This document shows positions 1 to 64,000 of a DNA stretch of 64,000 nucleotides, in pieces. Both the position numbers and the translations under genes were made by a program. This DNA is from an uncultured Clostridia bacterium (GTDB lineage: Bacteria; Bacillota; Clostridia; Christensenellales; Borkfalkiaceae), in contig CAMUBY010000007.1 in assembly GCA_947087265.1 (NCBI GenBank), forward strand, positions 2,758 through 66,757. The letters are read 5' to 3'. Numbering within the stretch: the first letter of the stretch is position 1; each line of letters begins with the position of its first letter. The notes under the pieces are model-generated. The model saw only the letters and a program-made list of their open reading frames with translations. It searched no databases and had not been told where the DNA came from.

Positions 1-2277
1 CAGAAAATGGGCGTAAATGCTTCCACGTTCTGTATCGCGGGCGATACGCTTTTTGTTGCCGCCGTTTCCAACTCGGGTACGACGTACACCATGAGCAAAC
101 TGGACACCCCCTCCGATTATACGCAGTTTAACAAAACGGATTTTCAGGTAAAGCCGCAGATGTCCTATACGGACGGAAAACTTTACTGCGTAGTAAACAG
201 TTTCGTCAGCGTCTACCGTAACGACCCCGTCGAAAACAAGTACGTATTGCTCACGCAAAAAGCGCTCTACGAAACGGTGAGCGTAACGGGCTTGAAATCG
301 GCTTGCGCGACGGGCGGCTATCTCTATTACACCATCGCCAACGAAACGGAAAGCAGTTTGCTTGCAAACGGCATTTACCGCTGCGATTTAACGGATTTTA
401 CGGTCAATCCCCCCCTCTTTTCAGACAACGGTTTCGGCGCGCTTACAACCCATCACGGATATCTTTACGCCATAAAAGACAACTCCGTTTTGGAATATTC
501 CGTTTTCGGCGAAGACGCGGCACTAACGGGTTATGAAATTGCGTCGTCTTCGCAATCGGTAAACCGTCTTTCGGGCGCGGTAGACACGGCGCGCGCGGGA
601 GACCTTCTCGTCACGGCGGACGCAGGCAACAACCGTGTTTCCGTCTATAATTTTGCGACGGACGAATATTCCGTTATCCCCTGCGAAGATGCGCCCACGC
701 TCGTTGCAACCGACGGAAAAACGATTGCCGTAGCAAGCAACGAAAAAATTTATACTTGCGATTACGGCGATACCGAACTCACTTCCCACGGCAAAAAACC
801 TTCCAATATCATGGGGCTTGCGTGTGTATACGGAAACGTCTATTTCGTTACTAAGAACGCAGGTCACGGCCGTATCGGAGAAAACGACATTTTATATCAG
901 GACACGGGCACGCCCGTCTGCATGACGAGCGACATCTACGGAAATATCTACGTTTCCACCGACAGAGGCACGGTTTATAAGTTCACGGAAGAAACCTTCC
1001 TGAAACGCAACCAGGGCGAGCAACTCGGCGCTACGCTGCCCGCGGCGCACTCCTGCCTCCGTGCCGACTTCGAAGGCAATCTGTATTACCTTTCGGGCGA
1101 CAAAATTTACAAAAACGGCGAAGAATTTACAACCGTCAACGGCAACGATTTCGTATATCATACGGAAGAAACCGCGGCAACGCCCGTTTCGTTTGCACTC
1201 GGGTTCGAGGACAGCGAAGTTTATTTCAATTTCGGAAATTACATTGTAAAAAGTAACGAAGACGCGCTTGAAATTCCCACGCTCAACCGCATTGTTGCTG
1301 GAAATGCCAAAACGGATACCTTCACCGTACACGGCGCAGAAAAACTGTTTGCGGACGTTCCCGAAAAAACGGTCGCTATCCGCATCAATCTTACGGACAT
1401 GAGAACGGGCGATTCCGAATATTTCCCCTACGAGGGATATTGCCGACTCCCCGAAGGACAGCGCTGCGTTCTTGTTTCGGAGACGGATGACTTCTACGTA
1501 ATGATTGTTCCCGACTGTCTGTGCGACGAAGACTGCCCCGTCTGCCCCACAGAATTCGACTGCAAGGCGGAAATGTGCCATTGCATCGAGCACGGTTATA
1601 TCGTTCACAAAGACGAATCGCTGCTTGCGAACAAAGAAGATTATTGGCATGAGCCCGAAGACGGTGAAGTCACGCAGTTTTATCTTTCGAGCAACGTTCA
1701 TTCCTACTTTGCGCCGAGCCTTGAAACCGCCATGCAGGACGGCAACCTCAAACGCGGAACGCAAGTCAACGTACTCGGCTATGCGACCGCGCCCGACAGG
1801 GTTTACGCACTCATCGGTTACACGGACGGTTCAAACGGAGAAACCACACGCGAAAACAAAACGGGTTATGTGCCGAAGTCGTTTTTAACAAAAACTTCGC
1901 CCAATCCTGCGGAAAACGAAGAATATCTTTCCGTATATCTGAAAGCAAGTGAAGACGGCGTCACTTTTGTTTCGGAAGACGGAAACGGGGAGATAACCGT
2001 ATATGAACGCACCGAAGCGAAAGCCGTAAAAAATGCGGACGGCACCTATACGTTGACGATTGAAAAGGACGGCAAGTGCTACGTTGCCAAATCGGTCACG
2101 GAAAAACAAATCGAATGGAAGACGTCCGATGCCTGGCGAATTGCACTGATAATCATTTTGTCCGTTCTTGCGCTCGTGATTATCGGCGCGTACATTTTCC
2201 TTCTGCCGAGAAACAATCAAGAAAAACCCCCGAAGAAAAAAGAAAAAGCGGAACCGAATTCCGCCAAAAAAGAATAA
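1..2277 (+). CDS. Membrane-anchored repeat (beta-propeller-like) protein with a Cys-rich insert, an SH3b-like segment and a C-terminal TM anchor; the 5' end may lie outside the window
   Basis: ORF 7..2277 stays open back to nt 1 and has no signal peptide at Met7. Recurrent strand motifs are present (DGKLYCV, GGYLYYT, HGYLYAI, GNVYFVT, GNIYVST, GNLYYLS). There is a CLCDEDCPVCPTEFDCKAEMCHC block. The hydrophobic AWRIALIIILSVLALVIIGAYIFLL is followed by a Lys-rich tail. Confidence 0.6.
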   Translation, partial: QKMGVNASTFCIAGDTLFVAAVSNSGTTYTMSKLDTPSDYTQFNKTDFQVKPQMSYTDGKLYCVVNSFVSVYRNDPVENKYVLLTQKALYETVSVTGLKSACATGGYLYYTIANETESSLLANGIYRCDLTDFTVNPPLFSDNGFGALTTHHGYLYAIKDNSVLEYSVFGEDAALTGYEIASSSQSVNRLSGAVDTARAGDLLVTADAGNNRVSVYNFATDEYSVIPCEDAPTLVATDGKTIAVASNEKIYTCDYGDTELTSHGKKPSNIMGLACVYGNVYFVTKNAGHGRIGENDILYQDTGTPVCMTSDIYGNIYVSTDRGTVYKFTEETFLKRNQGEQLGATLPAAHSCLRADFEGNLYYLSGDKIYKNGEEFTTVNGNDFVYHTEETAATPVSFALGFEDSEVYFNFGNYIVKSNEDALEIPTLNRIVAGNAKTDTFTVHGAEKLFADVPEKTVAIRINLTDMRTGDSEYFPYEGYCRLPEGQRCVLVSETDDFYVMIVPDCLCDEDCPVCPTEFDCKAEMCHCIEHGYIVHKDESLLANKEDYWHEPEDGEVTQFYLSSNVHSYFAPSLETAMQDGNLKRGTQVNVLGYATAPDRVYALIGYTDGSNGETTRENKTGYVPKSFLTKTSPNPAENEEYLSVYLKASEDGVTFVSEDGNGEITVYERTEAKAVKNADGTYTLTIEKDGKCYVAKSVTEKQIEWKTSDAWRIALIIILSVLALVIIGAYIFLLPRNNQEKPPKKKEKAEPNSAKKE

Positions 2278-2289
2278 ACGAATAATATA

Positions 2290-2334
2290 AAAACCCCCGA
2301 CGGTTTCCCTTGCAACCGTCGGGGGTTTATTTTA
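2290..2334. terminator. Bidirectional rho-independent terminator between convergent genes
   Basis: Stem cccccgacggtt (2294-2305) pairs with aaccgtcggggg (2314-2325). It is flanked by an A-run upstream and a T-run downstream. Confidence 0.75.
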
Positions 2335-2356
2335 CTTTATTTGCGGAACCGCCGTT

Positions 2357-3673
2357 TCAGCTCTCTGAATTTTTCATTCCTTTCCGTTTTCTGATTTCTT
2401 TTACCTGCTTTTCATAGCCGTGACCGCTCGGCTCGTAATAAACTCTGTCTTTCAGGCTGTCGGGCAGATACTGCTGTGCAACCCAGCCCCCGTAGTTATG
2501 CGGATACCGATATTTTCCGCTCTCCGCTTTCATCTCGCGATTGCCGAACGAATTATCGCGCAGATATTTCGGAATGTCGTCATCCTTATTCTTCACCGCG
2601 TCTTGTTTCGCCGCACCCATCGCGGTAACCACCGTATTGCTCTTTTCCGCTTCGCAGACGTAGATAATCGCTTCCGAAAGCGGAATCAATCCCTCGGGAT
2701 AGCCCATATTCTGATACGCGGTCAGTGCGGAAACCGCCACCACAAGCGCGTTGGGGTCCGCCATACCCACGTCCTCGGCAGAATGCGCAATCAGGCGGCG
2801 AAGAACCAACAGCGGGTCGCACCCCCCTTCGATGAGCCGCATGGCATAATACAGCGCGGCATTGGAATCGCTTCCGCGCAGCGATTTGCAAAACGCAGAA
2901 AGAATATCGTAATACAAATCTTCGTTATAAGAAAGCGCTTTGCGCTGAATAGACTGTTCCGCGTCGGCAAGCGAAACGTGAATTTTGCCGTTACCGTCGG
3001 GCGGCGTCGTCAGAACGGCAAGTTCCAACGCATTATAAGCGGTACGCAAATCTCCGCCCGCCGTCACGGAGATATGCGTGAGCGCGTCGTCGTCAACCTC
3101 GGCGTCATAAGTACCGAGCCCCTTGCGTTTGTCGGCAAGCGCTTTTTCGAGCGCGCCTTTTATCTCGTTTGACGTGAGCGGCAAAAACTCGAATACGCGG
3201 CAACGCGACACGATAGCCGGCGTCATGGACGCATACGGGTTTTCCGTCGTCGAACCGATGAACAAAATCGTCCCCTGTTCGATGGCGGGGAGCAAAGAAT
3301 CGGACTGCGTTTTATTGAAGCGGTGACACTCGTCAAGCATCAAATAGGTACGCTTTCCGTATAATTTCAGATTGTCGCGCGCGGTTTCCACTGCTTTTTT
3401 GACGTCCGCAACGCCCGAACTGACCGCATTGAGTTTGATAAACTCCGCGTTTGTCTGCGCGGCAATCACGTTTGCAAGCGTCGTTTTTCCGCAGCCGGGC
3501 GGTCCCCAGAAAATACAACTTCCGAGCCTGTCGAGCGCAATCGCGCGGCGAAGCAGAGAGCCCTCCGCTACAATGTGGCTCTGCCCTACAAAATCGTTTA
3601 ATGTCGAGGCGCGCATACGCTCCGCAAGCGGTTTCGCTTTTTCCTCGTTGCCGTTAAAATCGAATAAATCCAT
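2357..3673 (-). CDS. rarA: Replication-associated recombination protein A (AAA+ ATPase, MgsA/RarA)
   Basis: Walker A is GPPGCGKTTLANVIA and Walker B is YLMLDECHRFNK. The C-terminal MgsA-type helical domain is present (DLYYDILSAFCKSLRGSD). Confidence 0.9.
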   Translation of the reverse strand: MDLFDFNGNEEKAKPLAERMRASTLNDFVGQSHIVAEGSLLRRAIALDRLGSCIFWGPPGCGKTTLANVIAAQTNAEFIKLNAVSSGVADVKKAVETARDNLKLYGKRTYLMLDECHRFNKTQSDSLLPAIEQGTILFIGSTTENPYASMTPAIVSRCRVFEFLPLTSNEIKGALEKALADKRKGLGTYDAEVDDDALTHISVTAGGDLRTAYNALELAVLTTPPDGNGKIHVSLADAEQSIQRKALSYNEDLYYDILSAFCKSLRGSDSNAALYYAMRLIEGGCDPLLVLRRLIAHSAEDVGMADPNALVVAVSALTAYQNMGYPEGLIPLSEAIIYVCEAEKSNTVVTAMGAAKQDAVKNKDDDIPKYLRDNSFGNREMKAESGKYRYPHNYGGWVAQQYLPDSLKDRVYYEPSGHGYEKQVKEIRKRKGMKNSES

Positions 3674-4634
3674 GCTTCCTCACATATTCTTTATCGTGAA
3701 AATTAAAAAAATACTTCCGTCTATTCTTGCGTCGGCGGCAGTTCTTCTCGCCATGACGTTCTTTTTCATCTCGCCTGCCCGCTACGCAAAAAGCGTGAGC
3801 GAGGGCATTTCTCTTTGGGCGGTCAGCGTTCTGCCGGCGACCTTTCCGCTCCTGTTTTTAACCGCCCTGTTTACGCGGCTAAAAGTCTATCAATTGCTTT
3901 CGCGCGCCGTATCTCCCATTGCAAGAAAGGGTTTCCGCATTTCGGGGGCAGGCGGCTGTGCCGCGCTGCTCTCCATGCTCTCGGGTTATCCCGTGGGAGC
4001 GCGCACCGTACTCGATTTGTATGAAAAAGGCTATGTCTCCGAAGAAGAGACCTTCCGACTTTCCTGCCTGTGTTCCACCACGGGTCCCATGTTCCTCGTG
4101 GGCGTTGTTGGCAGCGCCATGTTTCAAAACGCGCTTCTCGGTTGGGTACTGCTCTTATCCCATTATATCGGAATCCTTACCGTTTGTTTTTTCCTGCGCT
4201 TTACTGCGAAAAACAAGCCCGTCAAACAAGAGTTCCTGCCCGTCATTCAGAACGGAAATCTCGTGTCCGAAAGTCTTACGTCTTCCGTCCTTTCTATCCT
4301 TTGCGTAGGAGGAAGCATTGCGGTATTTTACGCGTTCGGACAAATGCTTTCCGACATCGGCGCATTTCTTTCTATGGGAACTACCGCGGAGGGCATTTTA
4401 AGAGGACTGCTTGAAATGACTTCGGGCTGCGCTCTGCTGTCAAAGAACTGTACGCCCCTCTCTCTCGCCCTCTGCTGTTTTTTGGTGACGTTCGGCGGAC
4501 TTTGCGTACTCGTGCAACAAATTGCCTATCTCTCGCGCGCGAAAGTGAATACGCTCCGCTTTGTTGCGGTCAAATTACTGCAAGCCGTCATCGCAGGCAC
4601 AACCGCCTATCTGCTTGCCCTATTCATTCTCTAA
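3672..4634 (+). CDS. ylbJ: Sporulation integral membrane protein YlbJ-like (nucleoside-recognition/Gate domain family)
   Basis: Polytopic membrane protein. The SVSEGISLWAVSVLPATFPLLFL and LLSMLSGYPVGARTVLDLYEKGYVSEEE motifs resemble YlbJ. I chose the ATG at 3672 (alternative GTG at 3696) inside the longer ORF 3372..4634, whose first 100 codons are antisense to rarA. Confidence 0.6.
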   Translation: MLPHIFFIVKIKKILPSILASAAVLLAMTFFFISPARYAKSVSEGISLWAVSVLPATFPLLFLTALFTRLKVYQLLSRAVSPIARKGFRISGAGGCAALLSMLSGYPVGARTVLDLYEKGYVSEEETFRLSCLCSTTGPMFLVGVVGSAMFQNALLGWVLLLSHYIGILTVCFFLRFTAKNKPVKQEFLPVIQNGNLVSESLTSSVLSILCVGGSIAVFYAFGQMLSDIGAFLSMGTTAEGILRGLLEMTSGCALLSKNCTPLSLALCCFLVTFGGLCVLVQQIAYLSRAKVNTLRFVAVKLLQAVIAGTTAYLLALFIL

Positions 4635-5431
4635 TTGTACGCCCCTAAAATGCGGAACTGCCTGCAATACTCTTGCGCACGCGCGAGCATTTCCTTGACG
4701 TCAGCGGCGGCAATATTTCCTTCCAGCTCCATAAAGAAGCGGTATTCGCCGAATACGTTTTTGATGGGACGGGATTCTATTCTCGTCAAGTTGTAACCGT
4801 AATCCGCAAAAATCTGTAACAGGCGGGTCAGCGTACCCGGTTTATGCTCGCACACGGCGCAGATAAAAATCATTTTGCTTGGAACTTCGGGCTGTTCAAC
4901 GCGTCGGACAAGCCGCAAAAAACGCGTGAAATTTTTTGTTTCGTTTGCAATATTTTCACGGGAGAGTACAACTCCTTCCGCTTTCACGTGCGACCCCACA
5001 ATGCCTGCCGATTCGTTGTCTAATTTTCCGAGGCTCTCCGCAGTAGACGAAGTAAAAATGCACTGCGCTTGCGGCAGACGGGTACGCAAAAATTCCGAAC
5101 ACTGCCCGATTGCCTGCTCGTGCGAATACACGCGCTTCACGTTTGCAAGCGGTACGCCGTTTAAGGTTGCCAAACGGTGGTCGACGGGCAGAGTCAATTC
5201 CTCTACCGCAAATACTTCGGACTTTTCCAGCAAATCCAGATTTTGAAGAACGCCGCCCTGAATAGAATTTTCAATGGGAATAACGGCATTATCAACTTCT
5301 TCGGAAAGGAGTTTTTCAATAACTTCCGCAAAGTTTCCGGCAAGCACCGTTTCCGCGCTGCCGCTGAAAAAACGCTCCGCCGCGAGTTCCGAATAACTCC
5401 CTTTGGGTCCCAAACAACTTACTTTTTTCAT
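4631..5431 (-). CDS. pheA: Prephenate dehydratase with C-terminal ACT domain
   Basis: MKKVSCLGPKGSYSELAA N-terminus and a TRFL motif, with an ACT-like C-terminus (IFICAVCEHKPGTL...ESRP). I used the internal Met; the upstream extension in the ORF track overlaps the preceding gene. Confidence 0.85.
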   Translation of the reverse strand: MKKVSCLGPKGSYSELAAERFFSGSAETVLAGNFAEVIEKLLSEEVDNAVIPIENSIQGGVLQNLDLLEKSEVFAVEELTLPVDHRLATLNGVPLANVKRVYSHEQAIGQCSEFLRTRLPQAQCIFTSSTAESLGKLDNESAGIVGSHVKAEGVVLSRENIANETKNFTRFLRLVRRVEQPEVPSKMIFICAVCEHKPGTLTRLLQIFADYGYNLTRIESRPIKNVFGEYRFFMELEGNIAAADVKEMLARAQEYCRQFRILGAYN

Positions 5432-5432
5432 G

Positions 5433-6461
5433 TTACGCCTTCTCCGCAATGTCGAGAATAAGCCGCTCCGTATCCGCCCAACCGAGGCAAGGGTCAGTAA
5501 TCGATTTCCCGAACACTTCGTCGCGCGGCTGGTTTCCCTCTTCGAGGAAACTTTCAATCATGAAACCTTTTACAATCTTCTTGAAATCCGAATCGTATAA
5601 ACGGTTTTGCAACACCTCTTCCACAATTCGGATTTGCTGATAAAACCGCTTGCCCGAATTGGAATGGTTTGCGTCGATAACAATGGCGGGATTTTTAAGT
5701 TCTCCGCCCGATTTCGCATACCCCTCGAAAATCTGCATGACGGTTTCGTAGTGGAAGTTTGGAATATCGTTTCCGTATTCGTCCACTTTTCCGCGAAGCA
5801 CGGCGTGCGCGTATTCGTTCCCGCGCGTAGCGACCTGATAGTTGTGGTATTTGAACACCTGCGCGCTCTGCGCCGCGTAAACGGAATTGAGCAGCACGGG
5901 AACGCTTCCGCCCATGGGATTTTTGATACCGACGGGAAGTTCGATACCGCTCGAAACGAGGCGGTGCATCTGGTTTTCGCTCGACCGCGCTCCCACGGCA
6001 ATATAGGTAAGCAAATCTTCGAGATACGCGTAATTTTCGGGATAAAGCATTTCGTCCGCCGCCGATAGCCCAGACTCTTCAATGGCGTGAATGTGCAGAT
6101 TTCTGATAGTACGGATTCCCTTTAAGATGTCCTCTTTGTTTTCGGGGTCGGGCTGGGAGAACATTCCCTTATAGCCGACGCCTTTGGTGCGCGGCTTGTT
6201 CGTATAAATGCGCGGCACTAAAACAAGTTTGTCCTTTACCTTTTCGTTGAGTTTGCCGAGCCTGCGCACGTATTCAAGCACAGGTTTACTGTCGTGCGCC
6301 GAACAGGGACCGACGACGAGCATGAGCAAATTAGAACGCCCCGAAATGACTGATTTACACAGTTCGTCGCGCTCTTTTTTTATTTTAACGAGGTCTTTCG
6401 GAAGAGGTAATTCCGCTAAAATTTCTTCCGCCGAAGGAATTTCGATTTGTTTTTCAAACAT
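5433..6461 (-). CDS. 3-deoxy-7-phosphoheptulonate (DAHP) synthase, class I
   Basis: GPCSAHD, RIYTNKPRTKGVGYKG and IGARSSENQMHR motifs are typical of class I DAHP synthases. It is adjacent to pheA. Confidence 0.85.
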   Translation of the reverse strand: MFEKQIEIPSAEEILAELPLPKDLVKIKKERDELCKSVISGRSNLLMLVVGPCSAHDSKPVLEYVRRLGKLNEKVKDKLVLVPRIYTNKPRTKGVGYKGMFSQPDPENKEDILKGIRTIRNLHIHAIEESGLSAADEMLYPENYAYLEDLLTYIAVGARSSENQMHRLVSSGIELPVGIKNPMGGSVPVLLNSVYAAQSAQVFKYHNYQVATRGNEYAHAVLRGKVDEYGNDIPNFHYETVMQIFEGYAKSGGELKNPAIVIDANHSNSGKRFYQQIRIVEEVLQNRLYDSDFKKIVKGFMIESFLEEGNQPRDEVFGKSITDPCLGWADTERLILDIAEKA

Positions 6462-6463
6462 AT

Positions 6464-6937
6464 TCAGCCTCTCTTTTGTATCATTTCGAAAACAGCTTTC
6501 GGAACATACTCTTCATACGGTTTTCCGAATGCGATGCAGTTTTTAACCAGCGTGGAACTCACGTGCAGAAGCTCCTGTTCGGCAGGAATGTAGAGCGTAA
6601 TCATTTCGGGGGAAAGCCGCTTGCTCGCGTAATAGTCGGCATTTTCATACTCAAAATCGACGGTATTCCGCACGCCGCGCACATAATAGGGCGTTTGTTC
6701 GGCTTGCAATAAATCAACCGCCGCACCGTTCCAAATTACCACTTTTACCCGCGCGTTATCGCGGTAGACGGCTTGAATCATCTCCGCACGTTCCTTCGGC
6801 GAAAACATACAAGACTTGCTTTTATTCTCCGCCACTGCAACGACCACTTCGTCGAACAGCGACAAACACTTTTGCACGGTAGAAAAATGTCCCGAAGTAA
6901 ACGGGTCGAACGTCCCTGCAAACACACACTTTTTCAT
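6464..6937 (-). CDS. coaD: Phosphopantetheine adenylyltransferase
   Basis: The FAGTFDPFTSGH nucleotidyltransferase motif is present, and size (157 aa) and family layout fit. Confidence 0.9.
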   Translation of the reverse strand: MKKCVFAGTFDPFTSGHFSTVQKCLSLFDEVVVAVAENKSKSCMFSPKERAEMIQAVYRDNARVKVVIWNGAAVDLLQAEQTPYYVRGVRNTVDFEYENADYYASKRLSPEMITLYIPAEQELLHVSSTLVKNCIAFGKPYEEYVPKAVFEMIQKRG

Positions 6938-7467
6938 GCTTCCGTCTCCCTGAAAAACATCACTTTCACTCTGCCGTAACTGCGCATATCCGCAAGCGTA
7001 AAGCCCTCTTTTGCCTGTTCTTCGCGCTCGCTTTCGTAGATAAGCAGTCCGCCCTCCGCAAGCAATTTCCGCGACTTCACAAGTGAAAAAATTTCCGCCG
7101 CAAAATTTTCGCGGTACGGAGGGTCCGCAAAAATCAAATTAAATTTTCCCGTCACCGCCGCAAGGCACGAACGGTAATCCAAGCGGTAAATTTTCGCGCT
7201 TTCGCGCAGAGCGGTAAGATTTTTTTGAAGAAGCGCAAGACTCTCCGCCGAACAGTCGTTAAATACCGCTTCGCCCGCGCCGCGCGAAATACATTCCAAG
7301 CCGAGCGCACCGCTGCCGCAAAACAAATCCAACACGCGCGCGCCTTGCAAATACGGCGATAAAATCTGAAAGAGCGATTCTTTCACTCGGTCGGGAGTCG
7401 GGCGAATGTCCCGCCCCTGAAACTGCGCCAAAACGCGCCCTCTGTGTTTCCCTGCGATAATTCTCAT
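6934..7467 (-). CDS. rsmD: 16S rRNA (guanine966-N2)-methyltransferase
   Basis: MRIIAGKHRGR N-terminus, DLFCGSGALGLE SAM motif and DPPY catalytic motif. It shows the conserved rsmD-coaD pairing. Confidence 0.85.
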   Translation of the reverse strand: MRIIAGKHRGRVLAQFQGRDIRPTPDRVKESLFQILSPYLQGARVLDLFCGSGALGLECISRGAGEAVFNDCSAESLALLQKNLTALRESAKIYRLDYRSCLAAVTGKFNLIFADPPYRENFAAEIFSLVKSRKLLAEGGLLIYESEREEQAKEGFTLADMRSYGRVKVMFFRETEA

Positions 7468-7479
7468 AATTTCTTTTTA

Positions 7480-8064
7480 TTATACCCCGAACGGGTTTTC
7501 GCTGTCAAGCCGTTGCGGAAAAAAGCGAACGCCCTCTTCCGTGACGATTGCGTGCAACGGAATATCCGTACTCTCGCGGGGAAGCGGCGTTTCTACGGCT
7601 TGTCCCGCATAACAGAGTCCGACGCGAAACACGTGCGGGTGCGTTTGAAAATAGCGGTCGTAATATCCGCCGCCGTAACCCAAGCGATAGCCCTCTTCGT
7701 CCACGGCGAGCAAAGGAACAGCCGCCACGTCAACGTGAGTATCCGCGCCCGAAATCGGTTCTGAAATGCCGAAACGGTTGAATGCGGTATTCCCTGAAAG
7801 CGGCACGGCAAACATCTCTTTCCCCGAAAGTTTGGGCACGCACACGCAAGCCCCCTTATTTTGCAAGGCGCGGATAATTTCTTCCGTTGCGACTTCCGTG
7901 CGGAAAGCGCAATAAACAAAAAAGTTTCTCTCCTCGGAAAATAAGGAAAGAAATTTTCGGCAAATTTGCGCGTCTTTTTCCGCTGACTGTAAGAGGGCGC
8001 GCCTCTGCGCATAAACTTTTCTGAGCGTCTGCTTTTCTTCCTCACGGTTCAACGTACTTTCCAC
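7480..8064 (-). CDS. 5-formyltetrahydrofolate cyclo-ligase
   Basis: GYGGGYYDRY motif and family-typical size (194 aa). Confidence 0.8.
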   Translation of the reverse strand: MESTLNREEEKQTLRKVYAQRRALLQSAEKDAQICRKFLSLFSEERNFFVYCAFRTEVATEEIIRALQNKGACVCVPKLSGKEMFAVPLSGNTAFNRFGISEPISGADTHVDVAAVPLLAVDEEGYRLGYGGGYYDRYFQTHPHVFRVGLCYAGQAVETPLPRESTDIPLHAIVTEEGVRFFPQRLDSENPFGV

Positions 8065-8090
8065 CGCCTTTTTACTTGTGTTTCCGAACG

Positions 8091-9107
8091 CTATTCAATG
8101 TATTTTTTTACCGATTTTTTCCCTGCGTTTACAAGTACCTCGTACTCCGTTGTTCCCAGTTGCCGCGCATATGCGGAAATATCTTTTACCGCAATCCGCC
8201 GCGTTCCGAAATCGCCGCGCCCTTCCCGCACGGTAGCGTCCATACACAGTTTTCCGATTCCCAAACCGCCCGCGCGCAAAAATCCGTCGCCATAGCCGAG
8301 ACGGAGCGTATGAATTTTTCCGTAACGCTTTTCGGCGCGCGCATAACCCGCGCCGCCGCCGGTAAACGTTCCGCCCTGCGCAACTGTTGCGTAAATTTTC
8401 ATGGCGGGTTTGAGTCCGATACCGCAGTTTTCAAAACCGCTCGGAAGGTATCCGTACAGCCCGATGCCGATTCTCACGGCATCGAATAATTCTCCGCCCG
8501 CAAGCGTGCCGCCGGTAGCGGCAATATGCCTGAGCGCGTTCGGAAATTCCTTTTGAACCGCTTCGCTTGCCTTTTGAAAAATCTTCGCCTGTGCGCGGCG
8601 AATGCGTCCGTTTTCGGGCAGATAGTAGTGCGAATAAACGCCCTCCACATCTACGCCGTTCTGCAATGCATGGCGGCATACGCTTGCAACGCGTTCGGGG
8701 CGGAGCCCGTAACGGTTCATGCCCGTATTCACCGCAAGATGCGCGCGGACAGACTCGAATCCGAAATCTTCCTTCACGCGCACAAGAAGTTTTAACACTG
8801 CCGGCGACGATACGGTTGCAATCAAATTGTAACCGCACAGCCTTACCGCTTCCTCTTCGCAAAGAGGCGGCGTAAGAACTAAAATATCGTTCCCGATTCC
8901 TGCCGTGCGGAGCGCCGCACCTTCGTCCACGGTAGCAACGGCAAAGCCGTCGGCAATCCCCGAAAGCGCACGCGCGACTTCCGCCGCGCCGTGTCCGTAA
9001 GCGTCGTCTTTTACCACCGCAATCAAGGATTTATTAGAAATGCGCCTGAACAACGCGGCGTTTGACAGAATGTTTTTTAATGAAATCACAGTGAGTACGT
9101 TTTGCAT
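8091..9107 (-). CDS. alr: Alanine racemase (short form)
   Basis: PLP-lysine motif VVKDDAYGHGA and downstream LRLGYGDGF motif. Confidence 0.8.
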   Translation of the reverse strand: MQNVLTVISLKNILSNAALFRRISNKSLIAVVKDDAYGHGAAEVARALSGIADGFAVATVDEGAALRTAGIGNDILVLTPPLCEEEAVRLCGYNLIATVSSPAVLKLLVRVKEDFGFESVRAHLAVNTGMNRYGLRPERVASVCRHALQNGVDVEGVYSHYYLPENGRIRRAQAKIFQKASEAVQKEFPNALRHIAATGGTLAGGELFDAVRIGIGLYGYLPSGFENCGIGLKPAMKIYATVAQGGTFTGGGAGYARAEKRYGKIHTLRLGYGDGFLRAGGLGIGKLCMDATVREGRGDFGTRRIAVKDISAYARQLGTTEYEVLVNAGKKSVKKYIE

Positions 9108-9146
9108 ACTTTATTTTATGCAAAACCTCTCATTTTTGTCTTGTGT

Positions 9147-9848
9147 TTACTCTGCGTTATAAATCAGTCTGCGGCAATGCTCGCATTCGATGACGTTACC
9201 GCCCGCGAGTTTCCCTTGCTGTGCAAGCGGTAAATCCATACCGCAGACGCACCGTCCGCCCGTAAGGGGCACAAGCACGGGAAAAATGCGTTCTTTCCGT
9301 TTTTGTAAATATTTTTCGAGATTTTCGGCAGGAATTTTTTTCGCAATCTTTTCAAGTTTCTTGTTGATTTCAGCCGCCTCGTTTGCACGCGCGCCCTTCA
9401 CTTCCTTGAATTTTTCGCTGTATTCCTTAAACTGCTTCTGCATGAGAATCGTCTGTTCTTTGAGCTTTTTATACTCGTCAGACGCACTGTTAATATCCGA
9501 AAGCAGGGTATTGAGTTCATTCTTCAAGGAACGCAGCCGTTCGGAAATCGCCTGTGCATTCTTTTTGTAGAAAGAAATATCGCCGCCGCCCTCTAACATT
9601 TCATCGAGCTCGGCATACTCGTCAATCGCCTTGGAAGTTTCTTCGCAACGCAAAACAAGTCTGTCGCGCAGCGCTTTGAGTTCCACGGCGCGTTTATCCT
9701 GCGCTTCGAGTTTCTCCCGCGCGCTCTCCATAAACTTTTTGGCTTGCATATACTTTTTCCGTTCTTCGCTTGCGCCAAGTTCCTGCTCGATTTTCCGCAG
9801 TTCGCCGTCTACTTTTTGATACTCCAACATTTCGTTTAATACCGACAT
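9147..9848 (-). CDS. Coiled-coil protein with C-terminal C4 zinc ribbon (COG1579/DUF164-like)
   Basis: Long heptad-rich N-terminus and a CVCGMDLP...CEHCRRLIY zinc ribbon. It occupies the conserved position next to nif3. Confidence 0.7.
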   Translation of the reverse strand: MSVLNEMLEYQKVDGELRKIEQELGASEERKKYMQAKKFMESAREKLEAQDKRAVELKALRDRLVLRCEETSKAIDEYAELDEMLEGGGDISFYKKNAQAISERLRSLKNELNTLLSDINSASDEYKKLKEQTILMQKQFKEYSEKFKEVKGARANEAAEINKKLEKIAKKIPAENLEKYLQKRKERIFPVLVPLTGGRCVCGMDLPLAQQGKLAGGNVIECEHCRRLIYNAE

Positions 9849-9858
9849 AATATACTCC

Positions 9859-10644
9859 TTACAGAAACCGCTCGTCCGTGAACAAATTTGCGCGAACGTT
9901 CGACTCCTTCAATAATTTCAAAAATTTTTGATAAAAACGGTTAAACCCGTAATATTCCGCCGCATAATGGGTGAGCAGCACCACGTTTACGCCCTTTTCA
10001 AAAAGCTCTTTGATAAGGTGATGCTTGCCGTCCGAAGAAACAAAGGTATCCGCACCGCTTTCGAGCGCAAACGAAACCGCTTCCGAGCTCATTCCCGCGC
10101 CGCAAAAACTTGCAACTTTCTTCACCGCTTTATTGCCGTATGCAACAATTTTATCCGTAAAAAACGTTTCACGCAGTTCCGCGATAAAACCGTTCATCGG
10201 CGTTTCTTTCCTGCTGCTTATTTTTCCGTATCCGCCTTGCGTAAGCGGTTCCATTACCTGCTCCGCAGTGCCGTTTGTAAGCCCTTTCATAAGGCAGTCG
10301 TCAATACCGCCCGAAGCACAGTCCAGATTCAAATGCGCCGAAATAACGGAAATACCGCTCTTTGCACATTCGAGAATTTCGCTACCCGCGCCCTCTTCCT
10401 GCAAAGAAGTGAGCGACCCGAAAATAGCGGGGTGGTGCGTGATAATGCAGTTTGCACCCAATTCCTTTGCCTTTGCGATTGCCGCTTTGCTCAAATCGAG
10501 CGAAAACAACACGTGCTTGATTTCTCCGCCGCAATCGAGTTGAATGCCGCTGTTGTCGTAAGCGTTGTATTTTTCGCAATATTCTTTGGAGAGCGCGAAC
10601 GGCGCAAGCGAATCCGCCATTTCATAAATCGTCTTCAAATACAT
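9859..10644 (-). CDS. Nif3-like dinuclear metal centre protein (YqfO family)
   Basis: ITHHP motif near residue 70, C-terminal LTHYAAE, and the trmK-nif3 gene pair typical of Firmicutes. Confidence 0.85.
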   Translation of the reverse strand: MYLKTIYEMADSLAPFALSKEYCEKYNAYDNSGIQLDCGGEIKHVLFSLDLSKAAIAKAKELGANCIITHHPAIFGSLTSLQEEGAGSEILECAKSGISVISAHLNLDCASGGIDDCLMKGLTNGTAEQVMEPLTQGGYGKISSRKETPMNGFIAELRETFFTDKIVAYGNKAVKKVASFCGAGMSSEAVSFALESGADTFVSSDGKHHLIKELFEKGVNVVLLTHYAAEYYGFNRFYQKFLKLLKESNVRANLFTDERFL

Positions 10645-11296
10645 CGTTCACCTCGTCGTAAAATTTGAGTTTTGCGAGCAGTTCTTCGCGCGACTTTACG
10701 CTCATCTTTGCCGTAAGGCGCTTGCGCAAATTTGCGCGTTCCCTGCGTATCTTCCGTTTGAAATCTTCCGTCGGCGCAAGCAGATTATCGCGCCCGAACA
10801 GCAGTTCAAAATCGGTGTAACGCTCGTCGGCGTGTTCATTTCCGCCCGATGAACCCACGATTAAATCGTAAAATTTACCGTCCTGAAATGTAAAATCTTT
10901 TGTAATACGCGCCCCTCGCGCAATTAAAAAACCGCGTACTTTTTCCGAGTTCTTCATGGGCTGTAACACAAAGTTCTGAGGAAGCGGAACGGATTCGAGA
11001 ATATGCACAATCTCTTCGCCGCCCATGCCGGCAATCAAAACGCAATCGCACGGCTCGGTAATACCCGAAAGCCCGTCCGCACACACCGCCGTACATTGCC
11101 CCGATTCCAGAAATTCCGCAAGCAGCGTTTCCGCTTTCTTCAAACTGCCCGCGCTGATGTCCGAAATATACGCCCTCTCGCACAAACCGTTTTGCAGCAT
11201 AAACTGCGTGCAGTAGCCGTGGTCGCACCCCACGTCCGCAAATACGCGCGCCTTAGGTAAATGCGAACAAATCACCGAAATACGCTTGGTCATCAA
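10622..11296 (-). CDS. trmK: tRNA (adenine22-N1)-methyltransferase
   Basis: [13 protein letters not shown]-binding start and IAGMGG motif. It lies immediately downstream of rpoD with an ATGA overlap. Confidence 0.85.
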
Positions 11297-12348
11297 TCGA
11301 GGAAGTCTTTGAGTTTCTTGCTGCGGCTGGGGTGACGGAGTTTGCGGAGCGCCTTCGCTTCGATTTGGCGGATTCGTTCACGCGTGACGTTGAACTCCCT
11401 GCCCACTTCTTCGAGCGTTCTTGGCTTGCCGTCGTCGATTCCGTAACGCAGACGGAGCACTTTTTCTTCACGCGGCGTGAGCGTATCCAAAACGCCGAGC
11501 AACTGTTCTTTGAGCATGATGAACACAACGGAATCACCGGGGGTTTGGGTCTTATCGTCTTCGATGAAATCGCCGAGGTGGGAATCTTCTTCCTCGCCGA
11601 TGGGCGTTTCGAGGGAAACGGGGTCTTGCGCAATTTTACGGATTTCGCGCACTTTGGCAACGTCCACGCCCATTGCTTCGGCAATTTCTTCGGGCGAGGG
11701 TTCTCTGCCGAGTTCCTGCGTCAGCATACGCGAAACGCGCGTAAGTTTGTTGATGGTTTCCACCATGTGCACGGGAATGCGGATGGTACGCGCCTGGTCG
11801 GCAATCGCACGCGTAATCGATTGACGAATCCACCAGGTTGCATAGGTGGAGAATTTGAACCCCTTCTGGTAATCGAATTTTTCGACCGCCTTCATAAGCC
11901 CTAAATTCCCCTCCTGAATGAGGTCTAAAAAGAGCATTCCGCGCCCGACGTAACGTTTTGCAATGGAAACGACAAGCCTTAAATTGGCTTCGGAAAGCCG
12001 CTGTTTTGCAACCTCGTCGCCCTCCTGCATTTTACGCGCAAGTTCGATTTCTTCCTCGCCCGTAAGGAGCGGTACCCTGCCGATGTCTTTTAAGTACATC
12101 TTTACGGGGTCGTCGAGTCCGATATCCGAAAGCGCCTGCTCGAACAGTTCCTTGTCGCGCTCGTCCTCGTCGATAATGGTAATACCCATATCGGGCAACG
12201 ATTTATAAACAAGTTCGATTTGCTGCGGGTTCAGTTCAAACCGTTCCAAAGCGTCGCAAAGCGCGTTGGTGGAAATGCTCCCCTTCATTTTATAGGCGTC
12301 CGCGATACTGGAAATGAGTTCGCCGAGCTGTTGTTCCGTCACATTCAT
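11293..12348 (-). CDS. rpoD: Primary RNA polymerase sigma factor (SigA/RpoD)
   Basis: Full regions 1.2-4.2 are present: [59 protein letters not shown]. Confidence 0.95.
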
Positions 12349-14144
12349 ATTCTTCCTCCGATGCGAATGTTTTTCATTTTTTTCGTATAATCGTCTATTC
12401 GCGCGAGTATTTCGCGCTTTTCTTCCGTCGTTTTAGCCGTGGCGAGTTTCTCCGTTTCGGCGGCTTTTTTGTCCGCTAAGGTCTGCCGCTGTAAAGTTGC
12501 TATGCTGTCAGAAAAGTACTGCCTGCCCTCTTCGCTGTCGAGGTTGTCGCCGTAATCGAGATTAAGTACTTCCGAAAGTTCCGCCGAGTCCGAACCCAGC
12601 ACGTCGAAAATACCGCTCGGACGTACTTCTCCAGATTTTCTGCTTTCCGTGATATATTCGGCAATCGCACGATGTTCTTCTTCCTGAAATTCGATTTGCG
12701 TCAAGTCGAAACTCTGCGCGTAGGGTTTGGAAAGCAGACACGCCGCAAGCACAAACCGCGCCGCTTTTTTCACGCCCCAAACGTTCTCTTCTTTTACTGG
12801 CACAGCCTTCACGGGTACGGGAGCGGCAACCGCAGGCGCCGCTTCCAAATCCCTTAACAGCGAAGAAAGCGTAACGCCCGAAATGTCCGACAGTTTTTTC
12901 AACAGTTCTTCGCGTTCGGTCGCGCTTTCCGCTTCCTTTACGATGGGCAGCGCCTCGCGGATAAAATCGCGCTTTTCGTCCGTCTTGTTTAAGTCGTACT
13001 TCCTCTGTGCGGCAAAAATGCGGTAATCGATGAGCGGCATGGCGTTATCGAGGCACTTCTGATACCCCTCCGCGCCGCGTTTCTGAATCACGTCGTCGGG
13101 GTCTAAGCCTTCGGGCATGGGCACTACGCGCACCTTAATGCCCTCCTGCTTGAAAATATCCAGTCCGCGCAAATTCGCTTTCTGCCCCGCGAAATCGCCG
13201 TCGTAACTGATAAACACGTTTTCGGAATACCGTTTGCACAGCCTTGCCTGTTCTTTGGTGAGCGACGTGCCCATACTCGCCACCACGTTATGAAAGCCGG
13301 CTTCGTAGAGGGAAATGGCGTCCATATACCCCTCTACCATAATGACGGACGACAGCCCGCCCGCGCGTTTTTCCTTTTTCACGAGGTTGATATTGTATAA
13401 ATTTTTGCTCTTGTTGAAGAGGAGCGTTTCGCGCGTGTTCTTGTATTTGGCGCGGTCGGCTTTTTCGAGCAGCCGTCCGCCGAAGGCAATCACTTCGTCC
13501 ATGTGATTGATAACGGGGATAATCAGCCGACCGCCGAGCGAGTCGAAAATCCTCCCCTCGTCGGTTTTGGCACAAACGCCGCTCTCGACGCATTCTTCCG
13601 CCGTATACCCCTGCGCGAGCAGGTGAGCGGGCAGGGCGTTAAAATCGAGCGACGCGCCTATCCCGAATTTTTTCATGGTCGATTGCGACACCCGTCTCTT
13701 CGCTAGGTATGCAAGATGCGGTTCCGCGCGCCCCGAATAGAGGTTGTTAAGATAAAACCGCGCCGTATCTTTTAAGAGGCTCAAAAGTCTGTCGCGCTTA
13801 CGTTTTTTCTCGGCGGTCTCCTCGGCGGAGCGGCCGTCATACGCAGGTACTTCCAATCCCGCGCGGGCGGCAAGAATCTGCACCGCTTGCGCGTAGTCTA
13901 CGTTTTCATAGTTCTTTACAAAGGTGATGACGTCGCCCGATTCCGAGCATCCGAAACAGTGGTAATACTTGTCCGCCGCGTTAATATGGAAAGAAGGCGT
14001 ATTTTCATGATGAAAGGGACAACACGCCCAATAATCGTAGCCCCTGCGCTCCAATTTGAGGTAAGAGCCGATGACGTCCACCAAGTCGTTTTTCTCTTTG
14101 AGTACGCGTATGAATTCCGCGTACTCCGAATTCTGCATTCTCAT
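12345..14144 (-). CDS. dnaG: DNA primase
   Basis: Zinc-binding [14 protein letters not shown]...CFGC, TOPRIM EGYMD...DGDFAG, and the dnaG-rpoD operon order. Confidence 0.95.
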
Positions 14145-15130
14145 ACGCTCCCCTCCTGCGGCACGAACAGGCGGTTGAATACGCCGATGGCATACTTGTC
14201 CGTCATGGAAGAGAGATAGTCGCAGACGGCGCGCGGCACGTCGGTTTGAGCAGTTTTCAGATACAACTGCGGCAATTCTTCGGGGCGGTTCATAAAGTAT
14301 GTATATAAGTTGGTAATCAAGCGCTCCGCACTCTCTTGTATGAGTTTATTTGCACGTTCGTATACGTGTTCGAACATAAATGTTCTGAGTAAATCCAGCG
14401 CACGCCCCGTTTTTTCGGACATACGAACGTAATCTTTTCCCTTAGATTCCTGGTAAATATCGAGAATGGCTGCGTTGATGCGTTCGGACGTATCCGAACC
14501 GAACACGCGCACTGCCTCTTCGGGAAGTTCTTCCGCTTTGAGAAACCCTGCGCGAATGGCGTCCTCGATGTCGTGATTGATATAGGCGATGCGGTCGGCA
14601 AGGGAAACTGCCGCCCCTTCGAGCGTGGCAGGCTTGCCGCTCTTCGTGTGGTTGATAATACCGTTTCGCACTTCAAACGTGAGATTGAGTCCGTTTCCGT
14701 CCTTTTCGAGTACGTCTACGACGCGAAGACTCTGTTCGTTGTGTCGGAACCCGTGCGGCGAGAGCGCGTTCAGCACCCGTTCCCCCACGTGTCCGAACGG
14801 CGTATGCCCCAAATCGTGCCCCAAAGCGATGGCTTCCGTCAAATCTTCGTTGAGGGATAAACACCGCGCCAGAGAACGCGCGATTTGAGAAACGTCGAGC
14901 GTGTGCGTAAGGCGCGACATATAATGGTCGCCGTCGGGCGCAAAAAAGACCTGCGTCTTATTTTTCAAACGCAGAAACGCTTTCGAGTAGATAATGCGGT
15001 CTCTGTCGCGCTGAAAGTCCGTGCGCATCCCGCAGGGCTTTTCGTCGCGCAACCGTCCTTTACTCTCGAACGATTTTTTTGCATAGGGCGATAAAAACGC
15101 CTTTTCTTTTTCAAAGGTAATTTCCTTCAT
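14141..15130 (-). CDS. dgt: dGTP triphosphohydrolase-like HD-domain protein
   Basis: RLTHTLDVSQIAR and LGHDLGHTPFGH HD motifs. It sits upstream of dnaG with a 4-nt overlap. Confidence 0.85.
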   Translation of the reverse strand: MKEITFEKEKAFLSPYAKKSFESKGRLRDEKPCGMRTDFQRDRDRIIYSKAFLRLKNKTQVFFAPDGDHYMSRLTHTLDVSQIARSLARCLSLNEDLTEAIALGHDLGHTPFGHVGERVLNALSPHGFRHNEQSLRVVDVLEKDGNGLNLTFEVRNGIINHTKSGKPATLEGAAVSLADRIAYINHDIEDAIRAGFLKAEELPEEAVRVFGSDTSERINAAILDIYQESKGKDYVRMSEKTGRALDLLRTFMFEHVYERANKLIQESAERLITNLYTYFMNRPEELPQLYLKTAQTDVPRAVCDYLSSMTDKYAIGVFNRLFVPQEGSV

Positions 15131-15246
15131 CTTTTATTATTTCGGCGAAAAATAAAAAAACTCCTTTTTTTCAGGAGATTTTTTCATAAAAATATTGAAT
15201 TTTTTGCACATTATCAAATCGTGCTCCGTGGCATTATGGAAACCTT

Positions 15247-15948
15247 CTAAATTGCAAAACCGCCGTTTACGCAAAGAATCTGCCCCGTAATGTAGGTCGC
15301 CTCCGCAAGAAACAGCACCGCGCGCGCCACTTCCTCCGCCGTGCCGAAGCGGCCAAGCGGAATTTCCTCCGTGAGCGCCGCCGCCTCTTCTTCGGAAAGA
15401 TGCGCGTTCATTTCGGTACCGATAACACCGGGGGAAACGCAATTCACCGTAATGCCGCTCGGCGCAAGTTCCTTGGCAAGCGCCTTGGTGAAACTGTCAA
15501 CCGCGCCTTTGGAAGCGGAATAAACGCTTTCGCAACTCCCGCCCGTCTGTCCCCATACGGAAGAAATATTCACAATCGCGCCGCCTTCCCCGAGCATCTT
15601 TTTTACAGCATACTTTGTACAGAAAAACACGCCCCCCGCATTCACGTCCATCACGCGCCGATACTCCGCCTCAGTAGTATCCTGCACCTGTGCATAAAGC
15701 GCAACGCCCGCGTTGTTAACCAGCAAATCGAGCCGCGGAATAGTGTCAAAAACCGCTTTCACCGCCTGTTCGTCGCTCACGTCCGCCTGTACGAAATTTA
15801 CTTCGGGCAACTCCTTTTTGGCTTCCGATAAGCCGCCGCCCGCGGAATACAGCGCGGTCACAAGGTAATCGTGCCGTACCAACAGTTTACAGACTGCAAG
15901 CCCGATTCCGCGCGTTCCGCCCGTTACAACCGCCTGTTTCATGTTCAC
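15247..15948 (-). CDS. SDR-family oxidoreductase (FabG-like)
   Basis: TGGTRGIG cofactor motif, NNAG, and catalytic YSASK. Confidence 0.8.
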   Translation of the reverse strand: MNMKQAVVTGGTRGIGLAVCKLLVRHDYLVTALYSAGGGLSEAKKELPEVNFVQADVSDEQAVKAVFDTIPRLDLLVNNAGVALYAQVQDTTEAEYRRVMDVNAGGVFFCTKYAVKKMLGEGGAIVNISSVWGQTGGSCESVYSASKGAVDSFTKALAKELAPSGITVNCVSPGVIGTEMNAHLSEEEAAALTEEIPLGRFGTAEEVARAVLFLAEATYITGQILCVNGGFAI

Positions 15949-16445
15949 TCCTTGATACGCGCGAGAATTTCCCGCGCCACTCTGTCCACCGATTTCCCGT
16001 CCGTATTCACAATGTAATCCGCCACACGCTCATAGACGGGAGTACGCTCTTTGAGCAAAACGTTTAAGCGTTCTTCCCTGCCCTCGCCGCTAAGAAGAGG
16101 GCGCGAACCATCGTCGCGCACGCGCGAGAGAATCGCCGCCGCCGAAGCCCGCAAAAAAATTATTTTTCCGTTCCGTTTTAAGAGTTCCACATTCTCCGTC
16201 GCAAGCACCAGACCGCCGCCCGTAGAGATGACGAGTCCGTCCTTTTCGGCAAGTTCGCGCACGGTCTCCGTTTCGAGCGCACGGAAATACGCTTCGCCGT
16301 GCTGTGCAAAAATATCCGAAATCTTGCCGTATTTATCTGCAATCAATCTGTCGGTATCCAACCATTCTCTGTGCATCAGGCGCGCAATTCTTCGCCCCAC
16401 GCTCGATTTTCCTGCGCCCATCATGCCGCAAAGCACAATGTTCAT
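15945..16445 (-). CDS. aroK: Shikimate kinase
   Basis: GMMGAGKSSVG P-loop and ISTGGG motif, in shikimate cluster context. Confidence 0.9.
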   Translation of the reverse strand: MNIVLCGMMGAGKSSVGRRIARLMHREWLDTDRLIADKYGKISDIFAQHGEAYFRALETETVRELAEKDGLVISTGGGLVLATENVELLKRNGKIIFLRASAAAILSRVRDDGSRPLLSGEGREERLNVLLKERTPVYERVADYIVNTDGKSVDRVAREILARIKE

Positions 16446-16864
16446 AAACGGAAACTCTCCATGGCAAGCAGGTAACTGTTTTTACCGAACCCTAAAATTT
16501 CACCGCGGCAAACTTCCGTCAACACCGATTTATGGCGGAATTCCTCGCGCGCGTATACATTGCTCATGTGCACTTCCACCACGGGCACGGAAACCGCGGC
16601 AATCGCATCGCGGATGGCAACCGAATAGTGCGTATACGCGCCTGCGTTCAAAACGATTCCGTCATACTTGCCTTGTGCGTTGTGAATATAATTGCACAGT
16701 TCGCCCTCTAAATTGCTCTGTACACAGTCCACGCTGTACCCGTGCTCTTCGGCGTAAGTTTGCAGTTCGCGGTTAATCTCTTCGAGGGTCTGCTGTCCGT
16801 AAACGCCCTTTTCACGCGTTCCCGTCAAATTAAGATTGACGCCGTTCAGAATGAGTAATTTCAT
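16442..16864 (-). CDS. aroQ: 3-dehydroquinate dehydratase, type II
   Basis: MKLLILNGVNLNLTGTREKGVYG and NAGAYTHYSVAIRDA motifs. The start is set at the internal Met that forms an ATGA overlap with aroE. Confidence 0.9.
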   Translation of the reverse strand: MKLLILNGVNLNLTGTREKGVYGQQTLEEINRELQTYAEEHGYSVDCVQSNLEGELCNYIHNAQGKYDGIVLNAGAYTHYSVAIRDAIAAVSVPVVEVHMSNVYAREEFRHKSVLTEVCRGEILGFGKNSYLLAMESFRL

Positions 16865-17661
16865 ATGTTTTTCTCCCGATAGGTATTCCATAATTCCTTC
16901 GCCTGCGCGGCGGAAGGTTCTCTGCCCAAATAGATACAATCGCTCCTGTATGCCTGATAAAAGAGCATCGCCGCGCCGTTCAGCGTACGTTTTTGCAAAG
17001 TGCGCGCAAGGCGCAAAAATTCCGATTCCTGCGGTTCGTAAATTAAATCAACCGCCGCCGAACAAAGCGACAATAAATCGCTGCCCACAGGCGATTTTCC
17101 AACCGTATCGTGCATTCCCACGCCCGTGCAGTTTACAATGATATCGAACGGTATCATCTCGATTTCGCTTAGCGGCGTAAATCCGCCCACCTCACGCTTT
17201 ACGGTTTGCAACCTTTCAAACGACTTATCGTAAACGAACACGCCTGCACGCGTTTCAACCAACTTCTTAATACAGCTTCTGCCCGCACCGCCTGCGCCCA
17301 ACACCAAAACTTTTTTGCCCGAAACCGCAATTCCTGCATTTTCGAGCATCAGCAAAAATCCGTATCCGTCCGTATTGTAGCCCGTCCGCGTCGCCGAAAC
17401 AACGGTGTTCACCGCACCGAAAGAACGCGCGTCCCCTTTCAATTCTTTCAGAAAAGGAATTATCTCTCCCTTAAAAGGAATGGTCACATTGAATGCGTCG
17501 TATGTTTCAAACAACGACTCTGCACGCGCCGCAAACTGTTCGGGAGGAATAGAAACGGTATCGTAAGTGCACCGTTCTCCCATTGCGCCTAAAATAAACG
17601 CGTGCATAGCAGGACTTTGCGATTTGGAAACGTCCTTTCCGACGACGGCAAGTTTTAACAT
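16861..17661 (-). CDS. aroE: Shikimate dehydrogenase
   Basis: SQSPAMH, NVTIPFK and GAGGAG Rossmann motifs. Confidence 0.85.
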   Translation of the reverse strand: MLKLAVVGKDVSKSQSPAMHAFILGAMGERCTYDTVSIPPEQFAARAESLFETYDAFNVTIPFKGEIIPFLKELKGDARSFGAVNTVVSATRTGYNTDGYGFLLMLENAGIAVSGKKVLVLGAGGAGRSCIKKLVETRAGVFVYDKSFERLQTVKREVGGFTPLSEIEMIPFDIIVNCTGVGMHDTVGKSPVGSDLLSLCSAAVDLIYEPQESEFLRLARTLQKRTLNGAAMLFYQAYRSDCIYLGREPSAAQAKELWNTYREKNI

Positions 17662-18698
17662 ATACTGTCTCCGAGTTTTTTGAGCTCTCTTTTATACTGC
17701 GTAAACGGCAGTTCGAGAAGCTCAAATTTACCTTTTGCGGTGGGCACGGCAAGCGCAATGCTGTCGTTCTTCGCATTCTTTTTATCGAGCCGAGCAAGTT
17801 CCGCCGCCGCTACGGGGTCGGTTTTCGGCACGGTGCCCAGCACCTTGACCGCTAAATTGTGCAACACGCGCAAATACGCTTCGTCGCATTTGAGATATTT
17901 TTTTGCGATTTCGATTTCGTAGAGAAGCCCTAAAAGCACATACTCGCCGTGCGAGAGTCCGCCTCCGCTGAGTTCAAATGCGTGCCCCGTGGTATGCCCC
18001 ACGTTGAGAAATTTACGCAGTCCCGTTTCGTAAGGGTCGTTTTGCACAAACGCCGTTTTTACGGCAATATTGTCGGGAACGATACCGCCTAAAAATTCCA
18101 AATCAAAAAGCCTTGCACGGTTGGCAATCAACCTGTCGAACAGCACGCCCGAAAGCGCCGAATGTTTGACGATTTCCCCTAATCCGCAGCGGAGTTCGCG
18201 CTCGGGTAATGTTCCCAAAAACTCACTATCGACAAACACGCGCGAGGGCATTTTGAACGCCCCCACCAGATTTTTAATTCCCCCGAAGTCGACGGCTGTC
18301 TTTCCGCCGACCGAAGAATCGACCTGCGCGAGCAAAGTCGTCGGAATTTGAACACAGTCGATACCGCGCATATAGAGCGCGCTGGCAAGACCGCCGATAT
18401 CCCCGACGACGCCGCCGCCGATACATACGAGCGTATCCTTACGGTGGAGCCCCGCTTTTGCCATTTCACGAAGAAGCGCAAACAGCGTTTCTGGCGTCTT
18501 GTGTTCTTCGCCCGCGTCCATAGCAAAAATCGGCTTTTTCGGAAACTTTTTTTTGATTTTCTTTTCGTAAAGCGAAAGCATGTTGGTATCGGTAAACACA
18601 AACGCCGCGGAAATTTCCGCGCTTTCAAACACGCCCCGTCCGCAGAAAATTTCGCTCTTTTCAGGGCGCAGTTCCGTTTGAATGCAAAACGTTTTCAT
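17655..18698 (-). CDS. aroB: 3-dehydroquinate synthase
   Basis: GGGVVGDIGG glycine-rich loop, and metal-site GHTTGHAFE and HGEYV. Confidence 0.9.
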   Translation of the reverse strand: MKTFCIQTELRPEKSEIFCGRGVFESAEISAAFVFTDTNMLSLYEKKIKKKFPKKPIFAMDAGEEHKTPETLFALLREMAKAGLHRKDTLVCIGGGVVGDIGGLASALYMRGIDCVQIPTTLLAQVDSSVGGKTAVDFGGIKNLVGAFKMPSRVFVDSEFLGTLPERELRCGLGEIVKHSALSGVLFDRLIANRARLFDLEFLGGIVPDNIAVKTAFVQNDPYETGLRKFLNVGHTTGHAFELSGGGLSHGEYVLLGLLYEIEIAKKYLKCDEAYLRVLHNLAVKVLGTVPKTDPVAAAELARLDKKNAKNDSIALAVPTAKGKFELLELPFTQYKRELKKLGDSIC

Positions 18699-19825
18699 GA
18701 GGGAAGCCTCCCGTAACGCTCGGAAATTTCGCTCACATTGTCGCCGCCCAAACGCTCGCAGACAACCGCCGCAAGTTCGCTTGCAACAACGCTTTCAAGA
18801 ATAACTTCCAAAGCGAGAATCGCCGTCACGTCGCTGCGTTCCGCCGCCGCACGCGCGGCTTTTCCCGTTTCAACGTCCACCGTATTCAGCCCTTTCATGA
18901 GAGTCGGAATGGGCTTCATTGCCGCACGGAGTACAATTTCTTCCCCGTTGCTCATGCCGCCTTCGATGCCGCCTGCGCGGTTGGTTTTGCGAATGTACTC
19001 ACCCTCAGCGGCAAAAATTTCATCGTGCACTTCACTGCCGCGCCTCTCTGCCGCCTGAAAGCCGATTCCCACTTCCACGCCCTTTACCGCCTGTACGCTC
19101 ATGAGCGCGCCGCAAAGCCGCGCGTCGAGTTTTTGGGCGTACGTCATACAACTGCCGAACCCGCTTTTCAAGCCTTTTACGCGCACTTCCGCAACGCCGC
19201 CGCAGGTATCGCCCTCCGCTTTCAAACGGTCGATGAGCGCAACCGCTTCCTCCTGCTTGTGCTTGTCTAACATAAAGAGTTCGGGCAAGCGTTTGTTTGC
19301 GATTTCTTCAAACGAATATTCCCGTTCGTCTTTCACCGTCAGTACGGAGCGGACGTAGCCCGTAATTTCCACGCCGAGCGCTTTCAAAAACTGACGGCAC
19401 ACCGCGCCCGCCGCCGTCCGCACCGCCGTTTCGCGCGCGGAGGCGCGTTCTAAAATATTACGCGCGTCCTGCACGTTGAATTTTTTGATACCCGTCAAAT
19501 CCGCGTGCCCCGGGCGCACTTTTGTCAGACGGCGAAGGGAAGTATCGCACCCCTCGGGCGCCATACACTCCGCCCAGTTTTCATAGTCGCGGTTATAAAC
19601 GGCGAGCGTGACGGGACTGCCGAGCGTAACTTTATTCCGCACGCCCGAAAGAATTTCCGCTTTGTCCGTTTCGATTTTTTGCCGTCCGCCTCTGCCGTAG
19701 CCGCTTTGACGGAGCGCAAGATATGAATTGATTTCTTCTAAATCAAGCGTGAGCCCCGCAGGAAGCCCCTCAATGATTGCAATCAGCGCTTTTCCGTGCG
19801 ATTCGCCGGCAGTGGTAATTTTCAT
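18695..19825 (-). CDS. aroC: Chorismate synthase
   Basis: MKITTAGESHGKALIAIIEG N-terminus, GRGGRQ motif, RPGHAD. The start is set at the internal Met (19825); the longer ORF-track start overlaps the upstream gene. Confidence 0.9.
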   Translation of the reverse strand: MKITTAGESHGKALIAIIEGLPAGLTLDLEEINSYLALRQSGYGRGGRQKIETDKAEILSGVRNKVTLGSPVTLAVYNRDYENWAECMAPEGCDTSLRRLTKVRPGHADLTGIKKFNVQDARNILERASARETAVRTAAGAVCRQFLKALGVEITGYVRSVLTVKDEREYSFEEIANKRLPELFMLDKHKQEEAVALIDRLKAEGDTCGGVAEVRVKGLKSGFGSCMTYAQKLDARLCGALMSVQAVKGVEVGIGFQAAERRGSEVHDEIFAAEGEYIRKTNRAGGIEGGMSNGEEIVLRAAMKPIPTLMKGLNTVDVETGKAARAAAERSDVTAILALEVILESVVASELAAVVCERLGGDNVSEISERYGRLPS

Positions 19826-19829
19826 AGGT

Positions 19830-20762
19830 TTACTCCAAAACTGTATAATTTCCGTTCTTGATTGAAATAACGATTGTTCCGAGTTCGTCCGTGCGGTAAA
19901 CGTCTGCACCGCACTCCGCAAGCCGTGCAACCGTACCGCCCGCAGGATGAGCATAAGAATTGCCCCTGCCGCAACTGATGACGGCGGTACTCGGTTTGAG
20001 AAGTTTTAGCCATTCCTCAGACGAAGAATATGCGGAGCCGTGATGAGAAACTTTCAGAACGTGCGTTTCTTCGAGCCGAACGCGGTAACTGCCGCTGTCG
20101 AACATTCCTTCCATGAGCGCATACTCGCTCAAAAGTTTTTCTTCCCGCTTTGCGGAAATATCTCCGCCGAGCAAAAAATTTACGCCGCCGCAATTTACAA
20201 ACAGAACGGTGGAACTCTCGTTCGTATCCGTAAATTCCGACGAATCGGGAGAAATACAAACCGCATAAGCGCCAGAAAATCTGTCGATGACCGAATAGCG
20301 TTTCAGCGTATTCACAGCGCAACCGCTGTCTTTCACCGCAGAAAGAAACCGTTTGTACGCACCTGATTCCGAGGGGATAAGCGGCAGATACACGCTGTCT
20401 GCACCGAATGTTTGTATGAACTGAGCAAAACCGCCGTAGTGGTCTGAATCTGCGTGCGTTGCAATCATGGTATAGGAATTTGCACGCAAGCCTTTGAGAT
20501 AACGGACAAGTCTGTTTTCCGTAATAAACGCGCCGTCGCCGGAATCGACAATCATCACGCCGTCCGCATACTCGAAAACGGTGCAGTCGCCCTCGTCGGC
20601 GTCTAAAAAATGTACGCGGATTTCCCCTTCGCCGAGCGGAGGAATTTTTCGGGCGGGCAATAGCGTTTTTAGCGGTAAGAAGTATTCGAGCAGCGCCAGA
20701 AGAATCACCATGCCCGCGCAAACGGTAATATAAACTATCTTTTTGAGCGACGACGTTTTCAA
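19830..20762 (-). CDS. ComEC/Rec2-related metallo-beta-lactamase domain protein with N-terminal TM helix
   Basis: N-terminal hydrophobic helix, THADSDHYGG metal motif, and C-terminal VSHHGS and YAHP motifs as in the ComEC MBL domain. Confidence 0.7.
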   Translation of the reverse strand: MKTSSLKKIVYITVCAGMVILLALLEYFLPLKTLLPARKIPPLGEGEIRVHFLDADEGDCTVFEYADGVMIVDSGDGAFITENRLVRYLKGLRANSYTMIATHADSDHYGGFAQFIQTFGADSVYLPLIPSESGAYKRFLSAVKDSGCAVNTLKRYSVIDRFSGAYAVCISPDSSEFTDTNESSTVLFVNCGGVNFLLGGDISAKREEKLLSEYALMEGMFDSGSYRVRLEETHVLKVSHHGSAYSSSEEWLKLLKPSTAVISCGRGNSYAHPAGGTVARLAECGADVYRTDELGTIVISIKNGNYTVLE

Positions 20763-21598
20763 CGCTTCTTTCTCTGAAAATTTTTGATTGTTTCTTTGAT
20801 TTCCTGCATCTTCGCCTTGGCTTCGTTGTAACCGATTTCCATCATGGCGTCCATTGCGGCAGGCGATACGTCCGTCGCGCGGTAATCGTAGAGATAAGGT
20901 TTCAGCATGACGTCCGCCGCGTCATAACCGCGCGATTTGGCATTGTCGAGCGTTTTGACGGGCACGAACGCGTTAATAGCCGAACCCACAAGGCGGCTGA
21001 GTTTTCCCTTTTCTTCGTCGGGGCGAACGTATGCGGAAAGGTCTACGGCAATCACAACATCCGCGCCCATACTCTTACAGACGTCGGCGGGAATGGCGTT
21101 GGTATACGCGCCGTCGTATAAGCGTCTCCCTTCCCATTCCACTGCTCTGAAAAAGGGCGGTATTGCCGCGGATGCCGTGAGTGCGCGCGCGGTGTTGCCC
21201 GCATTCAAAAGCACGCCCTCGTTGGTTGAACCGTCCGTCGCCCAAGCGGCAAACGGTTTGGGAAGAGAGGAAATTTCCCCTTCCAGATAATGCGATAAAA
21301 ATTCTTCTGCAAACGCGAGGTCGGCAAACGGGTGCAGATTTGACGAAAATTCTTTGCGGTTCAGACTTTCGATGATGCCGAACATATCCTGCGCGGTATA
21401 ACCCTTTGCATACAGTGCGCCGACAATCGCGCCGATTGACGTACCCGTAACAATCTGAAAGGAAATCCCCTCCTCCTCGAACGCTTTTAACGCGCCGAGG
21501 TGAGCAAGTCCCTTTGCGCCGCCGCTGCCGAGCGCAAGCCCGAGCGTGAGTTGTTTTTTATTTGAGAATGCCGATTTAATTCGGGCAAATAATCCCAT
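20759..21598 (-). CDS. Patatin-like phospholipase
   Basis: GSGGAKGLAHLG oxyanion motif, GTSIG nucleophile elbow, and a DGAY Asp motif. Confidence 0.85.
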   Translation of the reverse strand: MGLFARIKSAFSNKKQLTLGLALGSGGAKGLAHLGALKAFEEEGISFQIVTGTSIGAIVGALYAKGYTAQDMFGIIESLNRKEFSSNLHPFADLAFAEEFLSHYLEGEISSLPKPFAAWATDGSTNEGVLLNAGNTARALTASAAIPPFFRAVEWEGRRLYDGAYTNAIPADVCKSMGADVVIAVDLSAYVRPDEEKGKLSRLVGSAINAFVPVKTLDNAKSRGYDAADVMLKPYLYDYRATDVSPAAMDAMMEIGYNEAKAKMQEIKETIKNFQRKKR

Positions 21599-21703
21599 AA
21601 ATTCCCCCGAAGCGGAGCTCCTGTTTTAAGCGGTTCCGCTCTGTTTCATGTCCGTTCAGGACAATCTTATTTTACACATTTTTCAAAAAAATGTAAACCG
21701 TAT

Positions 21704-22564
21704 TCACACGCTTTCGCTTTTTTTATGAAATGAACTATCGCCGAGAAGATTGTGTTCCAGCCAATGCGCAACGCTGTCCTCGGTATTCCTGCCGATGACC
21801 GCAGTCGCCTTCTCTTTCAATGCGTCCGCCGCATTTCCAACGGCGTAACATTCGTCCGCCGCCGCAAACAGTGCAATATCGTTCACGTCGTCGCCGAAAC
21901 AAACGAGTTTGTCGCAACCGAGCATTTCTTTGAGTTTGATTGCGGCGGCGGCTTTGCCCGCTCTTTTCGGCAGCACTTCGAGCCAATATTCCCCCGAATA
22001 AATATCGCGCAGATAAAAACAGCGGTACTTCTCTTTCAGACTGTCATAAATACGATTCAGCGCTTGCTCTTCGTCGATACAGGTAAAATAAAAGACTTCG
22101 CCGTCCAGTGCGCTCGCTTCGTCGGAAATCTCCCGTGCGCGGCGGGATACGTCGAATACGCCGACGCGCGTTTTCAAAAATTCCCTCTGTGCGCGGCTGC
22201 CTTTATCGGAAAGAAAACTGAAACGGTTGCGCTCCTCGATGAGCGAGTAAACAAGCGGATACAACCCCGCACCGCGGAACGTTTGATAAATTTCCGCGCT
22301 CTCGGCTTTTGTAAATCCGTGAAAGAGAAGAGTTTTTCCGTTTGTACCGTCCGCAAGGAAAGTACCGTTATGCACAATGACGGGAAGCGTAATTTTGCAA
22401 CGTTTCATAATTTCGCTTGCGGTTGCAAACGAACGCGCCGTCGCGTAAGAAAAAAGCACCCCGCGCGCGGCAAGACGGTTCAAAACAGAAACCGTGTATT
22501 CGCTCACTCGCTCGTCGGGGTGCAATAATGTACCGTCTAAATCGCTTACATACAGCGTTCTCAT
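21704..22564 (-). CDS. HAD-superfamily Cof-type hydrolase
   Basis: The DLDGTLL motif I and GDDVNDI motif IV are present. Confidence 0.8.
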   Translation of the reverse strand: MRTLYVSDLDGTLLHPDERVSEYTVSVLNRLAARGVLFSYATARSFATASEIMKRCKITLPVIVHNGTFLADGTNGKTLLFHGFTKAESAEIYQTFRGAGLYPLVYSLIEERNRFSFLSDKGSRAQREFLKTRVGVFDVSRRAREISDEASALDGEVFYFTCIDEEQALNRIYDSLKEKYRCFYLRDIYSGEYWLEVLPKRAGKAAAAIKLKEMLGCDKLVCFGDDVNDIALFAAADECYAVGNAADALKEKATAVIGRNTEDSVAHWLEHNLLGDSSFHKKSESV

Positions 22565-23403
22565 TATAACTCCAAACTCATGCCGTCATGTGCGGCAAGA
22601 TAGCCGTACTCTTTGCAGGCACGGCGGATATTTTTCTTTGACGGTTCGCTATTGTGCGAAAAATGCGTAATCACTTTTACGGTACGCTTATCCGCAAGCC
22701 CAATCTCCTCCAACCGATTGAGCACAACCGCATTTTCTCTAAGCCCCATGTGCCGCGCGTTTTCCTGCGCCGCATTCCAAAGGAATGTACAGTCGAACGT
22801 AATCAAATCGAGCGGCGCACCGCCGAGCGCCGATAAAAACTCATAATCTTCTTCGGGCAACAGCCCCGTATCGGTGAGGTGCAGAATACGCTTGCCGTCT
22901 TTTTCTATGAGGAATACAAACGGCTCTTGGGAAGAATGGCGCGCTTTCAGAGGATATACGGTATAACCGCCGAACTGTGTCTTTTCAAACGCGCGCAGAA
23001 TATGAACGGAAATGGTTTGCGCTACGCTTTCCCGAAGTTCCCTGCGGGTGCATTTGGAAAAAATCTCCGCCGCTTCGGCATTCGCATAAATGTCGAGCGT
23101 AGGTGAAGTCATGTGAAACGCATACTTGTAGCCGCGCAGAATAAAGTCGTGCGCGTAGAAATGGTCCATGTGCGAATGGGTTACCAGCAAATATCTGACA
23201 GCGGAAAGGTCGGCGCCCAAAACGCCGTTGTGATAAAAAGCGTCGGGCGGAAAATCAACGGAAAGTTCGCCGTCCACAAGCACCTGTGAACGGGAACGGA
23301 CTTCTGCTCCCCCGCGTTTTCTCACGCCTTTACAGTATTCGCAATTACAGAACAGTGCGGGAATACCCTCCGCCGCCCCCGTTCCGAGATAGGTAACCTT
23401 CAT
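22564..23403 (-). CDS. MBL-fold metallo-hydrolase (PhnP-like)
   Basis: N-terminal CNCEYC zinc cluster and THSHMDH metal motif. Confidence 0.75.
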   Translation of the reverse strand: MKVTYLGTGAAEGIPALFCNCEYCKGVRKRGGAEVRSRSQVLVDGELSVDFPPDAFYHNGVLGADLSAVRYLLVTHSHMDHFYAHDFILRGYKYAFHMTSPTLDIYANAEAAEIFSKCTRRELRESVAQTISVHILRAFEKTQFGGYTVYPLKARHSSQEPFVFLIEKDGKRILHLTDTGLLPEEDYEFLSALGGAPLDLITFDCTFLWNAAQENARHMGLRENAVVLNRLEEIGLADKRTVKVITHFSHNSEPSKKNIRRACKEYGYLAAHDGMSLEL

Positions 23404-23545
23404 AAATCACTCTTTTTCGCAAACATAAACTGCCGAATTAAACTTTTAGCCAGACTTTTTTTGTCAATCTCAAACTGTCAAGATAAACTTTCAGCCCGCG
23501 TCCGAAATGCGGAAACGGGCTGTGCGAGAAACAATTTTTACAGAC

Positions 23546-24109
23546 TTAAACTCTGCTCATATATTCGCCCGTACGGGTATCGATACGGATGGTATCGCCC
23601 TCGTTGACGAACATCGGCACTTGGAAAGTTGCGCCCGTTTCCACTTTCGCCGCCTTGGTAACGTTGGTAGCCGTGTTGCCCTTGACGCCCGGTTCCGCTT
23701 CCACAACTTTGAGTTCCACGAAATTTTCAGGCTCTACGGAGAAAGCGTTATCATAGAGGAATTTCACGGTTACGGTATCGTTTTCGCGGATATAGCGGAG
23801 CGCGTCCTCCACCTGGCTGTGGTTGAGGGGCGTAAGATTGAACTCTTCGTCCATGAAATAGTAGAATTCGCCGTCGGTGTAGGAGTAGGTCATTTTCTTG
23901 GTTTCTACCTGCGCCGTTTCGAGTTTAGTCGTAGGGTTAAACGTTTCGTCGGAAAGAACCTGTCCCGTAACTACGTTTTTGAGCGTGGTACGAACGAACG
24001 CCGCGCCCTTGCCCGGTTTTACGTGCTGGAACTCGGTGACCGTGTAAACGCCGCTCTTATATTCAAACGTCGTGCCCTTTCTGATATCGCCTGCCATAAT
24101 TTGTGCCAT
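23546..24109 (-). CDS. efp: Translation elongation factor P
   Basis: The [19 protein letters not shown] loop with the conserved modified Lys is present, at 187 aa. Confidence 0.95.
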
Positions 24110-24131
24110 AATATAAGTTCTCCTTAAAAAA

Positions 24132-25181
24132 TTACAATATCAAGAGATTTCTCTCTGTTTTTTTCATAAACGATTGAACTTTTTCGTTCGTGAGAGATAC
24201 GGTATCCTCAATACGGATTCCCGTTTCTCCCGCGAGATATACGCCCGGTTCGTCGGAAAACACCATTCCGTCCGACAAAACTTCTTCGCTGCGCGGCGCA
24301 AGTACGGGATATTCGTGAATTTGCAGTCCCACACCGTGCCCCAGCGAATGCGTAAAATACTTATCCAAACCTTTTTCACGCAGGTATCCGCGCGCGATTT
24401 CGTCCGCTTCGCGCCCCGTCATTCCTGCGTGCGTCCGTTCTTTCACAAGTTCGTGCGCGGTCAGTACTTCCGCGTAAATTTTCTTGAACTCTTCGTGTTT
24501 TTTATCGTCGCCGAAGAGGAAGGTGCGCGTGCAGTCCGAACAATAGCCGCCGTATTTACAGCCGAAGTCGATAAGCACCGCGTCTCCGAATTTGAGTTTC
24601 GTATTGCCCGTTTCATGGTGCGGCACGCTGCCGTTTGCGCCGAACGCGACAATCGTTTCAAACGAAACGCCGCTTGCGCCGAACGAACGCATTTTATATT
24701 CGAGAAGCGCCGCGACCTCCGTTTCCCTCATTCCCTCTTTCAGTTCGGGAAGAAGCGCAAGAAAAGCGTCTTCCGCAATTTCGCACGCTTTCTGAATGAA
24801 CGCAAGTTCTTCGGAAGTTTTCACTTCCATAGCGGTTTTAAGCGCAGGCATACAGTCCACCAGCGTAAATCCGCTTTTTTTGAGCGTTTCCGCGCGGGAT
24901 AAGTATACAAACGGATAAGGCACGCCCACCGTTTTTGCGCCGTCAAGCAGCGCCTCTGCCTGTTGATACAACCCTTCATGCAAGCGCACGGCAGAACCTT
25001 TCAACGCTTTTTCCGCCGCCTCGTAGTAGCGCGAATCGACAACGAGCGATAAACCCTCTCGCGTAAGAACCGCATAGCCGTCTGTCGAATAAAAACCTGT
25101 CAGATAGCGGCGGATAAAATCCTGTTCGAGAAACAGCGCGTCCGCGCCGCATTCCGCATATATTTTGCGCAATTTATCCAT
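24132..25181 (-). CDS. M24-family Xaa-Pro aminopeptidase
   Basis: Metal ligands are in [29 protein letters not shown] and GIRIED. It shows the conserved pairing with efp. Confidence 0.85.
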
Positions 25182-25192
25182 AGGTTGTCCAT

Positions 25193-25221
25193 ATTATACC
25201 AAAAGTATAGAGTCAAGTCAA
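25193..25221 (-). promoter_or_regulatory. Sigma-A type promoter for the aminopeptidase-efp operon (very short or no leader)
   Basis: The minus strand reads TTGACT-17 nt-TATAAT with a TGG extended -10. The -10 ends 11 nt before the ATG at 25181. Confidence 0.55.
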
Positions 25222-25479
25222 GGTTTTTTGAAAAATTATAATCAAATGTAAACAGCGCGGCATTTCTTAAAAAACGCCGCGCCCGTCATTCAATTCAAAT
25301 GCGCTAAAAATATTACAATAGTTCATCTGCCGCCCATTACGTTCGGCTTTGCGTTTGTTTCGCCGCACTTTTGCTTTCGGCAATCATATTTTTGACCGTC
25401 GCTTTAATTTCTTCCGCAACGCCGCGGTTGTTTTTGTGGTTGTTTTTACGTTTGTTATGGTTGGTTACTTTATGGGGGA

Positions 25480-25611
25480 GAAAAACTAGGGTTTTCGGCA
25501 CGTACCGTTTCCGATTGGGAGCACGGAAATACCGAACCGAATATTGCAACAATCAAAGCAATCGTAAAATTATTCGATATCAGTTATGAAGAATTTTTCG
25601 GTGAAATATAA
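25480..25611 (+). pseudogene. Remnant of an XRE-family HTH gene (3' two-thirds only, no start codon)
   Basis: Frame 1 reads EKLGFSARTVSDWEHGNTEPNIATIKAIVKLFDISYEEFFGEI-stop. The frame opens after a stop at 25405-25407 and has no start codon and no first helix upstream. Confidence 0.45.
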
Positions 25612-25616
25612 ATATA

Positions 25617-25658
25617 AACCGACGCGCCGCCTGAATAAAGGCGGCGCGTCGGTTTTCT
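25617..25658. terminator. Strong bidirectional rho-independent terminator
   Basis: A 13-bp perfect stem, ccgacgcgccgcc (25619-25631) pairing with ggcggcgcgtcgg (25640-25652), is followed by a T-run. Confidence 0.8.
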
Positions 25659-25671
25659 TATCTTGATTAAA

Positions 25672-26523
25672 TTATCCCCTCGCCTGTTCGTAAACGCGTT
25701 TCATGTAGGCGGCATCCTCGATTTGCGTGCCTGCCGACTCGCTCACGATATACGGCTCCAACTTCCATTCGAGGAGCACTTCCGCAAGCGGCTCGAATTC
25801 GGGGCCGTACACGGTATCTTCAAACGTAAGGTGTTTTATCTCCCCCCGTGCGCCGTACATGATTTTTGAAAAATGTACGTGAAAGTGTTTCATGCGCTCG
25901 AAGCCGAGGCGGTCAATCATATACCCGATGAGACGCTTATAGTCGTCCGCCGTTTTCAGACTCCCCTGCTCGCGCGAATTGACGTGACCGAAATCCACGC
26001 AAGGCGTATAGATATTGTCCACTTTGCAAAAGCGCGTAATCTCCTCGACCGTGCCGATTTGCGCGAGTTTGCCCATCGTTTCGGGGCAGAACATCAAATC
26101 CTGCAAGCCGTTCAAATAGATATAATCGCGCAGAATGTTCAACCGTTCTTCGGTACGCATGACGACGGTTTCGCGCCCCTCTTTGCCCTGCGCGGCAGGG
26201 TGAAAGACGAGGCGTTTCCCGCCCAATAATTTTAACGCTTTTGCGCTGTCCAGAACGTAGCCGTAAGACTTTGCCGCCATCTCGTCGTCGGGGTTGCCGA
26301 AATTGATAAAGTAAGGCGCGTGCACGGAAATTTCCACGCCCGCCCGCTCAAACGCCGCGCCGATAGAGCGCGCCTTGCTTTCCGTCATACGCACGCCTCG
26401 CCCGAAGGAATATTCAAAGCAGTCGAGTCCGTGCTCTTTGACGAACGCCGCCGAATCTTCGGAGTGTTCGTAACCCGCCGCATAAAAACTTTCGCTGTTT
26501 CCGCTCGGTCCGAATTTTATCAT
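25672..26523 (-). CDS. Endonuclease IV (Nfo)-like / xylose-isomerase-like TIM-barrel protein
   Basis: The ISVHAPYFINFGNP motif resembles the Nfo HAxYLIN motif. Later HFHVHFS and DFGH metal-type motifs are present. Confidence 0.65.
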   Translation of the reverse strand: MIKFGPSGNSESFYAAGYEHSEDSAAFVKEHGLDCFEYSFGRGVRMTESKARSIGAAFERAGVEISVHAPYFINFGNPDDEMAAKSYGYVLDSAKALKLLGGKRLVFHPAAQGKEGRETVVMRTEERLNILRDYIYLNGLQDLMFCPETMGKLAQIGTVEEITRFCKVDNIYTPCVDFGHVNSREQGSLKTADDYKRLIGYMIDRLGFERMKHFHVHFSKIMYGARGEIKHLTFEDTVYGPEFEPLAEVLLEWKLEPYIVSESAGTQIEDAAYMKRVYEQARG

Positions 26524-27374
26524 ACCTTTTCAATGTCCTTTTTTAACTGATTTTTGAGTTCCGTTTCGGAAGAAAACTTCTGCACGGGGCGCAGAAATTC
26601 CGTCGGATAAATTCTGATTTCCGTACCGTACAAATCGCCCGAAAATCCTTTCAGATACGCTTCCGTCTTTTTTTCTTCCACGCCGAACGTGGGGCGTGCA
26701 CCGAAGTTGATAATCGCAGGAAACCGCCCTGCGCCCGTTTCGGCAAATCCGCCGTATACACCTTCTTTCAACGGAAATTTGGTGTTCGGATAGGTAAGAT
26801 TGAGCGTAGGAAAACCGTATGTATGGCCGACGCCGCGCCCCCTTTCTACCCTTCCCTGCAAAAAAAAGCCGCCCGACAAGATACGGTTGGCGTTCTTTAA
26901 GTCGCCGCCGAGTAAACATTTCTTCACCGTGGAAGTCGCAATCTTTTCGCCGCCGTCCGTCTTCAATGGCAATGCGGTCACAGGGCAGGGCGCGGATTGT
27001 TTCAGCAGTTCTATGGTGCCGAGCGCGTCTTTGCCGAAACGGAAATCTTCGCCGCAAAACACCGCTTTCACGTTGATTTTTTCAAACAACCCGCGCAGAA
27101 AATCGTCCGCGGAGGTATTCTTCAACGATTCGGAAAATTCAATTTCATGCACAAACGAAAACCCTTCGCGCGCAAAAATAAACTCGCGCTCCGCAAACGT
27201 GAATACGTCGCCGCCGAACTTTCCACCCGAAATGGTCGTAAGCCCTACGGGCAACCCCGTCTCTTTCGCTTTTGCTAGCAACGTTTCATGCCCGATATGG
27301 AACCCGTCGAAACCGCCCAAGAGAAGCGCACAGGGTTCTTTATAATTTTCTCCGTCGTGCAATACCTTTAACAT
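26520..27374 (-). CDS. ribF: Bifunctional riboflavin kinase / FAD synthetase
   Basis: GGFDGFHIGH nucleotidyltransferase motif and C-terminal kinase motif GRGVGHTYGFPTLN. It shows truB-ribF synteny. Confidence 0.9.
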   Translation of the reverse strand: MLKVLHDGENYKEPCALLLGGFDGFHIGHETLLAKAKETGLPVGLTTISGGKFGGDVFTFAEREFIFAREGFSFVHEIEFSESLKNTSADDFLRGLFEKINVKAVFCGEDFRFGKDALGTIELLKQSAPCPVTALPLKTDGGEKIATSTVKKCLLGGDLKNANRILSGGFFLQGRVERGRGVGHTYGFPTLNLTYPNTKFPLKEGVYGGFAETGAGRFPAIINFGARPTFGVEEKKTEAYLKGFSGDLYGTEIRIYPTEFLRPVQKFSSETELKNQLKKDIEKV

Positions 27375-28201
27375 AATTTTTTCTCCGCGCGCGCAATGCC
27401 GTTTTGCACGCGTGCCAAACCGTAAAACACGCCTTCACGGTACAGTTTATAGAGTCCGTCCGCGTTATCGCAAGGCACGCTCACGCCGTTGAAAATACGC
27501 GCGTCCGCCGCCCCGAATACAGGATAGGGTAATACGCTTTCGGTGGGAATCAAAAATTCTTCCACGTTTTCACGCGTGAGTTTATCGAGCCGCACCGCCG
27601 TTTGTTCGTCGAACACGCCGCTGCGGTTTCTTATGAGTGCGGACATATATGCGTTCGTACCGAGCAATTTAGCCAAATCCCGTGCCAAGGCACGGATATA
27701 CGTTCCGCCGCCGCAGGTAATTTCAAACGAGTATTCGTCCGTGCCCGTTTGTTCGAGCAAGCGAAAATCATCGACGCGCACTCTTTTGGGCGCAAGCTCA
27801 AACTCCGCGCCCGCACGCGCGAGTTCGTAGCCGCGCTTGCCGTTCACGCTTTTCGCACTGTATTTGGGAGGTATCTGTTCGATTTCGCCCGTCAACTCAG
27901 GCAGCGCCGCCGCAATCTCCTCCGCGTTCGGCACTCTGCCGCCGAACACCTGTTCCCCCTCCCTGTCGAGCGTGGGAGTGGTAACGCCGAAGCGAAAACG
28001 CGCCGTGTATCCTTTGGTTTTTCCCGAAAAATAATCGAAGAGGCGAGTCGCATTCCCCACGCCGACGGGAAGCACTCCCTCGGCAAGCGGGTCGAGCGTT
28101 CCCATGTGACCTGCAGGCGTGCGGCAAAGCCACTTCACCCGATTCGTCACGAACGCCGACGAAACTCCCTCTTCCTTGTAAATATTGATAAATCCCGTCA
28201 T
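27368..28201 (-). CDS. truB: tRNA pseudouridine(55) synthase
   Basis: The catalytic HMGTLDPLAEGVLPV motif is present (Asp in TLDP). Confidence 0.9.
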   Translation of the reverse strand: MTGFINIYKEEGVSSAFVTNRVKWLCRTPAGHMGTLDPLAEGVLPVGVGNATRLFDYFSGKTKGYTARFRFGVTTPTLDREGEQVFGGRVPNAEEIAAALPELTGEIEQIPPKYSAKSVNGKRGYELARAGAEFELAPKRVRVDDFRLLEQTGTDEYSFEITCGGGTYIRALARDLAKLLGTNAYMSALIRNRSGVFDEQTAVRLDKLTRENVEEFLIPTESVLPYPVFGAADARIFNGVSVPCDNADGLYKLYREGVFYGLARVQNGIARAEKKLC

Positions 28202-29166
28202 AAATTCCCGAGTTGCGAAACCGTAAACGTCAGTCGGTCGTAAATTTCTTCAATGCTTCCGAACAGCATACAGCCCGAAGCAAGAATGTGTCCGCCGCCG
28301 CCGAACGTCCGCGCAATTTCGTTCACGTTGACTTTCCCTTTGGAACGGAAAGATACTTTATACTGCTCCGCCTTCACTTCCATGAGGCAGACGCTGACTT
28401 CCACCGTATCGATAGTGAGCGCGAAATCGACGATACCCTCCGTTGCGTCCTGTTTGAGCCCGTATTTTTCGAGCGCTTCCTTTTCAACGAGCGAAATCGC
28501 AAGTTTATCGTCCGCATAAAAACGCAGTTTTGAAAGCACCTGGAGATAGAGCGACGCGCGCGCCTTGCTCTGTTTTTTAAAAATTTCGTAAGTGATACGG
28601 TTGACGTCCGCGCCTGCGTCCGCGCAATACGCCGCAGCGCGGAACGTATCGCCGTTTACGTCCGAGTGAGAAAACCCGCCCGAATCGGTTACCATACCCG
28701 TCAAGAGATATTCCGCAACCGTTTTATCGGGCGCCACGCCGAGCGCCGTAATCAGTTCCGCGATATTTTCGCAGTTGCTCGCGCGTTCGCGCACAAAATT
28801 GTACTTGCAAAAACGGGTGTTGGAAACGTGGTGGTCGATATTCACCGTCAGTTTTCCCTTTCCTGCAGCACGTAGAAAAGTTTGCTGTAATTCCCCGAGC
28901 CGCGCCTCGTCGCTCGTATCTACACAGATATAGCAGTCCGCATTTTCCGAAGGCACGCGCCCGATTTTTCCTATCCCTTCGAGAAAGGAAAACTTATCGG
29001 GAATTTCGCCCTCGTTAACGACCTGCGCTTTTTTTCCCAGAAGTTCGAGCGCGCGGCAAAGCGCCATGCCGCTGCCGATAGTATCGCCGTCGGGGCGGAC
29101 GTGCGTGAAAATCACCGCGTTTTTTACTTTTTTGAGTACCCCTGCAATTTCGGGAATGGTGTTCAT
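28198..29166 (-). CDS. nrnA: DHH/DHHA1 phosphoesterase (NrnA-type oligoribonuclease / pAp phosphatase)
   Basis: HVRPDGDTIGS, DHH (NIDHHVSN) and GGGH motifs. Confidence 0.85.
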   Translation of the reverse strand: MNTIPEIAGVLKKVKNAVIFTHVRPDGDTIGSGMALCRALELLGKKAQVVNEGEIPDKFSFLEGIGKIGRVPSENADCYICVDTSDEARLGELQQTFLRAAGKGKLTVNIDHHVSNTRFCKYNFVRERASNCENIAELITALGVAPDKTVAEYLLTGMVTDSGGFSHSDVNGDTFRAAAYCADAGADVNRITYEIFKKQSKARASLYLQVLSKLRFYADDKLAISLVEKEALEKYGLKQDATEGIVDFALTIDTVEVSVCLMEVKAEQYKVSFRSKGKVNVNEIARTFGGGGHILASGCMLFGSIEEIYDRLTFTVSQLGNL

Positions 29167-29522
29167 TCGTTTCCGTCCTTGTGCAGTTTTGCGAAAATAT
29201 CGTCCATCTTTGCGCCGTATTCCATGCTCTTATCCTCGAAAAAGGTGAGCGCAGGCACGGTGCGCGTGCGCATCACAGAGGAAAGTTCGCGGCGGATAAA
29301 CCCTGCGTTCTCCCGAATGACAGCAAGCGTCTGCTGTTTTTCATCGGGAGTAACCGCATAGACGCTGACGTAAATTTTCGCCGTTTTTAAGTCGGGCGCG
29401 ACGTCCGCTTCAGTTACGCTGACAAGCCCTTTCAAGTTGGGTTCCTTGTTTTTGAGCGCGCCCGAAAGAATGGCGGAAATTTCTTTTCTGTATTCGCTGT
29501 CCAGTCGTTCGGTGCGGTTCAT
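29163..29522 (-). CDS. rbfA: Ribosome-binding factor A
   Basis: 119 aa, with VSVTEADVAPDLKTAKIYVS typical of RbfA. It lies immediately downstream of infB. Confidence 0.9.
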   Translation of the reverse strand: MNRTERLDSEYRKEISAILSGALKNKEPNLKGLVSVTEADVAPDLKTAKIYVSVYAVTPDEKQQTLAVIRENAGFIRRELSSVMRTRTVPALTFFEDKSMEYGAKMDDIFAKLHKDGNE

Positions 29523-32041
29523 GCCTGTTTCAACTCCTCAATGAGATAGCACTCGATGAAATCGCCGATTTTGATTTCGTTGAAGTTTTCAATCGCACAG
29601 CCGCATTCAAGACCTGCTGCAATTTCCTTTGCGTCGTCTTTATAGTGTTTGAGTTGTTTGACGTTGCCTTCGACAATCATCACGTCGTCGCGGTAAATGC
29701 GGAGTTTTCCGCCGCGCACAAGTTTGCCTTCGGTTACAAGACAGCCCGCAACCACGCCTACGCCCGTAATGTTGAAGGTTTGGCGCACTTCGGCTTTGCC
29801 CATATAAATTTCATGATATTTGGGCGCGAGCATTCCTTTGAGCGCGGCTTCCATATCGTCTAAAAGTTCGTAGATAATGCGGTAGGAGCGTACGTCCACT
29901 TTGCTGCGCTCGGCAAGCGTCTTTGCCTTCGCGTCGGGACGAACGTTGAAGCCGATGACGATGGCGTTTGCGGAATCGGCGAGCATAATATCGCTCTCGT
30001 TGATGGCGCCCGCGCCTGCGTGAATGACTTTCACGCGCACTTCCTCGTTGGAAATTTTCACGAGCGAACTTCTCACAGCTTCCACAGAACCCTGAACGTC
30101 GCCCTTGACGATAACGTTGAGGTCTTTGATATTTCCTTCGGCAACCTGTTTGAACACGTCGTCGAGCGTCACTTTCTGCGTTTCTTTAATCATGGATTCG
30201 CGCTCGTGCGTCTTGCGCTCTTCCTGTACCTTCTTCATGAGGTTCTGTTCTACGGCGAAAATAGCGTCGCCCGCGTTGGGCACGTCCTCCAAACCGAGCA
30301 CGGAAACCGCCGTAGAGGGACCCGCCTCTTTCACGGTCTTGCCCTTGTCGTCAATCATGGCGCGCACTTTACCCGTCATCATACCCGAAATGAGGTAATC
30401 CCCCGTGCGGAGCGTTCCGTTCTGCACGAGCACGCTTGCAACGGGACCCTTGCCCTTATCGAGTTTCGCTTCGATGACGACGCCCTTCGCCTTGCGTTCG
30501 GGGTTGGCTTTGAGTTCCTGCATTTCCGCAACCAGCCAGATGTTTTCAAGCAGTTGCTCTACCCCCTCGCCCGTCTTTGCGGATACGGGCACGACGATGA
30601 CGTCGCCGCCCCACTCTTCGGGCACGAGGTTGTGTTCCATGAGCCCCTGTTTCACTCTGTCGGGGTTGACGTGCGGTTTATCCATTTTATTCATGGCAAC
30701 GATGACGGGCACGTTCGCCGCCTTCGCGTGGTCGATAGCTTCCACCGTCTGCGGCATAATGCCGTCGTCCGCGGCAACTACGAGCACTACGATATCGGTG
30801 ACTTTCGCGCCGCGCGCACGCATTGCCGTGAACGCCGCGTGACCGGGCGTATCGATGAACGTAATCTCTTTGCCGTCCGAAAGCGAAACGGTATACGCGC
30901 CGATGCTCTGCGTAATGCCGCCCGCTTCGCCTGCCGTCACGTTGGTGCGACGGATATAGTCGAGCAAAGAAGTTTTGCCGTGGTCGACGTGCCCCATCAC
31001 GGTAACGACGGGCGCGCGCGTGATGAGGTTTTCCGCCTCGTCGCCGCCGTGCTCCTCGAAAAGCGCTTCTTCCGCCGTCTTTTCGGGTTTATATTCGAGG
31101 TCGATACCCAGTTCGAGCGCGATAAACGCCGCGTTGTCGTAATCCACCGATTCGTTTACCGTTTTCATAATGCCTTCTTTGAACAAACGCTTGGTAATTT
31201 CCACCGCGGAAATACCGAGTTTTTCGGAAAGCACTTTAATGGGAATGTCCTGCGTCGTGACGACCGCGTGGTCGATTTTTATGGTCTGCGTTTCCTTTCT
31301 CGCGCCCTTCTTGCCGAAGCGCGCCTTGCGGTAACCGCTCTTTTCCTCGTCGAAATCGCCGATACTTGCGCCCTGCTGACGGATGAGCGCACGCTTATTA
31401 ACGGGACGGCGTTCCACATACGTCTTTTCAAATTTCTTGGGCGTATCGCGCCGCTGTGCGGGAGGGGGCGGAGGCGGCGGAAGCGGGCGTTTCCCTGCGG
31501 CGGGTCTTGCGGTTGCAGGACGCGCTCCAAGCCCTTGCGGACGTGCGCCGAAAGGCGGTTTAGCGCCTTGCCCTACTCTTGCGCCTGCGCCCGTATAGGT
31601 AGGACGCGCGCCTTGTGAACCCTGTGCGCGGTCGGGACGGAACGTAGGACGGGAAGCAGCCCCTGCCGCAGGACGGTATTCGCCCTGCGCGGTTTTGGGA
31701 GGACGCGCAGACGCGGTCTGCGGTTTTGCAGACGGCGCTTTTTGGGATTCGGCGGCGGCTTGTTCTTTCGCCTTTTCCTGTTCCGCCTTCTCCTCCTGCG
31801 CTTTCTTTTCCGCTTTCTCGGCATCCGCGGCAGCTTTTATCGCCTCTTCTTTCAGACGCGCTTCTTCTCTTGCGCGTTCTTCCTCTTCCGCACGCGCCTG
31901 CGCGGCGGCGGCTTCAAACTCCGAAAGTTTTTTCATGAGTTCGCCGAGCCGTTTTTCGCTCGCCGCAACCGCTTTTTTCAACGCTGCGGTTTCGCCGTCC
32001 GTAAGAAGGGCGCTTAATTTTTCGATATTTTCGTAAGCCAT
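29519..32041 (-). CDS. infB: Translation initiation factor IF-2
   Basis: G-domain [17 protein letters not shown] and NKMD motifs, with a long Ala/Glu/Lys/Pro-rich N-terminal region. Confidence 0.95.
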
Positions 32042-32055
32042 ATTTCCTCCGAAAT

Positions 32056-32346
32056 TTAATCTCTCTGCACGGCGAGAATCGCTTCCGCCAGATTCTGCTC
32101 TTTCAAAGCGGCGAGTTTACAGCTCTCTTTGCCGACAAGAAATTCTAACTGTTCCGTCCAAATCAGCGGAGCCGAAAGTTTCCGCGATAATTTTTCGATT
32201 TCTTTTACGGTATTCTCCGAAGCGGAAGAATCTGCCACAAGCAAATAGACTCCGCCCCGCAGCGTACTTACGGCGTTTACGCCCAGCGTGAGTTTCCCCG
32301 CACGCCGCGCAAACCCGAGATACGTTTTTAGTTTATCCGCGTCCAA
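32056..32346 (-). CDS. ylxQ: L7Ae-family RNA-binding protein (YlxQ)
   Basis: 96 aa in the conserved position between ylxR and infB, with an L7Ae-like GFARRAGKL motif. Confidence 0.8.
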   Translation of the reverse strand: MDADKLKTYLGFARRAGKLTLGVNAVSTLRGGVYLLVADSSASENTVKEIEKLSRKLSAPLIWTEQLEFLVGKESCKLAALKEQNLAEAILAVQRD

Positions 32347-32605
32347 GGAATTCCTCCTCGATTGCCTTGTAAACCTCTTCGCTCACTTCCTGCGAAAAAG
32401 TTTTATGCAGAAGTTTGTATTTGCAAACGCGTTTCACGCACGATTCCGAATTGCAAACGTACGCGCCGCGCCCTGCCGTTTTCCCTGAAAAATCAAGGTG
32501 AATTTCCCCTGCCGCATTCTTTACGATGCGAAGCATCTCTTTCTTCGGCTTTTCCTCGCGGCAGCCGATACAGGTGCGCATGGGAATTTTTTTAGGCTGT
32601 TGCAT
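32333..32605 (-). CDS. ylxR: YlxR/RnpM family (DUF448) RNA-binding protein
   Basis: PMRTCIGCREEKPKKEMLRIV and GRGAYVC motifs. It is downstream of nusA. Confidence 0.85.
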   Translation of the reverse strand: MQQPKKIPMRTCIGCREEKPKKEMLRIVKNAAGEIHLDFSGKTAGRGAYVCNSESCVKRVCKYKLLHKTFSQEVSEEVYKAIEEEFLGRG

Positions 32606-33724
32606 TTATTCCTCCGAAGAGACTTCTCCCGCCTCTGTTTCGGCTGCGGTTTCCTCCGCGGCGTTCGCTTCGAGGTTCAACTTCTCCGCGGCGGATTCGC
32701 TCTTGACGTCGATTTTCCAACCCGTCAGTCTAGCCGCAAGGCGGGCGTTCTGTCCGTCTCTGCCGATGGCAAGCGAAAGTTTATCGTCGGGCACAACCGC
32801 TACGGCAGCCTTTTCGTCGATTTGCGTCACCGAAACGACCGTTGCGGGCGAAAGCGCCTTTGCGATAAATTCGAGCGGATTTTCGCTCCACGGAATAATG
32901 TCGATTTTTTCGCCGCCGAGTTCGGTAACGACCGCGTTGACTCTCGCGCCCTTATTGCCGACGCACGCGCCGATAGCGTCCACTCTCGCGTCTTCGGTAG
33001 CAATTGCGATTTTGGTTCTGTGTCCTGGTTCGCGCGCAACCGATTTGATAAGCACAACGCCCTGTTTGATTTCGGGCACTTCTTCCTCGAACAAACGCTT
33101 TACAAGCCCGGGCGCGGCGCGGGATACGAGCACCTGCGCGTTTCTGCCGCCGTTTCTCACGCGTTTGACGTAAACTTTAATCTTATCGCCTACTTCGTAG
33201 CGTTCGCCGGGAACCTGGTCCTGCGGGAGCATCAAACCTTCAATCGTACCCTTGCCGAGTTCAATGCTCACGTTTTTCATATCGACTTTACGCACCAGAC
33301 CGCTCATCAGTTCTCCCTCTTTGTCGGAAAACTCGGTGAGTGTGTTGTCGCGCTCGGTTTCGTGTATTTTCTGTAAAATCACCTGTTTTGCGGTTTGTGC
33401 GGCAATCCGCGAAAAATCTTTCGGAACAAACTCTTCCGAAAGCACGTCTCCGGGCTTTGCGCTCTTCTTTTTCAGGCGCGCTTCTTCCAGCGTTATTTCG
33501 CCGTCCTGCGGTTCGTCGCCCTCTACCACCGTCTGCGTGAGATAGAAGCGAATGGTGCACTTTTCGGGATTGAGCCGAACTTCCACGTTGCCTGCGTCGC
33601 CGAAATACATTTTCTTGTACGCAGACGCAAGCGCGCCCGAAAGCGCCTCGATGAACGCCGCTTCGCTGATGCCTTTTTCGTGCTCCAAATCGGCAAGAGC
33701 CGCAAAGAAATCTTTGTTTACCAT
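32606..33724 (-). CDS. nusA: Transcription termination/antitermination factor NusA
   Basis: The N-terminal domain, S1 and two KH domains are present (IGACVGNKGARV, LAIGRDGQNARLAARLTGWKIDV). Confidence 0.95.
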   Translation of the reverse strand: MVNKDFFAALADLEHEKGISEAAFIEALSGALASAYKKMYFGDAGNVEVRLNPEKCTIRFYLTQTVVEGDEPQDGEITLEEARLKKKSAKPGDVLSEEFVPKDFSRIAAQTAKQVILQKIHETERDNTLTEFSDKEGELMSGLVRKVDMKNVSIELGKGTIEGLMLPQDQVPGERYEVGDKIKVYVKRVRNGGRNAQVLVSRAAPGLVKRLFEEEVPEIKQGVVLIKSVAREPGHRTKIAIATEDARVDAIGACVGNKGARVNAVVTELGGEKIDIIPWSENPLEFIAKALSPATVVSVTQIDEKAAVAVVPDDKLSLAIGRDGQNARLAARLTGWKIDVKSESAAEKLNLEANAAEETAAETEAGEVSSEE

Positions 33725-33766
33725 AATATACTCCTTTCAGTTTTCACAAACTTTATCTTACAAATT

Positions 33767-34222
33767 TTATATTTCGATACAAAGACAAATTTTCGAGGTC
33801 TTCTCTCTCGGAACTTTCATTTCGCCCTTTTCCGTCCGAACGGTTACCGTTTCTTCGTCGAAAGCGGTAAGCACACCCTCGTAAAGTTTCCTGCCCTCGT
33901 AAGGCGCATAGAAATGCAGTTCGATTTTGTTTCCGAGATTTTTTTCAAAATCGCGCGCCGTTCTGAACGGGCGGTCTAACCCTAACGACGAACAGTTGAG
34001 CGTATAACCTTCGCCGAACGTGGGGTCGAACCCGTCGAGCGGTTCGTCTATCCTGCGGTGAAATTTTTCGCAGAGATTGAGGTCTACTCCGCCCTCCACG
34101 TCGATATACAGCGTGAGAGATTTGGTACGCATATCCCACTGAGCGTCGACAAGTTCCACGCCGACTTCCTCCGCAAACGGACGGAGAAATTCAACCGTTT
34201 CCGCAATCGGTTTTGTTTTCAT
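33767..34222 (-). CDS. rimP: Ribosome maturation factor RimP
   Basis: 151 aa upstream of nusA, with LTLYID-type N-domain motifs. Confidence 0.9.
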   Translation of the reverse strand: MKTKPIAETVEFLRPFAEEVGVELVDAQWDMRTKSLTLYIDVEGGVDLNLCEKFHRRIDEPLDGFDPTFGEGYTLNCSSLGLDRPFRTARDFEKNLGNKIELHFYAPYEGRKLYEGVLTAFDEETVTVRTEKGEMKVPREKTSKICLCIEI

Positions 34223-34249
34223 ATTCCCCCCTGTGAAAGCCCTTATATA

Positions 34250-34290
34250 AAGAATTGAGAGCGGAAACCCGCTCTCAATCTCTTTTCATC
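34250..34290 (-). terminator. Rho-independent terminator after the ABC exporter operon
   Basis: Stem gagagcgg (34257-34264), loop aaac, stem ccgctctc (34269-34276). It lies between the ABC stop (34352) and the rimP start (34222). Confidence 0.6.
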
Positions 34291-34351
34291 GATTAAGCAA
34301 CTGTATTGTAGCACACCCCGCAAAAAATTGCAAGCGTTTTCAAAAAATTTT

Positions 34352-36295
34352 TTATTCCAACTCGAACGCGCCCGTATACAGTCTGTAATACTGCCCTTTT
34401 TCGGCAATCAGCTGCTCGTGCGAACCGCGCTCGATAATGCGCCCGTGGTCGAGCACCATAATGACGTCGGAATTTTTCACGGTGGAAAGACGGTGCGCGA
34501 TAACGAATACCGTTCTGCCTTTCATGAGGTTATCCATGCCGCGCTGCACAATCGCTTCGGTGCGGGTATCGATAGAACTCGTCGCCTCGTCCAGAATCAT
34601 GACGGGCGGGTCTGCAACCGCGGCGCGCGCAATGGAGATTAACTGCCGCTGTCCCTGCGAAAGGTTCGCGCCGTTCTGATAGAGCATGGTCTGATACCCT
34701 TCGGGCAGCCGCGTAATGAAGTCGTCCGCGCCTGCAAGTTTTGCCGCCGCAATACACTCTTCGTCCGTCGCTTCCAAAAGTCCGTAACGGATATTATCCA
34801 TCACCGTGCCCGTAAACAGGTTGGTATCCTGCAATACCATGCCGAGCGAGCGGCGCAAATCAGACTTTCTGATTTTATTGAGGTTAATTCCGTCGTAGCG
34901 GATTTTACCGTCCGCAATGTCGTAGAAACGCGTGAGCAGGTTGGTAATCGTCGTCTTGCCCGCGCCCGTCGCGCCGACGAACGCCACCTTCTGTCCGGGA
35001 CGCGCATACAGGCTGATGTCGTGGAGCACGATTTTTTCTTCCGTGTAGCCGAAGTCGACTTCCTCCATCACGACGTCGCCTTCTAACTTGGTATAACTGA
35101 CCGTGCCGTCCGCCTGGTGAGGGTGTTTCCACGCCCACATTCCCGTATGCTCCGCGCATTCCGTGAGTTCGCCGTCCACCTCTTTTGCATTAACGAGAGT
35201 GACGTAGCCGTCGTCCGCTTCGGGCTTTTCGTCGATGAGCGCAAAACATCTGCCTGCGCCCGCAAGACCCATGACAACCGAGTTAAGTTGGTTGGAAACC
35301 TGATTGATATTGTTGGAGAACTGCCGCGCCATTTGCAGGAAGGAGAAGACGAGCGCGCCGCTGAATACGGAGAGCGCGGCGTCGGAGAGCATTCCGATAG
35401 ACACGTTGGAAACTTCGTTGATGAAGAACACGCCGCCGAGTACTGCAACGAGCACGTAGAGCAAATGCCCGAAGTTGCCTAAAATAGGCATGAGCATGTT
35501 TGCGTATCCGTTCGCGCGTACCGATTGCCCGTAAAGGCTTTCGTTCACTTTATCGAAATCGGCTTTCGCCTCTTCCTCGTGGCAGAACACTTTTACAACT
35601 TTCTGCCCGTTCATCATCTCTTCGATGAAGCCTTCCGTTCTTGCAACCTCTTTCTGCTGACCGACAAAGTATTTGCCCGCGCCGCCGCCAATCACTTTGG
35701 TAATGAGAACGATTACGACGATTGCCGCAAGCACCACGAGCGTAAGATAGACGCTGTACCAAAGCATGATGCAAAGCAGCGTAATGACCATGACGGAAGA
35801 AGTGAGAAGTTCGGGCAACGACTGCGAAATCATCTGACGGAGCGCGTCGATATCGTTGGTGTAATAACTCATGATATCGCCGTGGTTATGCGTATCGAAA
35901 TATCGGATAGGCAAATCCTGCATTCCGTTGAACATGAGTTCGCGCATTTTTTTCAGATACCCCTGCGTAATAATCGCCATGAGCTGTTTGTTGACGGCGC
36001 CAAGAATAAGCGAGAAAACGTACAACCCGATGAGGATAAGCATATACTTCGTGATTTCTCCGCCGAAGACCGACCAGCCGTCGGGAGAAAGCAGTCCGCT
36101 CTTTTGCGCACCCTCGATAATCGCAAAAATTTTCTGCATGAAAACGGACGGAATGGAACTGATGACCGCATTCAGAATAATGCAGACGAGCGCAACCGTC
36201 ATCATTTTGGGATAGAAATGAAAGACGGATTTAATCGCTCTTCCCAAAACGCCCTTTGTTTTCACTTTCTTTTGCGCAGCGATATTATTCTTCAT
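34352..36295 (-). CDS. ABC exporter permease/ATPase fusion, subunit 2 of a heterodimeric pair
   Basis: Six-TM domain followed by Walker A GATGAGKTT, signature LSQGQRQ, Walker B ILDEATS. The start is set at MKNNIAAQ (36295), which overlaps the upstream stop by 11 nt. Confidence 0.85.
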   Translation of the reverse strand: MKNNIAAQKKVKTKGVLGRAIKSVFHFYPKMMTVALVCIILNAVISSIPSVFMQKIFAIIEGAQKSGLLSPDGWSVFGGEITKYMLILIGLYVFSLILGAVNKQLMAIITQGYLKKMRELMFNGMQDLPIRYFDTHNHGDIMSYYTNDIDALRQMISQSLPELLTSSVMVITLLCIMLWYSVYLTLVVLAAIVVIVLITKVIGGGAGKYFVGQQKEVARTEGFIEEMMNGQKVVKVFCHEEEAKADFDKVNESLYGQSVRANGYANMLMPILGNFGHLLYVLVAVLGGVFFINEVSNVSIGMLSDAALSVFSGALVFSFLQMARQFSNNINQVSNQLNSVVMGLAGAGRCFALIDEKPEADDGYVTLVNAKEVDGELTECAEHTGMWAWKHPHQADGTVSYTKLEGDVVMEEVDFGYTEEKIVLHDISLYARPGQKVAFVGATGAGKTTITNLLTRFYDIADGKIRYDGINLNKIRKSDLRRSLGMVLQDTNLFTGTVMDNIRYGLLEATDEECIAAAKLAGADDFITRLPEGYQTMLYQNGANLSQGQRQLISIARAAVADPPVMILDEATSSIDTRTEAIVQRGMDNLMKGRTVFVIAHRLSTVKNSDVIMVLDHGRIIERGSHEQLIAEKGQYYRLYTGAFELE

Positions 36296-38054
36296 CGTTA
36301 TTCCCTCCCTTGGTCTGAGAATTGTAAACTTCCGAATAAATCGCACTGGATTTCAAGAGTTCTTTATGGGTGCCGAGGTCGCCGATTTTACCGCCGTCGA
36401 GCACGAGAATGCGGTCGGCGTCTTCCACGGAAGAAATGCGCTGCGCGATAATGATTTTCGTCGTCTGAGGGATGTACTCGCGGAGCGATTTGCGGATGAG
36501 CGCGTCCGTCTTGGTATCGACCGCCGAAGTCGAATCGTCGAGAATAAGAATCTTCGGCTTTTTCAAAAGCGCGCGCGCAATGCACAAACGCTGTTTTTGT
36601 CCGCCCGATACGTTAGAACCGCCCTGCTCGATATAAGTATCGTACTTTTTGGGAAACCCTTGAATGAAATCGTCCGCCTGTGCCAAGCGGCAAGCCTCTT
36701 CGATTTCTTCGTCCGTTGCGTTTTCATCGCCCCAGCGCAGATTTTCTTTAATGGTTCCCGAAAAAAGCACGTTCTTTTGCAGCACCACCGCAACCTGATT
36801 GCGGAGCGCTTCCAAATCATAATCTTTTACGTTTTTACCGCCCACCTTGACTTCGCCCTCGGTGACGTCGTAGAGGCGCGAAATCAAATTGACGAGCGAA
36901 GTTTTACTCGAACCCGTGCCGCCGATGATGCCGATTGTTTCGCCCGAACGGATATGAAGGTTGATTCCTTCCAAAACGTTGCGCTCGGCGTTTTCCGAAT
37001 ATTTGAACGAAACGTTTTCAAAATCAACGGAGCCGTCCGCCACTTCGTATTCAGGGTTTTCGGGGTTATGCAGCGTGCTTTCTTCCCTTAAAATTTCGCA
37101 GATACGATTCGCGCTTTCCACCGACATGGCGATAATCGCGAATACCATGGAGAACATAATGAGCGACATTAAAATCTGCATTCCGTAAACAATGAGTTGG
37201 GAAACTGCTACATAACTTGTTTCTCCGCTCGTACTGAATGCGAAATAGGAACCGACAAACAGCACCGACGAAAGTACGCCGTAGAAAAAGAGCTGCATAA
37301 CGGGTTGGTTCCATGCGAGAATGCGCTCGGCAAGCGTGAAGTCTTTGCAGACGTCTTCAGCGGAACGGGAAAATTTTTCTTTTTCGTAATCTTCGCGCAC
37401 ATAGGACTTGACGACGCGAATTCCTTTGATATTCTCCTGTACGGACTCGTTGAGATTATCGTACTTTTTGAACACGCGGTGAAAAAGCGGCAACGCTTTT
37501 TTGATGATGAGAAACAGGATTAACACGAGGGGCGGAATGACCGCAACAAAAATCCAGGCAAGGCTGCCGCCCATGACGAACGCCATTACAAGCGAAAAAA
37601 TCATCATCATCGGCGAACGCACGGCAACGCGGATAATCATCATAAACGACATCTGAACATTGTTCACGTCCGTCGTCATACGCGTCACCAGCGAAGGAGT
37701 GGAAAATTTATCGATATTCGCAAAGGAAAATTCCTGAATCTTGTAATATAAGTCTTTGCGCATATTTTTCGCATAGCCTGAAGAAGCTTTCGCGCAGAAG
37801 ATACCCGAAAGCGCGCCGAACGCAAGGGATGCAAGTGCGATGACAATTAAAATACCGCCCCAAAGAAGCACGTTGTTGAGGTCTCCGTACAAAGGATTCG
37901 GGGCGCCGCCTGTCTGTTCTTCAAACGTTCTGCCGAGCAGAGCAATGATAAAAGGAATGGCGCATTCGCAAATAACTTCCAGCGAAACAAATACCGGAGA
38001 GAGAATTGCCGCCGTTTTATATTCGCGTATACATTTTGCAAGCGTCTTTATCAA
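36285..38054 (-). CDS. ABC exporter permease/ATPase fusion, subunit 1 of a heterodimeric pair
   Basis: Walker A GGTGSSKTS, signature VSGGQKQR, Walker B ILILDDSTSAVD. I preferred the TTG start at 38054, 8 nt after GGAGG; the ORF-track GTG at 38063 overlaps the RBS. Confidence 0.85.
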   Translation of the reverse strand: MIKTLAKCIREYKTAAILSPVFVSLEVICECAIPFIIALLGRTFEEQTGGAPNPLYGDLNNVLLWGGILIVIALASLAFGALSGIFCAKASSGYAKNMRKDLYYKIQEFSFANIDKFSTPSLVTRMTTDVNNVQMSFMMIIRVAVRSPMMMIFSLVMAFVMGGSLAWIFVAVIPPLVLILFLIIKKALPLFHRVFKKYDNLNESVQENIKGIRVVKSYVREDYEKEKFSRSAEDVCKDFTLAERILAWNQPVMQLFFYGVLSSVLFVGSYFAFSTSGETSYVAVSQLIVYGMQILMSLIMFSMVFAIIAMSVESANRICEILREESTLHNPENPEYEVADGSVDFENVSFKYSENAERNVLEGINLHIRSGETIGIIGGTGSSKTSLVNLISRLYDVTEGEVKVGGKNVKDYDLEALRNQVAVVLQKNVLFSGTIKENLRWGDENATDEEIEEACRLAQADDFIQGFPKKYDTYIEQGGSNVSGGQKQRLCIARALLKKPKILILDDSTSAVDTKTDALIRKSLREYIPQTTKIIIAQRISSVEDADRILVLDGGKIGDLGTHKELLKSSAIYSEVYNSQTKGGNNDEE

Positions 38055-38119
38055 ACAAAACACCTCCCATAAATGAATAAAAAAGCGTAAGTTTCCTCAC
38101 GCAATTTTCAGTAACGATA

Positions 38120-38148
38120 ATCTTAACAGTTTTGGGAATAATTGTCAA
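38120..38148 (-). promoter_or_regulatory. Candidate sigma-A promoter of the ABC exporter operon
   Basis: The minus strand reads TTGACA (38143-38148), a 17-nt spacer, then TAAGAT (38120-38125). Confidence 0.5.
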
Positions 38149-38198
38149 ACGGTTTGCCGTTCAATTTTCAAATGTGAAAAAATTTTCATTTTTGCGAT

Positions 38199-38229
38199 AT
38201 TAAAACGGACGGAAGTGTTCCGTCCGTTC
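38199..38229 (-). terminator. Rho-independent terminator after the sigG 3' segment
   Basis: Stem acggacgg (38205-38212) pairs with ccgtccgt (38220-38227). A T-rich tract follows on the minus strand, directly after the stop at 38232. Confidence 0.7.
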
Positions 38230-38231
38230 CT

Positions 38232-38717
38232 TTACATAATACTCGCTTTGATTTGTTTTAGTGCCGTTTTTTCAAGACGCGAAACCTGCGCCTGCGAAAT
38301 CCCGACTTCTGCGGAAATTTCCGTCTGCGTCTTTCCTTCGTAATAACGGAGAGTGAGAATTTTCCGCTCCCGCTCGGTGAGTCTGTGAATCGCCTCTTTG
38401 AGTGCGACGCGCTCCGTCCAGATTTCGTCCGACTGCGATTCGTCGCACAGTTGGTCGAGAAGTTGCAGCGTATCGCCCGATTTGTTGTATACGGGTTCGT
38501 ACAGAGAAACGGGGTCGGAAATCGCGTCTAACGCATAGACGACTTCGCGCTCCTGCACCTGCATTTCGTTTGCGATTTTCTGAATAGTCGCCTCTTCGTC
38601 GCGTTCTTCGATTGCCTCGCGGACTTTTAAAATTTTATACGCGGTATCTCGGATGGAACGGGAAACGCGCAGGGAATTCCCGTCCCGCAAAAAGCGTTTG
38701 ATTTCACCGAGTATCAT
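38232..38717 (-). CDS. sigG: 3' segment (residues ~96-256) of a split sporulation sigma factor SigG gene
   Basis: It begins MILGEIKRFLRDGNSLRVSRSIRD, the region 2.4 onward of SigF/SigG-type sigmas, and ends with the region 4.2 motif GISQAQVSRLEK. Regions 1.2-2.3 are missing here and are found at 47957..48253. Confidence 0.9.
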   Translation of the reverse strand: MILGEIKRFLRDGNSLRVSRSIRDTAYKILKVREAIEERDEEATIQKIANEMQVQEREVVYALDAISDPVSLYEPVYNKSGDTLQLLDQLCDESQSDEIWTERVALKEAIHRLTERERKILTLRYYEGKTQTEISAEVGISQAQVSRLEKTALKQIKASIM

Positions 38718-38741
38718 GGGAATAACGCTTGTATGTTGAAA
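38702..38741. repeat. Recombination junction (host half-site + GG core + element half-site with a 15-bp terminal inverted repeat)
   Basis: The plus strand reads tttcaccgagtatcatg GG aataac GCTTGTATGTTGAAA. The last 15 nt (38727-38741) are the exact reverse complement of 47949-47963. Confidence 0.8.
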
Positions 38742-38804
38742 ATTTATCCCGTTCAGTATATTTACTCTACCACAAAATCATAAAAAAATCAAGCATATAA
38801 ATAC

Positions 38805-38836
38805 GAAATACCCGCCGTCAGTGTCGGCGGATATTT
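38805..38836 (-). terminator. Terminator after the TIR-STAND gene, just inside the element end
   Basis: Stem cccgccg (38811-38817) pairs with cggcgg (38825-38830). A T-rich tract follows on the minus strand. It lies between the stop at 38876 and the att junction. Confidence 0.6.
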
Positions 38837-38875
38837 CATGTTCGGGAATTGACAGGCGTTTATAAAACACTTCGC

Positions 38876-41197
38876 TTATATGCCTATCGACTCCCAGCGT
38901 GGTATGGTTTTATCAAGTTCCAAAATATTTAATATCTCATACGTCTTTTTGGCATATTTGTCGGCTTCGGCCCGGTTGCCGAGTTTTGCGTTTGCAGTAG
39001 AAAGCATCCTGTACGACTGCGCGGCGTCGCGCTGCGTTTCGCCCACCGAGCCCGCAAAAAGTTCAAGCGCGGAGTGTGCGTAGTTGATTGCTTCGGAATA
39101 TTTTTTCATGCGTATACAGGCAAAAGCCATTGCGTTTATGCAACATGCCTTGGCAAAAGCGAACGAGCACTTTTCGCAAAATTCTATGCTTTTATTCAAG
39201 TAATCAAAACTTTCGTCAAATCTGTCGAGATGTGCAAGGTCAAGCCCGACGTTATAATGCGCCCATGCAAGTTCGGAATAGTTGTCGGGGAAGTGATTCG
39301 TGTCGATATCGACTTTTTTCATAAAATATCCGAGTGCTTTGTCGTATTCGGCATCCATCCAATAATACCAGCCGAACAGCGGCGAAAGCCAGGACGTGCG
39401 TTCCAACCTTTCCGATTCGGTAAAACCGTCTCCGCGTAAAATCCGCTCGGCTTCCGTCATATGTTTATACAGCCCTTCCCTATCCTCTTTGCACCTGTAC
39501 GCAGTACAAATCTCGATATGCGCTCCGTAGCGCTGCTTCGGACTTATCGAACCGCTAGCAAGATACTCGCCGAACACCCCGATAACTCTGTCGTGCCGCG
39601 AAAAATGCTGAAATACTTTTGCGGTCTCGGGCAGCCATTCCGCATACAATGCGGAAGAACGCGGCATAAATTTCAGCAAGCGTTCGGTAACGTACAGCAA
39701 CCATACGTTGCGGTCAAACGTTCCGAAACGCGACGACGGAAAATACATGGCCGCAAGCGAACGAACGAAATCCCCCGATACGTCGTCCTGAAAAGGCATT
39801 TTGGTCAAACATAAGTCTTGCACGATGGGGTGCAGCGATATGTAATCGGTAGCGTTGTTATGCAAAATCCAATTTTTACTGATGAGCGAGTCTATTTCGT
39901 CGTAGCTTTTCAGTTTGCACATATCGTAAAAATCCATTGCCTCCACCCCCGAAACGGGTACGAAAGCAAGGTTGTACAAAACGCGTTTTTCTTCTTCGCT
40001 CAGTCCGGCAAGATTAAACATATCGGTGATGACGTGCTTTGCTTTTTCTTGCCCGTCGTCTATGCTGTCGAGCACTTGTACCGTGCTTAGTTTCAAATGT
40101 TCGAGCATGTCGGCGGGGCGTATGCGCTTATCTTTCATCATAGTGGAAATAAGGCGGATAGAAAGCGTATGCCCCGAAAGCAGCCTAATCATTTCCATTA
40201 CGGTTTTTTTGTTTTGCCCGTCCAATTCACGCGGATAGCCCTTTGTAAAGAGTTCAAACAGTTCGTCGTCGTTGTCGATACAGTCGATTGCGTAATTATT
40301 GACGCTCCGCGCGATTCTCGTTGTAAAAATAATACTCATCGGCAGGGCGACAATCTCTTCAAAATACGGGTCGTTTTGCACGTTGTAGTCGTCTACGATA
40401 AGCAAATCGTCCTCTACCGCATTCTCGCGCAAAAATTCGTACTTGCGCTTATAATAAACGTTAACGTCCTCGTTGACGCCCTTGGAAAACCCGCTGATTC
40501 GCACGTTTGCGTCCGACACAAGCAAATCTTTCAAATCCGAGCCGTAAGTCGCCCACGAGACCGACCTGAATTCGTTGCGGAAATTCACCGCAAATTTGCG
40601 CACCGTTTGACTTTTGCCGATACCGCCCATACCGCTTACGAATATTTTTTTGTTGGTTTTCAGAAAATCGAGCAGCTCTGCCTGCTCGCGTTTTCTGCCC
40701 ACAAAATACGAAACGGGAGTGATTGCACTCGAAACAATGCGACGTTCGGCATCACTTGCCGTAAAATTGTTTAATACAAAATTAGATTTCGCATAAATTA
40801 CGCGTTCGCACAAATCATCGATTTTCTCGCCGATAGGCGGTTCTTTGCCGTTAATGCGGTGAAAGCGCCCCAAAAAATATTGCACCGTGTCGTTTACGGG
40901 ATAGTCATCCGTCTGAAAAATAATGAGTTCCATGCTCTTTTCCCTATAACGGTTAAACGCCGCATGAATTTCGTTTTTTACGTGCTCGGACTGCATGGAC
41001 CCCTTATTGATTATCAACAAAAATATAGACGCTTTGTTTAACGCCACCATGATGGCTTCATCGAAATTTCCTTCGCAATCACGGGGCGCATACCAGCACG
41101 ACACCCCTTTGCTTTCCAACTTTGTGCCGATTTCCGCCACAATTTCTTTCGCGGTGTTGGTATGGTACGAAATAAATACGTCTCTTTTGTCGTTCAT
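38876..41197 (-). CDS. TIR - NB-ARC/STAND P-loop NTPase - TPR protein (candidate anti-phage/abortive-infection sensor)
   Basis: The N-terminal TIR has DVFISYHTNTAKE...SEHVKNEI (conserved Glu). Walker A is VSGMGGIGKSQT and Walker B is LLIVDDYN. The C-terminal ~200 aa contain TPR-like repeats (AWAHYNVGLDLAHLDRFDESFDYLNKSIEF, AAQSYRMLSTANAKLGNRAEADKYAKK). An AGGAG RBS precedes the start. Confidence 0.85.
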   Translation of the reverse strand: MNDKRDVFISYHTNTAKEIVAEIGTKLESKGVSCWYAPRDCEGNFDEAIMVALNKASIFLLIINKGSMQSEHVKNEIHAAFNRYREKSMELIIFQTDDYPVNDTVQYFLGRFHRINGKEPPIGEKIDDLCERVIYAKSNFVLNNFTASDAERRIVSSAITPVSYFVGRKREQAELLDFLKTNKKIFVSGMGGIGKSQTVRKFAVNFRNEFRSVSWATYGSDLKDLLVSDANVRISGFSKGVNEDVNVYYKRKYEFLRENAVEDDLLIVDDYNVQNDPYFEEIVALPMSIIFTTRIARSVNNYAIDCIDNDDELFELFTKGYPRELDGQNKKTVMEMIRLLSGHTLSIRLISTMMKDKRIRPADMLEHLKLSTVQVLDSIDDGQEKAKHVITDMFNLAGLSEEEKRVLYNLAFVPVSGVEAMDFYDMCKLKSYDEIDSLISKNWILHNNATDYISLHPIVQDLCLTKMPFQDDVSGDFVRSLAAMYFPSSRFGTFDRNVWLLYVTERLLKFMPRSSALYAEWLPETAKVFQHFSRHDRVIGVFGEYLASGSISPKQRYGAHIEICTAYRCKEDREGLYKHMTEAERILRGDGFTESERLERTSWLSPLFGWYYWMDAEYDKALGYFMKKVDIDTNHFPDNYSELAWAHYNVGLDLAHLDRFDESFDYLNKSIEFCEKCSFAFAKACCINAMAFACIRMKKYSEAINYAHSALELFAGSVGETQRDAAQSYRMLSTANAKLGNRAEADKYAKKTYEILNILELDKTIPRWESIGI

Positions 41198-41242
41198 CTT
41201 TTGCTCTCCTCTGTTGATAACAATGCTTTTATTTGCGTTCTT

Positions 41243-41998
41243 TTACCGTTGTGGAAAAACCTCATGCAGTTGAAATTCCAAAACTTTTTTATACGGCGAA
41301 TCCTTTTCGTTTGCAAGCCATGCAAAAGCTGACGGAACGTTCAGACAAAATCCTTTTCCGAAGTATTCATACACTGCCCGATGCGACCCGCCGAACGGAC
41401 GGGCGGTCACCTTTTTCACATTCTCCGACACGGATAAGTGATGATTGCGGGAAGAATTTCCGTTCAGAAGTGATTTGCCGTTATCGAAAATCGGAGCCGA
41501 ACGATAATTCCCTTCCCCGTCCATAATAATGCCTAAATTATGAAAGTGCCTGTCTTCGTTGAGAATGATATAATCGAGCGTAAACACCTTTTTGAAATAA
41601 TCGAACAAATCAAGCCCTGTAACTTCCTTTACAAAACGCAGAACAAACGCAACTCTGTTCTGAATATCCGAATATCCCTTGATTGCTTCATATAACGGAA
41701 CGCCGGCAACGTTTGTATATAACCGTTCCAAAGTAATAAACGACTCGTCGGCGCCTAAAAAATTCTTACTCCGACAGCCCTTTCTGCCGTTAATTTTTCC
41801 CTGCTCGTAAATAACGTACTCGTTCGGGCGCAAATCGGAAAAATTCAGCAACTGCGAAACAAGATATTCCACTTCCCCTTCGCGCTCGACGTTATCTTCC
41901 TTATACCAATAGCCCTCGTGAAAATACTTTAACTGCGTTCCGTCGCTCGTACCTTGCGTATCGACAAGAAATTCTTCCCCGATTTTGATATCAAACAT
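41243..41998 (-). CDS. HipA C-terminal-like Ser/Thr kinase domain protein (stand-alone, HipT-like)
   Basis: DYIILNEDRHFHNLGII matches the HipA catalytic N-x-D-x-H-x-x-N loop and is followed by APIFDNG. At 251 aa it lacks the HipA N-terminal domain. It overlaps the upstream HTH gene by 8 nt. Confidence 0.7.
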   Translation of the reverse strand: MFDIKIGEEFLVDTQGTSDGTQLKYFHEGYWYKEDNVEREGEVEYLVSQLLNFSDLRPNEYVIYEQGKINGRKGCRSKNFLGADESFITLERLYTNVAGVPLYEAIKGYSDIQNRVAFVLRFVKEVTGLDLFDYFKKVFTLDYIILNEDRHFHNLGIIMDGEGNYRSAPIFDNGKSLLNGNSSRNHHLSVSENVKKVTARPFGGSHRAVYEYFGKGFCLNVPSAFAWLANEKDSPYKKVLEFQLHEVFPQR

Positions 41999-42569
41999 AT
42001 CTGTTCCTCGTTGCTACGTCCGCCCAAAATAATTGTTCCCCGTCAAATTGAAACCAAAGAAAATCATTATAGGAAACCCCGTGCGTCTTTTTTACAATCG
42101 ATAACGGGTCGTAATGGGCAATTCCGAGTTTTTGCAGAATCTGTGCCAATCCGTCGCGGTTTTCTTCCCAGCACCGCCGTTTCAAAATTTCGGAAAGCGC
42201 CACAATGTCCATTTTTTCTTGATTAAAAATCTGCTTTACAGGGTGCTGAACAAACCTCTTGACGCGCACGACCGAACCGCTCACATAAAACTCGGATACA
42301 GGCTCGTCTTTCCAATAACAAATAGCGTGTAACCCGTCCCAGCGTTTCAGATAGTCGGGGCGGACGTCGCTTTCTTTGATTGCAAATTCCAAGGACAATG
42401 CCTCTGCAAGTTTTTCAAGCGTCGCCAAGTTCGGATTCACCTGTCCGCTTTCGATTCTTCCGATTGTAGATTGCGGAATACCGCAAAGCCTTCCAAGTTC
42501 GGCTTGGGACATTCTCCGCTTTTTCCGTTCCCGAATCATTTGATTTAGTAAAATGCTTTTCGTTGCCAT
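41991..42569 (-). CDS. XRE-family HTH protein with an extra ~125-aa C-terminal domain (candidate HipB/HipS-like partner)
   Basis: The HTH is MSQAELGRLCGIPQSTIGRIESGQVNPNLATLEKLAEAL. An uncharacterised C-terminal domain follows. It is translationally coupled to the kinase gene. Confidence 0.7.
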   Translation of the reverse strand: MATKSILLNQMIRERKKRRMSQAELGRLCGIPQSTIGRIESGQVNPNLATLEKLAEALSLEFAIKESDVRPDYLKRWDGLHAICYWKDEPVSEFYVSGSVVRVKRFVQHPVKQIFNQEKMDIVALSEILKRRCWEENRDGLAQILQKLGIAHYDPLSIVKKTHGVSYNDFLWFQFDGEQLFWADVATRNRYV

Positions 42570-42645
42570 ATTGCTTCACCATTATCATAATAGCACAAAT
42601 GCTATTATTTGTCAAATGGTTTGCAAAAAATAATATCTTAAAAAG

Positions 42646-44124
42646 TTAATTTTGGTTCAATACAATTTGCTCGTATTGCGTCTTATTCAGAACAACTTTC
42701 ATACGACCCGACGTAAGCACTACGCGCTCGACAAGTTCCCGAATAATATTTTGTTTTTCAACGTCCGTCATGTTCCGCCAAGTGTCGGGAAGCGTTCTGA
42801 GCATTCGTTCCTGCTCTTCGATTTTTCTCGCAATCGTCTGTTTTTCCTGTTCCTCCGCCATATCCCGCTCTATGCGTTTTCTGTCTTCGTTGAGAGTCCC
42901 CGCCTGGTCGAGCAATTTTTCATCGCCCAACTTTTTGTAAGCGTGAATTAGCCGATTGTATTCGATGTCTAATGCGTCGATTCTTTTTTGTAACCCTGCA
43001 ATAATATCTTCTCCGTTCATAACGCGGTATTTTAACTCATCGCGGTATTTCACGGCAAATTCCATAATCGTGCCGATAACCGCCTGCTCCACTTCTTCCG
43101 CATCGTAAACGATATTCGGACAATTAGAATCTTTCACCAAATAATGCTTGGTGGAGGGATACCTGGAATAACACAAAATTTTCAACGTTTGTTTCTTGCC
43201 TCTCCCCCATTTCATGTAACGCATTTTTGCGCCGCAGTTACCGCAATAAACGAGTGAGGATAAAAGATAATGCGAATCTCCGCGTTTAGCCTTTCGTTTT
43301 TGTAAAATTTCCTGTGCTTCCTTAAAAGTTTCTTCATCGATAAGCGGCGCGTGTTTGCCCTGATACTGTTCTCCGCGGAAAGTGATTTCACCGAGATACG
43401 TGCGGTTTTTTAGGATACCGAAAACAACCACGTCGCTGGAAAGCCCCAACCGTTCTGCAATTTGCCTCGGAGAATATTCGTTTGTATTATACAGTTCAAA
43501 AATCTTTCTGACTATCGGCGCTTTTTCGGCGTCGGGAATCAGATTATTTTCAGCCTTTGAATAAATATACCCGAACGGAGCAATACCTCCCCCTTTCCAA
43601 AACCCGTCTAACGCACGCTGCCTTCTGCCGAGCGTCAGTTTTGATACGATTGCGTCGTGGTCAAACTCCGCGAAAATGGACAAAATCGAAATCAAAATTC
43701 CGTAAGTTTGTTTGCTTCGGGAATCGATACTGTTCTTCAATGCCAGATACTCGCAACCCGCGCTGACGCACTTTTCTTTCAAAAAACGCAGAATCAGCAT
43801 TTGCGTTCTGCCGATACGGTCAAGGGTATAGGTAATAACCATCTTTATTTTACCCTTTTTCATGAGTTCCAACATTTTCTGATAAGCGGGTCTGTTTTCA
43901 TTCATTCCCGTATAGCCGTCGTCGATAAATACCACGGGATTACTCATTTCATAAGCCGTGCAGTATTTTTCGAGCGCAGCGTATTGAACGTCTAAACCGT
44001 AACCGTCTTTGGCTTGCGAATCCGTGGAAACTCTCAAATACAAAGCCGTAATGTTATCTAATTCATCGCCGATTTCGTCATAAATCGGATATGAAAATTT
44101 GATTTGTTTACTTGTTTCTTTCAT
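42646..44124 (-). CDS. Large serine recombinase (resolvase catalytic domain + recombinase domain + zinc ribbon + coiled coil)
   Basis: The catalytic ALYLRVSTDSQ motif is present. The recombinase domain shows GGIAPFGYIY. The zinc ribbon is CGNCGAKM...CPN. The C-terminal coiled coil includes RIDALDIEYNRLIHAYKKLGD. The architecture matches SpoIVCA/SprA/phage integrases. Confidence 0.9.
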   Translation of the reverse strand: MKETSKQIKFSYPIYDEIGDELDNITALYLRVSTDSQAKDGYGLDVQYAALEKYCTAYEMSNPVVFIDDGYTGMNENRPAYQKMLELMKKGKIKMVITYTLDRIGRTQMLILRFLKEKCVSAGCEYLALKNSIDSRSKQTYGILISILSIFAEFDHDAIVSKLTLGRRQRALDGFWKGGGIAPFGYIYSKAENNLIPDAEKAPIVRKIFELYNTNEYSPRQIAERLGLSSDVVVFGILKNRTYLGEITFRGEQYQGKHAPLIDEETFKEAQEILQKRKAKRGDSHYLLSSLVYCGNCGAKMRYMKWGRGKKQTLKILCYSRYPSTKHYLVKDSNCPNIVYDAEEVEQAVIGTIMEFAVKYRDELKYRVMNGEDIIAGLQKRIDALDIEYNRLIHAYKKLGDEKLLDQAGTLNEDRKRIERDMAEEQEKQTIARKIEEQERMLRTLPDTWRNMTDVEKQNIIRELVERVVLTSGRMKVVLNKTQYEQIVLNQN

Positions 44125-44266
44125 TTTTTCTCGGCTTCGTTTGCTTGTTTCTGTAATACACTCTGTTTACGATTTCGCTGACAAGCGGGCTCACGCAAAT
44201 ATACTTCTTCACGTCCTCCGAAGTAAGTTCTTCTTCCCCCATATATACCGTTATTTTTTCTACCAT
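44108..44266 (-). CDS. Unlisted 52-aa ORF overlapping the recombinase start (candidate accessory/directionality factor or leader)
   Basis: Read by hand: GAGGGGGGAG RBS, then ATG (44266), encoding MVEKITVYMGEEELTSEDVKKYICVSPLVSEIVNRVYYRNKQTKPRKNERNK. Its stop overlaps the recombinase ATG region by 17 nt. It is below the 60-aa ORF-track cutoff. Confidence 0.4.
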   Translation of the reverse strand: MVEKITVYMGEEELTSEDVKKYICVSPLVSEIVNRVYYRNKQTKPRKNERNK

Positions 44267-44324
44267 TTACTCCCCCCTCTTTCTTTCTTCTCTATTTTGA
44301 TTAAAAATAAACATTCGGGAAAGC

Positions 44325-44362
44325 AATAAAAAAGCGGCTACGGTGAACCGTAGCCGCTTTTG
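44325..44362 (-). terminator. Strong rho-independent terminator separating the AT-rich module from the recombinase module
   Basis: A 13-bp stem, aaagcggctacgg (44331-44343) pairing with ccgtagccgcttt (44348-44360), has loop tgaa. A T-run follows on the minus strand. Confidence 0.85.
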
Positions 44363-44381
44363 ATATTTTTTTAACCGACTT

Positions 44382-45086
44382 CTATTTGTCAAATTTTAAG
44401 ATGTCGTCCATAACATACAAAAATTTTCCGTTCCCTAATGAATACTCTTCATATCTAAAAACGAAAATATCATATTTTTCACTTTCGATTTTCGCCTGAC
44501 ACTGTATCAAGTTTATTCCGGTATCGGGGGCGAGAGCGATTTGCTGTTTATAATTAATAGAAAAATCAGGATATGTTTCCGACACAAAACTGCTGTCTGT
44601 TTCAAAATCTTTATAGTCGTATTTTTGATTAACGACTATCATTAACTCTAAACTATAATAGACTTCTATATTCGCCACGTTTACGTTTAGCGAATAATAT
44701 AAATCATCTCCGCTTACGGAATCGTAATATCTTTTAACCGTTGAAACGTTCTCTTCCGAAAGATTTAACATCAGATTTTTGAGCGCGCCCGACAATTCCG
44801 CAAAATCCGACTCGACCTGAACGAAATTGCTTTCGTCATAATAATTGTCATCCAAATTATTATTTGCAAACGGGACTAACTCAATCAGCAATACCGCAGC
44901 CACGGCGCAAGCCACCACTGCCGACGGAATCGCCCACACGAACTTGTTTCCGTTCCTCTTCGACCGGGAGCGGTTCTCTTCCTCAACAAAAAGTTCCAAA
45001 CGCTGTAAAAGTTCGTTGTCTTTGTCGGTCTGAATGGATTGTAAGTCCTTTTCTGATTCTTTTTTTAAGAATTTCTTTGTATTCAT
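44382..45086 (-). CDS. Single-pass membrane protein (possible anti-sigma/sensor partner of the ECF sigma)
   Basis: Charged N-terminal ~45 aa, one TM helix (FVWAIPSAVVACAVAAVLLIELVPF) and an extracytoplasmic C-terminal domain. It is the last gene of the XRE-sigma-peptidase string. No recognisable zinc anti-sigma motif is present. Confidence 0.55.
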   Translation of the reverse strand: MNTKKFLKKESEKDLQSIQTDKDNELLQRLELFVEEENRSRSKRNGNKFVWAIPSAVVACAVAAVLLIELVPFANNNLDDNYYDESNFVQVESDFAELSGALKNLMLNLSEENVSTVKRYYDSVSGDDLYYSLNVNVANIEVYYSLELMIVVNQKYDYKDFETDSSFVSETYPDFSINYKQQIALAPDTGINLIQCQAKIESEKYDIFVFRYEEYSLGNGKFLYVMDDILKFDK

Positions 45087-45090
45087 AATC

Positions 45091-45888
45091 CTAATAAATA
45101 TTTATTGCATATGCGTCGTCGATGTTTGTTTTGTAATCGATATCATAATATCCGTTGGATTTAAATGGATAACCCGATGCAACCGTTATGTATTGATAGA
45201 AAGCGCTTCCAGACGAACTTAATTCGTAACTGGTTTCTCTGTAACCGAACCCCACCATCACGTGATTGCCGGTAGATTCATAATAATAGATTGAATCAGT
45301 GTTTTCATCTGTATAAATATCAGCTACATTATATCCGCCGCAGAACAGAACGATAGGTTGGTTATATTCCATAAATGCTTTCGCCAAAGCATAATCGAAT
45401 TTTTTATTTTTCATAACGGAAGTAAAACTGATGCTCTTACCCATTCTGTTGCAGTAAGCAATCATTCCGTTCGTAAATTCTCTGACTGTTGTTCCGTCGT
45501 CGTCCGTCCCCATATCATTGTATAACTGCCTGACCACTTCGGTAACGGCATCGCTTGCGCTGTTATAAATAAACTGACCTTGGAACACAAATCCCGAAGT
45601 ATGGTTGGGAATTAAATTTTCATCGTATCTGTCGAAATAACCGATGATATTCGCGCCCGCCGTACAAGCGCAGTCGCCTAAGCCGACACTCTCGGTATAA
45701 TTCGGATGTTTGAGTACCATTCTGTACTCGTTTTCGTCTTTATTTTCATAATTGACCCTAACGGTTGATGCCGCATAAGGGGACATTCCGTCGTCGCTGT
45801 AAGTACTTTCTTGCACGGCAATTCCGCCCATGAAGAAATTTGCACCGCCCATAATTGCCATTAAGGCAACAGCCAAAAATTGTTTCAT
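45091..45888 (-). CDS. Secreted papain-fold cysteine peptidase-like protein
   Basis: A signal-peptide-like N-terminus (MKQFLAVALMAIMGGANFF) is present. The candidate nucleophile is in GDCACTAGANIIGYFDRY and the candidate His in TGNHVMVGFGY. The start is moved to the ATG at 45888, 6 nt after GAGGTG. Confidence 0.55.
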   Translation of the reverse strand: MKQFLAVALMAIMGGANFFMGGIAVQESTYSDDGMSPYAASTVRVNYENKDENEYRMVLKHPNYTESVGLGDCACTAGANIIGYFDRYDENLIPNHTSGFVFQGQFIYNSASDAVTEVVRQLYNDMGTDDDGTTVREFTNGMIAYCNRMGKSISFTSVMKNKKFDYALAKAFMEYNQPIVLFCGGYNVADIYTDENTDSIYYYESTGNHVMVGFGYRETSYELSSSGSAFYQYITVASGYPFKSNGYYDIDYKTNIDDAYAINIY

Positions 45889-45942
45889 ACAATTCACCTC
45901 ATTTGTTTGTTATATTTATAGACGGAAAAATGAGGCGAATTG

Positions 45943-46443
45943 TTACAAATATTTTTTCAAAGTTTTATACGCTCTGCTTACTTTTGTGCGAATGCTTATG
46001 TAACTTATGTTGAATTCGTTTGCCAATTCTTTCAGGCTGTAACCTTCCCAATAATGTAAATATAAAATCTCCTGCGTTAAGTCATCTAAATTCAATAGCG
46101 CTTTTTTCACATCGATATTTATGATTGTATTTTCTATATCGAATTTTGCAGCCACTATTTCATTCAATTCGATTTCTTCATGCTTTCCCCTCAAAATATC
46201 AATTGTATAATTATCTGCTAACTTATATAACCACGTCGTAGGATACTCAACATAATCCGGGGTTTTCATTTCTAATAATTTCAGGAATATATCATGCGCA
46301 ATATCTTCAGGATTGATTAGTTTTCCAAAACGCCTTTGAATATGTGCCTTCAATTTCAAATAGTAGTCTTCGTAAATAGATTTTACTGCATATTTGTTAT
46401 ATTTAATTTTCCCGATTAAGTAATTAAACTTTTGTGCATCCAT
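45943..46443 (-). CDS. ECF-type sigma-70 family sigma factor
   Basis: Region 2 shows PEDIAHDIFLKLLE and region 4 shows LHYWEGYSLKELANEFNISYISIRTKVSRAYKTLKK. It is 166 aa. Confidence 0.8.
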   Translation of the reverse strand: MDAQKFNYLIGKIKYNKYAVKSIYEDYYLKLKAHIQRRFGKLINPEDIAHDIFLKLLEMKTPDYVEYPTTWLYKLADNYTIDILRGKHEEIELNEIVAAKFDIENTIINIDVKKALLNLDDLTQEILYLHYWEGYSLKELANEFNISYISIRTKVSRAYKTLKKYL

Positions 46444-46459
46444 AATACTATTAAAAAAT

Positions 46460-46801
46460 TCAGGTATTTAAGTAACTATCCACATGAATCATAACTGCTT
46501 CCTTTTGTCTCTTATTCAGTATCCGAAACTTATCTAAAAGCTGTTTTGTTTCCCCTGTTAAAACAGTGACTTCTTCTTCGTTACACAACAACTCCGCAAC
46601 AGTTATATCAAATGCGTAGCATAATTTTTCAATCGCTTCAAGGCTGGGCGTGTAATTTCTCGCCGAATACCAGTTACGGATACACGCTTCGGTTAATTCC
46701 GCTTTTTGCGCCAAATCATAAATAGACATGCCTTTGGCTATCATGAGTTCTTTGATTTTTTGCTTCACTTTTATAATTAAAACACTATTATTTGTAGTCA
46801 T
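46460..46801 (-). CDS. XRE-family HTH transcriptional regulator
   Basis: The HTH is MSIYDLAQKAELTEACIRNWYSARNYTPSLEAIEKLCYAFDITVAELL. Confidence 0.8.
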   Translation of the reverse strand: MTTNNSVLIIKVKQKIKELMIAKGMSIYDLAQKAELTEACIRNWYSARNYTPSLEAIEKLCYAFDITVAELLCNEEEVTVLTGETKQLLDKFRILNKRQKEAVMIHVDSYLNT

Positions 46802-47040
46802 CGTATTTTAATTATATCGCATATATTAAGAAAAAATAAGGAGTTATCGTTTTGTATTTTAATAATTATGCCTATGATATCATATCATATTTCAAAGCTA
46901 CAATCAAGAGAAAACCAACTCGGTTATTTTAACGCGTTTATTTCCCGTATACTATCCATGAAGCAGATAAAAACAAAAAAGCCATACAACTAACGTAAGG
47001 CTTTCTTAACTTCACAACAAGTTTGATATTAAAATAACCT

Positions 47041-47208
47041 TCATAATTTATGCCCCATCCTGCCGTCGCCAACGCTACTTTCGCCTTTGCCTAAACAATT
47101 CTCTTCACTGCACCCTTCCGTGTGCGAATCACAGCCACAAGTTTCGTCGCAGTATTCATCGCAATCTTTTTCAGGCTCATTGTCGTCTGCACAGAAAATA
47201 ATATGCAT
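47041..47208 (-). CDS. Unlisted 55-aa acidic, cysteine-rich small ORF
   Basis: Read by hand: AAGGAGG RBS 7 nt before the ATG (47208), encoding MHIIFCADDNEPEKDCDEYCDETCGCDSHTEGCSEENCLGKGESSVGDGRMGHKL. It has 7 Cys and many Asp/Glu. It is below the ORF-track size cutoff. Confidence 0.45.
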   Translation of the reverse strand: MHIIFCADDNEPEKDCDEYCDETCGCDSHTEGCSEENCLGKGESSVGDGRMGHKL

Positions 47209-47388
47209 TTTAATACCTCCTTGGTTTTTTTGCTTTACAAATTAAATATTAAAAATAATCTCTTGCATATTCACTTTTTTCAGTATTAAAGACGAGACAA
47301 ACAACGAAAATGTTACAAAAAAAGCAAAATTTTTTATCGATACAAATTTTACTGCTGGAGCATCGGTTTAGCGCCGAATGCAAAATAA

Positions 47389-47928
47389 TTATCTGATTTC
47401 CACTTCAATTTCGGTAATAATCTTTTGCTTTGACTTTTTGTACGGAGTAAGTCCGCAAACGGAAAGCAACTTTTCCCAGCGGGAAATTCCGTTCCGCCGC
47501 ATGATTGTCTGAATACAACAAATAAGTTTTCTATTCCTTCTTGCATTAAAGTCGGTTTTAGAAAACGGCTTCAAACGGTTATATTCCGCAATAAATTCTT
47601 CTAACGAAGCCCCTTTCGCGCATTTATGTATGCTTGTTCCTTGTGCATATTCCGTCGGATAAAACTGCTTCATCCAAGCGGTATAAGTCGTTTGGAAACG
47701 GTAGTCGAATATTTCAATATACGGAAGCCCGTTTTTCCCGAATTCCTTTGAGCTTGGCAGCCGACCGTTCTTTACAAGAAACTCGTCGATTGCCTTGTTA
47801 ATTCGTTCTTCCGTCCATTTGCACCGCGGATGAACACGGATATCAGAATTTTGTTTTTTTGCCGATTTGGGTTCGTTTTCTGCATCTGATTGCCCGATTT
47901 TCGCCGATAATGCCTGTTTTCTAGCCAT
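47389..47928 (-). CDS. 179-aa basic protein with two helical repeats, the first gene inside the element (candidate DNA-binding/recombination directionality factor)
   Basis: An AAGGAG RBS lies 7 nt before the ATG at 47928, which is only 21 nt inside the element terminal repeat. Two related segments are WTEERINKAIDEFLVKNGRLPSSKEF and SLEEFIAEYNRLKPFSKTDF...ISRWEKLLSVCGL. There is no room for its own promoter. Confidence 0.6.
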   Translation of the reverse strand: MARKQALSAKIGQSDAENEPKSAKKQNSDIRVHPRCKWTEERINKAIDEFLVKNGRLPSSKEFGKNGLPYIEIFDYRFQTTYTAWMKQFYPTEYAQGTSIHKCAKGASLEEFIAEYNRLKPFSKTDFNARRNRKLICCIQTIMRRNGISRWEKLLSVCGLTPYKKSKQKIITEIEVEIR

Positions 47929-47948
47929 AAACCGCTCCTTTTGAAGGG

Positions 47949-47988
47949 TTTCAACATACAAGCATATTTGGCACGGCATAGGTTGAAA
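47949..47988. repeat. Recombination junction (element half-site with a 15-bp terminal inverted repeat + GG core + host half-site)
   Basis: The plus strand reads TTTCAACATACAAGC atattt GG cacggcataggttgaaa. The first 15 nt are the exact reverse complement of 38727-38741. Confidence 0.8.
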
Positions 47989-48253
47989 ACTTTACGTTGA
48001 AATCGAGGTTAAAGTTGTCGATTGCCTTGATAAGCCCCACGCAGCCCGCCTGAAATACGTCGTCCGCGTTAGAATTCTTCGCCCAGAACCGTTTGACGAG
48101 CGAGAGCACCAACCGCATATTTCCGACGATAAACGCTTCGCGCGCTTTTTCGTCGCCCTTTTTCAGCCGCCTCATCAGTTCGTCGTTTTCCTTTGCCGAG
48201 AGCTTGGGAAGCCCCGACGTATCCACTCCGCAAATGACTACTTTCTGTAACAT
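47951..48253 (-). CDS. sigG: 5' segment (residues 1-95) of the split sporulation sigma factor SigG gene, plus 5 element-encoded codons and a stop
   Basis: MLQKVVICGVDTSGLPKL (SigG-type N-terminus), NMRLVLSLVKRF (region 2.1) and DDVFQAGCVGLIKAIDNFN...KFSTYAVP (regions 2.2-2.3) are followed by NMLVC-stop. A GGAGG RBS precedes the start. Confidence 0.9.
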   Translation of the reverse strand: MLQKVVICGVDTSGLPKLSAKENDELMRRLKKGDEKAREAFIVGNMRLVLSLVKRFWAKNSNADDVFQAGCVGLIKAIDNFNLDFNVKFSTYAVPNMLVC

Positions 48254-48399
48254 ACACTCTTACCTCCTATGTACACGCCTTAGATTAAGAGTTTTTGCAA
48301 AGGACGGAAATTTATGCGGAACCACAGAGTACCATTCGGAGGCATAAAAAATTTGTATTATTTTGCCGAAACGCCTCTCTTTTGCGCGAAAAAACCAGC

Positions 48400-48447
48400 A
48401 AATAAAAACAACCGCCGCCGAAAGTTTCGGCGGCGGTTGTTTCTTTT
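48400..48447 (-). terminator. Strong terminator between the lipoprotein/vWA operon and sigG
   Basis: Stem caaccgccgccg (48408-48419) pairs with cggcggcggttg (48427-48438). T-runs are present on both strands. Confidence 0.85.
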
Positions 48448-48453
48448 ATCCGA

Positions 48454-50772
48454 TTAAGATTTTTTCAGTTCGTAAAGTTTGGAATATCTGTCGGTTAACA
48501 TCAGTTTTTTGTCTACGGTTGCGGAGAAAGTTACGCCGAGTTCGTCGCCCGAAATTTTCTCGTCAAGAACAATCTTTCCCGAGGCAACGCTGTATGCGTA
48601 AACGGTTTCTGCGGGTTCCCCGTCCTTTACGGTATACACGATTGCAACCCTACCGCTCGTTGCGCCTTCGGATTCAGGCGTAAACGTCACCGAATACTGA
48701 TTCTGCGCGTTATCCTTCACGGAATAAGTGCCGCTCAATAATCCCGCGAAATCAATCTCTTTTACGGTAAAGGTAATCGTCGTTGAAACGGTAGGCTTTA
48801 CCGTAGAAGTCATTTTTACGCTGTATGTGCCTGCCGCCGATGCCGTGAACTTCCAATATTTCAATGTGGGGTCCGCCGCAATTTCGTCCGCCGCGGCGTC
48901 CGCGTCGGGCGGTGTGAGCGTGACGTTTGCCGTAACGCCCGAACTCAACTCGGCCGTATAAGCGCCGTTTGCGTACTGGTTGGGTTCACAGCTGAAATAC
49001 ACGGTTTCGCCGACGCCAATCGTCTTTTGCGCCGCAGTCGTTTCAAACTTGGTGAGCGGATTATACACGCGGGGCGTAAGCGAGGTAGGGTCTGAACCCG
49101 TGACGTCGAAATAAATTGTCTTCGTGGTCTTCGCCGTTGTAAAGACAAGTTTCATCGACCCGCCGCGCCGCGCTTCCACCAAACGGGTATTGCCGCCCAT
49201 ACCGAATACGTATAAATCATCGCCGTAGAACCAATTATGGCTGTTTTCTTTCTTTTTCGTGCCGTCGGTAACGAACAGCGGGTCGGTAGTAAAATCCGAA
49301 CCCTCGGGCAAAATATTTTTGAACGTAAGCGTTATCTGATTGGTATGCCCGCTGCTGCCTTCGTTGCCGCGATTGAATTTGATGGTGTCGCCGTCGTTTA
49401 TCTCTTTTCCGTTATAGAAAATCTGATAACTTTGCACCTCGCCCGTCTTTTCATCTTCGGTGATGAAGGGATTTTTTTCGGTACGCTTGCCCGCAACCTG
49501 CTGACAGGTAATTCTCCATTGGAAATCAGGCGATTCCTGGGTGGGAGACGTAACGCCCTCTGAATCGGTAACGAAATGGGAATACTTATTTTCCTCGAAA
49601 TCGCTTGAGAACCATGCTTTCTGCAATACGGTAGCCGATTCTATGAAGTAGGAATTACCGAGCTTAAATTCTACGTCCACCGTGAAGTAATAGTGTCTGT
49701 TCGCGCCGCCCGGATACAGATAACCGAACGAGAAGAAGAACTGCTGTTGAGAAAGTTCCGCGCCCTCCCGATAATCCTTGTTGGGATTGGTTTTGCCGAT
49801 ATCGTACATATCCGTTACAAGTTTCTCGATACCGTAAGCCGCTTTGTCGGAATCGAAATACCAGGGTCTGTAAAAAACGCCCTCCATCATTTCCGTACTC
49901 TTACGCGGGGATTCGTATTGCGAACCGTCGTAAAAATAAACAACGTCGATTTTATCATCCTTCATACTCGTGTGAAATTCACTGATGTAGCCGACATCGT
50001 CCTCTTTCACATAGGTGTAATTATCTCCGAAGCGGTAAGTATAATTGATGTTCGTCCACCCTTTATTGATGTAAGACGACGCCGTAGAGGTTCCGCTCAC
50101 CACATTGCTCTTGAAGAAATTGCCGAGAGAAAGCGCGTTTTGTACGGAGCTGAGATTCACCCCCGCAACCGTAACGGTGTAGGAAGCGCTGACCGCACCC
50201 TTTGAAACGGAAACGGTATAATTGCCCTCCGCCGTAAATACGTCGTCATACGCCGAACCGTATTCGGAAACCACTTCGAATCTGAGTGAGCGGAGCGAGG
50301 TAATTTCTTCATCAAATTCCTGCTTCTGCGCATTCTCGTACGTTCCCGTAACTTTGAGCCCTTCGTAAGAAATGCTTTCTCCGATTTGATAGTTGAGTTT
50401 CGCGTTTTCGGTATTTAACTTGAGCGCTTTCAACACGTTGTTGAAGTCGTTTACCATAATATAGTAAACTTCTTTCTTGCCCTGATAACTGACCGTTACC
50501 GCATAACTCCCGAGCGCGTTCATATCGAGCGAACTTTCGGGCTTCACGGTCGCCTCCGCCGTTACGTCCACCTTTTCGCCCTTACCGTTTTGCAGATAGA
50601 CTTTGAAACTTTCACCCGTCGTGAACTCGTCGCCGATATAAAACGCCGTTTTCTGTCCTTCGATGATAAGGCGCTCGCCCGATTCGTCACCGCACGCCAC
50701 AGGCAACACGCAGCCCAAACAAATAATGAAAGTAAGAGCAAAAGTCAATAATAATTTTTTAAGATTTTTCAT
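48454..50772 (-). CDS. Large lipoprotein with repeated beta-rich (Ig-like) modules
   Basis: The signal peptide with lipobox is MKNLKKLLLTFALTFIICLGCVLPVACG. Repeated Thr/Val/Tyr-rich beta segments (YTVSVS..SYTVTVAG, GTYSVKMTST) are present. It is the last gene of the MoxR/vWA operon. Confidence 0.6.
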   Translation of the reverse strand: MKNLKKLLLTFALTFIICLGCVLPVACGDESGERLIIEGQKTAFYIGDEFTTGESFKVYLQNGKGEKVDVTAEATVKPESSLDMNALGSYAVTVSYQGKKEVYYIMVNDFNNVLKALKLNTENAKLNYQIGESISYEGLKVTGTYENAQKQEFDEEITSLRSLRFEVVSEYGSAYDDVFTAEGNYTVSVSKGAVSASYTVTVAGVNLSSVQNALSLGNFFKSNVVSGTSTASSYINKGWTNINYTYRFGDNYTYVKEDDVGYISEFHTSMKDDKIDVVYFYDGSQYESPRKSTEMMEGVFYRPWYFDSDKAAYGIEKLVTDMYDIGKTNPNKDYREGAELSQQQFFFSFGYLYPGGANRHYYFTVDVEFKLGNSYFIESATVLQKAWFSSDFEENKYSHFVTDSEGVTSPTQESPDFQWRITCQQVAGKRTEKNPFITEDEKTGEVQSYQIFYNGKEINDGDTIKFNRGNEGSSGHTNQITLTFKNILPEGSDFTTDPLFVTDGTKKKENSHNWFYGDDLYVFGMGGNTRLVEARRGGSMKLVFTTAKTTKTIYFDVTGSDPTSLTPRVYNPLTKFETTAAQKTIGVGETVYFSCEPNQYANGAYTAELSSGVTANVTLTPPDADAAADEIAADPTLKYWKFTASAAGTYSVKMTSTVKPTVSTTITFTVKEIDFAGLLSGTYSVKDNAQNQYSVTFTPESEGATSGRVAIVYTVKDGEPAETVYAYSVASGKIVLDEKISGDELGVTFSATVDKKLMLTDRYSKLYELKKS

Positions 50773-50796
50773 AATACCTCCGTCAACAAACAGACG

Positions 50797-52380
50797 TTAA
50801 TCGTAATAACCGCAAGCAAACAGCCAGAACGAATCCTGCGTTGCAAAATAACCTTGCCCTTCGGGCGTCGTATAGTCGAAAATTCCCGTATCGAACATAT
50901 TATCCGACCAGAACCAACGCGCTTCGGCATACAGTTGCAGGAAGATTTTGAGTTCTTTGGTAACGTATACCCTGCCGTCGTTGTTCGCTTTTTCGTAATA
51001 ATCGGTTCTGACAAATTCGGTGAAATCCCAATAGAGCGATTCTTCCGTGTATTTTTCAAAGATACGGTTGAGCGTCGAATTTTCATAATCTTCGTCGTAT
51101 TTTTTCTCGTCGTAGGGAACGCCGACATACGACGCGTTGAGTTTCAGCCAATTCTGCGGCGATGCGGGCGGAGGAGGAACAATGTTGTTTGCATTGTACA
51201 GCGAAGTATAATTAAAACAAGGCGTTGTTTTGGTAATATCGCAATATAATCTGGGTCCGAACCCGTCGCCGTAAGCGGCATATTTGTTGTTGGGGTCGTT
51301 CACCTTATAAAGGTCGCGGTCGTAAACGTGATAGCACTGCGTCTTGAAGTTGTATTTGAAGCGGCTTGCATCGAACGTTTTTCCTCCCGAAACCGCGTCG
51401 GCATAATGGTAAGGAAGCGTAGAATTGACCGACTTCGTACGCGGCGCGTATGCCGCTCTGATTGTCTGATAGGTCAACGTATCCTTGACTTCGCCCTCGT
51501 ATTTAATCGTAAAATCAATGGAAACGGGGTAAGTGCCGAACTTATGTTCCCCCTGCACCGTAAAGTAATAGGTGTTACCAACGTATTTGGGTTCCACGAA
51601 TACATTGTAGACAAAATTTTTGGTGTAAGTTCCTTCTTCCCCGCCGCTTGTAATCACTTCGGACGGGGTAGGACTAACCCATCCCCCTTTGTTACCGATA
51701 TAGGTCGATAAAACAGGACGCACTTCGTCAGTAAAGATATCTACCCAGGAACTGATGGAATACCAGCCCGATTCGGTGGGACTGAAGCAGTAATGCACTT
51801 CCTGCCCCGACGAGCGCATTTGCGCGCGGTATGTGCCGAGTACGCTGATTTGGTAACACTCCCCGTTGCGCCAGCCCGTGCCGCTGCCCGTGGAAGGCTT
51901 TAACGGATATTTCAGATTGATGAAAATTTTGCGTTCGCTCGGCGTCGCCACATAACCGTTCGGGTTATAGGAATACTGAACGGGTAAATTCAGAAGGTGC
52001 ACGTAATATTCAGCCTCTTCGATTTCGCCCGCGTCGGCAAATCCTTTTTCGTTGAGCGAAGCAAGAAAACGTTTCTTGTTGTTCCGCTTGTTCACCCACT
52101 CCACCTGAATGGAGCTGTCTTCAAATATGTGGAGCGCACTGTCTACCAACACGTTTACCGTATAGTGTTTTTCCGTGTCGGGGTCATTGCCGCCGATATC
52201 GGGGTTATCAGGGTCAACGGGCTGTACGGGCGTACTCGGGTCGCCGCCCGGTTTTGAACCGCCGCCGTTCGGCTTGCCGTTACTGTCCGTATAAGAACCG
52301 AACTCACAGCCCACGCAAGTAAAAACAAGTAAAAGGCAGAGAAATACGGCAAGAAATTTGGTTTTGAAAAAATTTTTCAA
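50797..52380 (-). CDS. Lipoprotein of unknown function with a Gly/Pro-rich linker
   Basis: A TTG start lies 8 nt after GGAGGG. The signal/lipobox is FLAVFLCLLLVFTCVGC, followed by the linker NGKPNGGGSKPGGDPSTPVQPVDPDNPDIGG. Confidence 0.6.
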   Translation of the reverse strand: MKNFFKTKFLAVFLCLLLVFTCVGCEFGSYTDSNGKPNGGGSKPGGDPSTPVQPVDPDNPDIGGNDPDTEKHYTVNVLVDSALHIFEDSSIQVEWVNKRNNKKRFLASLNEKGFADAGEIEEAEYYVHLLNLPVQYSYNPNGYVATPSERKIFINLKYPLKPSTGSGTGWRNGECYQISVLGTYRAQMRSSGQEVHYCFSPTESGWYSISSWVDIFTDEVRPVLSTYIGNKGGWVSPTPSEVITSGGEEGTYTKNFVYNVFVEPKYVGNTYYFTVQGEHKFGTYPVSIDFTIKYEGEVKDTLTYQTIRAAYAPRTKSVNSTLPYHYADAVSGGKTFDASRFKYNFKTQCYHVYDRDLYKVNDPNNKYAAYGDGFGPRLYCDITKTTPCFNYTSLYNANNIVPPPPASPQNWLKLNASYVGVPYDEKKYDEDYENSTLNRIFEKYTEESLYWDFTEFVRTDYYEKANNDGRVYVTKELKIFLQLYAEARWFWSDNMFDTGIFDYTTPEGQGYFATQDSFWLFACGYYD

Positions 52381-52393
52381 CTCTATTCCCTCC

Positions 52394-55159
52394 TCATACT
52401 TTCTTATCGCTGTTTACGTTTTTATTCTTGCGCTTGAAGAACGTTACGATATCTTTCCAGCGCAATTTTCTGATTGTTATATCCGCTACGACGAGCACGA
52501 CGCTGAATATCATGAGCGGAATTGTGAAATCGAAGCGGAACGAAGTGTGTTCGAGATTATCAACACTCAAATCTACGACGCCGTCCTCCGAAATCTTGCC
52601 CGTCGTCACAAGCCGATACAGATTCCCGACAGAATACGAAGCAAAACCGTTGTATTCGGGATAGTACGAAATAGAGAACGACGAACTGTCTTCATAGCGG
52701 TGCAGGTAACGGCGGTTCGTTTCACTCTCTTCTTCGCGTTCGTTAAAGTCGGGATTGCGCCCGTATTCGTAACGGATAACGACGTCGTAAGTGCCGAGCT
52801 GCGGCGTTTCAAACAACGCCCGATAATCTTCGGTTGCAAACGTAAGCGTTTTCGTCGTCTGCGTACCGTCCGGCGCAGTTAACGTTACTTGAAGCAATGA
52901 ATCGGAGTACACCGCCGCCGTCGTCACAGAAAGTTCGGCATTCATGCCCGAAATTTCCGTTTCGATGATGAGCGGCGTATCGATACTCTCTTCGGGCAAC
53001 GTTGCCAACTTGATATTGTCGAGAATTTTACTGCCAGAAGTATCCGAACCCCAATTCGCCGTCCAATCCGAAGCAATATCGGTCAGAATGGAGACAACCT
53101 TTCCTTTTTCGTAATTCCAATAGGCGTAAATCGGCATTTCTTTGGTGGTAATGCCCGAATCGCGCGAATAGGAAGCGGAAAGCACGACGTTGACGCCGAC
53201 GCCCTCTTTTTCTTTACTGCACCAGAACCCGCGCACGTCCTCAACGGAGGTAATTCCGTTGACGAGCGTTTCATTTTTACGCTTAATGTTAACGGCAAAA
53301 TTTGCGCCTTCCATTTTCAGTTCCGCAGTATCTTCTGCAATGGAACGAATGGTGTAGTCGATTTCGGACTCGCTTTTAATACTTTTATAATACCCTTTTC
53401 CGTTTGCGTTGGGGTTTTCGACAAGCCCTCTCAAGAACGCGTCGTCCTTTGTTTCGGGATATAAGCCGATTGCGGAAATAATCACGTTTCCGCCCGGCCC
53501 CGACATTTCGGCGGCAAGCTGATTACAGTTGTTCGATTCCGAACCGTGCACAATGCCGTCGGAAATCATAATGAGTTCGCGGTTGTGGCAGTCCTCTTCC
53601 TGAATGGCTTTATACGCCTTTTGCATGGCGATGCTGAGGAGCGTGCCGTTACGCACCGTAATGTTGTTGATAGCTTCGATAATCTTCTTTCTGCTCTTCA
53701 ATTTGGTCGGCTCGCAATAGGTAATGCGGTCGCCCGAAAAGCCGACAACCATCACTTTATCGTTTTCGCCGAACACGTTGAGAAGCGAAATTGCCGTTGC
53801 CTTTGCCGCGTCCAATTTACCCGCAAGCCCTTCGCTCGTAGAAATGTCGATGAGCAGGACGATAATTCTTTCGTCCTTTTCGCTCTTGCCCACGTCGACG
53901 GGAAGCATATTGCCGAACCTTGTGAGCGCCTCGTTCGGCGCTTCTTCGCTGAGCGTGTTCTGGATAAACGTATTTCCGTATGTCGTGAGCGTCTTGCCGA
54001 ATTTGGATACCGCCGATTCCAGACAGTCGAGGAAAGTAAGGCTTGCGCCCCAACTGCTCAAATCGAAATTGGAAAGCACGATTTCGTCATAAGCGCACAA
54101 ATCTTCCACCGTGAGAGGAATCTCATAAGGGTTGGTGATAAACGTCACATTCTCCGTGCCGTATATGCGCCTGCCTGCCATCAGGTCAAACTGCGTACCG
54201 CCGATGAAAAGCACGTTTACGTCCTGAGAAACTTTCTGCGTAAAATAGTACGCATTGTTTTCTTCGGTCGTATCGTACTCACCTTGCCCGTCGTCTCCGA
54301 GTTCCAGCCGCACGGTATATTCAAAATTTCCCGCTTCACCGGTATCGAGGCGCATTGTCACCACGTTCAGACCTTTATCGAAGGACGCGGCGGTGCGTTC
54401 CACCCTTTCGCCGTTACGCAGGAGTACGACCCACCCGGGCGTATGCTGCGCGTTGTTGCTGCGTACCAGCACGTTAACTTCTTCAAACTTATCGAGATAA
54501 GTGGATTCCGTCACTTCCACGCCGTCAATCTGTATTTCGTTGACGCTTTCGGGCAGATTGTCGTTGAGATACACCGCGTCGATAATCACGCCGTCGTTTC
54601 TGAGCGCGTTCACGACTTTAACGGTATCGTTTGTGGAAACCGTTTCCACGCCGTCCGTAATTACCACGATGCGTTTAATTACGCCGTCGTCGAAGCGGTT
54701 GCCCGCATAGCGCATGGCGGCGGCTATATCGGTGGCGCTCTGGTCGATGACGGGGTTATCGCCCTCGAACAGCGTTTTCACGCTCTTTCGGCTTTCGCCG
54801 AGGTCGGAAAGCAACGTATAGTTTCTGCCGAACGCAACGACTGCCATGCGAGAATTGCCCGGCATACTCTTTTCTACTTTTTCAATGTATTCGTCCACTT
54901 TATCGAGATTATGATTGGTGGAATAGGAAACGTCCGCCACAACATACACATTGGTTTCCGTAATGACTTTTTGGTACGAAACACCCGAAATTGCAAAGAC
55001 GATACTCGTACAAATAACGAGGTGCAATACACAGGAAAGAATATTGTGCCAGTTCATATTCCGCTTGCGGACCGTGATAATAAACGGAATGAGTATAAGC
55101 GCAAAAAGCGGAATTAAAAGGAATAATAACCAGGGATTATCGAAGTTGATATTGCTCAT
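52394..55159 (-). CDS. Membrane-anchored protein with two vWA (MIDAS) domains and a C-terminal TM helix
   Basis: The BatA-like N-terminal TM region is MSNINFDNPWLLFLLIPLFALILIPF. MIDAS motifs are VVADVSYS and LLIDISTS. The C-terminal hydrophobic helix is PLMIFSVVLVVADITI. The start is set at the internal Met (55159). Confidence 0.75.
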   Translation of the reverse strand: MSNINFDNPWLLFLLIPLFALILIPFIITVRKRNMNWHNILSCVLHLVICTSIVFAISGVSYQKVITETNVYVVADVSYSTNHNLDKVDEYIEKVEKSMPGNSRMAVVAFGRNYTLLSDLGESRKSVKTLFEGDNPVIDQSATDIAAAMRYAGNRFDDGVIKRIVVITDGVETVSTNDTVKVVNALRNDGVIIDAVYLNDNLPESVNEIQIDGVEVTESTYLDKFEEVNVLVRSNNAQHTPGWVVLLRNGERVERTAASFDKGLNVVTMRLDTGEAGNFEYTVRLELGDDGQGEYDTTEENNAYYFTQKVSQDVNVLFIGGTQFDLMAGRRIYGTENVTFITNPYEIPLTVEDLCAYDEIVLSNFDLSSWGASLTFLDCLESAVSKFGKTLTTYGNTFIQNTLSEEAPNEALTRFGNMLPVDVGKSEKDERIIVLLIDISTSEGLAGKLDAAKATAISLLNVFGENDKVMVVGFSGDRITYCEPTKLKSRKKIIEAINNITVRNGTLLSIAMQKAYKAIQEEDCHNRELIMISDGIVHGSESNNCNQLAAEMSGPGGNVIISAIGLYPETKDDAFLRGLVENPNANGKGYYKSIKSESEIDYTIRSIAEDTAELKMEGANFAVNIKRKNETLVNGITSVEDVRGFWCSKEKEGVGVNVVLSASYSRDSGITTKEMPIYAYWNYEKGKVVSILTDIASDWTANWGSDTSGSKILDNIKLATLPEESIDTPLIIETEISGMNAELSVTTAAVYSDSLLQVTLTAPDGTQTTKTLTFATEDYRALFETPQLGTYDVVIRYEYGRNPDFNEREEESETNRRYLHRYEDSSSFSISYYPEYNGFASYSVGNLYRLVTTGKISEDGVVDLSVDNLEHTSFRFDFTIPLMIFSVVLVVADITIRKLRWKDIVTFFKRKNKNVNSDKKV

Positions 55160-57068
55160 AACAATAAACCCCCCAGTCCAGAATAAAAATAACGGCAAGT
55201 ATAATGAGGTACGGCAGAATATCGTCGTAGAAACCGTCCGCATACTCCGAAGTAGGCGTGCCGACTACGGATACGGAACCCGTCGCTACCGAATGGCTCT
55301 CCGACTCGGAAACCCCTGCGTACAACGAATAAACGCGTTCCTTATCGTTCACCGTTGCGGTCAACTCATAGACTCCCGACTCGGTAAGCTGCGTTTCCGA
55401 AACCGAAGACGCGGTCGGAAGCGAAATGCGCGCACCAGAAGGCGCACGGAGCACGAGCGCGGTGCAACCGTGAAGCACGTTAACGGAAAGCGTATCTCCC
55501 GTTTCAAACATCGTTTCGTCCAACACGGAGGGCGAAGAATAACGGTAGAGGTTTCTCATTAAAATCAGACAGTTAATCTGACCCGTAAAGTTGGTATCCG
55601 AAAGATTGAAGGAAACGACAACCTGTTTATCGCCGTTTTCGTTCATTCCTGCAAAGATAAGCGGATTACTGTTGAGTTCGAGAATGCTTGTGAATCCGCT
55701 ACCTACGGCATACTTGGCATATTTATGAACGGTTACCTTTTGCTGTTTGAGGAGATTTTGCATGAACACTTTTTCCTCGGTAGAATTTTGCGGGTATTCC
55801 GTATAACTTGCCTCATAATAGTAGATTCCATCCTCGGACACGTCCATATTCTTATCCTCGTCGGCGTCAACGACTTTCTGAAAACTGAAACCGGACTTCG
55901 GCACGCTCGCCGTTGGATTGATAAGCCAAACCGTTGCGCCTTTCGGAAGTTCCTTAGGCGTGTAGCAGTCGAATATATACAAACCGTACAAATCCGCCTC
56001 GCCTCTCTTGTAAGACGCGTAATAGTCTTCATAGTCCTGCGTGCTCATAACGTCGAGCTGGGTATTACCGATTGCGGTAAGCGCGTAACGCAGATAGGAC
56101 GGAGAATCGCCGACCAGCAACGTAGGAAGCTCATCCCCTGCCGCCGTTTCGTAAAAGAATACCGAATTGTCCCGCATAAAAGAATCGGTATTTTTAATGC
56201 GGAGCTCAAACGAACGGTATTCCGACACGGTGCACATGAAACTGAACGCGGTTTTCATATTTTTCTTTACCGGAACGTCAAGCGAATCGGTAGGCACGTC
56301 TTCTCCGTTCACATAGAGTTCAACGGTGAGCGTAGCGTCGCTTTGATAAGAAATAAGCGAACCCTCCAAAAGATAACCCGCTTTCTCCGTTTCCTTATCA
56401 AACTGTTTTCTCACGGAATAATTGACAATCGCGTAATTTTCCTCGTTTTTGGAAACGTCGATAACTTCGATATTTTCGCTCTCCTCATACGCCTTATCGG
56501 TGACGAAATAAATTTTCGTCGAGGAGTTTTTTTCAAAACACTTCTGCGCTTCGGCAACGGCTTCCGCACAATCCGTATTGCTCCAAGTGCATTTCAAATC
56601 GTCGATTAAAATTTCCGCCGATTTCTTATCGTTGATATTTTCAAAAACGGAATAGGTCGTATCGCCGATAAACACGAGCGCGTAATTACTGCCGCTGCGC
56701 GAACTTTTAATGAGCGATTTGATTTCGTCTTTGGCGCGGTCGAACCGCGTTTCGTTATCCGTTTCGGCGTGCATACTGCCCGTTCCGTCGAGAATAAAGC
56801 AATACTCTCTTGCCGAGTTAGGCAGAACAAAACTCGGCTGAGCGATTGTTATAGAAATCGCAAGCACGATGATAATTTGCAGAATCAAACTGATAATGCC
56901 CGTTACTTTGGAAACGGGTCTCTTGCGTTTCAAAAACTTTTCGCTCAGTTCCCAAAGATAGGTCGACGGAATGACCTGCTCCGTATATTTACTTTTAATA
57001 ATATAAATGAGGATAAGCGCGGGAATGCCGAGCAACCCCAAAAGTCCCAAAGGATATGCAAAACTCAT
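55137..57068 (-). CDS. BatA-like membrane-anchored vWA domain protein
   Basis: The N-terminus is FAYPLGLLGLLGIPALILIYII (aerotolerance BatA N-terminal type). The MIDAS-like motif is ILDGTGSMH. A C-terminal TM helix is present. It has an ATGA overlap with the DUF58 gene. Confidence 0.75.
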   Translation of the reverse strand: MSFAYPLGLLGLLGIPALILIYIIKSKYTEQVIPSTYLWELSEKFLKRKRPVSKVTGIISLILQIIIVLAISITIAQPSFVLPNSAREYCFILDGTGSMHAETDNETRFDRAKDEIKSLIKSSRSGSNYALVFIGDTTYSVFENINDKKSAEILIDDLKCTWSNTDCAEAVAEAQKCFEKNSSTKIYFVTDKAYEESENIEVIDVSKNEENYAIVNYSVRKQFDKETEKAGYLLEGSLISYQSDATLTVELYVNGEDVPTDSLDVPVKKNMKTAFSFMCTVSEYRSFELRIKNTDSFMRDNSVFFYETAAGDELPTLLVGDSPSYLRYALTAIGNTQLDVMSTQDYEDYYASYKRGEADLYGLYIFDCYTPKELPKGATVWLINPTASVPKSGFSFQKVVDADEDKNMDVSEDGIYYYEASYTEYPQNSTEEKVFMQNLLKQQKVTVHKYAKYAVGSGFTSILELNSNPLIFAGMNENGDKQVVVSFNLSDTNFTGQINCLILMRNLYRYSSPSVLDETMFETGDTLSVNVLHGCTALVLRAPSGARISLPTASSVSETQLTESGVYELTATVNDKERVYSLYAGVSESESHSVATGSVSVVGTPTSEYADGFYDDILPYLIILAVIFILDWGVYCYEQYQLR

Positions 57069-57949
57069 TTCAACACCCCCGATTGGGCAAGGTTTTCAAA
57101 GAAAATCTGTTCCAGTTGCTGTGCGTCCGATACAAGAAGATAGCCCGCCTCACGCGCGTTGCAGTAGTTTCGGATTCTGTTCTGTACGAACTCGACCGCC
57201 TCTTTGTAAGCGTTCAGAATATCGCGGTTGATGTTGCGCCGATAGTAGCGCTCAGGGTGTTCGGAATCGAAGAAGTGGTTTTTTCCGCGCGCCGAAGGGT
57301 TGAGTTCCTCTTCGGAAAGCACCTGCACGCAAAGCAAATCGCGTTTCTTTTCGGCAAGATAGTCGATTGCCCGTTCGTAATCGTTATCCGTTAAAAAGTC
57401 GGAAATGATAACGGAAAGCCCGTCGCCGTAGCCGACCTTTGCAGGCAGCATTCCTTCCGAGATGAAGCAGTCTCCGTTGAATTGAATCTGGTTGAGTTTT
57501 CCGATTTCGTTGTAAAACCGTTCTCTTCCCACCATACCGTCAATGAGAGTCGTCACCTCGCTCTCCTGAATGGTATAAACGGACACCCTGTCGAGTTCGC
57601 ATACGGAAAGATAGGCGAACGTTGCCGCCATTTCCAAGGCGCGCGCCCCCTTCTTACTCTTGCCGAAATCCATCGAACGGCTGGCATCGATATAGATACG
57701 CGTATGCAGCTGCCGCTCGTCGAGATACAGTTTCAGATACAGCGTTTCAAAGCGCGCGTAAGCATTCCAGTCAATCTTCGTAATATCGTCGCCCGGAATA
57801 TAATTGCGGTAGTCTGCAAATTCGCACGACGAACCGAACGTCTTACTCTGGTGGTTGCCGCCGAACAGACCTGCTATGTTGTTTTTCAGAAGCGTCTGCA
57901 ACCGCTCCACGCGTTGCAGAAACGCCTCGTTTATCACGTATTCAGCCAT
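57065..57949 (-). CDS. DUF58 domain protein (MoxR/vWA system component)
   Basis: YRNYIPGDDITKIDWNAYARFETLYLKLY is typical of DUF58. It lies between MoxR and the vWA genes. Confidence 0.8.
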   Translation of the reverse strand: MAEYVINEAFLQRVERLQTLLKNNIAGLFGGNHQSKTFGSSCEFADYRNYIPGDDITKIDWNAYARFETLYLKLYLDERQLHTRIYIDASRSMDFGKSKKGARALEMAATFAYLSVCELDRVSVYTIQESEVTTLIDGMVGRERFYNEIGKLNQIQFNGDCFISEGMLPAKVGYGDGLSVIISDFLTDNDYERAIDYLAEKKRDLLCVQVLSEEELNPSARGKNHFFDSEHPERYYRRNINRDILNAYKEAVEFVQNRIRNYCNAREAGYLLVSDAQQLEQIFFENLAQSGVLK

Positions 57950-57951
57950 GA

Positions 57952-59088
57952 TTATTTGCGATATTTTCTATCCTCTTTGATGAGCAGTCCGACGACGTCG
58001 TCAATGGTAAGACCGTCGTTCACCGCATTGTAATTGATTTTAATTCTGTGCCGCATGACGGGGTACAGGAGTTCTTCGATGTCCTCGTAAGCAACGTTGT
58101 AATTTCCGTTCACGAGCGCGCGCACCTTCGCACAGGTAATAATTGCCTGTCCTGCACGCGGCGAACAGCCGTATTTAATATACTTCTTCGCAGTTTCGCT
58201 CGTATCGGAAAGTTCGGGGTGCGTATGCGCCACAAGCGTCATAGCGTATTCGAGCACGTTGTCGAGCACGGGCACGTTTTTTGCCGTTTCGCGCATATTC
58301 AGAATGGTTTCACCGTCTACAACCGTCTGCGCCGTTTCCTCCATCGTAACCTGCGTCATGTTGACAATCCCTTTGAGTTCCGTTACCGTAGGGAACTGCA
58401 TGAGAAGTTTGAACATGAAACGGTCCATTTGTGCTTCGGGCAGAGGGTAAGTACCGTCCTGCTCGATGGGGTTCTGGGTTGCGAGCACGAAGAAAGGCTC
58501 GTTGATTTTATAAGACTGGTTTGCAACGGTAACTTTATGCTCCTGCATGACTTCAAGCATTGCCGACTGCGTTTTGGGCGTTGCACGGTTGATTTCGTCC
58601 GCAAGCACGAGGTTTGCAAAAATGGGTCCGCGCTGGAACACCGTTTTCATTCTGCCCGCTTCGTCCTTTTCGATAACGTTGGTACCCGTAACGTCCGAAG
58701 GCATTAAATCGGGCGTGAACTGAATCCGCGAGAACGGCAATTTCAATACCTTGCTGAGGCTTCGTACAAGACGCGTTTTCCCGACGCCGGGCACGCCTTC
58801 GAGAAGCACGTTACCGCCTGCGATAATCGCAATGATGATGTTATTTACAACTTCGTCCTGACCGACAAGGTCTTTGCGGAGTTCCTGCTTGATTTTAGCA
58901 ATCGCTTCGCTGAATTGGGCGACTTTCGAGTTCTTCGGCGCCTGTTTCGTCTGAGACTGTTCAGCGGGCTTCTCCGCTTCCGTCTCCGCAACGGGTTCCG
59001 CAACGGGCTGTTCCGTTTCAATCTCTGTTACGGGCTCCGCGACGGATTGTTCTGCTTCGGCATTTTTAGATTTGTTTTTTCTTAACAT
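57952..59088 (-). CDS. MoxR-family AAA+ ATPase with an acidic repeat N-terminal extension
   Basis: Walker A is EGVPGVGKTRL and Walker B is VLADEINRATPKTQSAMLEVMQE. About 55 N-terminal residues of E/P/V/A repeats are present (EQSVAEPVTEIETEQPVAEPVAETEAEKPAEQ). Confidence 0.9.
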   Translation of the reverse strand: MLRKNKSKNAEAEQSVAEPVTEIETEQPVAEPVAETEAEKPAEQSQTKQAPKNSKVAQFSEAIAKIKQELRKDLVGQDEVVNNIIIAIIAGGNVLLEGVPGVGKTRLVRSLSKVLKLPFSRIQFTPDLMPSDVTGTNVIEKDEAGRMKTVFQRGPIFANLVLADEINRATPKTQSAMLEVMQEHKVTVANQSYKINEPFFVLATQNPIEQDGTYPLPEAQMDRFMFKLLMQFPTVTELKGIVNMTQVTMEETAQTVVDGETILNMRETAKNVPVLDNVLEYAMTLVAHTHPELSDTSETAKKYIKYGCSPRAGQAIITCAKVRALVNGNYNVAYEDIEELLYPVMRHRIKINYNAVNDGLTIDDVVGLLIKEDRKYRK

Positions 59089-59122
59089 TATGATTTCTCC
59101 TACGGAAATTTTTTACTGATGA

Positions 59123-60118
59123 TTAGCGTACGCCTTCTAATATCTGGAAGTAGAGCATGACGATATCGAACCATTCGTCCGAATCGACAACGCCTTCATC
59201 CATTGCCGCGTCGATGATATCGTGATACTTTTTGGAAATTACGTCAAATGTGACGTAGCCGAGTTCGGGGTCGAAAAACAGTTCGCGCGAACCGTCGTTT
59301 CCGCCCTCAATCGGCGGGTCTTTCACGTCGGGGTCGGTGGGGTCGTTCGGATTTGTACCCGGTTTATCCCCGCCCTCTATCGGCGGAGGCGCGATATCGA
59401 AAATTTTGTAAAGTTCCTGCACCACATATTCGCCGACTTCACTGTTGATTCGTTTTTGCGCCCGGTCCGCTTCCTTTTCGTTTTCTCCCGAAGTATAGTT
59501 GCCGTTTGCCGCCGTATAAACGGAACGCACGTTGGTAACTGCTTCCTGAACAAACCCTGCAAGCGACGAGCCCGTAACCCCCATTTCTTCGAGGTTTACA
59601 AGTTTCATCAATTCCGCCGTAATACCCTCTTTCGTGTCCTCGTCCGCCTGTGAATTTTTTACGTAAAGAATGAGCGAGGCAAGCCTGCTCTGCTGCCAGT
59701 CGGTAATCTCGTAAGGGTCGTCCGCCGCATCGGGTTCTTTGTTTGTCGTAATCAGACAGCCGCACAGAAACACCGCAAGCGTTAAGACGGGTAATAGAAT
59801 AAACAGCCAGAGCCGCGTGAATTTCGGTTTGACGGGCGCAAGTTTTTCGCAGGCGTCCGCACGCTGTAACTCGTAAATATCACCTTCGCTTTCCTGATAG
59901 GCAAGCGCCGTCTGCACGCGTTCGCGCCCGACGGTTTTATCGAGTTCGCGTGCAATTTTCCCGTCGGTAACGCGGAAAAAGCAGAAGGATACGCCTGCGC
60001 ACGCGAGAAAACACCCGACACCGATGAGCGCGTACCAAAGCGCATACAGATTGTATTTTGCGAGATGGCAAGCAAGCAGCACAACGCCCGTAACAAAAAG
60101 CGCGGCGGCTGCGCCCAC
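59123..60118 (-). CDS. Membrane protein of unknown function (first gene of the MoxR/vWA operon)
   Basis: It has a GTG start and three predicted TM helices (two N-terminal, plus LWLFILLPVLTLAVFLCGCLI) followed by a soluble acidic domain. No family is recognised. Confidence 0.5.
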   Translation of the reverse strand: MGAAAALFVTGVVLLACHLAKYNLYALWYALIGVGCFLACAGVSFCFFRVTDGKIARELDKTVGRERVQTALAYQESEGDIYELQRADACEKLAPVKPKFTRLWLFILLPVLTLAVFLCGCLITTNKEPDAADDPYEITDWQQSRLASLILYVKNSQADEDTKEGITAELMKLVNLEEMGVTGSSLAGFVQEAVTNVRSVYTAANGNYTSGENEKEADRAQKRINSEVGEYVVQELYKIFDIAPPPIEGGDKPGTNPNDPTDPDVKDPPIEGGNDGSRELFFDPELGYVTFDVISKKYHDIIDAAMDEGVVDSDEWFDIVMLYFQILEGVR

Positions 60119-60349
60119 AAGAAGGCTTTTTATAATCGCAAATATCTGTGCCTGTTTTTTCAGTTTTTGATAAGATTTACTTATAATATAGTTTTATATT
60201 TATAATATTATATTGCAAAATACTAAATTTTGCTTAACGCAAAAAATTTAAGATTTTCCATTTTTATGAAAATATACTAAAATTATGCAATAAATATTCA
60301 TTTTTTCAGATTTTATGCAACAAAAAAGATAATTTTTTTGGGTTTTTTC

Positions 60350-60390
60350 ACAACAAAAACGGCTGACTTCACTTAAAAAGTCAGCCGTTT
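60350..60390 (-). terminator. Rho-independent terminator of tex
   Basis: Stem acggctgactt (60359-60369) pairs with aagtcagccgt (60378-60388). A T-run follows on the minus strand. Confidence 0.8.
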
Positions 60391-60410
60391 ATAATTTATG
60401 ATTGTGCGCT

Positions 60411-62579
60411 TTACTTTTGTGCCTGCCGCATGGTGAGGGAAATACGGTTTTTCTTCTCGTCCACTTCCTTCACCCAGACGGTAACGACGTCGCCTACCGC
60501 GAGCACTTCGGAGGGGTGACGGATAAATTTATCGCAAATCTGCGAGATATGAACGAGTCCGTCCTGATGCACGCCGATATCGACGAACGCGCCGAAATCG
60601 ATAACGTTACGCACCGTACCTTTGAGTTCCATGCCCGGTTTCAGGTCTTTGATTTCGAGAACGTCGGTACGGAGTACGGGCGGCGGCAGTTCGTCGCGCG
60701 GGTCGCGCCCCGGTTTTCTGAGTTCGTCGGCAATATCGAACAGCGTAGGAAGTCCGATACCGCATTCCTTCGCCGCTTTTTCTTCGCCGTACGCGTGGAG
60801 ATTGCGCATCATGTTCATAAGCCGCCCCGCCTTCACGTCCTCCATCGTATAACCGCAGAAGGAGAGCACTTTTTCCGCCGCCTCGTAAGACTCGGGGTGG
60901 ACGGACGTGTTATCGAGTACCTGTTTGCTTTCGGGCACGCGCAAAAAGCCCGCACACTGCTCGAATGCCTTTGCGCCGAGTTTGGGCACTTTCAGCACTT
61001 CCTGACGGGAAGCGAACGCGCCCTTTTCTTCGCGGTATTTGACGATGTTCTGCGCGACGGCGGTATTCAGCCCCGAAACGCGCGCGAGGAGCGGCACGGA
61101 AGCCGTGTTCAAATCAACGCCCACCGCGTTCACGCAATCTTCCACCACGCCGTCCAGCGTTTCGGAAAGCCGTTTTTCGGGCATATCGTGCTGATACTGC
61201 CCCACACCGATAGACTTCGGGTCAATTTTCACGAGTTCGGCAAGAGGGTCCTGCAAGCGGCGCGCAATGGAAACCGCCGAACGCAGGTTGACGTCGTATT
61301 CGGGAAATTCCTGCGCGGCAAGTTTGGACGCCGAATAGACGGACGCGCCGGCTTCGTTGACGATGGCATACGAAACGCCCGAACCCGCGCCGAGCGAGCC
61401 GATTAACTCCACGGTCATCTGTTCGGTTTCGCGGCTTGCCGTGCCGTTGCCGATTGCAATGTGCTGCACTTTGTGTTTTTTGATGAGCACGGAAAGTTTA
61501 TCGATGCACTCTTTTTTCTGCCGCTCGCCGTAAGTGGGATAGACGACCGTCGTATCGAGCACCTTGCCCGTACCGTCCACCACCGCCACTTTACAACCCA
61601 TGCGGTAGCCGGGGTCGAGCCCCATGGTAACAAAGCCTTTTACGGGCGGCTGCATGAGCAGCGGACGCAGATTGAGCGCAAACTGCCCGATAGCACCCTC
61701 GTTGGCGCTGTCGGTGAGCGCCGTTCTGATTTCGCGCTCCACGGAGGGGAAAATCAAACGGTCGTATGCGTCCTGTGCACACGTGCGCACAAATTCCGTC
61801 GAGGCGCACGGCTCTTTCAGCGTATAGCGGTAAATGAGGTCGAGCGCGACGTCGCGGTTCATATCGATGGAAACTTTGAGAATTTCCTCCCGTTCGCCAC
61901 GGTTCATGGCAAGTACCTGATGCCCCTGCACCTTGCTCACCGCCGATACAAACGCGTAATAGTTACGGTAAACGGTGTCTTCCGGCTCTTTCTTCGCGCT
62001 CGTCGAGAGAATGTCCGCACGGCTCATAAACAGTTCGCGCAACGCCTTTCTGATTTCCGCGTCGTTGGAAATGACTTCCGCAATAATATCCCCCGCGCCC
62101 GCAAGCGCTTCCTCGGCGGTATTCACTCCCTTTTCTTCGTCGACGTATTTTGCGGCTTCTTCGAGCGGCACGGGGCAATCCTTTTCCTGCGCGTAGAGAA
62201 TTTCCGCAAGCGGCTCCAACCCCTTTTCGCGCGCAACCGTTGCACGCGTGCGGCGCTTTTGCTTGTAAGGGCGGTATAAGTCCTCCACTTCGGCAAGCGT
62301 TGCCGCCTCGTCTATTTTGAGGGCAAGTTCTTCCGTGAGTTTGCCCTGGTTTTCAATCGATTTTTTCACTTCCTGTTTGCGTTCTTCGAGTCCGCGCAGG
62401 TAGGCAAGACGGTCGGCGATTTCGCGGATGGTCTGGTCGTCCGTCGTGCCGTGCATCTCCTTGCGGTAACGCGCGATGAAGGGAACGGTGTTGCCCTCGT
62501 CGAGAAGGGTGACGATATTCTGCACGTGCTCCTCGTTCTTGTTGAATTCCTGCGATAATGTTTGTACAATCGTTTGCAT
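60411..62579 (-). CDS. tex: Tex-like transcription accessory protein (YqgF/HhH/S1 domains)
   Basis: 722 aa. The N-terminus is IVTLLDEGNTVPFIARYRKE. The central YqgF-like region shows GLDPGYRMGCKVAVVD. The C-terminal S1 domain shows GTVRNVIDFGAFVDIG. Confidence 0.9.
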   Translation of the reverse strand: MQTIVQTLSQEFNKNEEHVQNIVTLLDEGNTVPFIARYRKEMHGTTDDQTIREIADRLAYLRGLEERKQEVKKSIENQGKLTEELALKIDEAATLAEVEDLYRPYKQKRRTRATVAREKGLEPLAEILYAQEKDCPVPLEEAAKYVDEEKGVNTAEEALAGAGDIIAEVISNDAEIRKALRELFMSRADILSTSAKKEPEDTVYRNYYAFVSAVSKVQGHQVLAMNRGEREEILKVSIDMNRDVALDLIYRYTLKEPCASTEFVRTCAQDAYDRLIFPSVEREIRTALTDSANEGAIGQFALNLRPLLMQPPVKGFVTMGLDPGYRMGCKVAVVDGTGKVLDTTVVYPTYGERQKKECIDKLSVLIKKHKVQHIAIGNGTASRETEQMTVELIGSLGAGSGVSYAIVNEAGASVYSASKLAAQEFPEYDVNLRSAVSIARRLQDPLAELVKIDPKSIGVGQYQHDMPEKRLSETLDGVVEDCVNAVGVDLNTASVPLLARVSGLNTAVAQNIVKYREEKGAFASRQEVLKVPKLGAKAFEQCAGFLRVPESKQVLDNTSVHPESYEAAEKVLSFCGYTMEDVKAGRLMNMMRNLHAYGEEKAAKECGIGLPTLFDIADELRKPGRDPRDELPPPVLRTDVLEIKDLKPGMELKGTVRNVIDFGAFVDIGVHQDGLVHISQICDKFIRHPSEVLAVGDVVTVWVKEVDEKKNRISLTMRQAQK

Positions 62580-62612
62580 AGTTGCTCCTGATACAATTAA
62601 AATGCAAAAAAT

Positions 62613-62641
62613 ATATTATCATATTTTAGGAGAATTGACAA
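62613..62641 (-). promoter_or_regulatory. Candidate sigma-A promoter of tex
   Basis: The minus strand reads TTGTCA (62636-62641), a 17-nt spacer, then TAATAT (62613-62618). An AGGAG RBS precedes the ATG at 62579. Confidence 0.45.
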
Positions 62642-62666
62642 GAATTTTACGGAAAATTTTTCCGTA

Positions 62667-62942
62667 TCAATCTCCCGTGAACGCGTCCACCGCCATGAGC
62701 AGCCCGAAACGGAAGCCCGATTGATAGTGGCATTCTTCGAGTTCTGCCTGCACTTCTAAATATGCATTGTGTACTTCTTCGTATAACGCCAACAGCGCGG
62801 GATACGCATTCAGTTCACTGTACAGTTTCTCTTCTAATTCAGAATAAACTTGATTCAGCGCGTGGTATTCTTTACTGAGCGGAATCTGCTGACCCTGTCC
62901 CCTGTTGCCGTGATACATTTTTTCGATTGCCGAAATTTTCAT
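62667..62942 (-). CDS. Small helical protein of unknown function, divergent from an XRE repressor gene
   Basis: 91 aa, with a GGAGG RBS and its own consensus promoter. No family is recognised with confidence. Confidence 0.5.
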   Translation of the reverse strand: MKISAIEKMYHGNRGQGQQIPLSKEYHALNQVYSELEEKLYSELNAYPALLALYEEVHNAYLEVQAELEECHYQSGFRFGLLMAVDAFTGD

Positions 62943-62960
62943 AAAACCTCCATATTCACT

Positions 62961-63027
62961 ATTGTGAATACATTATACATTCACAATTGGTAGTAGTCAA
63001 GCATTTTGTTCACAATTGTGATATAAT
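62961..63027. promoter_or_regulatory. Divergent promoter/operator region
   Basis: The minus-strand promoter reads TTGACT (62995-63000), 17 nt, then TATAAT (62972-62977). The plus-strand extended -10 is TGATATAAT (63019-63027). The inverted repeat attgtgaat (62961-62969) / attcacaat (62979-62987) brackets the minus -10. A 12-bp perfect palindrome tcacaattgtga (63010-63021) abuts the plus -10. Confidence 0.6.
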
Positions 63028-63033
63028 TTGTTT

Positions 63034-63237
63034 ATGGAAAAATTCATGGAACGATTAAAAACATTACGCATAGAAAAGGGGCTTTCGCAAAAACAACTTG
63101 CAAAAGAAACAGGATTTGGTTCAAGCGCAGTTTGTTATTGGGAAACTGGCAAAAGAATCCCGAGTGCGTTGGTAATTATAACGCTTGCAGATTATTTCGG
63201 AGTTACGACCGATTATTTATTAGGAAGAAGCAATTAA
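63034..63237 (+). CDS. XRE-family HTH transcriptional regulator (cI-like, possibly leaderless)
   Basis: The HTH is LSQKQLAKETGFGSSAVCYWETGKRIPSALVIITLADYFGVTTDYLLG. The ORF track starts at TTG 63028. The ATG at 63034 lies ~7 nt after the -10, and an alternative ATG is at 63046. Confidence 0.75.
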   Translation: MEKFMERLKTLRIEKGLSQKQLAKETGFGSSAVCYWETGKRIPSALVIITLADYFGVTTDYLLGRSN

Positions 63238-63269
63238 AAGAGCGGCTGAAAAGCCGCTTTTATCTTTTT
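63236..63269 (+). terminator. Rho-independent terminator after the XRE gene
   Basis: Stem agcggct (63241-63247), loop gaaa, stem agccgct (63252-63258), followed by a T-rich run. Confidence 0.7.
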
Positions 63270-63288
63270 GCTTGTATTTGCAATAACA

Positions 63289-63317
63289 TTGACATTTCTG
63301 CGCGTTTTTGCTACAAT
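63289..63317 (+). promoter_or_regulatory. Sigma-A promoter of the DeoR-family gene
   Basis: TTGACA (63289-63294), a 17-nt spacer, then TACAAT (63312-63317), about 30 nt upstream of the ATG at 63347. Confidence 0.6.
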
Positions 63318-63346
63318 ATAAGCACAAATGAGCAAAGGGAAATTTT

Positions 63347-64000
63347 ATGGCATACAACGACAGAAGCAACAAAATCGTCAAATATCTGAAAGAAAACCAT
63401 AAAGCCACGGTAGAGGAACTTGCCGCATATTTTTACGTAAGCGAAGCAACCATCCGCCGCGATTTAACGGAACTCAACAAATTAGGGCAAGTGAAACGAA
63501 CGCACGGCGGCGCGGTATTCACAGACGATACGGACGAAATTTCCATTTTTGTCCGTAAAACCAAAAACGCGAAGGAAAAGGAACAGACCGCCTTTATTGC
63601 TTTGAAGCATCTTACCGCCCTCGACTTTCATACGGTATTTTTTGACAACTCTTCGACAAGTTTAGCGCTTGCCGAACGCATGGACCTTGCGCACAAGACG
63701 GTAGTAACGAACGGCTTGCAGATTGCCATGAGCGTATTCAAGCAGGACAGCGTAAACCCGATTATCCCCGGCGGCGAACTTTTGTACAATACTTCCGCCG
63801 TTTTGGGCAGCCTGACGACTTCTATGATTAACAGTTTCAATTTCGACCTTTCGATTACTTCCTGTTCCGCGATTGACGCAGGCGGCACATACGAGTTATC
63901 GCTCGAATCCATGCAGATTAAAAAGACCGCATTTGCGCGCAGCAAAAAACGCGTTCTGCTTGCGGACAGCACCAAACTTAGCACGAATGCCGCCTTCAAA
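63347..64000 (+). CDS. DeoR-family transcriptional regulator (3' end outside the window)
   Basis: Read by hand in frame 2; it is not in the ORF track because it runs off the window. It reads MAYNDRSNKIVKYLKENHKATVEELAAYFYVSEATIRRDLTELNKLGQVKRTHGGA (DeoR HTH), followed by the sugar-binding-like domain FFDNSSTSLAL...IPGG. Confidence 0.85.
   Translation, partial: MAYNDRSNKIVKYLKENHKATVEELAAYFYVSEATIRRDLTELNKLGQVKRTHGGAVFTDDTDEISIFVRKTKNAKEKEQTAFIALKHLTALDFHTVFFDNSSTSLALAERMDLAHKTVVTNGLQIAMSVFKQDSVNPIIPGGELLYNTSAVLGSLTTSMINSFNFDLSITSCSAIDAGGTYELSLESMQIKKTAFARSKKRVLLADSTKLSTNAAFK

Follow-up and report, generated by a model that had tools for sequence, protein, structure and literature searches.

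The 64-kb stretch of DNA analysed here (the window) carries a sporulation sigma factor gene, sigG, in two parts on the minus strand. Codons 1-95 occupy 47970..48253, and the ORF called there (47951..48253) continues into an inserted element as the tail NMLVC before reaching a stop codon; codons 96-256 and the stop codon occupy 38232..38718, with the corresponding ORF at 38232..38717. Both ORFs have the coordinates and sequences reported in the initial annotation, and its claim of one joined protein holds, as minus-strand joining of window position 47970 to 38718 gives a single unbroken frame of 256 codons. The Pro95 codon takes its third base from position 38718, and the break falls at Pro95/Met96, within the conserved region 2 motif FSTYAVP/MI.GEI (slash, break). 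Both halves are open and have a dN/dS of ~0.03 relative to an intact orthologue, a value that mostly reflects the history of the gene before insertion. Since neither piece (95 or 161 codons) makes a sigma factor alone, sigmaG would be produced only after precise recombinase-mediated excision.

The joined protein was proposed to be SigG rather than SigF, and profile searches agree: it scored 374.7 bits against NF006071, the NCBIfam SigG equivalog model (cutoff 372 bits), versus 276.8 bits against the SigF equivalog; against the older SigG model, TIGR02850, it scored 360, under the cutoff of 457. Residues 2-255 cover positions 3-257 of the 258-position NF006071 profile, which bears out the proposed collinearity. 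The uninterrupted gene was found in relatives as many intact 256-aa SigG proteins, 94% identical to the joined protein at 100% coverage, and intact genes read through the junction as ...TACGCCGTTCC followed by CATGAT.... In the window and in the closest intact relatives the order spoIIGA-sigE-sigG is absent, and sigG lies by itself with a Tex-like gene upstream of it. A search of the 64-kb window for other sporulation genes, as a sign of a spore-forming host, returned housekeeping genes only. The product of the flanking 772-aa gene is not on record.

Upstream of the 5' fragment lies a candidate forespore-type (sigmaF/sigmaG-like) sigG promoter, GCATA-N14-GCAAAAACT (48290..48317, minus strand), the sole exact match to this sequence in the window. 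The sigmaF/G assignment is presumptive and follows from resemblance to the consensus of such promoters. The motif G(C/A)ATA-N14-GCAnAnACT is kept upstream of both intact (L001, L005) and split (L102, L107) sigG genes, and sigG is known to have a forespore-type sigmaF/G promoter (PMC3789822). A strong, bidirectional terminator-like hairpin (48406..48442; 17-bp stem with 10 GC pairs) sits between an upstream surface-protein gene and this promoter and is predicted to insulate sigG from upstream transcription in this genome.

The gene is cleanly split by a non-phage, integrative mobile element at window positions 38719-47969. Its length is 9,251 bp with one copy of the CC core included, which refines the earlier figure of ~9.25 kb, and it combines low GC content and 15-nt terminal inverted repeats with an intact large serine recombinase (LSR). 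The boundary between host and element is a 2-bp CC core, present at 47970-47971 and at 38719-38720. On the minus strand, attL (47945..47971) consists of the CC core at 47970-47971 and the element arm AAATATGCTTGTATGTTGAAAC, with the inverted repeat GCTTGTATGTTGAAA at 47949-47963; attR (38719..38745) consists of the element arm TTTTCAACATACAAGCGTTATT and the CC core at 38719-38720, with the inverted repeat TTTCAACATACAAGC at 38727-38741. Rejoining in silico gives an attB junction of …TATGCCGTGCC joined to CATGATACTC… and a circle attP junction of …CAAGCGTTATTCC joined to AAATATGCTTG…, in which the 15-nt inverted repeat surrounds the CC core. The 2-bp crossover core and an attP with imperfect inverted-repeat arms are the features of serine integrase sites. 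The short core shared by attL and attR, the flanking inverted repeats, the element's own LSR gene near the 3' sigG fragment and the in-frame rejoining of a sporulation gene are those of intervening elements, so the skin/SPbeta-type architecture proposed earlier was recovered.

All genes of the element lie on the minus strand. Directly behind the 5' sigG fragment is a gene for a 179-aa protein beginning MARKQ (47389..47928), which we call orfX. It is followed by genes for a 113-aa XRE-family HTH regulator (46460..46801; HTH_26 and HTH_3, with phage-repressor-like PHROGs), a 166-aa ECF-like sigma-70 family protein that may be cargo or a regulator (45943..46443; Sigma70_r2 and r4_2) and two function-unassigned proteins of 268 and 234 aa (44382..45897), the former with a weak Peptidase_C39_2 hint and nothing else. 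A strong terminator (44330-44361) follows this pair. The recombinase annotated at 42646..44124 is indeed an LSR of 492 aa with Resolvase (PF00239), Recombinase (PF07508) and Zn_ribbon_recom (PF13408) domains; its PHROG match is to integrases and its best PDB sequence matches are the TP901-1 integrase and TnpX. The catalytic motif YLRVSTDSQ and four zinc-ribbon cysteines are invariant among 17 relatives. No match to the conserved sigG promoter motif was found before the recombinase gene when a sporulation-type promoter was sought there, and a lone loose sigmaF-like match inside the element (47179-47206) is uninterpretable.

Between the recombinase gene and the 3' junction is a cargo operon (38876..42569) encoding an XRE-HTH protein (41991-42569), a HipA_C-like kinase (41243-41998) and a TIR-NB-ARC-TPR protein (38876-41197). 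It has a sigma-70-like promoter (42615-42587, 11/12 matches) and a terminator-like hairpin on its 3' side (38803..38839), and PADLOC matched its products to the PDC-M03A and TIR models; the operon probably serves in anti-phage defence. A low-confidence, outward-facing promoter-like site, TTGATT-N17-TGgTAGAGT, was read from the sequence just inside the 3' end of the element (38764..38792, minus strand), where it scores under the consensus-scan threshold. Similar extended -10 boxes occupy the same place in related loci L101 (TGTGGTATAAT) and L102 (TGATATAAT), and TGCTATAAT-type boxes do so in L016-22, L007, L031 and L038.

Pfam and PHROG searches of the window's element found no conjugation or mobilisation genes (relaxase, coupling protein or type IV secretion), which marks it as a small integrative element. 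A phage or prophage remnant was considered and rejected, as PHROG matches were limited to regulators and the integrase and included no structural, packaging or lysis genes. Close relatives of the recombinase were absent from viral, phage and plasmid collections: none exceeded 27% identity in IMG/VR, and matches in GenBank phages were at most 34% identical.

The insertion in the window belongs to a family. Fragments of sigG broken at Pro95/Met96 beside 60-72% identical recombinases were found in 20 species-level genomes (19 loci with the 3' half and one with the 5' half, in a collection holding one genome per species) and in several further assemblies, and the same break occurs in L101, L102 and L103-L110. 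The genomes of L101, L102 and L103 are GCA_965320795.1, GCA_037194205.1 and GCA_964316835.1, respectively. The break after TAYGCCGTNCC is common to L020, L102, L103, L104 and L107, and 19 related loci share the conserved element-side arm GTTTCg.c.TACAAG.GT.ATTCC; across related loci the host-side third base of the Pro codon differs with the host. The possibility that some elements reside in sigF was rejected, as every fragment, even the most divergent, scores as SigG over SigF. In L102-L105 the split gene stands in the canonical context spoIIGA-sigE-sigG(5')...sigG(3')-PRC-barrel. An empty site, which had been suggested as a check, was found in a congeneric species (L111-113): it is collinear with the occupied locus L107, and homology stops exactly at the CC.

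Members of the family differ in content and in mobility. In place of the window's defence genes, relatives carry type I restriction-modification systems, helicases, Ku/LigD or sugar genes, and L021 has conjugation genes (TnpV-like and type IV secretion). MGBC mouse-gut samples carry the conjugative element of L016-22. In six species the recombinase gene of a conjugative relative is almost invariant (99.9-100% identity), against 75-82% DNA identity for their sigG 3' halves. This is a previously undescribed family that always inserts at one codon of sigG, spreads horizontally between species of gut Clostridia and includes conjugative members. Such near-identical copies in several species point to recent spread, and it may simply be that the insertions are young and have still to be purged. 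At L101 the recombinase and the 3' half are present with no 5' half within 10 kb, so there may be dead ends among the insertions.

The gene orfX adjoins the 3' side of the sigG 5' half in the same orientation in 9/9 resolved contexts, and homologues with unchanged position and orientation are present in L020, L102, L103, L104-106 and L107-110. In L020 the recombinase module is inverted, yet orfX is still next to the sigG 5' half. Its AAGGAG ribosome-binding site lies ~35 nt past the crossover, the conserved gene sits ~20-35 nt inside the 5' junction, and neither sequence inspection nor a hairpin and promoter scan found a terminator or promoter between the sigG 5' fragment and orfX. This spacing leaves no room for a promoter, from which we infer that in the integrated state orfX would be transcribed solely from the sigG promoter, with spoIIG read-through where the genes are clustered. 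The orfX family is small (only 32 clusters). OrfX had no informative Pfam, PHROG or PDB match and no phage homologue, its all-helical AlphaFold model (pLDDT 75.5) gave no Foldseek match at E <1, and an orfX alignment gave no matches in JGI metagenome contigs; one relative has a faint precomputed match to PF18780 (HNH_repeat). None of these results ties OrfX to recombinases. Its location makes OrfX a candidate regulator of excision, whether a recombination directionality factor or another kind, and suggests that control of excision may be wired to the sigG promoter.

A conserved 52-aa ORF (44108..44266, minus strand) overlaps the start of the recombinase gene by 17 nt. A tblastn search placed it immediately before the recombinase gene at more than 35 related loci, a clade with a different target among them, and it matched no Pfam or PHROG family. 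The 52-aa protein is a second candidate accessory or directionality factor. The outward promoter-like site at the recombinase end would, in the excised circle, express orfX, and a function after excision fits this arrangement better than a pure directionality factor does.

Public sequence data were also searched for the products of excision. A collection of 15 billion proteins contained no exact match to the rejoined SigG of either the window or L102, and the nearest intact SigG proteins (94% identical) lie in a different gene neighbourhood. Patterns for attP built from both inverted-repeat arms had no matches in JGI metagenome contigs or IMG/VR. These searches returned neither a same-species attB nor a circular attP for any carrier, and the congeneric empty site is that of L107 only. 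The negatives for the rejoined gene and the circle are uninformative about excision during sporulation.

Taken together, we favour a reading in which a sigG-specific element family splits the gene and its excision is coupled to sporulation through orfX, to which as a package we assign a probability of roughly 55%. That a sigG-specific mobile element family splits the gene is close to certain; the coupling of excision to sporulation through orfX is put forward tentatively, at somewhat less than even odds. LSRs of the family use the CC of the sigG Pro95 codon as the bacterial attachment site, and integration by 2-bp crossover cuts the gene into its 5' and 3' pieces. In the coupling model, orfX would be transcribed from the sigG promoter in the integrated state, and OrfX, possibly with the 52-aa protein, would flip the recombinase to excision, so that the element's exit would coincide in time and place with the host's attempt to express sigG in the forespore. 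Once OrfX is gone, the circle could re-integrate by the default attP x attB reaction of the recombinase, and with no cell division between excision and germination it would escape dilution. Re-integration is speculation, and excision in the forespore risks loss of the element from the germ line. The full germ-line switch, in which an element senses sigG transcription via orfX, leaves in the forespore, rides the dormant spore as a non-replicating circle and then re-integrates, we regard as unlikely as it stands. If true, it would be the first case in which the germ line of sporulating bacteria undergoes a programmed DNA rearrangement, and a horizontally transmissible element would be acting on a master developmental regulator as a reversible switch that sets its own timing.

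The same locus might arise by plain parasitic insertion, with conserved sigG region 2 serving as a safe and common landing site that is silent in growth and under no developmental control. Carriers would then be asporogenous, or rare spontaneously cured cells would sporulate, and the location of orfX would be tied to the circular form, for example through expression across attP after excision in a Tn916-like manner. The recent epidemic spread seen in the identical recombinase genes of six species is in keeping with this, as are the absence of any carrier with a detected empty site or circle, the outward promoter-like box that would drive orfX once circular and the missing 5' half at L101. Further, the clostridial large serine recombinases TnpX and TndX work without a directionality factor, and loss of sporulation is common in gut Firmicutes. 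Against these points, orfX keeps its place relative to the sigG promoter in L020 despite the inverted recombinase module, which speaks for coupling to the host promoter rather than the recombinase end. All sigG fragments in more than 20 loci are open, SigG-like and free of frameshifts, the adjoining spoIIGA and sigE are intact, and a family that sterilised its spore-transmitted hosts should be purged fast, yet representatives of at least 20 species carry it. We consider plain parasitism possible, on the doubtful side.

The remaining explanations carry far less weight. A second intact sigG, or a redundant SigF/G-type factor, could lie elsewhere and leave the split copy as a tolerated pseudogene; only 64 kb of the genome is in view and Clostridia often have sigma factor paralogues, but the 64-kb window holds no second sigG and its lone other sigma-like gene encodes a 351-aa RpoD-like protein, the split copy is free of decay and holds the canonical spoIIGA-sigE-sigG position in L102-L105, and surveys list sigG among the four sporulation sigma genes of every spore-former without mention of duplication, which makes this improbable. 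Less probable again is a domesticated, skin-like element excised in the mother cell only, as in sigK and spsM. The overall architecture is the same, with the recombinase gene adjoining the 3' fragment as in skin elements, but the forespore is where sigmaG is needed and transcribed (PMC3789822), so repair of the gene in the mother cell would be no help, and the element moves horizontally instead of being vertically fixed. An assembly or binning artefact, with unrelated pieces in a chimeric contig, might be feared for what is evidently a metagenome-assembled contig of a rare organism whose recombinase was found on only two contigs. That is hardly credible, since one contig contains both junctions, the 3' junction recurs at 100% identity in two other metagenome assemblies (three independent assemblies in all), more than 20 independent genomes have the junction at this very codon, and the junction anatomy is exactly as expected of serine-recombinase att sites.

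Whether or not excision is coupled to sporulation through orfX, as we favour, the family matters in several ways. Either the elements abolish spore formation in gut Clostridia, with consequences for transmission from host to host, or they perform a new kind of reversible germ-line rearrangement. They offer naturally occurring serine integrases of high site specificity whose attB and attP are defined. With orfX and the 52-aa protein comes a candidate new family of accessory factors, and the elements exemplify how a locus for sporulation can take in defence, DNA-repair and metabolic cargo. When genomes of these lineages are annotated, a split sigG ought not to be labelled a pseudogene automatically, for which sigK is the precedent.

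None of the papers found in the literature searched describes sigG (spoIIIG) as a target, in agreement with the initial annotation. Characterised elements that split sporulation genes all lie in mother-cell genes (sigK, spsM, spoVFB, spoVR, gerE and yabG), and the accepted rationale is that the mother-cell genome is discarded, so that excision is free of cost to the element. SigG is the late forespore sigma factor (PMC3789822), and both equivalog model and synteny identify the target as SigG; the mother-cell logic of skin and SPbeta is therefore not simply transferable, and a spreading family that splits sigG does not fit it.

A close parallel is skin of B. subtilis and C. difficile (SpoIVCA; Skr / CD1234). 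Like the sigG element, it splits a sigma gene in frame, encodes its own LSR, has a short junction core with flanking inverted repeats and a recombinase gene that usually adjoins the 3' fragment, and carries cargo beyond the recombination genes that varies between hosts. The target of skin is sigK in the mother cell, whereas here it is sigG in the forespore line, and skin elements descend vertically as prophage remnants and leave the genome of a terminal mother cell, whereas the sigG family is mobile, non-phage and partly conjugative. In SPbeta and C. difficile skin the directionality factor is the component under sporulation sigma-factor control, from an internal sigmaE/K promoter of its own (PMC5025042, PMC4191935); the sigG element, in contrast, has a conserved gene right behind the promoter of the interrupted gene itself. 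SPbeta in spsM (SprA/SprB), vfbin in spoVFB, vrin in spoVR, gin in gerE (GirC/GirX) and yin in yabG are likewise LSR elements inserted in sporulation genes, which are restored when the element excises precisely; their target genes are all mother-cell-expressed and include no forespore gene. Among interrupted sporulation genes, sigK was the only primary compartment sigma factor before sigG. A non-phage element that rebuilds a sporulation gene has a precedent in gin (PMC5595907).

Outside sporulation, reversible active lysogeny (Listeria phi10403S in comK and SpyCIM1 in mutL) involves excision, an episomal stage and re-integration (PMC13492144). That behaviour is what a forespore element would need to remain in the germ line, and re-integration here is hypothetical; unlike the sigG element, active lysogeny elements are phage-derived, use tyrosine or other integrases and reside in non-sporulating hosts. 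Helper-embedded satellites (HE-PICI), which integrate in prophage late genes, resemble the sigG family in having an integrase clade that repeatedly targets one gene class, and they are reported to be co-oriented inside the target (PMC10111431), whose transcription is tied to element excision in a cis-regulatory manner. The HE-PICI host gene described there is a phage late gene, the integrase belongs to another family and no link to sporulation appears. Tn4451/Tn4453 (TnpX) and Tn5397 (TndX) are, like the sigG family, LSR-moved mobilisable or conjugative clostridial elements. The targets of TnpX and TndX are loosely defined GA-containing sites, whereas the sigG family is strictly site-specific (a CC core in one codon) and its recombinase, at 492 aa, is shorter than TnpX or TndX.

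The initial annotation described a sporulation sigma factor gene split into two halves, and its reading of both halves was correct. On the minus strand, ORF 47951..48253 encodes 95 sigma-factor residues followed by NMLVC and a stop, and ORF 38232..38717 begins with MILGEIKRFLRD…. Joining base 47970 to base 38718 gives, as claimed, an open in-frame 771-nt reading frame of 256 codons. The preference for SigG over SigF was borne out by the NCBIfam SigG equivalog NF006071, which the joined protein matched end to end at 374.7 bits (curated cutoff 372), with residues 2-255 aligned to positions 3-257 of the 258-position profile; the SigF equivalog score was ~100 bits lower. Collinearity with SigG orthologues was checked against many intact 256-aa proteins, named SigG in their sources, which align with 94% identity and 100% coverage of the joined protein and whose DNA is uninterrupted across the junction (…TACGCCGTTCC/CATGAT…). 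The equivalog match, the intact relatives and the read-through DNA together confirm the observation exactly as written, and the split sigG is real. Since neither half can function alone, sigmaG requires precise excision.

The only sequence common to both junctions of the insert (38719-47969) is a CC dinucleotide, bases 1 and 2 of the Pro95 codon. The junction at the 5’ fragment (attL) reads GCCGTG-CC-AAATATGCTTGTATGTTGAAA, that at the 3’ fragment (attR) reads TTTCAACATACAAGCGTTATT-CC-CATGATAC, and 15-nt perfect inverted repeats at the element ends are symmetric about the CC core. Judged by sequence, the ends have the anatomy produced when a 2-bp crossover splits the attP of a large serine recombinase. 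The recombinase that the insert was said to carry (42646..44124, minus strand) shows the full set of three diagnostic domains; no relative departs from its serine motif YLRVSTDSQ or its zinc-ribbon cysteines, and the closest solved structures by sequence are TP901-1 integrase and TnpX. GC content is 32-46% in the 9,251-bp insert versus about 48-55% in the flanks, and every insert gene lies on the sigG strand. The order along sigG transcription is orfX (47389..47928; 179 aa); an XRE regulator, an ECF-like sigma factor, two unknown proteins and a terminator; a 52-aa ORF (44108..44266) overlapping the start of the 492-aa recombinase; and lastly an XRE regulator, a HipA_C-like kinase, a TIR-NB-ARC-TPR protein and a terminator. 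The products of these last three genes resemble anti-phage defence components and may be such; phage structural genes and conjugation genes were sought in this element and none were found. Two more metagenome assemblies contain the 3’ junction with 100% identity, and the structure is therefore not a chimera; an assembly artefact was rejected on this ground.

A contig from another sample (L006) matches the window at 100% identity between 44588 and 42113, a stretch that takes in the end of the 234-aa gene, the recombinase with the small ORF before it, and 152 codons from the start of the XRE gene, and then diverges (L006 2477-2712), which suggests an element variant with different cargo in the same environment. 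Outside the element, ~12 kb with six large ORFs (48454-60118, minus strand) lie between sigG and a Tex-like gene (60411-62579), which in the closest intact relatives is directly upstream of sigG. The six ORFs gave no NCBIfam match, one of them encodes a 772-aa Big_3 surface protein, and the region looks like a second, older island beside sigG.

Relatives of the recombinase are 52-72% identical to it, and a scan of their alignment over a one-genome-per-species collection recovered about 38 loci. In 19 of these, a same-strand SigG fragment starting at residues 88-94 lies 3’ of the recombinase gene, across a gap of tens of bases up to a few kb; in one further locus (L020) the sigG 5’ half is present. 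All family junctions fall at the identical Pro95/Met96 position, with a conserved element-side arm (GTTTCg.c.TACAAG.GT.ATTCC) and a host-dependent third base of the Pro codon on the host side, and SigG outscored SigF for every fragment, even the most divergent. A sister recombinase clade (57-59% identity) adjoins other sequence, CTATAAGTCGATTA, and not sigG, and targeting of sigG is thus a property of one clade. At the sister-clade loci (L015, L023, L025-L030, L032-L034 and L040), CTATAAGTCGATTA(A) stands just 3’ of the recombinase gene in either orientation; at L015 a convergent 324-aa gene, which we take from its motifs to resemble aspartate-semialdehyde dehydrogenase, has its 3’ end just short of this sequence, and at L040 the sequence is beside a different gene.

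A second complete case, L102 (GCA_037194205.1), has the order spoIIGA-sigE-sigG(5’)-9.1 kb-sigG(3’)-PRC-barrel gene, and the split gene is the sigG of the canonical sporulation operon; its 9.1-kb insert carries sugar-metabolism cargo, the small ORF and the recombinase. The L021 member has a type IV coupling protein, a VirB4-like ATPase, pilins and TnpV upstream of its recombinase, a conjugation gene set that identifies it as an integrative conjugative element. Close relatives of the recombinase were sought among IMG/VR, GenBank phages and PLSDB plasmids, and none were found. We put at about 95% the probability that these loci represent a family of site-specific serine-recombinase elements that uses one sigG codon as attB and splits the gene.

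Several members differ in content. In L101 (GCA_965320795.1, CBDNWR010000032.1; 1-12039), a sigG 3’ half with a normal attR accompanies the recombinase and the small ORF. Over 10 kb upstream there is neither a sigG 5’ half nor a matching inverted-repeat arm; that stretch carries the housekeeping genes lspA, der and plsY together with GH16 and Big_2 proteins, and this insertion may be rearranged or degraded. In L107-L109 (about 11400-15200), the cargo next to orfX comprises a Y-family polymerase (IMS), an SRAP protein, Ku and an ATP-dependent DNA ligase. The Ku/LigD pair of B. subtilis is part of a sigmaG-dependent spore DNA-repair set, and this cargo may therefore be functionally tied to the insertion site. 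A complete type I restriction-modification system with a tyrosine-recombinase specificity-subunit shufflon lies within the element in L104/L105 (11075-19716), BREX genes (PglZ, BrxL) lie outside it, just upstream of spoIIGA, in L103 (GCA_964316835.1; 866-5547), and defence systems seem to collect around sigG. A 101-aa protein from a short ENA contig (P0276) is a SigG N-terminal fragment >90% identical to that of the window, running to …FSTYAVP and then into a different tail, IRLTRS, which points to a further element variant occupying this codon in a close relative. Within its cluster, several other sequences end in translations of Illumina adapter (…IGRAHV) and were discarded as assembly artefacts.

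Across six species-level genomes (L016-L022), the recombinase genes share 99.9-100% nucleotide identity, whereas the adjoining sigG 3’ halves share only 75-82%; in a second group (L008-L011), the values are 89-97% versus 73-85%. These data show that the same element recently entered different species, at the same codon each time. An empty site was also sought in relatives and found: an abundant organism with intact sigG (L111-L113) is syntenic with the occupied locus L107 over ten upstream genes, whose DNA is about 88% identical, and homology stops exactly at …TACGCCGTCCC, a clean occupied/empty comparison between congeneric species.

orfX begins about 35 nt past the crossover and is preceded by an AAGGAG ribosome-binding site. 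Its family comprises just 32 of 5.8 billion clusters, and OrfX gave no family, solved-structure or fold match. In every resolved context (the window, L020, L102, L103, L104-106, L107-110 and protein clusters P0243-P0245, where gene callers fused it to a Sigma70_r2 domain), an orfX member is co-oriented with the sigG 5’ half and immediately 3’ of it. The distance from crossover to ribosome-binding site is 20-35 nt, and L020 keeps the arrangement despite an inverted recombinase module. Because the attachment-site arm fills this space, orfX has no promoter of its own inside the element and, when integrated, must be read from the host side. A stop separates the sigG 5’ frame from orfX in the window, L020, L103 and L104. 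In L102 (2175-3365) and L107 (10001-11188; also L108-L110), the sigG frame is open through the arm into orfX, predicting a 395-396-aa SigG(1-95)-OrfX fusion annotated as one gene with Sigma70_r2. The 52-aa ORF, whose product gave no family match, is conserved upstream of the recombinase in >35 loci, those of the other-target clade included.

Split and intact sigG genes share a conserved upstream motif, G(C/A)ATA-N14-GCAnAnACT, which is unique in the window; we presume from its resemblance to forespore sigmaF/G promoters that it is a candidate for one. In the window a strong terminator precedes this motif, and none lies between the 5’ fragment and orfX. Published work gives sigG a sigmaF/G-type promoter and, in clustered arrangements, additional transcription reading through from the spoIIG promoter (PMC3789822). 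Motif-like sequences occur outside the element (GCATAGAAAAGGGGCTTTCGCAAAAACA, 63068-63095, plus strand; one mismatch to the sigG motif) and inside it downstream of orfX (GCATATTATTTTCTGTGCAGACGACAAT, 47179-47206, minus strand), and a looser forespore-type pattern is over-represented in the window (5 matches versus 1.2 expected). Just within the element end nearest the recombinase, many family members have a TGnTAnAAT-type extended -10 box that faces outward: TTTTGTGGTAGAGT in the window (38764-38792, minus strand), TTTTGTGGTATAAT in L101 (11500-11520), and boxes at about 11520 in L102 and just upstream of attR in L016-L022. In integrated elements the box faces the sigG 3’ half, which lacks an obvious ribosome-binding site; in the circle it would read across attP into orfX.

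The wiring of orfX to the sigG promoter led us to propose OrfX as a directionality or excision-control factor. Sporulation-coupled excision through orfX is a tentative reading, to which we give somewhat less than an even chance. The element would leave when the forespore first transcribes sigG, and its retention in the lineage would need re-integration, the default of a serine integrase without its directionality factor, which would be feasible because no cell division falls between excision and germination. For SPbeta and the skin element of C. difficile, sporulation control falls on the small directionality factor, the recombinase being available (PMC4191935, PMC5025042); here, in contrast, the interrupted gene’s own promoter would be used. 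The outward -10 box would express orfX from the circle, and a post-excision role fits at least as well. Excision products were sought as rejoined proteins in a 15-billion-protein collection and as attP in JGI metagenome contigs and IMG/VR, and none were found.

A plain parasitic insertion into a conserved, growth-silent gene, with sporulation blocked until chance loss of the element, is the main rival and a possible, though less likely, reading. Recent epidemic spread, seen in the near-identical recombinase genes of L016-L022, is compatible with it, as is the lack of a sigG 5’ half within 10 kb in L101. However, the fixed position of orfX with respect to the sigG promoter is harder to reconcile with parasitism, as are the absence of decay in >20 pairs or halves of sigG, a dN/dS of about 0.03 (mostly pre-insertion history) and the intact adjoining spoIIGA and sigE. 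A second sigG elsewhere in the genome, of which 64 kb of sequence are in view, is unlikely, and excision in the mother cell only, which would not rescue a forespore gene, is highly improbable.

The likeness to gene-intervening elements seen in the initial annotation holds for skin, SPbeta, vfbin, vrin, gin and yin; the window element has the structure of this class, but its target is a forespore gene whereas all of theirs are mother-cell genes. A survey of 180 Firmicutes genomes reported 15 split sigK genes and no split sigG, and a full-text literature search of incomplete coverage did not find sigG/spoIIIG as an integration target, and an earlier description elsewhere is possible. What is added here is a widespread, active non-phage element family that specifically splits sigG, with a conserved promoter-capture architecture. 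Functionally, the sigG element may be closer to reversible active lysogeny, as in phi10403S in comK, or alternatively to the cis-regulatory arrangement of helper-embedded satellites.

What the first reader, a model, noticed from the sequence alone, without database searches (positions are those of the whole stretch)
38702..38741. Junctions show serine-integrase att architecture: 15-bp perfect terminal inverted repeats, a 2-bp shared core and long-attP/short-attB half-site geometry
The low junction on the plus strand reads tttcaccgagtatcatg-GG-aataacGCTTGTATGTTGAAA (38702..38741). The high junction reads TTTCAACATACAAGCatattt-GG-cacggcataggttgaaa (47949..47988). The element ends are exact reverse complements over 15 bp. 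When the junctions are aligned, the only shared bases at the crossover are GG (CC on the coding strand, the first two bases of the Pro codon). That fits the 2-bp staggered cut of serine recombinases. The reconstructed attP is tttcaacatacaagcatattt GG aataacgcttgtatgttgaaa, with 18 of 21 symmetric positions. The reconstructed attB is tttcaccgagtatcatg GG cacggcataggttgaaa, with 10 of 17 symmetric positions. All four half-sites end in a TTTCA[A/C]C motif. That motif sits 21 nt from the core in the element halves and 17 nt from the core in the host halves. A distal motif placed a few bp further out in attP than in attB is the established structural model for large serine integrases (differential placement of the zinc-ribbon domain).
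Basis: seen in the sequence. Interest (0 to 1): 0.8.

Follow-up and report, generated by a model that had tools for sequence, protein, structure and literature searches.

The report
Serine-integrase island splitting sporulation gene sigG
The two junctions are the hybrid attachment sites of a 9.25-kb mobile island that its own large serine integrase inserted at one codon of the forespore sigma-factor gene sigG; the site layout is textbook, but sigG as a target shared by a whole integrase family appears to be unreported.

Summary
The window holds a 9,251-bp, low-GC island (41% vs 49-51%) inside sigG on the minus strand, at the CC of Pro95. Joining the flanks gives a 256-aa SigG that aligns without gaps to intact orthologs.

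The island encodes a complete large serine recombinase (LSR). The only bases shared by the two junctions are GG/CC. Island half-sites are 21 nt and 18/21 symmetric, with a 15-nt perfect repeat at positions 7-21 from the core, so subterminal rather than terminal. Host half-sites are 17 nt and 10/17 symmetric.

Comparison supports the serine-integrase reading. In about 30 related loci (LSRs 32-72% identical), every element abuts sigG at the same CC. Twenty-three distinct element arms keep TTTC at -21..-18, and host arms keep T[T/C]TC at -17..-14. T-2 and C-11 stay in one register in both. This 4-bp outward shift matches SPbeta integrase cryo-EM (4 bp); LI and phiC31 show 5 bp.

The architecture is ordinary. 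The less ordinary points are the target (a forespore gene, whereas known intervening elements sit in mother-cell genes) and two conserved accessory genes. Excision activity, the directionality factor and any developmental role are untested.

The parts
47972..48253 (-). sigG 5' fragment (codons 1-94). As it stands, the ORF runs on into the island and stops at 47951 (…AVP-NMLVC*).
   Evidence: (Sigma70_r2)
48290..48317 (-). Conserved promoter-like block upstream of sigG (GCATA-N15-GCAAAAACT), also present upstream of intact orthologs. It resembles sigmaF/sigmaG-type promoters; this is an inference.
   Evidence: The consensus is recalled from established B. subtilis knowledge and was not tested.
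47972..47988 (+). Host half-site B (17 nt; reads TTTCAACCTATGCCGTG on the coding strand).
47970..47971 (.). Core dinucleotide GG (CC on the coding strand), copy at the sigG-5' junction.
47949..47969 (+). Island half-site P (21 nt, TTTCAACATACAAGCATATTT).
47389..47928 (-). ORF179, the first island gene. Only 20 nt, holding a ribosome-binding site, separate it from the P arm. It is co-oriented with sigG, and homologues sit at the same position in L037 and L008. No known family.
   Evidence: AF2 pLDDT 44.5.
46460..46801 (-). HTH (Cro/C1-type) regulator.
45943..46443 (-). Small sigma-70-family protein (regions 2 and 4).
44382..45897 (-). Two genes of unknown function (268 aa and 234 aa), followed by a strong terminator at 44330-44361.
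44108..44266 (-). Conserved 52-aa ORF overlapping the LSR start codon by 17 nt. Present upstream of the LSR in the 19 related loci examined, with an apparently similar ORF in L021. Candidate accessory or directionality factor.
   Evidence: AF2 pLDDT 62.
42646..44124 (-). Large serine recombinase, 492 aa: Resolvase 27-174 (the nucleophile is presumably the Ser in YLRVSTDSQ), Recombinase 200-277, Zn-ribbon 287-353, then a C-terminal region inferred to be a coiled coil (not tested).
41243..42569 (-). HTH protein (192 aa) plus HipA_C-like kinase-fold protein (251 aa; PADLOC candidate PDC-M03A), with their own sigma-70-like promoter at 42615..42587.
38876..41197 (-). TIR / NB-ARC-type NTPase / TPR protein (773 aa), a likely anti-phage cargo. 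Terminator at 38803-38839.
38721..38741 (+). Island half-site P' (21 nt; reads TTTCAACATACAAGCGTTATT on the coding strand).
38719..38720 (.). Core dinucleotide GG (CC of the Pro95 codon), copy at the sigG-3' junction.
38702..38718 (+). Host half-site B' (17 nt, TTTCACCGAGTATCATG).
38232..38718 (-). sigG 3' fragment (third base of codon 95, codons 96-256 and the stop).

Best explanation
The two junctions are the attL/attR hybrid sites left when a 9,251-bp genomic island was integrated by its own large serine recombinase (LSR, 42646..44124) into the sporulation sigma-factor gene sigG. Strand exchange took place at the CC/GG dinucleotide that forms the first two bases of codon Pro95.

Shown here:
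- The boundaries are precise.
- The core is 2 bp.
- The rejoined SigG is intact.
- An LSR with all three domains is present.
- The whole LSR family uses the same sigG position.
- The distal TTTC motif lies at -21 in island arms and at -17 in host arms, while T-2 and C-11 keep one register.

Inferred from established LSR mechanism:
- Integrase dimers bind each site.
- The recombinase domain reads the inner, same-register positions.
- The zinc-ribbon domain reads the distal TTTC motif, 4 bp further out on island (P-type) arms than on host (B-type) arms.
- That placement sets the coiled-coil geometry, so attP x attB recombines unaided, whereas attL x attR needs a directionality factor.
- Excision would give a 44-bp attP (TTTCAACATACAAGCATATTT-GG-AATAACGCTTGTATGTTGAAA) and restore sigG.

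The island is not a prophage. Its cargo is a TIR/NTPase/TPR protein, an HTH plus HipA-like pair, regulators and unknown genes. While it is integrated, sigG is inactive.
For: Sequence and repeats. Host gene: the rejoined 256-aa protein passes the NCBIfam SigG equivalog NF006071 (374.7 vs cutoff 372). Intact orthologs are 94% identical and also 256 aa, and they align without gaps at the DNA level. L037 shows a spoIIGA-sigE-[split sigG] operon. Foreign origin: GC 41% vs 49-51%. Recombinase: Resolvase, Recombinase and Zn_ribbon_recom domains and PHROG integrase phrog_95 at 2e-88. Family-wide site: 28 junctions on the sigG-3' side and 5 on the 5' side all lie at CC of Pro95. Identity among four hosts carrying the same LSR ends right after CC. 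Logo: TTTC carries 1.6-2.0 bits per position at -21..-18 in 23 distinct island arms, with nothing conserved beyond -22. T[T/C]TC sits at -17..-14 in 30 host arms, and T-2 and C-11 are shared. Structural precedent: zinc-ribbon motif shifted 5 bp for LI, 4 bp for SPbeta Int and 5 bp for phiC31.
Against: There is no direct evidence that this copy is active. The exact empty attB and the exact attP were not found in JGI metagenomes or IMG/VR. No directionality factor was identified. Conservation of the host arms is explained equally well by conserved codons, so recognition of the -17 TTTC is inferred, not shown. Three syntenic relatives (L009, L011, L012) carry the LSR without any sigG fragment within about 10 kb. 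The nearest structurally solved relatives match only the catalytic domain, so the DNA-binding mode is extrapolated from distant LSRs.
Confidence: 0.88

Rival explanations
1. The same att sites serve a developmentally programmed switch like the skin element, but in the forespore. The sigG promoter reads through the sigG 5' fragment into the first island gene (ORF179). ORF179, or the 52-aa ORF coupled to the LSR, acts as the directionality factor. The island excises when sigG is needed and sigG is rebuilt. The non-replicating circle stays in the spore and is re-integrated by the LSR alone at germination.
For: ORF179 starts 20 nt beyond the P arm, with only a ribosome-binding site in between, no predicted terminator, and the same orientation as sigG. 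Homologues occupy the same position in L037 and L008. The sigG upstream block GCATA-N15-GCAAA[A/C]ACT is conserved with intact orthologs. All 20 sigG 3' fragments that were extracted as ORFs run 162-165 codons to a stop, and no fragment showed disruption in tblastn. The LSR clade has kept the sigG site down to 32% identity. The 52-aa ORF is conserved across the family.
Against: Nothing was tested experimentally. No sporulation-type promoter could be assigned upstream of the LSR. The identical LSR in different host species indicates recent horizontal spread, so intact fragments may simply be young. The literature describes intervening elements almost only in mother-cell genes, because forespore excision risks loss from the germ line. 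ORF179 is absent at that position in the 34%-identity clade (L021).
Confidence: 0.22
2. A selfish island or relic. The element uses sigG only as a highly conserved, vegetatively dispensable landing site. It leaves only for horizontal transfer, if at all, and the host is simply sigG-null (non-sporulating) while it carries the island.
For: Relatives with the same site include conjugative elements (TraG, VirB4-like, ArdC, TnpV), a sugar-utilisation island and small islands. Identical LSRs occur in several host backgrounds. Many diverse LSRs converging on one conserved gene is a known pattern. LSR synonymous divergence is lower than that of the adjacent sigG in L002-L005, so the element moved after the hosts diverged.
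Against: This does not explain the conserved junction-proximal ORF179, which has no promoter of its own. Loss of sporulation should be costly for gut anaerobes that transmit by spores (inference).
Confidence: 0.6
3. A DDE-type transposon: 21-bp imperfect terminal inverted repeats flanked by a 2-bp target-site duplication (GG).
For: Inverted repeats at both ends and a duplicated dinucleotide would look the same in a single copy.
Against: No transposase was found among the island ORFs of 100 aa or more scanned with Pfam, PHROGs and PADLOC; the only recombinase is the LSR. Insertion is strictly site- and orientation-specific in about 30 loci with diverged end sequences. The best-matching repeat is subterminal, as in LSR attP arms.
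Confidence: 0.02

Closest known systems
skin element / SpoIVCA in sigK (B. subtilis, C. difficile and others)
   Same: An LSR-borne element splits a sporulation sigma-factor gene. The recombinase gene usually lies at the element edge, immediately upstream of the 3' gene fragment, as in most relatives here. Cargo is highly variable. Excision would rebuild the ORF.
   Different: The target is sigG, which is forespore-specific, not sigK, which is mother-cell-specific. Developmental excision is not shown. In this window, 3.9 kb of cargo sits between the LSR and the junction.
SPbeta prophage / SprA-SprB in spsM
   Same: A large serine integrase with short att sites. Cryo-EM shows DBD2 (the zinc-ribbon domain) 4 bp closer to the centre on attB half-sites, which is the same offset inferred here.
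   Different: SPbeta is an active 134-kb phage (size from memory) with a known directionality factor. The element here is a 9.25-kb non-phage island. The LSR is only distantly related: all phage hits are 34% identity or less.
gin element in gerE (B. cereus ATCC 10987)
   Same: A non-prophage gene-intervening element that carries its own serine recombinase plus a small accessory factor (GirC/GirX).
   Different: gin sits in a mother-cell gene, has a 9-bp consensus at its junctions and three recombinase genes. Here there is a 2-bp core and a single LSR.
Listeria A118/LI integrase att-site model (Rutherford et al. 2013)
   Same: Modular half-sites. The inner recombinase-domain positions are in the same register in attP and attB. 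The distal T-rich zinc-ribbon motif (TTTAGTATC in LI; TTTCAAC here) is shifted toward the centre in attB, and attB is about 8-10 bp shorter than attP.
   Different: The shift is 4 bp rather than 5 bp. The proteins share little beyond domain architecture.
LSR clusters converging on one conserved gene site (Durrant et al. 2022: ComM/Mg-chelatase, prolyl isomerase)
   Same: Many diverged LSRs target one conserved coding site.
   Different: sigG is not among the targets named in that paper's main text. Its supplements were not checked.

Membership tests
Large serine integrase attL/attR sites | The element encodes an LSR with a catalytic resolvase domain, a recombinase domain and a zinc-ribbon domain carrying a coiled coil. 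| tested here: met
   Pfam PF00239, PF07508 and PF13408 are all above their gathering scores; phrog_95 integrase at 2e-88. The coiled coil was not tested.
Large serine integrase attL/attR sites | A 2-bp, non-palindromic crossover dinucleotide is the only obligatory identity between the sites. | tested here: met
   Only GG/CC is shared in the window and in L037. The host/element identity break falls directly after CC in A1. The actual cleavage position was not assayed.
Large serine integrase attL/attR sites | attP is about 40-50 bp with an imperfect inverted repeat; attB is shorter and less symmetric. | tested here: met
   attP is 44 bp with 18/21 symmetry; attB is 36 bp with 10/17 symmetry. 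The outer limit of conservation is at -21 for island arms and -17 for host arms.
Large serine integrase attL/attR sites | The distal (zinc-ribbon-domain) motif lies 4-5 bp nearer the centre in attB than in attP, with the recombinase-domain register unchanged. | tested here: met
   This holds at the sequence level only: TTTC at -21 vs -17, with T-2 and C-11 shared. Protein contacts cannot be tested here.
Large serine integrase attL/attR sites | Conservative recombination restores the target exactly. | tested here: met
   The rejoined gene is 771 nt and aligns without gaps to intact orthologs.
Large serine integrase attL/attR sites | Catalytic activity on these sites, and a cognate directionality factor for excision. 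| not testable with these tools
   There are two conserved candidates (the 52-aa ORF; ORF179). The AF2 models were too poor to use.
Sporulation gene-intervening element (skin / SPbeta / gin type) | Interrupts a sporulation-specific gene and carries its own site-specific recombinase. | tested here: met
Sporulation gene-intervening element (skin / SPbeta / gin type) | The target is expressed in the terminally differentiated mother cell, so excision does not affect the germ line. | tested here: not met
   The target is SigG, the forespore sigma factor. The literature states that almost all known cases are in mother-cell genes.
Sporulation gene-intervening element (skin / SPbeta / gin type) | Excision is induced during sporulation. 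| not testable with these tools
   This needs a cultured carrier strain or read-level data.
Prophage | Virion structural, packaging and lysis genes. | tested here: not met
   PHROGs hits are limited to the integrase, regulators and a sigma factor.
Integrative conjugative / mobilizable element | Conjugation or mobilisation genes (relaxase, coupling protein, type IV secretion). | tested here: not met
   None were found in the window island. Relatives with 59-60% identical LSRs do carry TraG, VirB4-like proteins, ArdC and TnpV. oriT was not searched.

The most novel reading that the evidence does not exclude
sigG-intervening elements form a widespread family in gut Clostridia that performs a forespore (germ-line) gene rearrangement. 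The host sigG promoter, captured across the attachment site, drives an element-encoded directionality factor (ORF179 or the LSR-coupled 52-aa protein). The element then excises exactly when sigmaG is needed, persists as a circle in the dormant spore, and is re-integrated by the integrase alone at germination. This would be a reversible, self-limiting counterpart of the irreversible mother-cell skin switch.
Probability: 0.18. Interest if true: 0.85.

Novelty: new member of a known kind. Interest (0 to 1): 0.55.

Why it matters
For integrase biology, this is a natural series of at least 23 diverged attP arms and 30 attB arms, all built on one core and one geometry (TTTC-N17-CC-N17-GAAA against TTTC-N13-CC-N13-GAAA). 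It comes with matched LSRs ranging from 32% to 100% identity. That makes a ready-made data set for learning recombinase-domain and zinc-ribbon-domain recognition rules, and a source of orthogonal integrases.

For sporulation biology and gut-microbiome ecology, a sigma-factor gene essential for the forespore programme is a recurrent landing pad for conjugative elements and for defence and metabolic islands. One LSR allele is seen on hundreds of contigs. Either many gut Clostridia are conditionally asporogenous because of these elements, or a forespore-specific rearrangement exists that contradicts the mother-cell-only rule. Both outcomes can be tested.

Tried and rejected
- **Empty site and circle junction.** Exact-match scans for this element's empty attB (30-mer, JGI metagenomes) and attP (32-mer, IMG/VR) found nothing. 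The species is probably absent from those sets, so the result is uninformative.
- **Best 'phage' hit.** MT839977 turned out to be another LSR plus sigG-3' contig, not an excised circle.
- **dN/dS of split sigG fragments against LSRs.** Most pairs are saturated at synonymous sites. The L002-L005 group only shows that the LSR is younger than the host divergence. This cannot tell a functional split gene from a recent insertion.
- **Promoter assignment upstream of the LSR and small-ORF pair.** No convincing sigma-70 or sporulation-type promoter was found, only a conserved ATGTTTATTTTT block of unknown meaning.
- **AlphaFold2 models.** The 52-aa ORF reached pLDDT 62 and ORF179 reached 44.5. Both are too poor for fold searches, so none were run.
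- **PDB sequence search.** It matched only the catalytic domain (TP901-1 Int, TnpX).
- **Literature.** Seven full-text searches found no paper describing a sigG-interrupting element. Only open-access papers and bioRxiv are covered.
- **DDE transposon with a target-site duplication.** Considered and rejected; see the rival explanations.
- **sigG 3' fragment carried by the element itself.** Rejected because the fragments diverge with the host while the LSR stays identical.

Full report
**Observation.**
They are the top-ranked inverted repeat of the region. The 15-mer TTTCAACATACAAGC occurs only at these two places in the 64-kb window, in inverted orientation, even when 2 mismatches are allowed. 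In 3000 random placements of two 100-bp windows 9.25 kb apart, the longest perfect inverted repeat was 12 nt or less, apart from one 15-nt case that presumably fell on the real pair.

GG lies at 38719-38720 and at 47970-47971, and the neighbouring bases differ, so 2 bp is the only shared core. The symmetry counts (18/21 and 10/17) and the TTTCA[A/C]C ends at 21 nt and 17 nt are correct. Their chance probabilities are about 9e-9 and about 0.003-0.005. One refinement: the perfect 15-nt repeat is subterminal, at positions 7-21 from the core, and the six terminal bases match only 3/6.

**What is interrupted.**
On the minus strand, 48253..47972 encodes a sigma region-2 fragment and 38717..38232 encodes regions 3-4. 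Joining them at the CC gives a 256-aa protein. It passes the NCBIfam SigG equivalog (NF006071, 374.7 vs 372) and scores far below the cutoffs for SigF, SigE and SigK.

Intact orthologs annotated SigG are 94% identical and also 256 aa. Their genes are 771 nt, as is the rejoined gene, and they align without gaps: GCCGTT-CCC-ATGATT against GCCGTG-CCC-ATGATA. In relative L037 the split gene follows spoIIGA and sigE, the canonical operon. The junction falls in the FSTYAVP|MI(L/I)GEI motif.

**What is inserted.**
The insert is 9,251 bp with 41% GC, against 49-51% in the flanks. All genes are co-oriented with sigG. In order they are:
- ORF179, of unknown function
- an HTH regulator
- a small sigma-70-family protein
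- two genes of unknown function, followed by a strong terminator
- a 52-aa ORF that overlaps the start of the next gene
- a 492-aa large serine recombinase (LSR) with Resolvase, Recombinase and Zn_ribbon_recom domains
- an HTH plus HipA_C-like pair with its own promoter
- a TIR / NB-ARC-like / TPR protein

There are no virion, conjugation or transposase genes. It is a small island with a defence flavour, not a prophage.

**Comparative test of the att interpretation.**
The LSR has hundreds of relatives in Clostridia metagenome-assembled genomes.
- Of 22 genome loci retrieved with it, 18 carry a sigG fragment.
- All 11 loci fetched through five further LSR homologues carry one too.
- So does the best 'phage' database hit, which is really a host contig.
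- In 28 junctions on the sigG-3' side and 5 on the 5' side, the element meets sigG at the same CC of the Pro codon. This includes LSRs only 32-34% identical.
- Four contigs carry an identical LSR in different hosts. They are identical up to and including CC and diverge from the next base onward. This is a natural mapping of the element boundary.
- In the window and in L037, CC is the only identity between the two junctions.

**Position-specific conservation.**
- In 23 distinct island arms, TTTC at -21..-18 carries 1.6-2.0 bits per position, and nothing beyond -22 is conserved.
- In 30 host arms, T[T/C]TC occupies -17..-14.
- T at -2 and C at -11 are conserved in the same register in both sets.

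This is what the modular LSR model predicts: the recombinase domain keeps a fixed register, and the zinc-ribbon domain is displaced toward the centre on attB. The reported shift is 5 bp for LI integrase (PMC3783163) and phiC31, and 4 bp for SPbeta integrase by cryo-EM (PMC11722253). The 4-bp offset here therefore has direct precedent.

Caveat: the host-arm motifs are also dictated by conserved Phe-Ser and Gly-Glu-Ile codons, so their recognition by the integrase is inferred.

**Mechanism.**
The boundaries, core, geometry, LSR and precise restoration are shown. The following steps are inferred from LSR biochemistry. attP x attB integration at the CC produced the present attL and attR. Excision needs the LSR plus a directionality factor, and would yield the 44-bp attP and an intact sigG. 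While the island is integrated, sigG is inactive.

1. The sigG site is a family-wide target for very different cargos:
   - conjugative elements with TraG, VirB4-like proteins, ArdC and TnpV, where one LSR allele is on 578 contigs
   - a sugar-utilisation island
   - a 4.4-kb mini-element
   - this defence-type island
2. A conserved ORF of about 45-79 aa lies just upstream of, or overlapping, the LSR start. It was found in all 19 related loci examined. An apparently similar 55-aa ORF sits upstream of the LSR in L021, of the 34%-identity clade (judged by eye). It forms a small orphan family.
3. ORF179 starts 20 nt beyond the P arm, preceded only by a ribosome-binding site. Homologues sit at the same place in L037 and L008. 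It can hardly have a promoter of its own inside the element, and is most simply transcribed from the sigG side. The conserved GCATA-N15-GCAAA[A/C]ACT block upstream of sigG resembles forespore-type promoters. That resemblance rests on remembered consensus sequences and was not tested.

These features motivate the hypothesis of promoter capture and forespore excision, but they do not prove it.

**Literature.**
Known intervening elements sit in sigK, spsM, spoVFB, spoVR, gerE, kamA, yabG, cotJC and spoIIID. Authors stress that almost all are in mother-cell genes. Seven full-text searches, a 2026 prophage review and the main text of Durrant et al. 2022 gave no report of a sigG-interrupting element. 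Subscription-journal papers and supplementary tables were not covered.

**Verdict.**
The architecture itself is ordinary for LSRs, so this is a new member of a known kind. The added value lies in the conserved sigG target, the clean natural series of att sites, and the two conserved accessory genes. Activity, the directionality factor and any developmental role remain untested.

Noticed in passing
window 47389..47928 (-); L037 2499-3293; L008 12238..11699: ORF179, the first island gene, begins 20 nt after the P arm with only a ribosome-binding site in between. It has 31-35% identical homologues at the same junction-proximal position in two other sigG elements. It has no Pfam, PHROG or PADLOC family. 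It may be driven by the sigG promoter.
   Followed up: partly
window 44108..44266 (-), and upstream of the LSR in L001-L016, L027, L031, L037: A conserved small ORF of about 45-79 aa (…ITVYMGxxELxxEDxKKYICVSxxVxEIVNxVYYR…) sits just upstream of, or overlapping, the LSR start. It forms an orphan family of 14 representative clusters and is a candidate accessory or directionality factor.
   Followed up: partly
L027-L030, L034-L036: One LSR allele (P0038; P0041 is near-identical) sits at the edge of conjugative elements (TraG, VirB4-like, ArdC, MT-A70, TnpV) inserted in sigG of several different host backgrounds. It is seen on hundreds of contigs, so this looks like a very common gut conjugative element that splits sigG.
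   Followed up: partly
L009, L011, L012: Three syntenic loci (about 90% nt identity) carry a 56-57% identical LSR gene among housekeeping genes, with no sigG fragment within about 10 kb. This may be a relic, a domesticated copy or a different target.
   Followed up: partly
window 38876..41197 and 41243..42569 (-): The cargo is a TIR / NB-ARC-like NTPase / TPR protein and an HTH plus HipA_C-like pair (PADLOC candidate system PDC-M03A). These are likely anti-phage or toxin-type modules with their own strong sigma-70-like promoter at 42615..42587.
   Followed up: partly
upstream of the small ORF: window about 44300-44320 (-); L002-L007: A conserved ATGTTTATTTTT(T) block lies about 45-50 nt upstream of the small-ORF/LSR pair, usually just after a terminator hairpin. 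It matches no promoter consensus that I could assign.
   Followed up: no
window 33820..33863 (+): The only other window match to the attP-like geometry TTTCNNC-N14-SS-N14-GNNGAAA. About 0.1 matches are expected by chance and 10% of shuffles have one, so it is probably coincidence.
   Followed up: no
window 52394..59088 (-); L028/L029 13.9-21.5 kb: A MoxR / DUF58 / BatA-VWA / VWA gene cluster lies near sigG, both in the window (upstream) and in unrelated carrier hosts (downstream).
   Followed up: no
L038 (GenBank MT839977.1): A 5.9-kb record labelled 'Bacteriophage sp.' is actually a bacterial contig with an LSR followed by the sigG 3' fragment, so it appears to be mislabelled.
   Followed up: yes

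Follow-up and report, generated by a model that had tools for sequence, protein, structure and literature searches.

The window, a 64,000-nucleotide stretch of DNA from an uncultured Clostridia bacterium, contains a 9,251-bp element at 38,720–47,970, which was found by sequence inspection to split the sporulation sigma factor gene sigG after codon 95. The element is a member of a family of large serine recombinase (LSR) elements, not described before, that targets this codon and includes conjugative as well as mobilisable or cargo-island forms; no published sigG-interrupting element was found in the literature. The explanation that we favor, with a probability of about 0.45, is that the junction gene of such an element is placed on the captured forespore promoter of sigG, that sporulation would trigger excision and rejoin sigG, and that the excised circle would then be either reintegrated or lost.

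The halves of sigG and the attachment sites are as follows.

47969–48253, minus strand: sigG 5′ half, native codons 1–95; the reading frame enters the element and stops at 47951
38232–38718, minus strand: sigG 3′ half, codons 96–256 and the third base of codon 95
47946–47995, minus strand: attL, crossover dinucleotide CC at 47970–47971, element arm AAATATGCTTGTATGTTGAAA
38695–38744, minus strand: attR, crossover CC at 38719–38720, element arm TTTCAACATACAAGCGTTATT

The coordinates 38720–47970, which had been proposed for the element in an earlier note on this DNA, proved exact when the junctions were read from the sequence. The minus-strand ORF at 47951–48253 encodes SigG residues 1–95 followed by NMLVC and a stop codon, while the ORF at 38232–38717 on the same strand starts at native Met96. 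In-silico excision, in which the two halves were fused at the shared CC dinucleotide, gave a 256-aa SigG of the same length as intact homologues with 94% identity. The restored protein scored 374.7 bits against the NCBIfam SigG equivalog NF006071 (cut-off 372) and 276.8 bits against SigF. Hence, as in skin-type elements, the coding sequence of a sporulation gene is interrupted and the att sites allow its precise restoration by attL × attR recombination. The attP site rebuilt from the element ends, TTTCAACATACAAGC-GTTATT-CC-AAATAT-GCTTGTATGTTGAAA, contains perfect 15-bp inverted repeats, which are the longest inverted repeat in the region, and the junctions show integration by a large serine recombinase with a 2-bp crossover. 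The same attL architecture was observed in three related loci (L046, L118 and L016). Neither an attP circle nor a restored attB from the source strain was found, and the exact reconstituted SigG was not among 15 billion proteins searched, with an organism coverage of only about 2x.

The source of the window is a metagenome-assembled genome, which could suggest that the split gene is an assembly artefact or a chimeric contig. This explanation is effectively refuted, because both the attL and attR junctions recur at 100% identity in separate ENA assemblies (ERZ14230264 and ERZ14230262), which argues against a chimera, and the same architecture is present in dozens of unrelated assemblies. It is also very unlikely that the interruption has no consequence for sporulation, either because the carrier has a second intact copy of sigG or because the two fragments together act as a split sigma factor. 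The visible 64 kb of the genome, taken from a contig of 82.6 kb, would leave room for a second copy, and the 3′ ORF happens to start with native Met96. On the other hand, this methionine codon is not preceded by a Shine–Dalgarno sequence, a terminator is located just upstream of attR, and the split lies in region 2.4 and cuts one structural domain in two. Moreover, the interrupted locus of relative L118 is the canonical one, in which spoIIGA, sigE, the sigG 5′ half, the element, the sigG 3′ half and a ylmC-like PRC gene follow each other.

The genes of the element are all located on the minus strand.

47389–47928, minus strand: orf179, the junction gene, a candidate sporulation-coupled excision factor
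46460–46801, minus strand: Cro/CI-type HTH regulator, 113 aa (Pfam HTH_26; PHROG transcriptional repressor families)
45943–46443, minus strand: ECF-like sigma factor, 166 aa (Pfam Sigma70_r2 and r4; PHROG sigma factor families)
44382–45897, minus strand: two ORFs of 268 aa and 234 aa without annotated function, then a terminator hairpin at 44330–44361
44108–44266, minus strand: orf52, a short, conserved ORF that immediately precedes the LSR gene and overlaps it, a candidate directionality factor or regulator
42646–44124, minus strand: large serine recombinase, 492 aa, catalytic RVS motif intact
41243–42569, minus strand: cargo pair of an HTH protein (192 aa) and a HipA-like kinase (251 aa) (Pfam HTH_3, HipA_C; PADLOC candidate defence family PDC-M03A)
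38876–41197, minus strand: TIR-STAND(NB-ARC)-TPR protein, 773 aa, likely defence cargo, then a terminator at 38803–38839, which precedes attR

The LSR is full-length, with Resolvase, Recombinase and Zn_ribbon_recom domains, and its catalytic domain is similar to those of TnpX and TP901-1 integrase. The 268-aa and 234-aa ORFs had no match in Pfam, PHROG or PADLOC. Searches of Pfam and PHROG detected no conjugation module (coupling protein, VirB4-type ATPase or relaxase) in the window element, which leaves it no more than mobilisable or one of the family's cargo islands. They also detected no recognisable replication or partition genes. The possibility that the element is a prophage was rejected, as its PHROG matches were limited to regulators and it had no close viral-contig relatives: the best relative of the LSR in IMG/VR was 35% identical, and the element arm had no match there.

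Related LSR elements were found at the same sigG codon in at least 21 species-level genomes. In 20 species-representative genomes a related LSR lies beside a sigG 3′ half starting at this codon, one more genome shows the 5′ side, and the same 3′ junction is present in 13 further metagenome contigs. The site is located within the very conserved coding sequence of region 2.4, and these comparisons identify sigG codon 95 as the dedicated attB of the family. The nucleotide identity of LSR genes reaches 99.9–100%, as compared with 75–85% for the adjoining sigG halves, which indicates that the elements are now spreading between species. Similarly, within one cluster of fusion proteins there were 0/291 differences in the element part versus 6–21/96 in the SigG part. 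Horizontal transfer is thus documented for the family, the window element itself having been seen in one host only. Relative L017 has VirD4, VirB4-like and T4SS pilin genes, and the cargo across the family includes glycoside hydrolases, sugar catabolism genes and defence genes. The idea of a lone skin-like relic was consequently rejected in favor of a large family of integrative elements in active transfer, some of them conjugative. Carriers can be very abundant, with P0402 found in 120 collection blocks and contigs reaching 469x coverage. Both occupied and empty sigG sites were found. In one cluster of N-terminal fragments at least 90% identical, sigG is intact in P0243, P0244 and P0249, and interrupted in the window and in P0242, where a different element is inserted.

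The identity of the interrupted gene is important for its possible mode of restoration. The earlier note considered the host gene to be a forespore sigma factor, which agrees with its assignment as a SigG orthologue (NF006071) and with the spoIIGA-sigE-sigG-ylmC context in L118; in both B. subtilis and C. difficile, SigG is specific to the forespore (PMC7438776). The genes interrupted by intervening elements were described as "almost all ... mother cell-specific genes" (PMC6957869), and the earlier statement that the known ones sit in mother-cell genes was true of every published element that we found. The host gene of the window element is not mother-cell-specific, and so the mother-cell-only excision logic is inapplicable, as had been argued previously. 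Because the family is always at the same sigG codon, such logic does not explain how both the element and spore formation could be kept.

A concrete route by which excision could be coupled to sporulation is suggested by the junction gene. The ATG of orf179 is located 22 nt past the stop codon of the truncated sigG ORF and has AAGGAG ahead of it, and no strong terminator was found between the two genes. In all four loci with a visible 5′ junction (window, L016, L046 and L118) a junction gene lies on the sigG strand with a strong Shine–Dalgarno sequence, and it starts 35–50 nt from the crossover. It was kept in these loci despite unrelated cargo and LSRs 57–62% identical to that of the window. 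Five more representatives, from diverged hosts, are in-frame SigG(1–95)::junction-protein fusions, while tblastn did not detect the gene in sister LSR elements with other integration sites. The junction protein belongs to an uncharacterised family with only weak HNH-associated-repeat matches; it had no PDB match, and its structure model was unusable (pLDDT 44). Upstream of sigG a putative promoter was read from the sequence.

48289–48317, minus strand: putative forespore-type (sigmaF/sigmaG-like) sigG promoter, GCATA, 14 nt, GCAAAAACTC

Its type was called by eye from the B. subtilis and C. difficile consensus (general knowledge and PMC7438776). In relative L199, intact sigG is preceded by the conserved motif GCATAAATTT...TTGCAAAnACTCTTA, and G[CT]ATA followed about 17 nt on by a CAxA-type box is present upstream of sigG in L046 and L118.

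Based on this arrangement, the following course of events could be proposed. Integration would split sigG and set orf179 immediately downstream of its 5′ half, so that in the integrated state only the host forespore-type sigG promoter could read it, although in genomes with sigG behind sigE the junction gene might also be reached by read-through of the spoIIGA-sigE operon. Upon sporulation the sigG promoter would be activated, and the junction-gene product, either serving as directionality factor itself or switching on the orf52-LSR operon, would trigger LSR-mediated attL × attR recombination. Excision would rejoin sigG in the spore-destined chromosome and separate the junction gene from its promoter. 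The circle would be enclosed in the non-dividing forespore, and after germination it would be reintegrated by the LSR alone, or lost and re-acquired horizontally. The intact LSR, the perfect 15-bp inverted-repeat att arms and the in-frame restoration are consistent with sporulation-coupled excision, as are the co-orientation of the junction gene at every visible 5′ junction with no strong terminator after sigG, the promoter shared with L199, and the terminator before attR. The site specificity and recent spread of the family, the conjugation genes of L017 and the abundance of carriers also appear to fit this explanation. Several observations count against it: no attP or attB was found, the junction protein is without known function, the promoter type was assigned by eye, the LSR of L046 is internally deleted, and related cultured Christensenellaceae (Christensenella) were described as non-spore-forming (PMC11536998). 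Additionally, orf52 is located upstream of the LSR gene in essentially all relatives, including those which integrate at other sites, and this linkage of orf52 rather than orf179 to the LSR across all subclades would argue against the proposed role of orf179.

The main rival explanation, which we regard as a tentative but serious one, is that a promiscuous element simply knocks sigG out and its carriers are asporogenous. Only rare spontaneous excisants would then sporulate, by means of the basal excision on which the transfer of any integrative element depends, and the junction gene would serve some other function of the element. The choice of target would be explained by about 40 bp of region 2.4 that are near-invariant across many Clostridia and thus give a broad host range, and by the dispensability of sigG for vegetative growth in the gut. 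The clear, recent horizontal spread and the adaptive cargo agree with this explanation, and the spread also means that intact sigG halves are no evidence for selection on restoration. The decayed L046 LSR shows that insertion has been a dead end in at least some cases, and the lack of attB or attP forms and the non-sporulating Christensenella relatives fit as well. TndX of Tn5397 likewise targets a ubiquitous conserved domain without a directionality factor; by analogy, excision by conjugative-transposon LSRs without an accessory factor would weaken the case for a dedicated trigger. A knock-out leaves unexplained, however, why one gene family is co-oriented behind the sigG 5′ half at all visible junctions, and only in sigG-targeting elements. 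Because sigG mutants of B. subtilis and C. difficile are asporogenous (PMC7438776), death is the expected fate of a cell which enters sporulation with no SigG, and an element without an escape route would die with it. The SigG identity of 85–94% across many relatives also suggests selection on sporulation in the clade. The position of the junction gene behind the sigG promoter appears to favor the two outcomes in the earlier note that involve excision, either reversible or with progressive loss of the element through spores, over the third one, a plain knock-out.

As to the fate of the circle, integration across attP × attB generally needs only the recombinase. The same was indicated for excision by TndX (Wang and Mullany 2000, as cited in PMC4430133). 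If sporulation-coupled excision occurred in the forespore or the predivisional cell without return of the circle, spores would be element-free, and mixed populations would arise as the element is kept in vegetative lineages and re-acquired by conjugation or mobilisation. This course of events seems rather improbable. It agrees with interrupted and intact sigG in one cluster of at least 90% identity, with the strong evidence for frequent horizontal acquisition, and with the lack of recognisable replication or partition genes. However, the window element itself lacks conjugation genes and could be re-acquired only with the aid of helper elements, and occupied sites are highly abundant and recurrent across many samples. 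Because the circle cannot be diluted in a non-dividing forespore and LSR integration is normally cofactor-free, reintegration would be the default. The most specific version of sporulation-coupled excision is a germ-line developmental DNA switch, in which sigmaF-driven excision confined to the forespore would restore sigG and silence its own trigger, and the spore-trapped circle would reintegrate into sigG at germination; taken as a whole, we consider it unlikely.

Such behavior would be of interest because all characterised intervening elements of sporulation genes depend on a disposable mother cell, a rule which the sigG family breaks. It could represent a new reversible rearrangement of an inherited chromosome, timed by capture of a host promoter. 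With a germ-line switch, conjugative and cargo elements could inhabit a forespore gene that is essential in many gut Clostridia, and the host would still form its spores. Alternatively, horizontally spreading elements would switch off sporulation, and hence transmission and persistence, in abundant gut Clostridia. Both outcomes matter for genome-based prediction of sporulation, in which a split sigG would be taken for a missing gene or a pseudogene, and they are relevant to the movement of glycan-utilisation and defence cargo through the gut microbiota. Serine-integrase engineering could also benefit from the new LSR clade, for which the att sites are defined and two genes are candidates for a directionality factor.

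The sigG elements share features with three groups of known systems. In skin in sigK (B. subtilis, C. difficile), SPbeta in spsM, phi3T in kamA, vfbin in spoVFB, vrin in spoVR and gin in gerE, an LSR element also splits a sporulation gene, and such elements, like the non-phage sigG element, need not be phages (gin). In these systems a sporulation promoter controls the small factor that times excision (SprB, Skr or, for skin of C. difficile, its directionality factor), while the proposed trigger gene of sigG elements has no promoter of its own and would borrow that of the interrupted gene. They are vertically inherited relics with excision confined to the terminally differentiated mother cell in which their host genes are expressed, in contrast to the active sigG elements, recently transferred between species, in a gene for a forespore, germ-line sigma factor. 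In active lysogeny, reversible excision was shown for Listeria phi10403S in comK and S. pyogenes SpyCIM1 in mutL, phage or phage-like islands answering an intracellular niche or growth phase, where the gene works only when needed and the element is kept. The interruption of comK by an element is mentioned in PMC6957869. Sites in inherited chromosomes are interrupted in both cases, but reversibility at sigG is purely hypothetical, and phi10403S and SpyCIM1 respond to no developmental programme, unlike the switch proposed here. Tn5397/TndX and Tn4451/TnpX resemble sigG elements in having an LSR as the sole integrase, a two-base crossover, a target in conserved coding sequence and a broad host range among Clostridia. 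They differ in that sigG elements target a developmental sigma factor gene and have a conserved junction gene apparently coupled to a host promoter, and in that conjugation genes are missing from the window element. TndX works without a directionality factor, whereas the sigG family carries orf52 in essentially all members and the orf179 family in sigG-targeting ones. The regulatory genes of the window element, an HTH regulator and a small sigma factor, are of the Tn916 type, and relative L017 adds T4SS genes; ECF-like sigma factors of this kind are present in Tn916-family conjugative transposons, and sigma factors were noted in Tn916, Tn1549 and Tn5397 elements (PMC7438776).

The sigG gene of the window is interrupted by an element of 9,251 bp, and its two halves are found as the following open reading frames:

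47951..48253, minus strand: sigG 5′ ORF of 100 codons (SigG residues 1-95, five foreign codons and a stop)
38232..38717, minus strand: sigG 3′ ORF of 161 codons, whose start is the native Met96

A CC dinucleotide is common to both junctions (47970-47971 and 38719-38720), and joining the halves in silico at this dinucleotide gave GTG CCC ATG ATA with the frame kept. The rejoined protein of 256 aa is as long as intact homologs with 94% identity, and it scored 374.7 bits with the SigG equivalog NF006071 (NCBIfam, cut-off 372 bits) and 276.8 bits with SigF. The attP site obtained by joining the element ends in silico has a perfect 15-bp inverted-repeat arm on each side of a 6+2+6-base spacer centered on CC; these arms rank first among the inverted repeats of the region, and the predicted site has the textbook serine-integrase form. 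The G+C content is 0.30–0.41 over much of the element (44,000–47,999) versus 0.44–0.52 in the flanks. Both junctions were found again with 100% identity in separate ENA assemblies, so the split structure is not an assembly artefact. The splitting of sigG by an element, as described in the earlier note, is thus real, and the sigG insertions of relatives show it to be wider than could be seen from the window.

Hundreds of proteins are related to the large serine recombinase (LSR) of the element with 52-72% identity, and about 40 close relatives came up when one genome per species was scanned. In 20 of these, a sigG 3′ half starting at the same codon as in the window lies downstream of the LSR gene, and one further species genome shows the 5′ side of a sigG insertion. 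A metagenome scan with the LSR revealed the same 3′ junction in 13 more contigs, and no new 5′ junctions. In all 20 species-genome junctions read, the element arm (consensus GTTTCnnnnTACAAnnnnnATT) reaches up to the base that precedes ATGAT, and it ends in CC in 19 of them. At one related locus (L118) the split gene is in the canonical spoIIGA-sigE-sigG-ylmC order, which shows that sigG itself, not a paralogue, is interrupted. As read from these junctions, sigG is the attachment site of this element family. Occupied sigG sites, for which the earlier note proposed a survey, were found in at least 21 species genomes and 13 contigs. The empty site of this strain was not found: the reconstituted SigG had no exact match among 15 billion proteins, and exact look-ups of the proteins flanking the element in the window found nothing on record. 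The nearest intact SigG (P0002, 94% identical) was rejected as the empty site, because its non-syntenic context indicates that it belongs to another species.

Several individual loci deserve description. The junction without CC comes from a distant host (L033:9887-10393), with a SigG 3′ half of 49% identity and B. subtilis-like type; it reads ...GCTTCA/ATGATA versus ...ATTCC/NATGAT, and the crossover dinucleotide may be different in this subclade. A complete small sigG element of about 4.5 kb (L046) has a large internal deletion in its LSR gene (10001-10404, in sequence without Ns), while both sigG halves remain intact ORFs; it looks like a locked-in, decaying copy, and the LSR is full-length at another locus (L020) that shares its junction. 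L117 (1-12039) includes the LSR and the sigG 3′ half, and the 10 kb upstream contain housekeeping-type genes (lspA, pseudouridine synthase, der, plsY) without a sigG 5′ half, which may reflect a very large element, captured chromosomal genes or a rearrangement. An N-terminal SigG fragment at least 90% identical to that of the window (P0242) ends in ...STYAVP-IRLTRS*, so it is broken at the same codon by the end of another element, while P0243, P0244 and P0249 of the same cluster are intact read-through proteins. The closest species whose sigG is uninterrupted (L199) has the Tex gene directly upstream of sigG, whereas in the window Tex lies about 12 kb away (60411..62579); the compared region (48454-59088) holds mostly large ORFs (772, 527, 949, 643, 294 and 378 aa), of which several are unannotated, and the gap also holds a terminator with a perfect 17-bp stem (48406-48442).

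All genes of the element are on the sigG strand. In the order from attL to attR, it contains:

First, minus strand: orf179, the junction gene, without family match
Second, minus strand: possible 55-codon ORF
Third, minus strand: Cro/CI-type HTH regulator
Fourth, minus strand: ECF-like sigma factor
Fifth and sixth, minus strand: two ORFs without assigned function, then a terminator
Minus strand: orf52, a 52-codon ORF overlapping the LSR start
Minus strand: LSR, large serine recombinase of 492 aa
Between LSR and the cargo HTH: predicted strong sigma-70-like promoter
Minus strand: HTH protein and HipA-like kinase, PADLOC candidate family PDC-M03A
Last, minus strand: TIR-STAND-TPR protein, then a terminator

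Neither phage structural genes nor conjugation genes are present in this element. A phage origin was rejected, given the lack of phage structural genes and of any close relative in IMG/VR. The ECF-like sigma factor beside the Cro/CI-type HTH regulator (45943-46801) recalls the orf7/orf9 regulatory module of Tn916, and such pairs of an HTH protein and a small sigma factor are typical of Tn916-family conjugative transposons (PMC7438776). This sigma factor could participate in excision control. Upstream of orf52-LSR, inspection by eye gave no clear promoter type, and the sigma-70 scan was no better than chance.

At all four loci with a visible 5′ junction (the window, L016, L046 and L118) a gene of the orf179 family comes first in the element, even though the LSRs are just 57-62% identical to that of the window and the cargo is unrelated. 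The junction gene is on the sigG strand, starts 35-50 nt past the crossover, and is preceded by AAGGAG or GGAGG, with no strong terminator between it and sigG; at L118 it forms an in-frame fusion with SigG(1-95). The family comprised 276 clusters in an exhaustive HMMER search, with proteins typically of about 180-210 aa and starting with MTRKQAL. Such in-frame fusions were found in five of the best 150 representatives, and since the SigG N-termini of their hosts are just 46-64% identical to that of the window, the arrangement reaches well beyond this clade. Sister LSR subclades (56-59% identical), which keep an orf52-like gene, integrate outside sigG, and tblastn did not find the orf179 family in these elements; orf52, unlike the orf179 family, accompanies the LSR in every subclade. 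One sister group adjoins the 3′ end of a convergent asd-like gene (aspartate-semialdehyde dehydrogenase, assigned by eye from the N-terminal sequence) after the motif GCTATAAGTCGATTAA, and a second has another attachment site marked by CGATAATCGACTTATAG. The sister loci read at the LSR 3′ flank were L011, L019, L021, L024, L026 and L030, with L022, L029 and L039 as further ones.

Of 30 members of the orf179 family, 10 weakly match the homing-endonuclease-associated repeat PF18780 (HNH). Neither Pfam nor PHROGs gave a convincing match for the window's orf179 protein, and PDB gave none for the family profile; the word-indexed protein search returned the query alone, no confirmed relative came from scanning metagenomes with the junction-gene alignment, and the single-sequence AlphaFold model was too low in quality for a structure search. 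Giant multi-repeat proteins (P0253, P0254, P0256 and P0314) also contain the family's repeat of about 60 residues; as many as 15 copies were seen in 1,303 aa, and one of these proteins is 4,529 aa long.

The putative sigG promoter (GCATA, 14 nt, GCAAAAACTC) is conserved with that of the intact sigG in L199 and resembles the sigmaF/sigmaG type. In C. difficile, sigG has a forespore-type promoter and read-through from spoIIGA (PMC7438776). The roughly 40 nt from the crossover to the orf179 start are the predicted LSR-binding arm; because this arm fills the gap, the upstream sigG promoter would be the only one able to transcribe orf179 in the integrated state, and on this ground we propose promoter capture. 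Sporulation would turn the junction gene on, its product would promote LSR-mediated excision, and excision would restore sigG and at once cut the trigger gene off from the promoter. The excised circle could then return to the chromosome once the spore has germinated, or it could be lost or carried over. Since sporulating cells that lack SigG would not be expected to survive, an element at this site would be under strong selection to excise at sporulation. Intervening elements are described in reviews and primary papers as sitting in mother-cell genes ("almost all" of them in PMC6957869), and no report of an element in sigG/spoIIIG was found in open-access papers or bioRxiv preprints. With the canonical sigG split, the earlier note was correct that the mother-cell excision logic is missing here.

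The elements are moving between hosts at present. In at least seven host backgrounds, LSR genes with 99.9-100% nucleotide identity lie beside sigG halves with just 75-85%. Among the listed members of a 119-member fusion-protein cluster none of 291 residues differ in the element part, whereas the SigG part differs at 6-21 of its first 96 residues. Such recent transfer would also suit a plain knock-out, in which a promiscuous element uses an ultra-conserved target dispensable for vegetative growth, much as TndX of Tn5397 targets Fic-domain sequences (PMC4430133). The decayed LSR of L046, the failure of the exact reconstituted-SigG look-up to find attB/attP forms, and the non-sporulating cultured relatives (PMC11536998) also speak for this explanation, the main rival of promoter capture and somewhat less likely than it. 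The knock-out leaves the conserved junction gene unexplained. The intact sigG halves were rejected as a sign of selection, because the insertions are recent. The family is either a germ-line developmental switch or a widespread, horizontally spreading sporulation block in gut Clostridia.

With its coupling protein, VirB4-like ATPase, T4SS pilins and TnpV, one relative (L017) is a conjugative element. Many assemblies (L003-L008, L010, L012, L014) end 0.5-2 kb upstream of the LSR gene, consistent with one element sequence shared among species in a sample; such sharing would confuse the assembler and hide the 5′ junction of large elements. The cargo varies, with defence genes in the window, fucose/FGGY catabolism in L118, and GH43/GH10 with an ABC transporter, or rhamnosidase, in the P0402 protein group. 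P0402 was seen in 120 collection blocks with contig coverage up to 469x, and carriers of sigG elements can dominate samples.
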